Shown: in pieces, positions 1-32,000 of the stretch
Numbering within the stretch: the stretch's first letter is position 1
Layout of the letters: every line of letters starts with the position of its first letter
NCBI GenBank assembly: GCA_046497275.1
Contig: JAWOFX010000113.1
Coordinates: 1-32,000, forward strand
Length of the DNA stretch: 32,000 nucleotides
Direction: 5' to 3'
Origin: Promethearchaeia archaeon
Lineage (GTDB): Archaea; Asgardarchaeota; Lokiarchaeia; Sigyniarchaeales; SOKP01
Notes under the pieces: model-generated
Database searches by the model: none
What the model was told of the DNA's origin: nothing
Seen by the model: only the letters and a program-made list of their open reading frames with translations
Made by a program: the position numbers and the translations under genes

Positions 1-2
1 TA

Positions 3-3000
3 TATGATTTGAGGGTAAAATATCATAAAAAAACAAATAAAGATCCAAATATTTCAATAAATTCATTTTCACGATTTTTTCCAGAATTTTATATTCCAGA
101 GTATAAATATTTTTCAGGTATAGCTAATGCCTCAAAACTTCTTAATTATAAAGTTTTAAATGAAACAGGGCAAGGAAGAGTTTCTAATATAATTTCTGCT
201 TTAGGTAGTGTAATTCAAAATAGAAGTGCGAATAAAATCATAAGTGTGTGTCTTTCTTTGGGAAATTATGAAATTGACGCTTCCGCTATAAATTTAGTGA
301 TTGATGAAGTGGTAGATAATGGAATTTTCGTGGTTATCGCAGCAGGAAATTATGGTATAGATGACTTTGAGACGATAAATTCATTGGGTAAGAACAAAAA
401 TGCTATAGTGGTAGGAGCCATCAATGATAAAGATCAAATAACTTCTTATAGTTCTATGGGAAAAAGAATTGACTCCAAGATAATTAAACCGGATATTGTT
501 GCTCCAGGGGGAAGTAAGTTGAATCAATATCGAACTATAGTAAGTGCTGATGCTAATTCTAATCTTTTAACTAGCGGATATGGAACCTCTATTTCTGCTG
601 CCTTAGTTTCAGCAGCAATAAATATTCTTATGGATGCAAAATGGGAAACATGGAGTAATTGGGAAAGCATAAATAAATCTAAATGGACCAAAATAATAAA
701 AAGTGTTCTTCTAATGACTGCTACAGAAACAAATCAAAATAGAGAAGATGATCCAGATACAGAGATTATTGAAAGTCAAAATCGATTTTCCCCTCCTCTC
801 TATCTGGAAGCAATAAATGCAAGTTCTAGATCTGGATTGAAAGATCAACAAGAAGGATATGGTAGGCTTAATATTGATGCTGCAGTAGACGCCCTTATCA
901 AATCAATTTCATCAGAAATGGAATATAATGGTTACTTATCCAGTTCCACCTCTGATCCTTTAGGAACCCACGCATTTGCTAGGAATATTATTTTAGAGGA
1001 AAATAAGCAATATCTTTTTAATTTAACTGAAATTGAAAATGATGCTATTTTTGACATTTATTTATTTTCTAATGAATCAACAAATTACGGAGAACCGATT
1101 TTATTGGAATCATCTCGGAGAACATTTGGAGTGAATAATTTCATTTATTTTACTCCGCGTAAAAATGAAACAAGTCCAATTTTAGTACTTAAAGCTATAA
1201 ACGGTGAGGGAAATTTTTCTCTAAATATCTCAGAAGTGGAAAATAATTATGATCCTCTATTAAAAATTCCCGAGATTTCATATAATGGAAACATTAAAAA
1301 TACAACAGTTTTGAGTCTTAGTGAGAGGGAAGGAGATCACCCAAAAAATAATAACACGCTTGATAGATATAAATTTTATATCGAATATTTTGATAATGAT
1401 AGCGCAAATGTTCCTCCACAACAAGTTATTGTCTCTATCCAAGAACTTTCTAAAAATTATACAATGAATCAAATTAATATTGCCGATCGAAATTATACTG
1501 ACGGAGCTATTTTTGCCAGTGAAGAGATTGAATTACCAAACAATCTCACTTATCATTATTATTTCTATATAAGAGATGGTGAAAAAGAGTCATATTTCCC
1601 TATCAAAGGGACACATTTATCTATAAGAATCGAAAATCCCTTAATAATTAAAAATTTTCCTTACGATCACTGTTTTAATTTCGGACTTGATAATTGGAGT
1701 TTGTTCGGTACGGGATGGAACTTACTACATCAAAATGAACAACATGATAATAGATCAAACATTTATGGGAACAATTGGGAAGCTGTTTATTTCGGAAGCA
1801 ATTATAACTATCCTATAAATTATACATATCAGTCAATAGAAATGGATGAAATTCTTAATGGATCTTTTTTGAGCCCGTATTTTGATTTAAGAGACTTAGA
1901 AGATAATATGAATCCGATATTAAAAATTGGATTTAGATGTAGTATAAATGAAGATGATGTTATCAATCTCTTGATTAATATTAATGGCTCTGGATGGAAA
2001 TCTCCTCCATTAAAAAGCTATACAGATCTGGAAAATGATTGGGATTTAGAAGAGATTAATTTAACAGAATATAAAGGTAATTATGTCAGATTTAAATTTG
2101 AAGCAATTTTGGATGAAAACACCGATTTAATCAATTATAAGGGTTTTATGATTGATTTTATTTCTATAGTAAATAAAACTAATTACGAATCACCTCATAT
2201 TTATTTTAATTCGACTAAAAACATTCAAGTTAAGCCAGATTTAGAATTTCAAAAAGTAATATTCTCAATTAATTATTTTGACAATGATAATAATTATCCT
2301 GAATATGTTTATATTGAAATAGAAAATACCAATTATTCGATGGTGAATTATTTTGGTAATTGGAATGCTAGTTCAAATATATCAGAGGATAAAGGAATTA
2401 TCTTCATAAGATCAATATCTTTAGGAATATTTTCAAATTATTCTTTTAAATTTCATATATCCGATGGGAAATATACTATTTCGAGTAAATTATATAATCA
2501 AGATAACTCATTGATAAATTTTGCTCAACCTAGTAGTTTACAATACAATATTTATCAAAACCTAAATCCAATTGGTTATTTGTTCAATGAAACCTTACAA
2601 GATTTTTATATTAGCGGAATACCGGTTCAAAAAGAAAATACTGCTTGGTTGAGAGGAGATAATTCATGGCATATAATTAAAAAATTGTATAATAATTATA
2701 TCTATGGTGGAACAGCAAATCTTTTTAACTCGCAAGAGCGTGGGTATGGGAGGAATTGGGAGGCAGAGTTAATAACTAAACCTATTGAAATTAAAACGGA
2801 TAAAAAAGTATATCTAGAATTTTTATATGAAATTGATTTGGAGTTTCAAGGAGAGAATGGAGGAGATAAAGGTGTAGTATCAATTTCAAGAGATTATGGA
2901 GATACGTGGACAATTTTGAAGAATTATGATTCTAATGGTGAAGGAACTGAAAAATTAGATATTTCAAATGAAATTGGCGATATAATAATGATTAAATTCA

Positions 3001-3890
3001 CACTTATAACAGATAATAATCTTGGAGCATCAGCTGGTTATGGATGGTTATTATCTGATATTTATATAGGATATAATCGGGAAGGAGATCATATAAAACC
3101 ATCAGTAGTTTCAATTAGTCCTTTAAATGGAGAAAGAGTAAATTCCATTACTCAAATAAAACTAAATTTAACTGATAATACAGCTATAGATCTTTCTAAA
3201 TTTGAAATTAAAGTTGATGGTGTACTTTACCAACCAAAAAATCTGCAATTTAACGAAACAACTGGATTACTAATATTTGATTGGAATACTTTTGATTATT
3301 CTGATGGATGGCATTCATTAGAAATAGTTGTGTTTGATAATAATAATAATAATCAAGAAATTATACTCAATCTAAAAGTCGATAATCTATTAATAAAATT
3401 ATCCAACTGGTTACCCTGGATTATTCTGGGAATTATTGTTGTGCTCTTAATGTCTATTATTTATCTTTATTCGAGAATTAATAATACCTCAATCCTCAAT
3501 AAAATTAAAGAAAAAATTATCTCGAAACCAACATCTAAAATTGACAGAGGGAAAAATAAAATTTTAAAGGAGATAAAAGATCTCGACACATCTTATTTAA
3601 AAAATCCATTAACACTGTATTGTAAATATTGTGATTCGTGGTTTTATTCGGATAATTTTGATATTATATGCCCATCATGTGGGAGAGATCAGATATATGT
3701 GGCTTATAAATGTTATAATTGTGGTAAATGGTACTTTAAGGAAGAACCAGGTGAGTATTATTGCGAAAAATGTGATGAGACACAATTAATTAGAAGGGAT
3801 AGGAAAGAGATGGAAGAGATAATTGCGAGAGAACACAAGAAAGTCTTAAAAAAATTCGAAGTAAAAAAAAGTAAACAACAAATCATTTAA
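3..3890 (+). CDS. S8 family (subtilisin-like) serine peptidase, membrane-anchored multidomain surface protein; 5' partial
   Basis: Frame is open to the window edge (TAT GAT precede the TTG at 9), so the true start is upstream. Subtilase motifs: GIANASKLLNYKVL, CLSLG, oxyanion AAGN, IKPDIVAPG, catalytic-Ser motif GYGTSISAALV, EGYGRLN. Then repeated beta-sandwich modules, an Ig-like domain, one TM helix (WLPWIILGIIVVLLMSIIYLY) and four CxxC motifs. Catalytic Asp/His not visible in the window. Confidence 0.85.
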   Translation, partial: YDLRVKYHKKTNKDPNISINSFSRFFPEFYIPEYKYFSGIANASKLLNYKVLNETGQGRVSNIISALGSVIQNRSANKIISVCLSLGNYEIDASAINLVIDEVVDNGIFVVIAAGNYGIDDFETINSLGKNKNAIVVGAINDKDQITSYSSMGKRIDSKIIKPDIVAPGGSKLNQYRTIVSADANSNLLTSGYGTSISAALVSAAINILMDAKWETWSNWESINKSKWTKIIKSVLLMTATETNQNREDDPDTEIIESQNRFSPPLYLEAINASSRSGLKDQQEGYGRLNIDAAVDALIKSISSEMEYNGYLSSSTSDPLGTHAFARNIILEENKQYLFNLTEIENDAIFDIYLFSNESTNYGEPILLESSRRTFGVNNFIYFTPRKNETSPILVLKAINGEGNFSLNISEVENNYDPLLKIPEISYNGNIKNTTVLSLSEREGDHPKNNNTLDRYKFYIEYFDNDSANVPPQQVIVSIQELSKNYTMNQINIADRNYTDGAIFASEEIELPNNLTYHYYFYIRDGEKESYFPIKGTHLSIRIENPLIIKNFPYDHCFNFGLDNWSLFGTGWNLLHQNEQHDNRSNIYGNNWEAVYFGSNYNYPINYTYQSIEMDEILNGSFLSPYFDLRDLEDNMNPILKIGFRCSINEDDVINLLININGSGWKSPPLKSYTDLENDWDLEEINLTEYKGNYVRFKFEAILDENTDLINYKGFMIDFISIVNKTNYESPHIYFNSTKNIQVKPDLEFQKVIFSINYFDNDNNYPEYVYIEIENTNYSMVNYFGNWNASSNISEDKGIIFIRSISLGIFSNYSFKFHISDGKYTISSKLYNQDNSLINFAQPSSLQYNIYQNLNPIGYLFNETLQDFYISGIPVQKENTAWLRGDNSWHIIKKLYNNYIYGGTANLFNSQERGYGRNWEAELITKPIEIKTDKKVYLEFLYEIDLEFQGENGGDKGVVSISRDYGDTWTILKNYDSNGEGTEKLDISNEIGDIIMIKFTLITDNNLGASAGYGWLLSDIYIGYNREGDHIKPSVVSISPLNGERVNSITQIKLNLTDNTAIDLSKFEIKVDGVLYQPKNLQFNETTGLLIFDWNTFDYSDGWHSLEIVVFDNNNNNQEIILNLKVDNLLIKLSNWLPWIILGIIVVLLMSIIYLYSRINNTSILNKIKEKIISKPTSKIDRGKNKILKEIKDLDTSYLKNPLTLYCKYCDSWFYSDNFDIICPSCGRDQIYVAYKCYNCGKWYFKEEPGEYYCEKCDETQLIRRDRKEMEEIIAREHKKVLKKFEVKKSKQQII

Positions 3891-3906
3891 AAATTAACTT
3901 AAAAAT

Positions 3907-6873
3907 ATGAATATTAAGCATTTAATCTACAAATTGAAATTGCATTTCAAATTCCAAGTTCTAAAACATTCTTGGATTGATATGAAAAGGGATAAAGCAA
4001 AAGTTATCTTTGGAATTGCAGGTATTTCCATATCTCTATTTTTACTAACCGCTGTAGGTATGATTAATAATACAGTTTCTTACAATTATATCCAAATTGC
4101 AACAAACACTACGGGAGAAGCAGATATAATGATTTCACGCACTATTTCTGTTGATTTAACATATGACCCTTTTTTTGATAGGGATATTATTGAAAATAAT
4201 TTGCAAAATATAGATGGCATCAATGCTTTTTTTCCTAGAATTACAATGCTGACTAAAGCGACTTCAGAAAATATTAATCAAACTGCTAATCTTCAGATGT
4301 ATGGATTAGATTTTGAAACTGAATACGAAAACGGTAATATGGGAGATCTCATAGTTGTTGATGAGTTTGGTCAAAAATCAAACGAAATTTATTCTGGAAT
4401 CCCTGGTTCTGGAGAATGTGTGCTACTTCAAAATGTAGCTGAATTTTTAAATATTTCTAGAGGAGAATCCATCCATTTAACCTTTCAATATTATGAAGAT
4501 AATTTTAAAGTGGTTGAGATCTGTGAGCAAGAAAGAAAATTCTTGGAATTTGAAAACGCTTTAATTTTATTAAATCTTGAGGAAGCTCAATCGTTTTTAA
4601 ATAGAACGGGTCAGATTAATTATATATATGGAACAATAGAAAATCCTGAATTAGTATATGATTCAAGTAATATTGATTTAACAACAAGAAGGTTAAGACA
4701 AATTGGATCAAATATCCAAGATCGATTAGATATAAACGAATATAGTGTATCTATGCCTAAATTGGAAGAATTAGAGCAAGGAGAGTTTCTTTTATTGAGT
4801 GCTACTATAATTTTTTGGTTTATTATCATTTTATCGATGCTTATTACAGGAATTTTAATAAATTCAATACTATCAACTTCTGCGGAAGAAAGAATAAGAG
4901 AATTCGGTATTTTGAGAGTCGTGGGAGGTAAAAGTAGATTTCCAATTAAAATAATGTTGTTTGAAGGTTTCTTATTAGGAGTTATAGGATCGATAATTGG
5001 CATTATTTTAGGATATTTTTTTACTGAACCAATCGCACAAATTTTTCTTAGTTATTATGACTTTGGTATATCTAATATAGTATTTGTAATACAACCACAA
5101 ACAATCCTTACAGGATTTTTGATAGGGATATTTATCAGTTTAGGAGTTTCCTTGATTCCTGCTATAAAAACTTCAAGAAAAGATATTATTAAATCCATCA
5201 CACCTTTTCAGACTAAAGAAGAGGGATGGGAAGTAAAGAAAGAAAGTAGCGTAAAAGTTAAAAGTATCCTTGTAGGTCTTTCAATTTCTACTATTGGAAT
5301 GATTATTTTTATATTAATGCCAAGAGTTTTTACAACTGGAGACTTTATGTTGATTGCATGGTTATTAATTGGTTTACTCGCTGCAATATTGATTGGTTTA
5401 GTCCTTGCATCGATAGGTGTTATACCATTAATACAAAGAATTTTCTTGGCGATAATTTCTCCATTTATTAAAAAGTACAACCAGATCATTAAGATATCGC
5501 TAAAAAGATATCGAAGGAGAAATACAAGTACGATTGTAATGTTTGCGATTTCATTTTCGTTTATATTTTTCATTACAAGTCTTGCAGAGATGGAAAAAGA
5601 GAATACCTCTTTAACTCTTAGATTTCAATATGGTTCCGATTTAGTTATGATAAATGAAGGAGGAGAACAAATTGAAAATTCTATTACCATGGATACAGTG
5701 AATGAACTTGAATCAATGGAGCGCGTTAAGAATTTAGCGATTGCTTTGCATAATACTATAGATATTCAGAGAGCAATTGCAGCTGCTTATGATTTTAGTG
5801 AGGGATCTTCGATTATGGATGAGAGTTCTACTGAGCAACTATTTAGCACTATATTCCAGTTCTATATTGCTGAGGAAAGAACAAAATATATAGTCCACGC
5901 TGCAGATATTCCAAACAAAGATGAGGTAGAAGCCGGATTTATTGGAATCAATAGAGAATTTACTAATGTTATTGATAGGAATTTAATTATTTGGAACAGT
6001 CCAGGAAGTGGATTCGAATATTCCTTCAATGAGATGCTGGAACATAATGATACGTGCATTATTTCCAAAGCTATAGCAGATCGTTTAGGTGTACAAGGTG
6101 TTGGCGAAAGAATAAGACTTACATTTTTCGATCCTAAAATTGAAAATGATCCAGGAAATATTACTCTTTTTAGAGTCGTAGGGATTTCGGGTGGGATACC
6201 TGGATTTTGGAATTTTCGATCCTCCTCAATGGCAGCGAACGGTGGTGGAGTAATGGTGTCCTTAGAAAACTATTTGAGACTGATGAATGTAAAAAATGCT
6301 GGGGAGTCTGAAATGATTATTGATAAAATATATATGAATCTTTACGATAATTCAGAGATAAATATTTTAGAGTTCAAAGATGATATAAGAACTCAATATG
6401 ATCATTTAGAATTCACAATAGATGATGCTGCTACAAAAATTAAGCTTGTAGAAGAGATGACGGAGCGTCAAAGCGCATTATTAGAAATAATATTAATGTT
6501 TACTGTAATTATTTCAATATTCGGTCTAATTAGTTCTATGTATTCAATTATGATGGAGCGTAAGTTTGAAATTGGGATTCTTCGAAGTATGGGATTAAAA
6601 ACAAGGAATGTTAGAAATATGTTCTTGATTGAAAGCATGATTTTAATGCTTTCCTCGGGTTTGATGGGAACAATAATAGGAACATTTTCAGCGTATATTT
6701 TAGAGACTAATATGGCGATAATTTCCGAGATGCCGGTAATTTTCAGTATTCCTTATGATACTTTACTAAGAGTTTTTTCATTATCTATTGGTATAGGAAT
6801 TGTTGGTATGTATATAATTCTTATAAAACTTAGCAGACAAAATATAATGGATATTTTCAGACAAACCTTTTAA
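3907..6873 (+). CDS. ABC transporter permease, FtsX/MacB-like (two FtsX domains)
   Basis: 988 aa with two 4-TM halves and large extracytoplasmic loops; FtsX-type motifs EERIREFGILRVVG and ERKFEIGILRSMG. No ATPase subunit in the window. Confidence 0.9.
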   Translation: MNIKHLIYKLKLHFKFQVLKHSWIDMKRDKAKVIFGIAGISISLFLLTAVGMINNTVSYNYIQIATNTTGEADIMISRTISVDLTYDPFFDRDIIENNLQNIDGINAFFPRITMLTKATSENINQTANLQMYGLDFETEYENGNMGDLIVVDEFGQKSNEIYSGIPGSGECVLLQNVAEFLNISRGESIHLTFQYYEDNFKVVEICEQERKFLEFENALILLNLEEAQSFLNRTGQINYIYGTIENPELVYDSSNIDLTTRRLRQIGSNIQDRLDINEYSVSMPKLEELEQGEFLLLSATIIFWFIIILSMLITGILINSILSTSAEERIREFGILRVVGGKSRFPIKIMLFEGFLLGVIGSIIGIILGYFFTEPIAQIFLSYYDFGISNIVFVIQPQTILTGFLIGIFISLGVSLIPAIKTSRKDIIKSITPFQTKEEGWEVKKESSVKVKSILVGLSISTIGMIIFILMPRVFTTGDFMLIAWLLIGLLAAILIGLVLASIGVIPLIQRIFLAIISPFIKKYNQIIKISLKRYRRRNTSTIVMFAISFSFIFFITSLAEMEKENTSLTLRFQYGSDLVMINEGGEQIENSITMDTVNELESMERVKNLAIALHNTIDIQRAIAAAYDFSEGSSIMDESSTEQLFSTIFQFYIAEERTKYIVHAADIPNKDEVEAGFIGINREFTNVIDRNLIIWNSPGSGFEYSFNEMLEHNDTCIISKAIADRLGVQGVGERIRLTFFDPKIENDPGNITLFRVVGISGGIPGFWNFRSSSMAANGGGVMVSLENYLRLMNVKNAGESEMIIDKIYMNLYDNSEINILEFKDDIRTQYDHLEFTIDDAATKIKLVEEMTERQSALLEIILMFTVIISIFGLISSMYSIMMERKFEIGILRSMGLKTRNVRNMFLIESMILMLSSGLMGTIIGTFSAYILETNMAIISEMPVIFSIPYDTLLRVFSLSIGIGIVGMYIILIKLSRQNIMDIFRQTF

Positions 6874-6911
6874 TAGTTTAATCTATTTAGAGGCTTAATC
6901 TCCCTCTTTTT

Positions 6912-7508
6912 TTAAAAGGAAAAAGAGTGCTTTTTTAGAAAATTTATCAATTTCTCTAATGCTCTACCCCGATGAGAGACCGTATTCTTTTGATCAACGG
7001 AAAGTTCTCCAAAGGTTTTATCTGGTATTTCATTTGGTATAAAAATAGGATCATAACCAAACCCTTGTGTACCCCGTATTTCACTACTGATTCTCCCTTC
7101 GATCTTGCCTTTGAAAAATAATTCTTGATCTTCTGGTTCAAAATATAGGGCGATAATTGCAGAGAAATGAGCCTTCGAGTTTTCAAAATCGTCAATGAGT
7201 CTAATTATACTTTTATTTCCTAAGGTTTTAAAGACATATGAGGAGTATATACCGGGAAAACCATTTAAAGGATAATCAATAAATAATCCAGCATCTTCAA
7301 TAAAAAAAGAACCGTCTATTTTACTCTTTACGCTATTTAACTTATACTCCGCAACTTTTTGAATTGAATCAGCTTGGATTTCTATTGGATTAAGATCGAT
7401 TTGCTTTAATTTGTAAGTGAGATGATAATTTTTAAAAATTGTTTGGACTTCATCGAATTTATGGGTATTACCAGTTACAAAAGAAAGCAAGTCATTTTTC
7501 TTTTTCAT
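6912..7508 (-). CDS. rdgB: RdgB/HAM1 family non-canonical purine NTP (XTP/dITP) pyrophosphatase
   Basis: Motifs FVTGNTHKFDE, EDAGLFI, GFPGIYS, GFGYDPIF, SHRGRAL. Confidence 0.95.
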   Translation of the reverse strand: MKKKNDLLSFVTGNTHKFDEVQTIFKNYHLTYKLKQIDLNPIEIQADSIQKVAEYKLNSVKSKIDGSFFIEDAGLFIDYPLNGFPGIYSSYVFKTLGNKSIIRLIDDFENSKAHFSAIIALYFEPEDQELFFKGKIEGRISSEIRGTQGFGYDPIFIPNEIPDKTFGELSVDQKNTVSHRGRALEKLINFLKKHSFSF

Positions 7509-7585
7509 AGTTATAATAATTAATTAATGATTTTAAACTATCAAAATAATATAATAATTATACTATAAATAAGAGGGCATATAAA

Positions 7586-8899
7586 ATGTCATCCCAATAT
7601 GATTTTTTAATAATTGGGGGAGGAATCGCCGGACTTCATATAGGGGCACTTTTATCCCAACATGGTAAAGTAATAGTTTTTGAGAAGAGCCATGAGATTG
7701 GTGGAAGGGCGCGAGTCGAAAGTATCAATGGGTTTAAACTTGATTATGGAATCCATCCTATTAGATTTGGTCCCAATAGTGCTATAGGTACTTCTTTATT
7801 AGAAATCAATAAATCTATTAGTTTTATTAAGCCTGGAAAATCATGGGCTTTTTTAAAATTCGGAGAAAAAACTATTTTTCCTACCGGCGGAATAATGGCT
7901 ATAGTTAGAAGTTCGATGGTTCCCTTCACAAGCACATTAAAATTATTATTAAAAATCAAGAAAATGGACACTAAGGATTTCCAAGAATTGTATGATCTTT
8001 CTTTAAAAGAATGGTTTGAAGAAGAAAATATAAGATTTGAACTGAGAAAATTTCTTATAATGACAAGTTCTGCGATACAAGTGAACCCCTTCCCAGGAAG
8101 ATCATCTGCTGGGGAGCTACTTCATAATATTAAAAGAGTTTTAGAGATTGGCAGTGTGTATTATCCAAAAGGCGGTTGGAGCCCCTTATTTTCTAAATTC
8201 TCGGAGAGAATCGAGGAAAATGGAGGGATGATCAAAACAAATTCAAAAGTTCAGGAAATAATTATTGAAAATGGGAAAGCGGCAGCTGCCAGGGTGAATG
8301 ATGAAAGAATCTCGGCAACTAATATTATATCAACTATTCCGGTACAAAAAATATTCACAATCTTAGATGAGCATCATTGCAAGGAGGAATTTGTAAAAAA
8401 ATGCAAAAATCTTCGTCCCACTGCGGGAATTTCAATAGATTTTTGTTTAGAAAAGAAAATATCAGAGATAGATGGTATGATTTTCTTTGAAAAACCCTTA
8501 TCTTTCGGATTTATTCCTTCCAATTTGTCTCCTGAACTTGTTCCCGAAGGAAAATCTTTAATGTCTTTCTTACGAGTGGCAAATCAAGAAGATATAAAAA
8601 ATAAAAGTAAAGCAGAGAGTTTATACCAAGAATTTCGTCAAAATATCATTAGATTTTTTCCTGATATAGATAAATATCTTATTAAAGAGAGACCACTCTT
8701 TCTCGAAATGGTTGATGGAGTTGAAGTCAATATAGATCAACATCAATTTAAAAGACCCGGAAATCAAATTGACAGTATTTCTAATTTATGGATAACGGGA
8801 GACAGTGTAGGCGGCGAAGGGGCTGGGGGAGACGTAGGACATACTTCTGTTAGAGATTGCTATCAAAAAATAATAAGATCCAATAATAAAAATTTCTAA
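7586..8899 (+). CDS. FAD-dependent oxidoreductase, phytoene desaturase/amine oxidase-like
   Basis: N-terminal Rossmann motif IIGGGIAGL, EKSHEIGGRA, DYGIHP, YYPKGGW, C-terminal LWITGDSVG. Substrate unknown. Confidence 0.8.
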   Translation: MSSQYDFLIIGGGIAGLHIGALLSQHGKVIVFEKSHEIGGRARVESINGFKLDYGIHPIRFGPNSAIGTSLLEINKSISFIKPGKSWAFLKFGEKTIFPTGGIMAIVRSSMVPFTSTLKLLLKIKKMDTKDFQELYDLSLKEWFEEENIRFELRKFLIMTSSAIQVNPFPGRSSAGELLHNIKRVLEIGSVYYPKGGWSPLFSKFSERIEENGGMIKTNSKVQEIIIENGKAAAARVNDERISATNIISTIPVQKIFTILDEHHCKEEFVKKCKNLRPTAGISIDFCLEKKISEIDGMIFFEKPLSFGFIPSNLSPELVPEGKSLMSFLRVANQEDIKNKSKAESLYQEFRQNIIRFFPDIDKYLIKERPLFLEMVDGVEVNIDQHQFKRPGNQIDSISNLWITGDSVGGEGAGGDVGHTSVRDCYQKIIRSNNKNF

Positions 8900-9031
8900 T
8901 CTCATTTTTTTAATAAGAAATACAAAAACATAATCATTAATAGGAAAAATATTTGTTAATAATCAAAGAAATAATATAGTAAATATCGATAATTATTAAT
9001 TAATCTGTTCAAGAAAGACCATTTTTGGAAA

Positions 9032-10333
9032 ATGACTTTTATCTTTTTAGAGTTTCAACAACTATTCTTAATGGTTAGTGCGACTTTGATTTTAAGTATA
9101 GCATGTGTAAAAAGAAAGTCTCTCTATAATTATCTCATAGCGTATTGTTTTCTTACTTTAGGTGTCTTTTTCCGTTCTTTTGTCTTTTTAAATGAATCTT
9201 TTAATATTATGGCATATATAGGTTATGCTATCGCTATGATTATTACATTTTTAGCTGTTTTAAATGACTATTACAGGATATTTATTAAAACAAAAACTAG
9301 AACTTCCGGAAGCCTAATGAAAACCATGCTTTTATTTCAATCATTATTATTAAGCATAGAAATAATGATATTAGTCTTAGCTCTCATTAGCGTCATATTA
9401 TTGACAAGGATCTATTTTAAACAAAGGAGTCCTACATATGCTTTTATTGGATTATCTATTTTTGCTGCGTTTATAAGTCTTTTCTTTAGTACACTTTATA
9501 CTATTGGATTGGATTGGACTTACGAATTTAGTGAAGGAATTGATAATATCATGTATAGTTTTATGTTGGTGACTGGTATTGTCGCATTATTAGAAAACAA
9601 GATACGAGAATCTGAAATTAAATATAAAGAAGCTTATGAGACATCAGAATTCTATAAAGACTTGATTGCTCACGATACTGCTAATATTCTACAGAACATG
9701 AGTACTTCTTTAGATATTGCTTCAATATACTGCCAAAAAACTGAAACTCAAAAAGAAATGAATAATTTAATAAAAACGATGGAAGAACAAATTCAAAGAG
9801 GAAAAACTCTAATTTATAATGTTCGTACGATTACTGATTTTAAAACAGGAACTTTTTCAAAAAGGAAAGTTGATATCCAAAATATTATCGGAAAATTAAT
9901 CGAATATATCCCAGAGAATTATAGTGAGAAAAATATTAATTTTGAATTAAGAGTAGATGAAGGACCACATCTTATTAAAGCTAATGACTTTTTATTAAAT
10001 ATTTTTGAAAATATTCTTACGAACGCCATAAAACATAATGATAATGAAAAAATAGAAATAAATATAAAAATTCAGAGAATAAAAAAAAATCAAAATAATT
10101 TAATTAGGACAGAATTTATTGACAATGGAAGAGGAATTAGAGATCAGATTAAGGAAGAAATCTTTAGTAAAGAATATACTAGTACTAATCTTCTTAGACG
10201 TACTAGCTTAGGTTTATATTTAGTGAAAAGGATAGTGGAAAGTTTTAATGGGGAAATAACGGTTAGAAATAGAATAGAGGATGATCATTCGAAAGGTAGT
10301 AATTTTATCATATTATTTCCTGCTATTGAATAA
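9032..10333 (+). CDS. Membrane-bound sensor histidine kinase
   Basis: About six N-terminal hydrophobic segments; H-box AHDTANILQ; N-box IFENILTNAIKH; G1 DNGRGI; G2-like TSLGLYLVKRIVE. Confidence 0.9.
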   Translation: MTFIFLEFQQLFLMVSATLILSIACVKRKSLYNYLIAYCFLTLGVFFRSFVFLNESFNIMAYIGYAIAMIITFLAVLNDYYRIFIKTKTRTSGSLMKTMLLFQSLLLSIEIMILVLALISVILLTRIYFKQRSPTYAFIGLSIFAAFISLFFSTLYTIGLDWTYEFSEGIDNIMYSFMLVTGIVALLENKIRESEIKYKEAYETSEFYKDLIAHDTANILQNMSTSLDIASIYCQKTETQKEMNNLIKTMEEQIQRGKTLIYNVRTITDFKTGTFSKRKVDIQNIIGKLIEYIPENYSEKNINFELRVDEGPHLIKANDFLLNIFENILTNAIKHNDNEKIEINIKIQRIKKNQNNLIRTEFIDNGRGIRDQIKEEIFSKEYTSTNLLRRTSLGLYLVKRIVESFNGEITVRNRIEDDHSKGSNFIILFPAIE

Positions 10334-10509
10334 CTTCTATTGATTATTAGTATGATCTCATAAGATTTTGAATTCTTAAATGAAATAAATAATCTTCATG
10401 GTTTAAGTAATAATTAAATCCAAAAATTTTTTTAATTTCCTTTATTTTAAACATTATCGTTCGAGATTTTTAAAAAAATTTAGAATTTTAAATAAAAAAG
10501 AAGATTATT

Positions 10510-10968
10510 ATGGCAAGACTTCATAGTAGAAAGCATGGCAAGTCAGGAAGTACGCGTCCAGCCAGATTGGAGAGACCAGTTTGGATCGAGCGCTCAGCAG
10601 AGGAAGTAGAAGCGGAAGTGATAAGATTAGCAAAGAAGGGACTTTCGAAATCTATGATTGGAACTCAATTGCGAGATGCATATGGAGTTCCCCTTGTAAA
10701 GGTTATAACGGGTAAAAAAATAAGTGATATTCTAAACGAAAATGACTTAATTGACCCATTACCCGAAGATCTTACAAATTTAGTTAAAAAAGCGTTAAAT
10801 TTAAGAACACATCTTGAAAATAATAAAAGAGATCTTGAAGCAAGAAAGGGATTACAACGCACAGAATCTAAGATTTATCGTTTGGTTAAATATTATAAAG
10901 ATAATGATGTTTTAGCCCCCGATTTTAAGTATGATTCTGAAAGAGTAAGAACTCTTGTGGCAAAATGA
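10510..10968 (+). CDS. rps15: 30S ribosomal protein S15 (uS15, S13e family)
   Basis: Archaeal/eukaryotic-type N-terminus MARLHSRKHGKSGSTRP; IGTQLRDAYGVPLVK; LPEDL...ALNLRTHLENNKRD...ESKIYRLVKYYK. Confidence 0.97.
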   Translation: MARLHSRKHGKSGSTRPARLERPVWIERSAEEVEAEVIRLAKKGLSKSMIGTQLRDAYGVPLVKVITGKKISDILNENDLIDPLPEDLTNLVKKALNLRTHLENNKRDLEARKGLQRTESKIYRLVKYYKDNDVLAPDFKYDSERVRTLVAK

Positions 10969-11014
10969 TATCTTTTTATCTACATTCAAAATTATTTAAA
11001 TAGGATTATTTAAT

Positions 11015-11836
11015 ATGAGTCAAAAATCAAAATCTAAACGAAGAAAAAGAAAACCTAAAACAAAGAAAGCAGATTATAGATCAAAAAAATGGTTCGAAGT
11101 GTATGCTCCTGAAAGTTTCGATAATAAAAAAATTGGAGAAATTATTGGATTAGAAAATAATGTTTTAGACAGAACCGTAGAAACTCTCTTATATGACTTC
11201 ACAGATAATTATGATGATATTAGTTGCAAATTAAGATTTAAAGTGATCAATGTAAATACGGAGGCACAGAATTGTTATACTACTTTAGTTGGACATGAAT
11301 ACACAAGTGATTATATTAGAAGCTTGGTTGGAAGAGGGGCTACAAAAATAACAACAATAAATAATTTCACCACTAAGGATGAATATATTTATCGTTTAAC
11401 TACTGTTTGTGTTACAATTCGAAGAGCTCGTAGTTCTCAACAAAATTTAATTAGAAAAATAATGAGGAAAATCCTTAATGAGTTTTCGAAAACAACAGAA
11501 CACGAAAAATTCATCCGTGGAATGATATTCGGAGAGTTCGAAAATCAGATTAAGAGAATCGCGAAAACTATTTATCCTCTTTCCAGTTGTACGATAATAA
11601 AGAGTAAATTGATTTCTATGCCTGAAGGAGGTACTGACAAAGAAATTAAAGATGAAGAGTTTGATATTGTAGAAATAGATGTTGAGAGATCAAGAAAATC
11701 TGAGATACGTCGATCAGAGAGAATTAATGTCAAAAAGTATGCTTATGAAAAGCAAAAAGAAGAAGAGGAAGAGTCTGAAGAAGAGTCTGAAGAAGAATCT
11801 GAAGAAGAAGTCGAAGAGGAAATCAAAGAAGAGTAA
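11015..11836 (+). CDS. rps3ae: 30S ribosomal protein S3Ae (eS1) with acidic C-terminal extension
   Basis: KKWFEVYAP, LDRTVETLLYDFT, KLRFKV, GHEYTSDYIRSLVGRG, AKTIYPL...IIKSK; follows rps15 after a 46-nt gap. Confidence 0.95.
   Translation: MSQKSKSKRRKRKPKTKKADYRSKKWFEVYAPESFDNKKIGEIIGLENNVLDRTVETLLYDFTDNYDDISCKLRFKVINVNTEAQNCYTTLVGHEYTSDYIRSLVGRGATKITTINNFTTKDEYIYRLTTVCVTIRRARSSQQNLIRKIMRKILNEFSKTTEHEKFIRGMIFGEFENQIKRIAKTIYPLSSCTIIKSKLISMPEGGTDKEIKDEEFDIVEIDVERSRKSEIRRSERINVKKYAYEKQKEEEEESEEESEEESEEEVEEEIKEE
11768..11815 (+). repeat. Coding 12-bp tandem repeat (GAAGAGTCTGAA-like, about 4 copies) encoding the Glu-rich S3Ae tail
   Basis: gaagagtctgaa gaagagtctgaa gaagaatctgaa gaagaagtcgaa read directly at 11768-11815. 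Confidence 0.8.
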
Positions 11837-11998
11837 AATTAGAATAGGAAAAATAAAGATTTATTTAGTATACTAATCCCTTTTTTTATATAGGTAATAT
11901 TGATTCTTATTCAAAGATCCTTCATTAAATTCATCTTATAATTTAAAATAAATAGCTTTCTTATTTATTATTAAAAATAATTTAATTAGGTTAAAATT

Positions 11999-13717
11999 AT
12001 GTGTGCTCAATATCAAGAAGGTGATAAAAATAATCCTTACGATTTTGATGATTACTTATTCGTGAGGGATAATTTTAATTACTATGATGATGAGGAATTC
12101 TTCCAAGCCTTAATCAAAACATTTATACCAGAAAATGAATTTGAAAAAATTGATCGTGATTTAAGGGCATTATCGGACTATGTTTCGTTCCGATTTCGAG
12201 ATCTTGCTGAGGAGGCAAATCAGCTTGAAAATCGAATTAAAGTTACTAAAGTGAAACATTATGATGCCCATAACCATAGAATTGACAGAATCGAGCGGTG
12301 TGGAGAGACGGAAACTTTAGAAAAAGAAATCTTTAGCCTTGGATTATTCGATCCGAATCGAAATACTGCTTGGTCAAGGTTTGCGAAGATGTTCCTTTTA
12401 TATCAGAACAGTGAATTTGGTTGTATGTGTCCAATTGCATGCACCCATGGAATGTACGAGTTTTTACAAAAATACGAGGACGATCTTGATCCTGAAGCAA
12501 AAAAAATACTTCATCATATCAGAGATGGCATAGAAGGAGATTATGGGGTTGGTGCTCAATTTGTAAGTGAAATTCAAGGTGGAAGTGATGTACCAGCAAA
12601 TTTAGTTGAAGCTGTTTTTGAAGAGGAAGAAGGAGAAGATGGAATATCACATTGTTGGCGATTATATGGTCAAAAATTCTTTTGTTCTGCAGTCCACGCA
12701 GACTATGCTGTGGTTACGGCCAAACCTAAAGGAGTTCCCTCTTCTACACGTGTAGCAGCCTTTCTTGTACCCTCATGGTTATCAGGAAATAAAGAAAAAG
12801 AAATTCGAAACTCTTATACAATTGACAGGTTGAAACCAAAGATGGGTACATCAGAATTACCAACTGCGGAAGTTACTTATAATGGTGCTATTGGGTATCC
12901 TATTGGTCCTTTGGAAAAAGGACTTGCAAACGTGGTTGGAATAGTTCTCTCAATATCACGACTTCATGTGGCTTTCGGTATGGCAGCAGCAGCTTTACGC
13001 ATTGCTCGAGAAGCTACATTATATGCCCAATTCCGCGAAGCTTTTGGGGTTCCTGTTTCAAATTTTCCCTTAATGATAAATCAAATTAACGATCTCAATC
13101 AATATGCCAAGAGAGCTGCAGCAGGAGCATTTAAAATATATTCAGAGTATATTCATTTTGATGAAGAGCTTATTTCAGGAATAAGAAATCTACAAGAAAT
13201 TGATAATATGAAAGAGCGAAAGCGTCGATTTCGGTTAAGAGAATTAATAATGCTCCAAAAAATTGTTGTAGCAGATGATGCTCCAACAATGATACGAATG
13301 GCAATTTCTTTCTTTGGGGGACATGGAGTAATGGAAGATTTCTTATCATTCCCCAGATTTTTCCGGGATAGTATAATCATGGAATTATGGGAAGGTCCTC
13401 GTAATGTATTGCTTACTCAAATTCATAGAGATTTTCAAAGAGTTGCTGAATGGTATTCTGCGGATGAATTTATAAAAGACCTGCTAGATGGTCTAGAAAA
13501 AGAAAGAGTCCAGGATCTTGCCATGAGGTTTCAGAAAATAATTTCTCATGATTCATTGCTAAAAGCAGATGAAGAGACTCTTCAATTATGTCGAGATTGG
13601 CAATCACTATCAAATGAAATATTCCATGCGTATCAAGATTTAGCTTTAAAAGAAATGGGTTATGAAGAAAAAGCCTTAAAGTTTTCAAAGCTATTACGAA
13701 AATTTAGGAATAAATAA
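11999..13717 (+). CDS. Acyl-CoA dehydrogenase family protein (AidB-like)
   Basis: AQFVSEIQGGSDV, LYGQKFFCS, RLKPKMGTSELPTAEV, FGGHGVMED, RDSIIMELWEGPRNV; long N-terminal extension as in AidB-type members. Confidence 0.9.
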   Translation: MCAQYQEGDKNNPYDFDDYLFVRDNFNYYDDEEFFQALIKTFIPENEFEKIDRDLRALSDYVSFRFRDLAEEANQLENRIKVTKVKHYDAHNHRIDRIERCGETETLEKEIFSLGLFDPNRNTAWSRFAKMFLLYQNSEFGCMCPIACTHGMYEFLQKYEDDLDPEAKKILHHIRDGIEGDYGVGAQFVSEIQGGSDVPANLVEAVFEEEEGEDGISHCWRLYGQKFFCSAVHADYAVVTAKPKGVPSSTRVAAFLVPSWLSGNKEKEIRNSYTIDRLKPKMGTSELPTAEVTYNGAIGYPIGPLEKGLANVVGIVLSISRLHVAFGMAAAALRIAREATLYAQFREAFGVPVSNFPLMINQINDLNQYAKRAAAGAFKIYSEYIHFDEELISGIRNLQEIDNMKERKRRFRLRELIMLQKIVVADDAPTMIRMAISFFGGHGVMEDFLSFPRFFRDSIIMELWEGPRNVLLTQIHRDFQRVAEWYSADEFIKDLLDGLEKERVQDLAMRFQKIISHDSLLKADEETLQLCRDWQSLSNEIFHAYQDLALKEMGYEEKALKFSKLLRKFRNK

Positions 13718-13808
13718 TATCAATAAAATACATTAAATTATCCCTTGAAACAATACTTAATTTTTTTTAGATCCTATTTTTATGTAAAAATCTTATAAAT
13801 TTTTATTA

Positions 13809-15116
13809 TTATTTTTTTAAACTAAGCTTTTTAAGAATAGTTCCTTTTTCAGGATCTTGATAATATAGAGTATTGGGTGGAATATCATCTGAGACAACTG
13901 CATGGGCTCCTATTTGAGCATTTTCACCGATTTTTTTCCCACACATTATACTAACATTAATACCTGTTTTCACATTTGGTCCAACAAAAGTTCCTAATTT
14001 TTTTCTTTTCGAATCAACTGGTTTTCCTTTAATATTCATGGAGATATTACCTTTATCAAGCCTTAGATTCGCTACCTTTGTACCTGCACCAAAATTAACT
14101 TTATCAGCAATAATTGAATCTCCAAAATAATTAAAATGAGGAATATTTGTGTTTGAAAAAACTATAGAATTTTTTAATTCACTCATTCCAATATAACAGT
14201 TATCTTGAATTGATGTGCCAGGACGTATAAAGGCATTTGGGCCAATAATATTATTTTTGCCTATATAACATGGACCTTGAATATAGGATCCGGATCTAAT
14301 TAATGTGTCCGCTCCAATGAAAACATTTCCTTTGATAATAACATTTTCCTCAATATCTCCATTAATATCTCTATTAATCTTTTCTAATAATAACTTATTT
14401 GCATCTAATATTTGCCACGGTAGACCTATATCGTTCCAATTAGATTCTTCCAAGATATATCCGTAAATTTTTCCATTTAATTTTTCGACTAATATCTCCA
14501 TAGAATCAGTGAGTTCATATTCATTTCTGTTAGATAATTTGGTTTTTTCTATCGCTTCAAAAATTAAAGGGTTAAAAATGTAGATACCTGCATTTGCTAA
14601 ATTTCCCAAATTTAGTTCAGCAGGAGGCTTTTCAGTTATTTTTTGTACCAAATTTTGAGAGTCCAATGAAATGATGCCATAATTAATTGGATTTTGGACT
14701 TCTATTAGAGATATAAGGCCCTCAACATTTTTATCTTTGTATTCATGAATGATTTTTTTGAAAATATCGGGATTTATTAATAAATCACCATAAATCATTA
14801 GGAAGTTATCATCTTTAACAAATGATTTCGCAAATCCAGTTGCATGGGCGGTTCCTAAATATTCATCTTGTGTTTTATAATTAATATTTAAACCGACTTT
14901 TTCTTTTCCATTTCCAAAATATTCTTGAATAATCTCTTTTTTATACCCTACAATTAGTAAAACATCCTCAATCCCAGCATTTTTAAGGGCTAAAAGGGTG
15001 TACTCCAACAGAGGGCGTCCCGCGAGAGGTATCATTGGTTTTGGTACAGAAGATGTGATTGGTTTTAATCGTTTTCCCTCTCCGGCAACTAAGATAACTG
15101 CTTTCATAATACTCAC
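13809..15116 (-). CDS. glmU: Bifunctional sugar-1-phosphate nucleotidyltransferase/acetyltransferase (archaeal GlmU type)
   Basis: MKAVILVAGEGKRLKPIT, PKPMIP, LGTAHA, IYGDL, NAGIYIF, WNDIGLPW, then hexapeptide repeats with HFNYFGDSII and FGAGT. Likely start is the ATG at 15107. Confidence 0.9.
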   Translation of the reverse strand: MSIMKAVILVAGEGKRLKPITSSVPKPMIPLAGRPLLEYTLLALKNAGIEDVLLIVGYKKEIIQEYFGNGKEKVGLNINYKTQDEYLGTAHATGFAKSFVKDDNFLMIYGDLLINPDIFKKIIHEYKDKNVEGLISLIEVQNPINYGIISLDSQNLVQKITEKPPAELNLGNLANAGIYIFNPLIFEAIEKTKLSNRNEYELTDSMEILVEKLNGKIYGYILEESNWNDIGLPWQILDANKLLLEKINRDINGDIEENVIIKGNVFIGADTLIRSGSYIQGPCYIGKNNIIGPNAFIRPGTSIQDNCYIGMSELKNSIVFSNTNIPHFNYFGDSIIADKVNFGAGTKVANLRLDKGNISMNIKGKPVDSKRKKLGTFVGPNVKTGINVSIMCGKKIGENAQIGAHAVVSDDIPPNTLYYQDPEKGTILKKLSLKK

Positions 15117-15175
15117 ATTAATTGGCTATATAAGAAAAGTAAATCATAAATTAAAAATTGATGAAGAATGAGATA

Positions 15176-16084
15176 TTAATTTTTGAGATCCTCTACTAAA
15201 TGAATGAGGTATTTTTTCAAATGTTTATATGGTTTCAAATCTCCACTAAATTCATTATATAATACTTCTTCATTTGAAATATTTTGTTTTAACTTGATAA
15301 AGGCTCGAAAAATTTGATCAAAATTTCCAGATGCAACAAAATCTAAAGAATAGCCATTAATATTTCCATATAATATAATAATTTTATAGTTTTCGTCTCT
15401 TAAATCATTTAAATGTATTTCTTTTACTCTTGTTTCTGCTCTAATAGCAGTATTCATCTCAATAGTGGCAAGTTTTGCAGATAATTTTGAACAAAATACT
15501 TCAATAATATTCTCATCTGAATTACTACCGTTTAAGCTATAAAAAAACTCTGGATGAAATATTTTAGAAATTATAGGTAATCCTTGAGTAGAAATACCGC
15601 AGTAGAGAATTTTATTCTGAGCATTTAAGGGTTGATTAATTATCCCCAATTTTTGCCTTATATCTTCCGATTTTAATATATTATTATATTTCATTTTTAA
15701 GTAATCTGTCGTTAAATTAATCATTTCCTTAAATACAGAATTTTCTGAAGCTTTTTTCAAAAGATCTATGGAACTATAAGATGATTCTACCTTATTATGA
15801 AAATCTTCTAACATACTATAAGTTTCTTCAGAATTGAAACTGAATTTACCACTTATACAGTAAAAAATATTATTCTCTCCCGATATAATATGTTTAATTA
15901 CAATACGTTCAGTTCCATTATTATCATTTTCGAAAAAGATATTATTCAAACGCCAGATATTATTTGGATTAATACCTTCAACTAATTTTTGAATAAATAG
16001 AACTGTTTCAAACAAGGGATATTTTTCTTTATTGGAGCAATAGAGAATATCATTATTAAGAATTACTGCGAATCCAGAAATCAT
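15176..16084 (-). CDS. Hypothetical protein, putative tandem longin-like domains
   Basis: Two ~130-aa halves each with a beta-beta-alpha-beta-beta-beta-alpha pattern (ISGFAVILNNDILYCS...; ILYCGISTQGLPIISKIF...FSGDLKPY). Fold call from pattern only. Confidence 0.5.
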   Translation of the reverse strand: MISGFAVILNNDILYCSNKEKYPLFETVLFIQKLVEGINPNNIWRLNNIFFENDNNGTERIVIKHIISGENNIFYCISGKFSFNSEETYSMLEDFHNKVESSYSSIDLLKKASENSVFKEMINLTTDYLKMKYNNILKSEDIRQKLGIINQPLNAQNKILYCGISTQGLPIISKIFHPEFFYSLNGSNSDENIIEVFCSKLSAKLATIEMNTAIRAETRVKEIHLNDLRDENYKIIILYGNINGYSLDFVASGNFDQIFRAFIKLKQNISNEEVLYNEFSGDLKPYKHLKKYLIHLVEDLKN

Positions 16085-16328
16085 TTTTGGTTAATTTGCT
16101 ATAAGTGTTTTTATCTATCCTACTTTTATGTAAATATTGTAAAATATTAATTTTTTTCTATTTTTCATTAATCCTTTATAAAGTAGGGGAAATTAAAGAG
16201 GATTTTTTTAAAATATCATACTAAAGATTATTAATATATATAGTTTTTAAGATTATAACTATTCATATTATTGATTCTATGATTTCTTAATAAAATTTGG
16301 GTTCAATAAATCAATCTAAAATAAAAAA

Positions 16329-17141
16329 ATGAAAGTAATTAAGTTAGCTGAACGAAAAAAGATCCATAAAGCTGCAGAATTATTGGTTAACTCTAAAGAA
16401 GCTATTGCTTTAACCGGTGCAGGAGTATCTACAGAGTCAGGTATCCCAGATTTTCGTGGAGAGGGAGGGATTTGGGAAAAATATAAGCCCGAAATCTATG
16501 GAAATATAAAAAGCTTTATTAAAGACCCGACTAAATTCTGGAAGATGGCAGAAAAAGTCGCTCCTAAGTTATTTTCAGCCGAACCAAATGCAGGTCATAT
16601 TGCATTAGCCGAATTAGAGGATATGGATCTCATTAAAGCAACTATAACACAAAATATAGACGAATTACATCAAAAGGCGGGTTCAGTTATAGTGTATGAA
16701 GTTCATGGAAATATTAATCGATTTACGTGCTTTGGTTGTAGAGCCAGCTATACTAAGGATCAAGTTATGAGAAAATTAAAGAAAGAAAAACATTATCCTC
16801 CTCAGTGTGATGTTTGTTCTGCACCTCTTAAGCCTTCAGTTGTATTATTCGGAGAAAGTTTACCCACATTCGAGATATATCAGTCTCAAGCTTTAGCAGA
16901 GAAAGCGGATGTAATGTTGATAGCAGGTTCCTCATTAACAGTAGATCCGGTGGCAGATCTTCCATTATACACGTTAGGGAACGGAGGAAAATTAATTATT
17001 GTAAATGATAAAAAAACCCATCTAGATGAACGAGCAGAAGTAGTGATTAATCATAAAACTGGGATGGTTTTACCTTTAATCGTTGAGGAAATAAAAAAGA
17101 TTAAAACGTCTGGAGAATTTGAAGATGTCTCCAAGGCATAA
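16329..17141 (+). CDS. cobB: NAD-dependent protein deacylase, Sir2 family
   Basis: ALTGAGVSTESGIPDFRG, ITQNIDELHQKAG, EVHGN, Zn ligands CFGC/CDVC, LKPSVVLFGE, GSSL. Confidence 0.95.
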   Translation: MKVIKLAERKKIHKAAELLVNSKEAIALTGAGVSTESGIPDFRGEGGIWEKYKPEIYGNIKSFIKDPTKFWKMAEKVAPKLFSAEPNAGHIALAELEDMDLIKATITQNIDELHQKAGSVIVYEVHGNINRFTCFGCRASYTKDQVMRKLKKEKHYPPQCDVCSAPLKPSVVLFGESLPTFEIYQSQALAEKADVMLIAGSSLTVDPVADLPLYTLGNGGKLIIVNDKKTHLDERAEVVINHKTGMVLPLIVEEIKKIKTSGEFEDVSKA

Positions 17142-17174
17142 TAATTATCTTATTTTAGTCAAAGCGATCTATAA

Positions 17175-18767
17175 ATGAAAGATGAACTGAATGTAATTAT
17201 TAAAGATTTGCGTAATATAGATATAAAATTTGGATTAATTTATCCAAATATATACTCCATCGGAATGTCATCTTATTCTATTCGATTTTTATATTCTTAT
17301 CTAAATTCCTTTGAAAATATAGCATGTGAACGGATTTTTCTCCCTCCAAAAATTAAATATCCTGCATCTATGGATTATAATTCTATAGATGTTCTTAGAA
17401 GCGTGGAAAATAAGCTTTTACCCGAGGATTTTGACATTTTAGGATTTTCTATTCAATTTGAAAATGATTTTAGAAATATTTTATGGATATTAGAAAAGGG
17501 ACGAATTCCCTTACTAAATAATAAGAGAGATAATAAAGAAAAAAAAATTGATCCCCCTTATCCATTGATCATAGGAGGTGGTCCCGTAGCTACTTCTAAT
17601 CCTATACCATTATCTAATATTTTTGATGCTTTTTTCATAGGAGATGCTGAGCCTAATTTAATGAATTTTTTAGAGCTTTTTATGAATTATAGGTATAATA
17701 ATCAAAATAAACAAAATTTCTTACAAGAATTAAAAAATATCAAAGGAATCTATATTCCATCATTAAACAATAGGACCAATCGAGCGATTTTAAAAGATTT
17801 AGATCAATCACATATGCCCATTTATCAAATTATGGCAAGAAGTGATTTAAAGGGTGGAAGTTTCGAGGATACATATTTTATAGAAGTAAACCGAGGTTGT
17901 CCTTATAAATGTAAATTTTGCATCTCATCTTTTCATAATCGACCATTTCGCAATAGAAGTTTCCAAAATATTAAAGAAATGATAGATATTGCGTCCGAAA
18001 ATCTTGAATTTGAAAGAATAAGCTTAATAGGTTCATGTATCTCGGGACATCCCCAATTTTATGATATTTGTAAATATATTTTGAAAAAAAATAAAAGACT
18101 TTCAATTCCCTCGATCAGAATTGATCATATCTCTCCAAAAATTATCGATATATTAGAGAAAGGTGATATTAAGACAATTACTATTGCTCCTGAATCTGGT
18201 TCTGAAAGTTTAAGATATGAGTTAGGAAAAAAAATATCAAACGAAAAGCTTTTTGATATTCTAGTTCAAATGAAAGAATCAAAGATCAGTAATGTTAAAA
18301 TGTATTTTATAATTGGGTTACCAAATGAAAAAGATGAAGATATTGAAAAACTTATTAGACTAGTGAAAAAGATGGATAGTCTAGGCTTTGATAAGAACTC
18401 TCTGAAAATAAATATCAATCCATTAATTCCTAAACTTAACACACCATATGAGAAAGAAGTGGATTATTATATTGAAAACAAAATAAAAATTCTAAAGAAA
18501 AGATTAGAAAAAATTGAAAATGAAATATCCAATCTAATTAGTATTAATTTAAAAACTCAAAAGATAGATTCTTTAATAAAAAATGCCCGTTTACAAACTG
18601 TTTTTTCTTTAGGAAATAAAAATATCTCGGATCTTCTTATAAATTATTATAATAAAGGAGCAAATTTCGGAGCTTTACGAAGAGCTGAAAATAATTCAAA
18701 AATAAAAATAAATGATTATCTATTAGAAATTAAAAACTGTTATAGCCCTTGGAAATATGATCTTTAA
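17175..18767 (+). CDS. Radical SAM protein with B12-binding-like N-terminal domain
   Basis: CxxxCxxC in EVNRGCPYKCKFC; YPNIYSIGMS, FDILGFSIQFE, IGGGPVATSNP, TIAPESG, YFIIGLPNE. Confidence 0.9.
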   Translation: MKDELNVIIKDLRNIDIKFGLIYPNIYSIGMSSYSIRFLYSYLNSFENIACERIFLPPKIKYPASMDYNSIDVLRSVENKLLPEDFDILGFSIQFENDFRNILWILEKGRIPLLNNKRDNKEKKIDPPYPLIIGGGPVATSNPIPLSNIFDAFFIGDAEPNLMNFLELFMNYRYNNQNKQNFLQELKNIKGIYIPSLNNRTNRAILKDLDQSHMPIYQIMARSDLKGGSFEDTYFIEVNRGCPYKCKFCISSFHNRPFRNRSFQNIKEMIDIASENLEFERISLIGSCISGHPQFYDICKYILKKNKRLSIPSIRIDHISPKIIDILEKGDIKTITIAPESGSESLRYELGKKISNEKLFDILVQMKESKISNVKMYFIIGLPNEKDEDIEKLIRLVKKMDSLGFDKNSLKININPLIPKLNTPYEKEVDYYIENKIKILKKRLEKIENEISNLISINLKTQKIDSLIKNARLQTVFSLGNKNISDLLINYYNKGANFGALRRAENNSKIKINDYLLEIKNCYSPWKYDL

Positions 18768-18805
18768 ATAGAAAGATAATTAAAAAAAATAGAAATTTAG
18801 AAAAT

Positions 18806-19309
18806 TCATTCAATTTTCTTAAATACTTTTTTCTTGGCGCCACATACAGGGCACTCGTCAGGTGCTTCTCCCTCAACTGTATAACCACATATAGGGCAAA
18901 CATACATATCTTTCTCTTCTAAATCTTCTCCTTTTTCTGCAGCTTCTAATGCTTTATTATAGAGTTCGTGATGTACTTTTTCGACTTGATTTGCATAATC
19001 AAATGTTCTAATAGCTTGCTTATTATTTTCCTCTCTGGCGTCCTCTAAAAATTCTGGGTACATTTTTGTAAACTCATAATGCTCACCATTTATAGCTTCT
19101 TTCACATTTTCAACGGTTGATTGTATTCCACCCAAAGCACGTAAATGATTATGGGCATGAACGGTTTCTGCTGCTGCTGCGGCTTTAAATATTTTTGCAA
19201 TTTGGGGGAAGCCATCTTTTTCTGCTTTTTCGGCAAATGCTAAATATTTTCTATTAGCTTGGCTCTCTCCTGAGAAAGCCTCCATTAAATCCTTTTCTGT
19301 TTTCGACAT
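18806..19309 (-). CDS. rbr: Rubrerythrin with C-terminal rubredoxin-like domain
   Basis: AFSGESQANRKY, AETVHA, GEHYE, VEKVH diiron ligands; CPICGY...CPVCG. Confidence 0.95.
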   Translation of the reverse strand: MSKTEKDLMEAFSGESQANRKYLAFAEKAEKDGFPQIAKIFKAAAAAETVHAHNHLRALGGIQSTVENVKEAINGEHYEFTKMYPEFLEDAREENNKQAIRTFDYANQVEKVHHELYNKALEAAEKGEDLEEKDMYVCPICGYTVEGEAPDECPVCGAKKKVFKKIE

Positions 19310-19439
19310 AAAATTTCATTGAATTTTTTTATAGTAGAGTGTAGGTTATTATATTTTAAATTACTTTTTTTAAAAAATAAAATGATCTTTAAATAGAGAA
19401 AGATTTGAACGTTCTAAACTATATTTCAGTTAGAAATAG

Positions 19440-20246
19440 TTAGGAATCTTTTTTAAGAATAGAATTGATATTTTTGATAACTTTTTTTAATGAGTATTCC
19501 GCCATACCTAAAGTACTAACTTTAATATCAAAAATGAGTACAATAAAATAGTATTCATTAACATATCCCGAATAGATAAGCTCATTCTGAGAAGAATAAA
19601 ATAATTTTAAAATCGAATTATTGCATATTTGAATCCTAAAATCTAAGTCCTTCAATAATTCTGCTAATTTAACTGGTTTTAATGAACTATAAATAATATT
19701 TCCTTTGTTATTTAAAAGAATGAGGCCTTCTAATTTATTATTATGAAGAAAATCTATTAAATATCTTATAATTGAATATTCCTTGGTTTTATTTTCAATA
19801 CAGTATCCATTATTTTGTACTAAATTATCTACAAAGCTATTTATTATATCATGGTGGACATTTTGAAAATTTATATTGATTCCGCTTTCTTTAATGTATT
19901 TTCGAACTCTAATATCTATTTTATTTACATAATCCTCTAATAGGAGTAAATTCACATGAGAATCACATAGAAATCCATAGAAGAAGTTATCTCTCTGGAT
20001 AATAACAATTCTAATATTATCCATGTCTATTGTTTTGACCTTTTTTCCAACCATTTCTATAGAAAAAGAGATTAAAGCAGAGCAAAAAGCTGTGATTAAA
20101 TTGTCTTCCATTTTGTATTTATTTGAATAATTTCTAGCATATAAACACATACCTGCATTATTGAAAATGAAAAAATAATGGATATTTATTTCTTCTTGAA
20201 AAATTTCGATATTATTATCTACTTTCGATGTATTTTCCACAGTCAC
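19440..20246 (-). CDS. Putative longin-like + roadblock/LC7 (MglB-like) two-domain protein
   Basis: N half: HYFFIFNNAGMCLYARNY, helix LITAFCSALISFSIEM, three strands; C half: LEGLILLNNKGNIIYSSL ... IVLIFDIKVSTLGMAEYSLKKVIKNI. Fold call from pattern only. Confidence 0.6.
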   Translation of the reverse strand: MTVENTSKVDNNIEIFQEEINIHYFFIFNNAGMCLYARNYSNKYKMEDNLITAFCSALISFSIEMVGKKVKTIDMDNIRIVIIQRDNFFYGFLCDSHVNLLLLEDYVNKIDIRVRKYIKESGININFQNVHHDIINSFVDNLVQNNGYCIENKTKEYSIIRYLIDFLHNNKLEGLILLNNKGNIIYSSLKPVKLAELLKDLDFRIQICNNSILKLFYSSQNELIYSGYVNEYYFIVLIFDIKVSTLGMAEYSLKKVIKNINSILKKDS

Positions 20247-20364
20247 ACCTATTTCTATCTAAAGAAGTATAAAAAAACCACTGTTATTAAGGATAAATTT
20301 TAATTCAAAACAGAATTAAAAATAAAATTTTTAACGAGAACAAAAAAGAGAAGATTATTTTATT

Positions 20365-22206
20365 TTACTTATGCTCACTATTTTTTATTAACCTTTCTTT
20401 TTCAACTAATTTCCCTTTTTCAATAGTTTTTTTATCAGCGAAAATTAATCCTGAATCTAAAATTAGATATGTTAAGATATAAGCGGGAATGTAGAGAATA
20501 ATCCATAAGAGAATACCTAGTATTTTAGTATTAAATATTTCGCGTTTTTTATTGAGAATTTTTGGAATTCTATGATATATCATTTTATTCTCATTTTTTT
20601 CACTCACGATTCCTTTTCTATTATATCCTTCTTGATACTCATTTTGCCTTAAAAATGATCTGAAATCTCTGTAGATCCAGATAAACCAACCTGCTAAGTA
20701 ATTTTTCGCGTTAAATGTTCTAATTGAATAGTCGAGAACATGAAGTTGTCTTTCTTCACTGAATTTCGTTTGGTTCTTCCATTTATCATGAAATCCATAC
20801 TTAGCTCCTGCTCCGAATTCTGTATATATCCAAGGTTTATTAAAAGTAGGAGTACGCATTACATCCAACATCAAGCTAATCATACGAGAACTTCCTACAT
20901 ACCAACCAAAATAAAAATTAATTGTAGCAACATCAGCATATCTTCGAGTTAAATCTGTAAATAATTTCATGGATACATAAGTTACTAATCTCGTATCGTC
21001 ATGCATTCGAACCCAGTCCATTAATCGTTTCATAAATTTTGCTACTTCAGGTCTTTCGATGGGGATTTCATTACCAACACTCCACCAGATGACTGATGGG
21101 TGGTTAATATCTCTTTTTATAAGACTTCTTATCATTTTCGCAGCAGCTCTAAATGATTTATTACTTTTAAAATTACATGCCCAATATACTGGAATCTCTT
21201 CTAAAATTAACATTCCCTCCTTATCAGCAATACTAATTAAATCTTCATCATGAGAATAATGTGCGGTTCTTAGGGCATTGAAACCTAGCGATTTCATAGA
21301 TTTAATATCTTTCACTCGCTCCTCATAAGGTATTGTTCTCCCATAGGGCATTAACTCTTCGTGAAGACTGGCACCTTTAAGAAAAATTCTTTTTTTATTC
21401 AAAAAAATATATTTTTCTATTACCTCAATTTCTCTGATTCCAAAATGGGATTCATAGAGTAATTCATTTGTTTCTTTATTGAAGATTTTTAAAAGGTATA
21501 AATAAGGATTCTCTGGAGACCAGAGTTTGGGATCATCAAAAGTAAAAGAGATCTCCCCTTTTCCCATGGTTTCTGAGATTTCACCATAATATAAAGTTTG
21601 ACTTTCTGAGTTATTTAATATTTGCCAATATAAAGAAAGTTTTCCTACTATCTTATAGGAAATGCTTATTTTACTTTTTGATCTTGATTCTAAAGTGGTT
21701 TTTATGACAACATCTTTAAGTCTATTTTGGGTTAAAAATATTAATTTAACATTTCTATAAATTCCACCCCAATTGAACCAATCAAAGGATATTGCAGGAA
21801 TTCTGTCTTTTCTCCTAATATTTTCAGTTCGTACCACGAGTAGAATCTTATCTTGATTAATGGATTGAATATTAAAATGAAAAGGCACAAAACCACCATC
21901 ATGTTCTCCTAAATATTTTCCATTAAGCCAGACTTTCGTATTATAATTAGAACCATTGAATTTCAAGAGATAAATCGAAGTACCCATACTACCGTTCTTT
22001 TTTATTTCGAACTCATAAAAATGCCAAAAAATTCCTTCATATACTTCATATCCCTTTAAAATATTGAAACTATTTGGAATTTCAATATCTAACAAATCAT
22101 TATGATTTTTATGATACCATTGAGGTTGGAACCATTCAGATTCAATACCTTTATTGTCCTTGTCTGCTTTAGCTTTCCATTTCCCATTAAGTGAGTAAAC
22201 ATTCAT
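20365..22206 (-). CDS. Glycoside hydrolase family 2, beta-glucuronidase-like, with C-terminal TM helix
   Basis: DWFNWGGIYR, RTAHY, acid/base WSVGNE, nucleophile YTEFGAG, NFYFGWY loop, NxKG motif (YNRKG); hydrophobic tail ILGILLWIILYIPAYILTYLIL. Confidence 0.9.
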   Translation of the reverse strand: MNVYSLNGKWKAKADKDNKGIESEWFQPQWYHKNHNDLLDIEIPNSFNILKGYEVYEGIFWHFYEFEIKKNGSMGTSIYLLKFNGSNYNTKVWLNGKYLGEHDGGFVPFHFNIQSINQDKILLVVRTENIRRKDRIPAISFDWFNWGGIYRNVKLIFLTQNRLKDVVIKTTLESRSKSKISISYKIVGKLSLYWQILNNSESQTLYYGEISETMGKGEISFTFDDPKLWSPENPYLYLLKIFNKETNELLYESHFGIREIEVIEKYIFLNKKRIFLKGASLHEELMPYGRTIPYEERVKDIKSMKSLGFNALRTAHYSHDEDLISIADKEGMLILEEIPVYWACNFKSNKSFRAAAKMIRSLIKRDINHPSVIWWSVGNEIPIERPEVAKFMKRLMDWVRMHDDTRLVTYVSMKLFTDLTRRYADVATINFYFGWYVGSSRMISLMLDVMRTPTFNKPWIYTEFGAGAKYGFHDKWKNQTKFSEERQLHVLDYSIRTFNAKNYLAGWFIWIYRDFRSFLRQNEYQEGYNRKGIVSEKNENKMIYHRIPKILNKKREIFNTKILGILLWIILYIPAYILTYLILDSGLIFADKKTIEKGKLVEKERLIKNSEHK

Positions 22207-22446
22207 ATCTTATCTCAAAAAATTTTATATTTTCATTAATGAAAATTAAATCTCATTTTAACATCTTATTGTTTCAAATAAAACAATTTTTAAGAATAAA
22301 AAATAGAATTCAAAAAATTGAAATATAGGAGTTCCCTTTCATTATCCTATAATACCTCTCCTTTCTTCCCTATTTAAGAGACTTAAGAACATATTATAGA
22401 AATGCCTTAATTTAGGAGTAAGAGGTTCAAGATTGTTCTCTCTCAC

Positions 22447-22479
22447 AGAATGTTATTATGAATCCTTTAATAACATTCT
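22447..22479. promoter_or_regulatory. Perfect inverted repeat (12-bp arms, 9-nt spacer), candidate operator
   Basis: AGAATGTTATTA-tgaatcctt-TAATAACATTCT in the divergent GH2/histone intergenic region, 20 nt upstream of TTTAAATA. Confidence 0.6.
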
Positions 22480-22499
22480 ATGAGCAAAGAATCGTAGAG

Positions 22500-22507
22500 T
22501 TTAAATA
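22500..22507 (+). promoter_or_regulatory. Candidate TATA box for the histone gene
   Basis: TTTAAATA fits the archaeal TATA consensus about 80 nt upstream of the ATG; weak because the region is very AT-rich. Confidence 0.3.
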
Positions 22508-22572
22508 GGAGTAAAATAGATTGTATAATAATAAATTATAATTTAAACAAAAACTCAATTTAAAATAATAAT

Positions 22573-22578
22573 AGGAGG
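22573..22578 (+). promoter_or_regulatory. Shine-Dalgarno site of the histone gene
   Basis: AGGAGG 9 nt upstream of the ATG at 22588. Confidence 0.75.
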
Positions 22579-22587
22579 AATAATAAA

Positions 22588-22797
22588 ATGGCTAAGAAAA
22601 AAGCAGCTGCGGCTTCAACAGAAACTTTATTTGTTAAAAGTAAAGTAAGAGATTATATTAAGAGCAAAAATTGTAATACAAGCGGTGATGTAATAGATGG
22701 AGATGCTCTTAATAAGAGAATAATAGAGATTCTTGATAAAGCTGTAGAAAGAGCAAAAGCGAATGGTAGAAAGACAGTCCAAGAAAAAGATCTGTAA
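22588..22797 (+). CDS. Histone-fold protein, alpha3-truncated (Bd0055/face-to-face-like) type, with short Lys-rich N-terminal tail
   Basis: LFVKSKVRDYIKSK-NTSGDVI-ALNKRIIEILDKAVERAKANGRKTVQEKDL: histone-fold RKT(V)xxxD L2 motif, ending right after it; strong SD. Confidence 0.88.
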   Translation: MAKKKAAAASTETLFVKSKVRDYIKSKNCNTSGDVIDGDALNKRIIEILDKAVERAKANGRKTVQEKDL

Positions 22798-22823
22798 GCT
22801 TGGATAATATTAGAAAATCTATG

Positions 22824-22832
22824 TTTTTTTTT
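22824..22832 (+). terminator. Oligo(dT) archaeal-type terminator candidate after the histone gene
   Basis: T9 run 26 nt after the stop, followed by further T-tracts. Confidence 0.4.
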
Positions 22833-23084
22833 CCCTATATTTTTCTTTTTTTAGAACAAGTAATTAAATTTAAAAAATCATCATAGTCTTCCTTTATATA
22901 AGCATCTCTATCTTTTTATTATTTAACACACACAATCTTAAATTAGAATAGAAAACAAATAAATAATCCCTGCAAATCGCCTTTACCCTAATAATTTTTT
23001 TGAACTAACAATTTTGGATTTCATATTTGTTTTTCTATTTCTCCCTTCTTTTTCTTAACTTTTTCGAAATCAAGAAATAGAGGC

Positions 23085-23606
23085 TTAATCGGAGATTTCT
23101 TGTCCTATATTTTTATCGATAATGAAGAAATCAATTGATAAAACACTTTTTAATCTTTCTAAATCTTGTTTTAAATCTCTTATTCTATTATAATCTCCGG
23201 AAACAGCTATAATTTCAATACATTTTTCGTATTCTATATGAACATGCATTGTTGAGACAATGACATCAGCAAAATGATGTTGGATATCATTATTTAAAAT
23301 TAAATCTGTCTGATGAATATTTGCATATATCGGTCTTGATTTAAAATCATGATCGTGTGTATCGGTATCGTTTTCATGAATGTGATCTTGTTCCTCTCCT
23401 ATATGTTCATGAGACATTATCATTGCTATACATCCAACAACATCACCTGCACTTTCGGGAAGATTCTCCTCTATAGCCATATATCTGTGCATTGCTTTTC
23501 GAACAGCATCAGATCTAGACACCTCCAATTTCTTTCGAAACTTCTCAAATTCTTGATAAAGAGTTTTGGGAAGGGAAACAGTAAAACGTTTGTATTCTTC
23601 ACTCAT
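23085..23606 (-). CDS. nikR: NikR-like nickel-responsive ribbon-helix-helix regulator with His-rich insertion
   Basis: RHH N-terminus KRFTVSLP...SRSDAVRKAM; metal-binding domain with IQHHF, STMHVHI and CIEIIAV matching the NikR His/His/His/Cys Ni site. Confidence 0.85.
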   Translation of the reverse strand: MSEEYKRFTVSLPKTLYQEFEKFRKKLEVSRSDAVRKAMHRYMAIEENLPESAGDVVGCIAMIMSHEHIGEEQDHIHENDTDTHDHDFKSRPIYANIHQTDLILNNDIQHHFADVIVSTMHVHIEYEKCIEIIAVSGDYNRIRDLKQDLERLKSVLSIDFFIIDKNIGQEISD

Positions 23607-23711
23607 TTGAATTTTATGTTTCTTTTTTAACTATTTTTATTAATCTTACACTTTTTAAATATATTTGAGATGAAAATAATTTATAACTGTTTCTTATCAA
23701 TTAATTTTTCT

Positions 23712-25166
23712 TTAAAATGAATCAAATATTCCTATTTTTCCCTCTATAGGTTTTAGGATTTTAATACCTTCATTATCGATGGAGTATTCTATAAAATGTT
23801 TAGAATGATTCGAATCTCTCATTTTTAATATACCTATGCCACGAGTCATTAGACCGTCGCGTTCAAAATATCTTAATAAAATTATTGCATCAGCAAGAGT
23901 TGAGATATGTCCCATTCCTTTATTAAAATGATCTGAAAATGTAGGAGTAGTCGTTGTAAAGATTGCTATAATATTATTTTCTCGGATGAAAAGAAAAAGA
24001 TTAATGAGTGATTGTCTAAAAGTAAGGTTGCTAGTTATTCGTTCTAAAGCAGAAATACTGTCAATATAAATTCTATCCGGTTTAAAGGATTGTATTTTTG
24101 ATTTCATATCCACAATAAGCTCTTCGATTCCTTGAGATTCTGGATAAATACAGTTCAACATAAATATACCATCATTTTCCGGTTGTTCTAAATCTATATT
24201 CCAATTACGAGCTTTCTGGAGAATCTGTTCTCGACTCTCCTCAAAATTGAACATAATGCATTTTTCCCCATTTTGTAAAGACCCCTCTAACAATAGAAGT
24301 GTTATTAATGTTTTACCTGTTCCTGTTTGACCAGAAATCAGGATTGATGAGCCCTCGAAGAACCCTCCTCCCACCATATCATCGAGTTCGCTATAACCTG
24401 TAGATTCTCTTTCCCGCTTGGCAGGTAGTTCATTAGGATTTCTTTCAAATGAAATAATTATTATTCCTTCATTTTTTTTGATGGTGAAGGACTCTCTACC
24501 CTTTTTATGAGGCACTCCTCGATATTTTAAGATTTCAATTGTTCTTCTACGATGCTCTTCAAAAATAGTATTCTGGAGGAGGATTACATTATCACTAACG
24601 AAATCAAGAATATTATAATGTGAATCTTTTCCAAATTCTTCATATTGTTCCATTGTGATGATAGAGGTTACCGATAACGACTTTAAACATGATTTTAATC
24701 TGATAATTTCCTTCCGAACAATTGATTTATCAGGAAATCTATTGAATAAAACAGCGATAGAATCTAATACTACACGTTTTGCATTGATTTTTTCTACTGC
24801 ATTCTTAATTCGAATAATTAAACCACTTAAATCATAATCGCCTCGTACTAGAAAATCATCCTCTATACGCGGGGAAATATCAACAAACTCCCAAAATCCT
24901 GAATCCTTATATTTTTGAATATCTAATCCAAAATCTTTCATATTAATTATTATATCTTCGGGTGATTCTTCAAAAGTGATGAAGACTCCAGGATCTTTTG
25001 AATGGTTTATTCCTCCAATGAGAAACTGTACACAAAAGGTACTTTTCCCGCTGCCAGGCGTACCTGAAAGTAACGTCATTCTATTTTCCGGTATTCCACC
25101 CATCGATAAAATATCGAATCCATCAATTCCACTCGGAATTTTTTTTATGCTTTTCATAAAATTCAA
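23712..25166 (-). CDS. kaiC: Circadian clock protein KaiC (double RecA-domain)
   Basis: CI Walker A GTPGSGKST, FITFEES, B-loop region DISPRIEDDFLVRGDYDLSGL, EILKYRG; CII GQTGTGKTL, FNFEESRE, HISTLADAIILL, ILKMRDS. Start is TTG 25166 or ATG 25157. Confidence 0.93.
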   Translation of the reverse strand: MNFMKSIKKIPSGIDGFDILSMGGIPENRMTLLSGTPGSGKSTFCVQFLIGGINHSKDPGVFITFEESPEDIIINMKDFGLDIQKYKDSGFWEFVDISPRIEDDFLVRGDYDLSGLIIRIKNAVEKINAKRVVLDSIAVLFNRFPDKSIVRKEIIRLKSCLKSLSVTSIITMEQYEEFGKDSHYNILDFVSDNVILLQNTIFEEHRRRTIEILKYRGVPHKKGRESFTIKKNEGIIIISFERNPNELPAKRERESTGYSELDDMVGGGFFEGSSILISGQTGTGKTLITLLLLEGSLQNGEKCIMFNFEESREQILQKARNWNIDLEQPENDGIFMLNCIYPESQGIEELIVDMKSKIQSFKPDRIYIDSISALERITSNLTFRQSLINLFLFIRENNIIAIFTTTTPTFSDHFNKGMGHISTLADAIILLRYFERDGLMTRGIGILKMRDSNHSKHFIEYSIDNEGIKILKPIEGKIGIFDSF

Positions 25167-25184
25167 GTAATTTTGAGGTGAAAT

Positions 25185-25436
25185 TTATATGAAAAAATCC
25201 TTTTCAGAATTAGAAAAATCTCCTATAAATCTCCTGGTTGGTCCAGGTAGGGTTCTTATCAAAAAAGGTGTTGCTATAACTCCAGCTTGTTCCGCAACTT
25301 GGGGATTATTCAATATATCAATAATCGTTAAATCATAATCAATATTCTTTAAACTTTCTTTTAAATTGCTTAATGCTGTCTTAGATTTGAGATCATTAGA
25401 ACCGGCTAAAAATAATAAAAATCTTACCTCGGACAT
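25185..25436 (-). CDS. kaiB: Circadian clock protein KaiB (short C-terminus)
   Basis: LFLAG, IIDILNNPQVAEQAGVIATPFLIRTLPGPTRRFIGDFSN closely follows cyanobacterial [39 protein letters not shown]; directly upstream of kaiC. Confidence 0.93.
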   Translation of the reverse strand: MSEVRFLLFLAGSNDLKSKTALSNLKESLKNIDYDLTIIDILNNPQVAEQAGVIATPFLIRTLPGPTRRFIGDFSNSEKDFFI

Positions 25437-25671
25437 TTTTTTATATTCTATTTTTTTTTCTATACCTTATCATATTACCTATAAAAAAAAGATTTAAAAA
25501 TGTTTCTTATGAAAATTATTGATATTAATAATAAATAAGATTAAATATCAAAACTCAATCTTTAATTTTAATTTCGTAACAACATTTTTGAGAGAAACTT
25601 TAAAAACTAGAAATAGTCTTTACTAAGATCTGAAATTCCTAAAATATGTAAAAGTAATTTCAATTAAAATA

Positions 25672-26406
25672 TCATTTACTAATAAATATAGCAATAGGTA
25701 CACTTGCTTCGCGCCATTGAGCTATCTTTCCGGAAAATTCGAAATCCATGCGTGATCTGCCATGATCTCCTATAATAATCATTAATGAACCATTTCTTAA
25801 TTGCTTATAATTACTTAGTATCCATTTATCTGTTCGATTTATGAGTTTTTCAATTAATTCCTCAGGAGTCTGTTGCCTTAATCTTTGTTGCTGTTTATGA
25901 AGATTTTCAAAATCTAAATAATGCATCCAAGAGAGATCATAATTATTTATAGCTTTTGCTGATTCTATCCATGTTGCCATGTCAGTATCTTTTGCAATAG
26001 AATTAGTTCCCCCATCATAACGCTCTATATCTTTTTTACGTCCAACAAAACAAGTATTTTTTCCATTTTCATTAATATATTTAAGTAGATGAAATCCATT
26101 CGGTTCGTATTCAAACCCACCGAACATTAATTGGTGAAGAACTCCCAAGGTGTATGGATTCTTGGTGCTTAAAAGTGTCATTATTTCAGATTTTTGGATC
26201 ATAAACTCGGGTTTAAAATACGTAATTTCAAATAATCCCGCATTAGAGATTAAATTAATCGAAATCCGCTTAACTCCTTTATATCTTTCAGTGATCTCTT
26301 TGATTGGATGTGGAATAGTATTTGTTGGGGGATCCAAATCAAGCAATTTTATTAAAGTTGCCGGTAATTGAGAAAGATAAGCCTTTACAGTTTTTAATTC
26401 ACTCAT
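25672..26406 (-). CDS. Alkaline phosphatase superfamily protein, degenerate active site
   Basis: MIIIGDHG motif and alpha/beta pattern; first metal Asp position reads LISNAG; second reads LDFENLH. Confidence 0.6.
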   Translation of the reverse strand: MSELKTVKAYLSQLPATLIKLLDLDPPTNTIPHPIKEITERYKGVKRISINLISNAGLFEITYFKPEFMIQKSEIMTLLSTKNPYTLGVLHQLMFGGFEYEPNGFHLLKYINENGKNTCFVGRKKDIERYDGGTNSIAKDTDMATWIESAKAINNYDLSWMHYLDFENLHKQQQRLRQQTPEELIEKLINRTDKWILSNYKQLRNGSLMIIIGDHGRSRMDFEFSGKIAQWREASVPIAIFISK

Positions 26407-26554
26407 ATTATAAGATCTCTTAATTATTGAAGATAGATTTTAATGTTAAATTACTTAATATTATAATAATAATCACACTTTAATTATTTTATTTAATCAA
26501 TCTAATTAAAGATAATTTCGAAAATTATACTTAATCAAAAAATAAGGAAATAGT

Positions 26555-26794
26555 ATGAATGCAAAAAAGAAATTAGAACTTATTGACACTATATTAGAGA
26601 GACATCATGAAGGTAGCTGTCTTTATTGCGGAGGAACTTTAAATAGGGATTTATTGGGAGAGGATTGGGATGAGATGAATCCTGATACCTACTGTACTTA
26701 CTGTGGCAAGGATATTGACCCTTATGATGAGTGGGATCAAATGGCTATAGAAGCTATAGCAAAAGTTTTAAATGATGAGCGTTTTAAAGCTTAA
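26555..26794 (+). CDS. Small zinc-finger (CxxC...CxxC) hypothetical protein
   Basis: CLYCGG and CTYCGK separated by an acidic loop; ATG start, purine-rich upstream region. Confidence 0.7.
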   Translation: MNAKKKLELIDTILERHHEGSCLYCGGTLNRDLLGEDWDEMNPDTYCTYCGKDIDPYDEWDQMAIEAIAKVLNDERFKA

Positions 26795-26821
26795 ACTTTT
26801 TTAATAATTAATTTTTATTTT

Positions 26822-28528
26822 TTGAGTAAAATTACGAATTTGAATATGAGACTAAAGAAAAACAAGAATTTAATTATTGCAATTATTGGATTTTTACTAT
26901 CAATCAATTCACTCATTATAATATATGTTGGAGATCTCCCGTTGTTTAATTTGCAATTAATATCTTTTCAAGATGAAGGGGGAGATAATCTCATTGGTCA
27001 ATATCATAGCGGAAATAAAAAGGCAGGTATTATTATACTAGAAGGATTTAGTACCGACCAAATGGCTATGAAATCTATTAATTCTGAATTCAGTAAGTTA
27101 GGATTTCACACATTTAGTTTTGATTTTTCTGGACAAGGACGATCGGGCGGGACTCTTGGATTTGATAATGCTGCAACCGATCGCCTGGCAAAACAAGTAT
27201 TAAGTGCGAAAGAGGAATTTAAATCATTATCAGGTTTGAATGATTCTCAAATTGTTCTTTTAGGTCATAGCATGGGTGCACGTGTAGCTCTTCAATCAGC
27301 AACTATAGATACATATAATGTTTCAGGATTAATACTAATTGGCGTTCAAGTAAATTTAATTCCAAATGTTCAAGCGGGATTCTTTACAGGAGTCTCAGAT
27401 TTGGAACTGGAATGGATCCAAAATTTATCAATAACTAGTCCGCCCGTGGATATTTTGTTATTATCTGGTTCACTCGATGATATCATTAGTCCAAAAGCAG
27501 CAAGATTATTATTTGAAAAGCTGGGAGAAAATTCTGGATCATTTATAAGAGAATTGGAGATATATCCATTATTGTTTCATAATTACGAAATTTACTCTCC
27601 GTTTTTAATTACTAAATCAATAAATTGGGCAGTTGAAAACCTAGGTTTAGAATCCAATCCACAATACTTTGCTATACAAACTTTATTAAGGAAAATATTT
27701 TGGATAATCGCATTAATAGGTTTATTCATGATTCCACTGTTCGGAGCTCACTATTTATCTGAAATAAGGAAAAGTTCCTCACCGAGAGAAACAAACAAGC
27801 ATCAGAACCATCAAATAAGTAATAATTTGCAAATAAAAGATGTAAGCCGATTTTTTAAATTTAAATTGCTTTATTGGATAGGCGCGATTCCAATTGCATT
27901 ATTATTACTTTTTTTATTATTTTTTATTCCCATAGGGTTGCCAATATTTAGCCTTTTTTATGTTGGTTTTATTGGGAGCTATGGAATTTTGATGTTGATT
28001 CTTTATAAAAAAGGCAAAGTAGCAGGAACTCAAGGTAAATTGATGATAAATTTTAAAGTTGAAAAAGAATCTATCAATAAAAATTTGGGAATATCAATTG
28101 TTTTTTCATTATTGTTTATAGTCATTTGTGGATTATTTTTTAATTCTGGGATAAATTACGTATTTCCATTCAATGCGAGAGTGAATTGGTTAATAATCTT
28201 TACAATCCTCACCATTCCAGGATTTTTTATAGGGCAAAAAGAAGCAACGCTATTAAATGATTCGGAGTATGCAAGTGGGAGAAATAAAATAATCTTATGG
28301 ATCATTGGCTTAGTTCCTTTTCTCATAATTTCAATTTTCTTTGCCATTTTGGGTTCTATCTCAGGGATGATTGGCTCTATACATGGAATAATCATTCTTG
28401 TTTTCATAATTGTTTCTGGAAATTTTATTTCAAAATTAAGTAAACAGCCATTTGTCACAATAATTTATCAGTCTTTTCTCATTCAATTACTTGTTTTAAC
28501 ACAAGGTGCACTTTTTGCCATTTTATAA
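26822..28528 (+). CDS. Alpha/beta hydrolase fused to a polytopic membrane domain
   Basis: N-terminal TM/signal segment, FDFSGQGRS, nucleophile elbow GHSMGA, acid SGSLDD, candidate His in LFHNYE; about eight C-terminal TM segments. Likely start is ATG 26846. Confidence 0.85.
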   Translation: MSKITNLNMRLKKNKNLIIAIIGFLLSINSLIIIYVGDLPLFNLQLISFQDEGGDNLIGQYHSGNKKAGIIILEGFSTDQMAMKSINSEFSKLGFHTFSFDFSGQGRSGGTLGFDNAATDRLAKQVLSAKEEFKSLSGLNDSQIVLLGHSMGARVALQSATIDTYNVSGLILIGVQVNLIPNVQAGFFTGVSDLELEWIQNLSITSPPVDILLLSGSLDDIISPKAARLLFEKLGENSGSFIRELEIYPLLFHNYEIYSPFLITKSINWAVENLGLESNPQYFAIQTLLRKIFWIIALIGLFMIPLFGAHYLSEIRKSSSPRETNKHQNHQISNNLQIKDVSRFFKFKLLYWIGAIPIALLLLFLLFFIPIGLPIFSLFYVGFIGSYGILMLILYKKGKVAGTQGKLMINFKVEKESINKNLGISIVFSLLFIVICGLFFNSGINYVFPFNARVNWLIIFTILTIPGFFIGQKEATLLNDSEYASGRNKIILWIIGLVPFLIISIFFAILGSISGMIGSIHGIIILVFIIVSGNFISKLSKQPFVTIIYQSFLIQLLVLTQGALFAIL

Positions 28529-28552
28529 TCAAATCATTAATTAATTTTTTAA

Positions 28553-29842
28553 TTGAAAAATATGAAAGTTTTGTATATTGATACTGAGAACTCAGGAATT
28601 TCTGGTGATCTTTTTTTAAGTGCTTTACTTGCCTTAATCAAGAATCAGAATAAGTTAATCGCAGAATTAGAAGAGCTGAAAAATTATTTACCAGGAGTGA
28701 AAAGACTTAATATCAAATTAATTAAAATAGAAGTCAGCGGTATCATCGTGAATAAATTGATAATTGAATTAGAGGAGAAAAAAAATCATAGAAGCGCCTT
28801 AGATCTTAAAAAAGCGTTGAAAAATTTTTTAGATGATAAAGAGTTTTCTGAAGCTGCTAAAAAGTACGCTAAAGATGTTTTAGATTCCTTAATTAAAGCT
28901 GAATCTTCGGTTCATAATAAATTAGAAGATAACATTCATCTTCATGAATTAAGTTCAGTTGATACATTAATTGACATTTTAGGAGTAACAAAAACTCTAG
29001 ACATTTTAGGCGCTTTTAGAGGTGATTTGAGTATTTATACTAGCAAACTTCCCTTAGGCGGGGGTAACATTGAAGCAGCTCATGGTACCTTACCAATACC
29101 CGCTCCTGCGACGAGTAAAATCATTGAGAATTCTAAACTTATTGTATATCTCGGTCCTATTGACGATGAATTAACCACACCTACAGGGGTGGCTCTTTTA
29201 GTAAATCTAAACCCAAAAATAAATAAAATTGAATTTAATCTCAAAAAAGTTGCATATAGTACTGGAGAAAAAGTATTCGATGAGTTTCCAAATATATTCC
29301 GCATTCTTTTTGGGAAAAAATACTTAGATTCTGAATTTGCTACACATCTTATTCAATACAGAGAAAAAGTTTCTGTTATTGAGACTAATGTTGATGATGT
29401 ATCGGGAGAAATAATTGGTGATTTCATTGAGCAAATGGAAAATAAGGTTTTAGATATTCAAGTGATTCATTGCTTAACTAAAAAAAATAGACCGAGTTAT
29501 ATTATTAAAATTTTATGTGATCCTGAAAATAAATTCAAGATCATTGAGGAAATTTTGGAGAATTTGGGAACATTAGGAGTAAGATATTACGACATTGACA
29601 GGATATGTGTTGATAGGGAAATTAAATCTCTAAATATTGAAATTGATAATACTATTTATTCTGTGAGATATAAGATTTCTTTTATAATAAAAGAAAATCA
29701 GAAGAAGATTATTAACATTAAACCCGAATATGAAGATCTTAAAAAATTAAGAGATATAACTAACTATTCCATTAAAAGACTAAAATCAATAATTCTTCCA
29801 AAATTAATGAATGATGTCTATAAAGATAATGATATAGGTTAA
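28553..29842 (+). CDS. larC: Nickel pincer cofactor biosynthesis protein LarC (nickel insertase)
   Basis: SGISGDLFLSAL, AESSVH...IHLHELSSVDTLIDILG, AHGTLPIPAPAT, ELTTPTGVALL, IETNVDDVSGE, KPEYEDL. Likely start is ATG 28562. Confidence 0.93.
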   Translation: MKNMKVLYIDTENSGISGDLFLSALLALIKNQNKLIAELEELKNYLPGVKRLNIKLIKIEVSGIIVNKLIIELEEKKNHRSALDLKKALKNFLDDKEFSEAAKKYAKDVLDSLIKAESSVHNKLEDNIHLHELSSVDTLIDILGVTKTLDILGAFRGDLSIYTSKLPLGGGNIEAAHGTLPIPAPATSKIIENSKLIVYLGPIDDELTTPTGVALLVNLNPKINKIEFNLKKVAYSTGEKVFDEFPNIFRILFGKKYLDSEFATHLIQYREKVSVIETNVDDVSGEIIGDFIEQMENKVLDIQVIHCLTKKNRPSYIIKILCDPENKFKIIEEILENLGTLGVRYYDIDRICVDREIKSLNIEIDNTIYSVRYKISFIIKENQKKIINIKPEYEDLKKLRDITNYSIKRLKSIILPKLMNDVYKDNDIG

Positions 29843-30000
29843 AAAATAGTTAGAGAAAAATAAGAGAATAAAAAAATGAAGTAGGAATAGGATTCATTGA
29901 ATTTTTAGGAATTTGTTTATTTGACAAATATTCCCACTCATTCCAGTTTATTTGATTAGATTGTTTATATTTAAAAATCTTGGTTTTTCAGTTTATTCAG

Positions 30001-30534
30001 TTAGAATTCATCGATATTAAACTTGTTTAGCATATAATCTTCCTCAAGAGCCTCTTTCGAATAATCTTCTAATCTCTTTAATTCCTTATTAATTCTAAGA
30101 ACGCGGTCTTTTTTTCCGAGTGTCTTAAAAATATCTCTTGCTTCAGTATAGGAGTTTACAGCTTCATCAAAATCACCACTTACTTCTTGATCTTCAGCAA
30201 TAAATTGAAGGCCTTCTGCAACTTCCATTCTTTTGCCTAATTTTCTCTGAATTTTTAAAGCTAACCAATGATGTTTTAAACTATCGACATATTCCTTGAA
30301 TACAGAATAAGTTCTTCCCATCGCCCTTAAGACTAAAGCTTCTTCTTCTTTGAGATTTTTTTGTTTACAATATTTTAAGAGGTCTCTTAGAAATTCAATA
30401 TAATATTCACTTTTTTTCGATCGGTCAATATTAGAAAGCGCTATTTCATATGTATTGAGAGTATTCTTAATGTCACCGCTTTTAAAAAATTCTTTTGATC
30501 TTTTAAAAAGATCATCTGGCATTGTCGCCACCAT
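30001..30534 (-). CDS. Tetratricopeptide repeat protein
   Basis: All-helical with TPR-like spacing: ALVLRAMGRTY...SLKHHWLALKI; AEGLQFIAEDQEVSGDFDEAVNSYTEARDIF. Confidence 0.7.
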   Translation of the reverse strand: MVATMPDDLFKRSKEFFKSGDIKNTLNTYEIALSNIDRSKKSEYYIEFLRDLLKYCKQKNLKEEEALVLRAMGRTYSVFKEYVDSLKHHWLALKIQRKLGKRMEVAEGLQFIAEDQEVSGDFDEAVNSYTEARDIFKTLGKKDRVLRINKELKRLEDYSKEALEEDYMLNKFNIDEF

Positions 30535-30877
30535 ATCTTCAGAATCACTTTTGATATTGATTCAAATGAATTTTAATTTAAAATAAGTTCAATTGATATA
30601 TAATCGATAACATATTTATACTTATTGATCATAGAAATATGTATTAGGAAAGCCGAAAATGGAGCATTTAATACATTGTTTTCTTGATTACTTTTAGCTA
30701 GCCTTTATTAAGATAACCGTTTCTTTAAATCAAAGATTTAATAAGTAAAGATTTCAACCCATAAATAAAAAATTTTAAAGAGTAGATTCTACATTTGATT
30801 CTTTTTTAACATTTTGATATTTTCAAATTTTTAGATTTAAAAATTAAAATAAAAAAAAATAGAAAACAGATTTACGA

Positions 30878-31531
30878 TTAAATCCATCCCAATGGAATGA
30901 ATACGACTAAAGCAACGATTCCTATAGCATAAAGAATCCCAACAAATTGGATTTGTTTTTTCTTATCTTCCATATCATAGACATAAAACGCCCCTACAAA
31001 GAAAATCAAATATCCAATTATGAAAATCAAAGGAGGAAAATACCAATGCCACCATGGATATTCCCAAATTAAATAGTTGCCCCAGTTTAAAAGAATTTCA
31101 ACAAAAACACAAAATGCAGCGAACAGTATAGCATTAAACCATCGATTTGAGATTCGTCCAAAAACTTTCTCTTCCTTATTATCTGGTAAGAATTTCGCAA
31201 AGATGATCCCCGCAATTGAAAACATAAATAATATTTCAATATTCCATCCAATTAATATTATATATGCACTAGATCCAGGTGTAGTCCAGAATGCAGAATA
31301 ATTAGTAAAGAAAAACACTAACGCATTCCAAATCTCATTGATCATATCTAAGCCTAAAACTGTGAGTCCAGCGAAAATAGTGCTCCAGTTACCAGTTTCT
31401 CGTGCTTTTTTCAATTCAACCCCATAAATATAAAGTACAATAGCTAATAAAGGGATGATATACCAACCAAAATCTTGATTTAATATTCTTAATTTACTAA
31501 GAGCTAATAATGAATCAGGTGTAGGTACCAT
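30878..31531 (-). CDS. Hypothetical integral membrane protein (about six TM)
   Basis: Six hydrophobic segments, Trp-rich (WEYPWWHWY); no family recognised with confidence. Confidence 0.75.
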   Translation of the reverse strand: MVPTPDSLLALSKLRILNQDFGWYIIPLLAIVLYIYGVELKKARETGNWSTIFAGLTVLGLDMINEIWNALVFFFTNYSAFWTTPGSSAYIILIGWNIEILFMFSIAGIIFAKFLPDNKEEKVFGRISNRWFNAILFAAFCVFVEILLNWGNYLIWEYPWWHWYFPPLIFIIGYLIFFVGAFYVYDMEDKKKQIQFVGILYAIGIVALVVFIPLGWI

Positions 31532-31686
31532 AAGTTATAATCTCATTTTTATATTTATATTGTTATTATTTTTGTTTATTTGTTATTTATAATTTTCTTA
31601 AAAATTAGAGATCAAGATTTTAAAAATTAGTTTTTACTTTTGTAAACAATTTAGCAAGTAAAAGCAAATAATTATTTCTGATGTAT

Positions 31687-32000
31687 CTATTTATTTTTTA
31701 TTCTCCTTGAAATTAAAGCTGCTGAAACACCTGCTCCAAATCCATTATCAATATTTACTACTAATAACCCAGGACTACACGATTGCAGCATTGTATTTAA
31801 GGCACCTTCTCCTTTTCCCCCGACTCCATAACCACTGGAGACAGGAACTCCGATAATTGGAACATCTACTAATGCGGCCACTACACCCGGGAGTGTTCCT
31901 TCCATTCCAGCACAGACAATAATAACATCCACCCCACTCTCTATCATATCTATGAGTGGCTTGAAAATACGATGGATTCCAGCGATGCCAACATCATAAC
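31687..32000 (-). CDS. larB: Nickel pincer cofactor biosynthesis protein LarB (PurE-like); 5' partial
   Basis: Frame is open to the window end and reads [12 protein letters not shown]...[18 protein letters not shown]...PVSSGYG...MLQSCSPG...NIDNGFGAG, the LarB motifs. Confidence 0.92.

Follow-up and report, generated by a model that had tools for sequence, protein, structure and literature searches.

Among prokaryotic histones the face-to-face (FtF) class ranks second in size, and to our knowledge its biology in Asgard archaea has barely been studied. Within the alpha3-truncated histones, FtF tetramers are told apart from the Bd0055-like "bacterial dimers" by an arginine and an asparagine at HMM positions R48 and N52, which are absent in the dimers, and the bacterial-dimer group is exclusive to bacteria (Schwab et al., 2024; PMC11390915). 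[quoted passage not shown] In crystals of HLp and of the Thermococcus histone HTkC (PDB 9F2C) the interface arginine of one dimer is paired with the carboxylate at the C-terminus of the other (PMC12701072; PMC11390915; bioRxiv 10.64898/2025.12.06.692711), and the R45A substitution in HTkC turns the tetramer into a dimer (PMC11390915; bioRxiv 10.64898/2025.12.06.692711). HBb (Bd0055) of Bdellovibrio (PDB 8FVX, 8CMP, 9EZZ) is a DNA-bending dimer of a type found in bacteria only. A further short-alpha3 variant, HLoC, is known from Candidatus Lokiarchaeum ossiferum B35, an organism of the same order as the one studied here (bioRxiv 10.64898/2026.07.02.735847).

We analysed a histone gene in a Lokiarchaeial DNA stretch of 32,000 nucleotides, referred to in full as the window, which is AT-rich (27-35% GC). 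By every testable defining feature its product is an FtF histone, and a tetramer is predicted from conserved residues and homology. FtF histones of Asgard archaea are already in the literature, and the protein is an ordinary, expected member of this described family.

The gene product and its solved relatives

The gene and the parts of its predicted product, the latter taken from an AlphaFold2 monomer, are as follows.

22588-22797, + strand: coding sequence of a 69-aa FtF-type alpha3-truncated histone, ATG start, TAA stop
Residues 1-13: disordered N-terminal stub
Residues 17-26: helix alpha1
Residues 33-36: one helical turn within L1
Residues 37-39: break D37-G38-D39
Residues 40-58: helix alpha2
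Residues 61-63: R61-K62-T63 of L2
Residues 68-69: chain end D68-L69

This is a real, conserved gene and not a chance ORF, since a word-index search returned 364 homologs (best non-self match E 2.6e-28) and dN/dS in the FtF core, counted where dS is unsaturated, is 0.05-0.11; the histone is under strong purifying selection. An earlier note on this DNA had described a 69-aa histone frame that starts with MAKKK and ends right after RKTVQEKDL, all of which proved correct. There is no alternative in-frame ATG, GTG or TTG ahead of helix 1, so that the MAKKKAAAAS extension, as that note had it, is part of any product made. The AlphaFold2 model, built on 102 relatives (pLDDT 87), contains the helical segments listed above, with alpha2 running continuously for 19 residues in addition to the turn at 33-36, and contains no alpha3 helix. 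The chain stops five residues beyond T63 and carries the L2/RD clamp motif RxTxxxxD as R61-K-T63-V-Q-E-K-D68; its net charge is +6 and its pI 9.7.

General histone profiles recognize the protein weakly. Pfam PF00808 scored 20.2 bits against a cut-off of 21.4 and NCBIfam archaea_histone 23.6 bits against a cut-off of 50, both matches being confined to the C-terminal half (residues 39-69, of which PF00808 covers 40-69). These scores lie below the cut-offs and the AlphaFold2 model lacks alpha3; the protein is therefore an alpha3-truncated histone (Schwab et al., 2024; PMC11390915), and not one of the HMf or nucleosomal type. An alpha3 of 3-4 residues, an alpha2 shorter than that of nucleosomal histones and the RxTxxxxD motif define this superfamily, and the protein agrees with all three; its best Foldseek matches are short-alpha2 histones. 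A full-length PF00808 match above the gathering score and a 10-residue alpha3, which mark nucleosomal histones, are both missing, as is the Lys/Ser/Gly-rich L2 insertion (LPRKSKG..GELKR) that marks the ~76-aa chains of HLoC, the alignment showing none of this kind. A DUF1931 (PF09123) reading was rejected, with 17 bits against a cut-off of 21.8 over just 31 residues.

Within the superfamily, the equivalents of HMM R48 and N52 are both present as R55 and N59, and the FtF signature is complete with R61, T63 and D68, each of the five residues being at least 90% conserved among 102 diverse relatives. In phmmer alignments the signature maps to R49, N53, R55, T57 and D62 of HLp, and R55 corresponds to R45 of HTkC. 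The final residue aligns with F63 of HLp and residue 59 of HTkC, which would permit pairing of its carboxylate with the opposite-dimer arginine; the D-L terminus occurs in all 120 orthologs among those listed. Comparison with solved histones gave the following matches.

HLp (9QT0, Leptospira perolatii, FtF tetramer): phmmer E 6e-11; Foldseek TM 0.91, rmsd 1.3 A
HBb/Bd0055 (Bdellovibrio, bacterial dimer): phmmer E 1e-7; Foldseek TM 0.75
HTkC (9F2C, Thermococcus, archaeal FtF tetramer): phmmer E 1.2e-5; Foldseek TM 0.83
HPhA (HMf-type): phmmer E 0.17
Nucleosomal histones, including Asgard HHoB: Foldseek TM 0.5-0.6

HLp is the best match in both sequence and fold, and it shares with the lokiarchaeal histone the truncated alpha3, an identical chain end, the RD clamp, and a short, disordered, basic N-terminus, together with the R/N/R residues of the tetramer and the DNA contacts of alpha1 (S-K and K) and L1 (T/G). 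Dimer-core residues are all the same in kind (HLp/lokiarchaeal V16/V20, I20/I24, L35/L41, L39/I45, L42/I48 and L47/V53), and seven of nine DNA-contact positions of HLp are kept or conservatively replaced (S14/S18, K15/K19, K17/R21, K21/K25, T27/T31, G29/G33 and T57/T63). T56 of HLp is replaced by K62. Speaking against an HLp-like mode of action, K54 and R59, which matter in simulations of HLp and dominate its binding energy, correspond to the non-basic G60 and Q65. HLp also differs in being bacterial, in being two residues shorter between alpha1 and the tetramer arginine, and in being the sole histone of its genome, while the lokiarchaeal gene is one of seven. HTkC resembles the lokiarchaeal protein as an archaeal FtF histone that coexists with nucleosomal histones, and in the spacing from alpha1 serine to interface arginine and the chain end; it differs in having only 34% identity, no N-terminal stub, and a glutamate at the N59 position. 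The likeness to HBb is that of the alpha3-truncated superfamily, with the SKVK...NTS...GRKTV pattern and about 50% identity. HBb has serine and aspartate at the R55 and N59 positions and a C-terminus five residues longer.

The earlier note had called the histone "Bdellovibrio-like (alpha3-truncated)"; the superfamily stands, but the subtype does not, R55 and N59 being present and HLp being the best match. The choice of FtF over HBb is made on signature residues and scores, as about 55 alignable columns would lend little support to a tree of FtF, HBb and the Asgard clades.

N-terminal stub, L1 spacing and expression signals

The stub of 13 residues contains three lysines and has a net charge of about +2. 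Among 119 orthologs the segment ahead of alpha1 is 4-19 residues long (median 10) and rich in Ala and Lys; it holds 2-4 basic residues and, as a rule, a single acidic one, and MAKK is the start in 110 of the 119. Eight small ORFs of the genome have a MAKK start, and five of these encode histones, three of them nucleosomal and two FtF; a GGAGGAA Shine-Dalgarno (SD) sequence is common to four of the five. The occurrence of this start on three of five nucleosomal and both FtF histones therefore indicates that the stub is general to the organism's histone genes and not specific to the gene at 22588-22797. The "lysine tail" of the earlier note is thus a basic stub that exists but had been overstated, given its 13 residues and its presence on nucleosomal histones. 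Archaeal FtF histones are mostly tailless and tails are frequent in bacterial ones; FtF histones of other Asgard families are mostly tailless chains of 56-57 aa, a few of them with MAKKK stubs. HLoB of L. ossiferum carries modified Lys-rich N-terminal tails, seen in peptides spanning residues 2-27, and its tail is far longer than the FtF stub.

An insertion of about two residues at the start of alpha2 had also been proposed. Located in the D39-A40 region, it is real as an alignment gap against HLp and HBb, and against most other Asgard FtF histones, but not against HTkC, which aligns without a gap. The distance from the alpha1 serine to the interface arginine is 37 residues here and in HTkC versus 35 in HLp and other Asgard FtF histones. 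The apparent insertion consists of a conserved glycine followed by proline or aspartate that breaks the start of alpha2 (GP in 47 and GD in 56 of 120 orthologs). This Gly-(Pro/Asp) break at residues 38-39 lengthens the L1/alpha2 start relative to HLp, and it may alter the DNA path or the assembly.

Relatives of the fold also occur fused to other domains: an unknown N-terminal domain followed by two tandem FtF-like folds, TPR repeats, or an N-terminal Rab-like GTPase. The fusion proteins are P0122, P0124 and P0132 (245-288 aa), P0157 and P0217 (703 and 888 aa), and P0153 and P0176 (254 and 257 aa). The long-spacing form is found in the Lokiarchaeial Rab-GTPase-histone fusions, and all fusion relatives show the long (I/L)(D/E)Gxx(L/I) form of the L1/alpha2 start.

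The signals that flank the gene, and its convergent neighbour, are listed below.

22469-22484, + strand: conserved promoter element AATAACATTCTATGAG, the right arm of a palindrome at 22447-22479
22500-22507, + strand: TATA-box-like TTTAAATA; TTTAAATA or TTTAAAAA lies at about -85 from the ATG in 11/11 orthologs
22572-22578, + strand: SD sequence TAGGAGG, 7 nt, 9 nt ahead of the ATG
22824-22852, + strand: oligo-T tracts T9 (22824-22832), T5 and T7, likely an archaeal transcription terminator
23085-23606, - strand: NikR with RHH and NikR_C domains, a His-rich insertion, and intact H...HxH...C nickel ligands

The SD sequence pairs with the 3' end of the genome's own 16S rRNA (...GGATCACCTCCT), in which CCTCCT(A) is complementary to TAGGAGG, and the strong SD and T9 terminator reported earlier are both where they had been placed. 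GGAGGAAT is kept upstream of the ATG in all orthologs examined, and GGAGGAATAAAAAATG at the start codon is common to all orthologs. A full GGAGG precedes 2.6% of the ORFs of at least 150 aa in the genome and a single gene among 24 in the window, the histone. A run of at least eight T within 70 nt of the stop codon was found in 11/11 orthologous loci, or 12/12 with the window locus. The position of the TATA-like box predicts a 5' leader of about 55-60 nt, and a ATTAACATTCTATGAT match precedes the box by exactly 15-16 nt, both in the window and in 10 of the 11 orthologous loci. Long leaders and strong SDs set the histone genes apart, an SD being common to all histone genes of the genome. An SD is missing from 23 of the 24 larger genes in the window, and a TATA-like box lies some 25-30 nt ahead of the start in many of these; the SD-less genes are probably leaderless.

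These signals suggest that the FtF gene is probably highly expressed, and the indications of good expression given in the earlier note hold. FtF histones are abundant in Leptospira, Haloferax, T. kodakarensis and a Kariarchaeaceae Asgard archaeon.

All five nucleosomal histone genes of the genome have in common an upstream motif, TTTTGTCG, about 130-170 nt before the ATG (C8:16570, C51, C61, C59:54300 and C121:22580), where about 0.004 occurrences of an 8-mer are expected per 220-nt region, and a GTGGAGG SD, with GTGGAGGAA in four of them. Neither FtF gene has the TTTTGTCG motif. This suggests a separate, putative histone regulon for the nucleosomal genes, and the distinct motif indicates that the nucleosomal and FtF classes are probably regulated separately.

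Predicted assembly and competing readings

The reading that we consider likely, from sequence comparison, is that the protein forms an FtF torus tetramer with about 60 bp of DNA wrapped around it, and that it is an abundant architectural factor working alongside the nucleosomal histones, the second FtF paralog and Alba. Two chains would form the usual head-to-tail histone dimer, and two dimers would close into a torus, with R55 reaching across to the L69 carboxylate of the other dimer and N59 in contact with R61. With both interfaces occupied, growth into a hypernucleosome would be blocked. As in HLp and HTkC, from which this is extrapolated, about 60 bp of DNA would pass around the ring, with contacts expected through K17/S18/K19, R21 and K25 of alpha1, T31/G33 of L1, and K62/T63 of L2, and the disordered MAKKK stub could contribute a few non-specific positive charges. 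The gene has a dedicated promoter, from which it would be transcribed and which is unlike that of the nucleosomal histone genes. The earlier note held that such histones do not use the HMf-type C-terminal tetramer interface; FtF histones do engage the C-terminal alpha2/L2/alpha3 surface between dimers, but it is closed into a ring and not extended into a polymer.

A histone of the Bd0055/HBb type would instead remain dimeric and, without wrapping DNA, either bend it or coat it end-on. The protein clearly resembles HBb (50% identity across 58 columns of the Foldseek alignment, slightly above the 46% for HLp), and the lysine after the arginine of the GRKTV motif is as in HBb. We nevertheless regard this reading as unlikely. 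HBb has other residues in place of R55 and N59, which the lokiarchaeal protein shares with over 90% of its relatives, and the bacterial-dimer group is defined by the lack of this pair, clusters with HBb and is bacterial only, while the host here is an Asgard archaeon. HBb also runs past the chain end common to the lokiarchaeal protein, HLp and HTkC, and HLp outscores it in sequence (45 versus 35 bits) as well as in fold. A canonical HMf-like histone forming hypernucleosomes could appeal to the weak PF00808 and archaea_histone matches over residues 39-69 and to the RxTxxxxD motif common to both types; with both matches under the curated cut-offs, no alpha3 helix, nucleosomal histones as the weakest structural matches, and five separate true PF00808 histones in the genome, it is effectively refuted, in agreement with the earlier view of a protein that is not hypernucleosomal.

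A role outside bulk chromatin has also to be weighed: the protein could regulate a particular locus, exist only as a heteromer with the paralog or act together with other proteins, and NikR would control its expression through the palindrome. NikR is convergent and downstream of the FtF gene in 11/11 orthologous loci of the family while other neighbours vary, the conserved element keeps a fixed distance from the TATA box, the window contains a perfect palindrome with 12-bp arms (AGAATGTTATTA, a 9-nt spacer, and TAATAACATTCT), and the fold is known in fusions with Rab GTPase, TPR and unknown domains. However, dyad symmetry is kept in just 4/11 orthologs, the left arm being mostly not conserved, and no enrichment of ATTAACATTCTATGAT-type elements was found elsewhere in the genome, hence no regulon. 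NikR is adjacent in 0/20 FtF loci of other Asgard families, nor is it beside the FtF paralog, so that control by NikR stays a weak possibility. The DNA-contact and ring-interface residues are moreover those of general DNA-wrapping relatives, and a role outside bulk chromatin is in our judgement very unlikely. Other genes near NikR are LarC (28553-29842) and a LarB-like AIR carboxylase fragment (31687-31998).

Host chromatin genes and reciprocity with HLoC

The close homologs of the FtF histone (75-88% identity) all come from Lokiarchaeota/Promethearchaeota-type Asgard MAGs, and the window encodes the archaeal ribosomal proteins S15 and S3Ae. The host genome is Lokiarchaeial, 3.85 Mb in size and 98.9% complete. 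Its chromatin gene set comprises two FtF paralogs, five PF00808 nucleosomal histones and four Alba genes; tblastn found no HLoC in it. None of the five nucleosomal histones is long-tailed, since no stop-to-stop frame among them exceeds 79 aa. The second FtF paralog has 64 aa, is 66% identical to the first and also starts with MAKKK. It is placed as follows.

L002:410-688 (G000 C14:5740-6018): Alba gene
L002:1495-1689 (G000 C14:6825-7019), same strand: FtF paralog, 0.8 kb downstream of the Alba gene

FtF matches at E <=1e-5 were found in 163 of 301 sampled Asgard genomes, and in 61 of the 68 sampled genomes of the window's family, mostly in two copies. None was found in seven genomes of the sister family, one of which is a 4.4-Mb single-contig genome. 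With L. ossiferum HLoC.1 as the query, taken from the supplementary table of the preprint (bioRxiv 10.64898/2026.07.02.735847), HLoC was present in 14/14 sister-family genomes, one of which, a single contig of 6.0 Mb, matched at 100% identity. Within the window's family HLoC occurs only in genus g4 (4/4), where FtF was found in 0/4. The distributions of this FtF histone and of HLoC are thus cleanly reciprocal in these genomes, a modestly new point; since related genomes are not independent, the pattern may still reflect only one or two evolutionary events. The HLoC-like proteins of g4 (L043-L046) have 77-78 aa and are 45-47% identical to HLoC of L. ossiferum.

The alignable parts of HLoC and the FtF histone are alpha1 and the LDKA(I/V)E stretch of alpha2; R55 and N59 are missing from HLoC, and its L2 holds a 17-residue insertion rich in Lys, Ser and Gly. 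The idea that HLoC is the ortholog of the FtF gene by position was not supported, as neither NikR nor GH2 nor Alba genes neighbour the HLoC loci.

It is conceivable, though improbable, that the two FtF paralogs fill the roles of the long-tailed HLoB and of HLoC in Lokiarchaeial lineages that lack both, with the conserved mature AKK(K) N-terminus serving as a substrate of GNAT/Sir2 lysine modification. The mature AKK(K) is identical to the first residues of the modified HLoB.2 tail of L. ossiferum, and Asgard Sir2 enzymes deacetylate HLoB tail peptides (2026 preprint). If this were true, a non-nucleosomal histone that forms rings would carry a regulated tail. A Sir2-family deacetylase gene is located at 16329-17141 on the + strand, 5.4 kb upstream of the histone; at this distance it was set aside as evidence for tail modification.

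The protein is neither a Bdellovibrio-type nor a eukaryote-like histone, and its lineage-specific traits are minor. What it adds is that a whole Lokiarchaeial family has retained a pair of FtF genes under strong conservation, with a short basic stub and a lengthened L1, beside untailed nucleosomal histones, where cultured Lokiarchaea of the MK-D1 family have HLoC and a long-tailed HLoB instead. This reciprocal pattern offers a testable contrast for the diversification of chromatin composition near the root of the eukaryotes.

Follow-up and report, generated by a model that had tools for sequence, protein, structure and literature searches.

What kind of device, if any, is a kaiB-kaiC pair in an archaeal genome that has no kaiA beside it? 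The question is raised by a locus in a window of 32,000 nucleotides of Lokiarchaeial DNA (the whole stretch that was analysed), in which the original prediction had seen kaiB directly ahead of a two-domain kaiC across a gap of 18-27 nt, and had read the two as a complete, KaiA-independent module of an Asgard host. Open reading frames and profile matches agree on this arrangement. The kaiB gene (25185-25436, minus strand) encodes 83 aa and lies upstream of kaiC (23712-25166, minus strand), whose product comprises a CI and a CII domain in 484 aa if translation starts at TTG, or in 481 aa if the ATG at 25157 is taken, as it is in public gene calls; the gap is accordingly 18 nt or 27 nt. Both genes are intact. 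KaiC is recovered as a double-domain KaiC by NCBIfam NF006799 (532.8 bits, cut-off 408) and is matched in two stretches by Pfam PF06745 (367.8 bits), while remaining under the cut-off of the circadian KaiC1 equivalog TIGR02655 (438.3 bits, cut-off 546.25). PDB searches place its identity with solved KaiCs at 45-50% (E 1e-118 to 1e-147), the ancestral KaiC-beta, 8ZN5, being its best match. Likewise, KaiB contains the KaiB domain of Pfam PF07689 (61.5 bits, cut-off 27) and matches PDB KaiB entries at E 4e-14, and it scores below both circadian equivalogs, NF006798 (53.7 bits, cut-off 110) and TIGR02654 (50.9, cut-off 145.3); a word-based homology search with it gave two candidates only. NCBI records for these Lokiarchaeial genes already carry the names KaiC and KaiB. 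We consider it probable that the pair is a genuine operon of a Lokiarchaeial genome, retained by selection.

The catalytic and phosphosite elements recognised in the original prediction could each be located at defined coordinates on the minus strand. The CI domain contains a Walker A motif (GTPGSGKS, 25041-25064), an EE pair (TFEES, 24963-24977), the B-loop region (residues 99-112, 24831-24872), which aligns to S. elongatus 110-123 and is the predicted docking site of KaiB, and an Arg finger (KYRGVPH, 24507-24527). Their counterparts in CII are the Walker A motif GQTGTGKT (24309-24332), the EE pair in NFEES (24234-24248) and the Arg finger in KMRDSNH (23805-23825), together with HISTL (23895-23909), the Ser and Thr codons of which occupy exactly 23898-23903 as had been stated. 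Mapping of residues through the PDB alignment, in which positions 6-470 of the KaiC query equal S. elongatus 17-479, equates the motifs with K52, E77/E78, K294, E318/E319, S431/T432 and R459 of that protein, and His420, Ser422 and Thr423 of HISTL with H429, S431 and T432. As read from the sequence, the phosphosite module appears to combine a conserved S422/T423 (across 53 KaiCs T423 is invariant and S422 and H420 are nearly so) with a variable T426 equivalent. The latter is Gly417 in the PDB alignment (codon 23916-23918, minus strand), in agreement with the glycine noted earlier; within the Loki clade the position is occupied by G, E, T, S, V or I, and in the 92.5%-identical relative L149 it is Glu (G414E in the 481-aa numbering). 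In S. elongatus T426 matters for the ordered phosphorylation cycle.

Both proteins are shortened at regulatory ends. KaiC terminates with GKIGIFDSF (23715-23741, minus strand) at the equivalent of S493, within the A-loop, and in the alignment has neither the KaiA-binding tail nor a coiled-coil extension. It does end early, as predicted; the C-terminal deficit relative to S. elongatus KaiC is however about 26 residues and not 30-35, the remainder of the 35-aa length difference being N-terminal. Across 18 proteins of the Loki clade 35-43 aa follow KMRxSxH, compared with a tail of 44-78 aa (median 56) in the 101 other homologues, and in this KaiC 37 aa separate the CII Arg-finger motif from the C-terminus. 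KaiB stops at the residue corresponding to T. elongatus G89, ahead of the conserved LLGLDL segment, a truncation which by alignment is common to its genus-mates. The shortened regulatory segments of both proteins are conserved within the Loki clade.

The absence of kaiA from the window was confirmed and extended to the entire genome, which is 98.9% complete: KaiA (PF07688) gave no match at E<=1 in either, and the same search found KaiA in S. elongatus. A KaiA3 query against this genome retrieved REC-domain matches only (query residues 2-123) and no KaiA3. The genome hence carries neither the KaiA gene of a KaiABC oscillator nor the KaiA3 gene, combining REC with a KaiA-like C-domain, of a KaiA3B3C3 oscillator. 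When a KaiA3-like alignment was used in a profile search of the PDB the matches were dominated by receiver domains, and its profile-profile comparison with KaiA yielded a probability of 42% (E 2.7e-4). The genome has one KaiB-domain match, and therefore no SasA-type kinase. Other Loki kaiBC loci do have an adjacent histidine kinase or receiver, whereas this copy has no such kinase or receiver beside it and thus no visible output.

Several candidate partners were considered and set aside. The upstream gene P0004 (25672-26406), weighed as a KaiA substitute or KaiC phosphatase, encodes a protein of the alkaline-phosphatase superfamily that belongs to broad Asgard clusters. All 7 genomes available for the genus have this gene, and in five it lies directly beside nikR without kaiBC. 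The downstream nikR-like gene is a pre-existing neighbour and not a member of the module. A family of ~300-aa proteins uniting REC with an unknown domain (P0125) adjoins kaiB in G272/G164, occurs near kaiBC in G163 and G128, and has a copy in the present genome (G000:C25:2792-3652); as it is found in 118/135 family genomes it was rejected as a dedicated partner.

Based on these observations we propose, as the most likely function of the pair, a KaiA-independent phospho-switch or hourglass. We infer kinase activity, KaiB binding, a direction of regulation and a cue along the following lines. The KaiC hexamer would autophosphorylate Ser422/Thr423 without KaiA, because a cut-short A-loop could not form the buried autoinhibitory conformation; phosphorylation would expose the CI B-loop, upon which the short KaiB, in a predicted thioredoxin-like and binding-competent fold, would dock and shift KaiC toward dephosphorylation and reset. 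The resulting net state would then track the ATP/ADP ratio or another metabolic cue, so that the pair would act as an hourglass, or as a switch set by the energy state, and not as a clock that runs freely. Precedents exist for these steps: an exposed A-loop, or the absence of its restraint, results in a KaiA-independent kinase, and ATP/ADP drives the KaiBC hourglass of R. sphaeroides (PMC10076222; PMC11372060). In the dark, growth is affected when KaiC3 is lost (PMC6989803).

Structural models are in keeping with the docking step. The predicted complex of KaiC-CI(1-245) with KaiB scored 0.83 against 0.16 for the best control, a mark reached by 58/80 solved complexes and 2/110 mismatched pairs, and the runs showed contact agreement of at least 96% and a partner pLDDT of at least 87; as the like complex 5JWO has been solved, the score demonstrates a resemblance and may merely reproduce that known structure. 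The predicted KaiB interface would span CI residues 95-123, on the B-loop. The AF2 model of KaiB displays a beta-alpha-beta-alpha-beta-beta topology and matches KaiB structures at TMq 0.72-0.80, with fold-switched KaiB (5JYT, TMq 0.79) as the best match and Legionella 4KUN and KaiB-RS 8FWJ also found; its top 50 matches include no KaiB entry that is described as being in the ground state. Models of the AlphaFold type have a known bias toward fold-switched KaiB, and with a complex resembling solved ones neither model counts as independent evidence. A bolder version of the phospho-switch, which we put forward only tentatively and regard as rather doubtful, is a naturally minimised device: KaiC without its autoinhibitory A-loop would be an always-on kinase and KaiB without its ground-state segment would be competent to bind at all times, both the delay caused by slow fold switching and the feedback from KaiA would be lost, timing, if any, would derive only from the KaiC ATPase and the energy state of the cell, and the whole would hop between dark-sediment Asgard genomes as a unit of 2 kb.

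Would the same genes fit a function unrelated to timing? KaiC could be a kinase or ATPase hub in signalling or stress, with KaiB an accessory that drives no phosphorylation cycle. The absence of KaiA and KaiA3, the unconserved T426 equivalent, the missing C-terminal part of the fold-switch region of KaiB and the want of an adjacent output kinase all lean this way, and there are parallels: Legionella KaiC contributes to stress resistance with no KaiB interaction reported (review PMC10671191), KaiC-family ATPases are treated as archaeal signal-transduction hubs (PMC5847659), and a hub role has been shown for Legionella and Pseudomonas homologues. We nevertheless think it fairly unlikely in view of how the two genes have been maintained together. 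Each of the eight full-length Asgard loci that were examined retains the kaiB-kaiC pairing, as do nearly all sampled bacterial loci, and purifying selection on both genes is similar, with dN/dS against L149 of 0.107 for kaiC and 0.106 for kaiB, and of 0.09-0.18 among G277-type relatives (these closer relatives were used because comparisons with G274 and G277 were saturated at synonymous sites). Furthermore, the phosphosites, both EE pairs and the B-loop are retained, and the modelled interface is canonical, though like that of 5JWO and perhaps only a reproduction of it.

The original prediction had left the timer open between an hourglass and an oscillator, of which the former is much the likelier. 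All catalytic and phosphosite residues for a self-sustained post-translational oscillator of circadian or other period are present, and PMC7205874 reports a damped ~24 h rhythm that persists in kaiA-null Synechococcus. Still, that KaiB and KaiC alone should form such an oscillator here strikes us as very improbable, since there is no KaiA or KaiA3 to provide sequestration feedback (PMC11372060) and since extant group III/IV KaiCs without a cognate KaiA, and ancestral KaiC-alpha and KaiC-beta, were arrhythmic and not self-sustained in vitro (PMC12081879). The best PDB match, 8ZN5, is itself an arrhythmic KaiC-beta, and the KaiB segment linked to slow fold switching is truncated.

The origin of the pair was addressed through phylogeny and genomic context. 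A scan of genome contigs with the single protein returned no relatives; with the KaiC alignment a possible donor was sought among the best 80 of 600 sampled matches, so that this search is a sample rather than a census. In a careful maximum-likelihood tree with KaiC2 as outgroup, in which KaiC1 (loci with kaiA upstream) split off with support of 100/99, KaiC falls in a clade made up of 19 sequences and specific to Lokiarchaeia, which is supported at 100/100 and has a stem of 1.05 substitutions per site. This clade is nested in the remaining bacterial radiation of KaiC3 type (group III), apart from KaiC1 and KaiC2, and no single sister group is singled out. The tree, which had been suggested as a check, supports the horizontal acquisition that was then mooted: the Loki KaiC clade is probably fast-evolving and descended by horizontal transfer from a bacterial KaiC3-type (group III) KaiBC or KaiA3BC system. 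A survey of Asgard genomes, likewise suggested, revealed KaiB in 9/135 family genomes, a rare and patchy distribution. KaiB together with full-length KaiC was already known in archaea (PMC5520375).

The Asgard host was borne out by archaeal uS15 and eS1 genes on the contig and by collinearity over 13 genes with a same-genus Promethearchaeota MAG. An identical protein in the same context is present on contigs from three samples, L149 shares the synteny, the same arrangement recurs in independent assemblies and three species-level lineages, and one relative lies on a contig of 604 kb in a genome of 10 contigs; the host MAG has an estimated contamination of 4.4%. In this setting kaiBC forms a cassette of ~2.07 kb (23607-25671), flanked by the alkaline-phosphatase-like gene P0004 and by the nikR-like gene (23085-23606). 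In five genus-mates these flanks are adjacent, 25-70 nt apart, at empty sites. An AT-rich region of 235 nt upstream of kaiB (25437-25671, minus strand), a putative promoter, travels with the cassette, being present at the filled sites (the window, L149 and G274) and absent from the five empty ones; a bacterial-type promoter/terminator scan gave 22 counts against 21.6 in shuffled sequence. GC and GC3 of kaiBC lie within the host range, and relative to G274 the two genes are 63.5% and 56% identical compared with 82-85% for the flanks, indicating that kaiBC diverges faster. It appears likely that in this genus kaiBC moves, or was inserted, as a two-gene cassette of ~2 kb. That the locus is an artefact or dead DNA, whether bacterial DNA that was misbinned, a chimeric assembly or a recent cassette in decay, has next to no likelihood and is already contradicted, for although the estimated contamination, the empty sites and the lower identity relative to the flanks might be held in its favour, the archaeal ribosomal genes, the recurrence in independent assemblies and three lineages, the 604 kb contig, the host-like GC and GC3, dN/dS of ~0.11 and intact frames with all motifs present dispose of both the misbinning and, as far as decay goes, the recent insertion that had been named as grounds for abandoning the original prediction.

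With KaiB3-KaiC3 of group III (e.g. Synechocystis sp. PCC 6803 KaiA3B3C3) the Loki pair shares the order kaiB then kaiC, a two-domain KaiC without a long coiled-coil tail, 45-47% identity in KaiC and a position nested in the radiation that holds the cyanobacterial KaiC3 loci; members of this family do not depend on KaiA(1) and have a link with dark growth (PMC6989803). The Loki pair differs in that KaiA3 or its C-domain is found upstream of kaiB in ~45/78 sampled bacterial loci and nowhere in this genome, and in its KaiC tail, which is 13-20 aa shorter and ends within the A-loop, its KaiB without LLGLDL, and its long branches. The KaiBC hourglass of Rhodobacter (Cereibacter) sphaeroides (KaiC2; 8DBA, 8FWJ) is likewise a KaiA-less pair, whose principle of constitutive autokinase, KaiB-assisted reset and ATP/ADP cue (PMC10076222) may by analogy extend to the Loki pair; the Loki KaiB model superposes on KaiB-RS. 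However, 8DBA is matched with 257 bits only, against 398-494 for KaiC1 and ancestral KaiCs, and belongs to another subfamily; the Loki pair has neither the ~50-aa coiled-coil extension and dodecamer device nor an adjacent PAS kinase, and the gene order is kaiB-kaiC here and kaiC-kaiB there, so that the hallmarks of a KaiC2/R. sphaeroides-type hourglass are absent. Relative to S. elongatus KaiABC (KaiC1), the equivalents of all the mapped residues, of R226 and of the B-loop are present, whereas KaiA and the KaiA-binding tail are missing, half an A-loop is left, T426 is Gly, and the 83-aa KaiB is not modelled in the ground-state fold. The archaeal KaiB and full-length KaiC of Schmelling et al. 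2017 (PMC5520375) are, like this pair, bacterial-type and horizontally acquired; the Loki pair is a solitary kaiB-kaiC of KaiC3 type in an Asgard host.

Loki kaiBC adds a trimmed member to a system already known and is no new kind of clock. The host is an Asgard archaeon as supposed, but the earlier remark that its lineage is close to eukaryotes has no force here: the pair is rare and patchy, of bacterial origin, and borne on a cassette that five genus-mates lack at the corresponding site, and for these reasons has no bearing on the origin of eukaryotic clocks or on eukaryote ancestry. Asgard (Lokiarchaeial) archaea nonetheless join the hosts of bacterial-type KaiBC. Moreover, the A-loop-less KaiC and the 83-aa KaiB form a naturally trimmed pair which is small, kept under selection and simple to express, and with which one can conveniently ask what parts a KaiA-free phospho-switch requires and what role such a module has in a presumably non-phototrophic anaerobe.

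The kaiB-kaiC pair comprises an 83-aa kaiB ORF (25185-25436, minus strand) and kaiC (23712-25166, minus strand), which encodes 484 aa from a TTG or 481 aa from the ATG at 25157, the latter being the product in public gene calls; the gap between the genes is accordingly 18 or 27 nt. KaiC scores 532.8 bits against NCBIfam NF006799 (cut-off 408), matches Pfam KaiC in two stretches and retrieves solved structures at 398-494 bits, and KaiB scores 61.5 bits against Pfam PF07689 (cut-off 27). By range mapping of query residues 6-470 to S. elongatus 17-479, K41, E66/E67, K285, E309/E310, S422/T423 and R450 correspond to S. elongatus K52, E77/E78, K294, E318/E319, S431/T432 and R459, with the Ser/Thr phosphosite-equivalent codons at 23898-23903 (minus strand). 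Thus, the ORFs, profile scores and residue mapping recovered every element of the layout and motifs in the original prediction. The T426 position is occupied by Gly417; across the Lokiarchaeia-specific KaiC clade (Loki clade) it holds G, E, T, S, V or I and is unconstrained. The claimed early end of KaiC stood with an altered size, about 26 residues being absent at the C-terminus and the remaining length difference being N-terminal. The last residue is the equivalent of S493, in the middle of the A-loop. The tail past the CII Arg-finger motif has 37 residues, and 35-43 in 18 Loki-clade proteins, versus a median of 56 (range 44-78) in 101 other homologues; hence, the A-loop is cut to its proximal half, with nothing after it. 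Unlike the S. elongatus type, this KaiC has no KaiA-binding tail, and unlike KaiC2 it has no coiled-coil. The KaiBs of its subclade are exactly 83 aa in six of six cases, ending immediately ahead of the conserved LLGLDL segment (it includes the T. elongatus G89/D91 region), and also lack three residues in the α1-β2 loop; comparably short ends occur in 3 of 76 sampled bacterial KaiBs. These clade-specific trims may amount to a variant.

The MAG to which the window belongs, as contig C110, has 3.85 Mb (98.9% complete, 4.4% contamination); the contig carries archaeal/eukaryotic-type uS15 and eS1 ribosomal protein genes. Thirteen genes, including kaiB, kaiC and both flanks, are collinear at 62-89% identity with the same-genus genome G274 (record SHMW01, 'Promethearchaeota archaeon isolate BC3'), and the lineage record places Promethearchaeota in the kingdom Promethearchaeati, which we take to be the Asgard archaea. 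The ribosomal genes and this collinearity uphold the proposed Asgard host. An identical KaiC in the same context was found on contigs of three samples, a copy of 92.5% identity, in the same surroundings, on an 84 kb contig, and a 71% relative in a 10-contig genome, on a contig of 604 kb; a misbinned bacterial fragment, which the original prediction had named as a threat, is thereby excluded for practical purposes, as is chimerism. Nor is the pair an unadapted newcomer: GC and GC3 of kaiC (0.325 and 0.239) and kaiB (0.306 and 0.214) fall within the range of the window's genes (0.312 ± 0.035; 0.225 ± 0.028), and against L149, the locus with the 92.5%-identical KaiC, kaiC has a dN/dS of 0.107 and kaiB one of 0.106 (0.09-0.18 among relatives of the G277 type), so that, with host-like composition and a dN/dS of about 0.11, the feared insertion does not look like decaying DNA.

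The genes reside in a block of about 2.07 kb (23607-25671), made up of an AT-rich 235-nt upstream region, kaiB, kaiC and 105 nt, between an alkaline-phosphatase-like gene (25672-26406, minus) and a nikR-like gene (23085-23606, minus; RHH plus NikR_C) in the window, L149 and G274. In five genus-mates (G277, G273, G275, G278 and G276) the two flanking genes are adjacent, 25-70 nt apart, without kaiBC, and G277 has a same-subclade pair at another site, beside a P-type ATPase. Given these empty and filled sites, kaiBC behaves as a self-contained unit, mobile or relocatable within the genus; no obvious target duplication was seen at its AT-rich junctions, and the nikR-like gene is an older neighbor outside it. 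The pair shares 63.5% and 56% identity with that of G274 against 82-85% for the flanks, i.e. it evolves faster than its flanks, and G277 is closer to the window in KaiC whereas G274 is closer in the flanks; this points either to acceleration in one lineage or to cassette exchange. Against L149 (genes 23085-28528), dS is about 0.30-0.35 in kaiB, kaiC and an alpha/beta-hydrolase gene and 0.13-0.15 in the alkaline-phosphatase-like and nikR-like genes of the same syntenic block, an unevenness that could stem from recombination or codon constraints. The 244-aa alkaline-phosphatase-like protein lacks a Pfam match, has a GDHG motif, a weak phosphopentomutase-like match and small alkaline-phosphatase/sulfatase-type proteins as atlas neighbors, and is conserved across the genus (7/7 genomes) and in wide Asgard clusters. 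In the NikR-like regulator, an inserted stretch of about 40 aa rich in His and Asp separates the two domains; the window also holds a LarC-type gene for nickel insertion (28553-29842) and, over 3-6873 (plus strand), two very large ORFs, one of 988 aa and one that runs in from the window start and spans 1295 aa or more.

A survey of Asgard genomes finds the pair elsewhere, at low frequency: across 400 genomes of the phylum, a full-length close KaiC turned up in the window's own genome and only seven others, all seven with kaiB immediately upstream, and KaiB exceeds the cut-off in 9 of the family's 135 genomes. A large protein search returned ~14 clusters of 479-487 aa with 62-71% identity to KaiC, several named 'circadian clock protein KaiC [Promethearchaeota / Candidatus Lokiarchaeota archaeon]', followed by bacterial matches at 45-50%. 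For phylogeny, KaiC1 and KaiC2 references came from cyanobacterial and purple-bacterial genomes (KaiC1 loci with kaiA-kaiB upstream; a KaiC2 locus with a KaiC of 576 aa). In a careful ML tree (68 rows, LG+C20+F+G4, KaiC2 as outgroup) KaiC1 separates with support 100/99, and the Loki clade is monophyletic (n=19, 100/100, stem of 1.05 substitutions per site) within the remaining KaiC3-type bacterial radiation, placing the window's KaiC with KaiC3 types, apart from KaiC1 and KaiC2. Its sister is cyanobacterial KaiC3 in a quick tree (95) and, weakly, the second Asgard lineage G128 in the careful tree (63/83); this exact placement should not be over-read because several Loki rows deviate in composition, and such bias may affect the tree. 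As the Loki clade is nested among bacterial sequences, here the best 80 of 600 sampled matches, transfer from bacteria to archaea is favored by the tree, in line with the suggested horizontal acquisition. With the pair rare, apparently bacterial in origin and cassette-borne, the closeness of its hosts to eukaryotes, stressed earlier, adds nothing.

No KaiA (PF07688) was detected in the window's 98.9%-complete genome. The counterpart in KaiC3 systems is KaiA3, whose gene precedes kaiB3 and whose receiver domain is fused to a KaiA-like one (PMC11372060); in 2024 it was known only from cyanobacteria and five bacterial genera (Kobler et al.). Cyanobacterial KaiA3-like proteins match Pfam KaiA weakly (E 0.02), and in the window's genome a KaiA3-like query gave only receiver-domain matches; with neither protein found genome-wide, the module is KaiA-free in both senses, in keeping with the predicted KaiA independence. 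At ~45 of 78 sampled bacterial loci (L029-L107), the gene upstream of kaiB encodes a KaiA3-like protein or a larger one with the KaiA3 C-domain at its end. These loci belong to many phyla, among them Chloroflexota, Planctomycetota, Nitrospirota, Pseudomonadota and Spirochaetota, a spread that exceeds by far the five genera outside cyanobacteria given in the 2024 report.

In G128, of the same class and a different family, a 12-gene array on a 604 kb contig (L111; G128:C1:455000-474000, ~1454-14906, minus) begins with a PAS kinase, a receiver, a KaiA3-like gene (L111:12107-13012), kaiB, kaiC, kaiB and kaiC, then come three kinases with a receiver among them, and finally a REC-X protein. Its KaiA3-like protein shows 41-44% full-length identity to proteins upstream of cyanobacterial kaiB3 and aligns with KaiA at an hhalign E of 2.7e-4 (probability 42%); given the reported range of KaiA3, this archaeal KaiA3B3C3 looks unreported. 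At L113:7281-8271 (G272:C24) and L016 (G164:C394), kaiB directly precedes a single-domain, 243-aa CI-like KaiC (48% identical to CI in the window's KaiC); no CII was found downstream, and a receiver and CheB-CheR-PAS kinase flank the pair. KaiB has been described as occurring only with full-length KaiC, a combination recorded from four archaeal genera (Schmelling et al. 2017; PMC5520375). Our literature search found no paper discussing KaiBC in Asgard archaea, and in public Lokiarchaeota MAGs automatic annotation has already named the genes KaiC and KaiB. Small GTPase genes of the Arf/Rag family, eukaryote-like genes typical of Asgards, lie within a few kb of kaiBC in two relatives (L109:2207-2803 of G163, and L137:8042-8890), where they mark the contigs as belonging to the host. 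The P0125 family, ~300-aa response regulators whose receiver is followed by a 170-aa C-terminal domain without a Pfam family, occurs in 118 of 135 family genomes, often multicopy and sometimes adjoining kaiB; the window's own genome has a copy at G000:C25:2792-3652.

The AF2 model of KaiB (pLDDT 81) has a β-α-β-α-β-β topology with a disordered end; its closest structure matches are KaiB in the fold-switched state (5JYT), Legionella KaiB and KaiB-RS, and none of the top 50 is described as ground-state KaiB. A KaiC-CI and KaiB complex model scored 0.83 against 0.16 for the best control, a mark that 58 of 80 solved complexes attained, as did 2 of 110 mismatched pairs, with runs agreeing in at least 96% of contacts, partner pLDDT of at least 87 and a predicted interface at CI residues 95-123, the B-loop. 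Both models are close to solved structures and to known model biases, and lend limited support, of likeness and not of binding. S. elongatus KaiC cut after residue 487 is reportedly constitutively hyperphosphorylated (Kim et al., in PNAS in 2008). A buried A-loop inhibits autophosphorylation until KaiA relieves it, and R. sphaeroides KaiC, whose loop stays exposed, autophosphorylates in half an hour or less and forms an ATP/ADP-driven hourglass with KaiB (PMC10076222; PMC11372060). Given this role, a KaiC ending inside the A-loop would most simply act as a constitutive autokinase.

What kaiBC does we infer from homology. No two-component genes adjoin the window's pair, unlike other Loki loci: kaiBC is embedded between receivers and PAS histidine kinases in G276 and G128 and adjoins a PAS protein and an Arf/Rag-like GTPase in G163, and the kaiB of G272, paired with a single-domain KaiC, has a receiver and histidine kinases beside it. 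The main rival is a stress or signalling ATPase pair without a timing role, a reading that we regard as rather unlikely. A free-running KaiBC oscillator, the other half of the earlier hourglass-or-oscillator claim, is very improbable, ancestral and extant KaiCs outside KaiA-bearing groups not being self-sustained in vitro (PMC12081879) and the best PDB match of this KaiC being 8ZN5, the ancestral KaiC-beta of that study. We retain the hourglass or switch as the best reading, and propose that kaiBC is probably a KaiA-independent phospho-switch or hourglass that would read the energy state.
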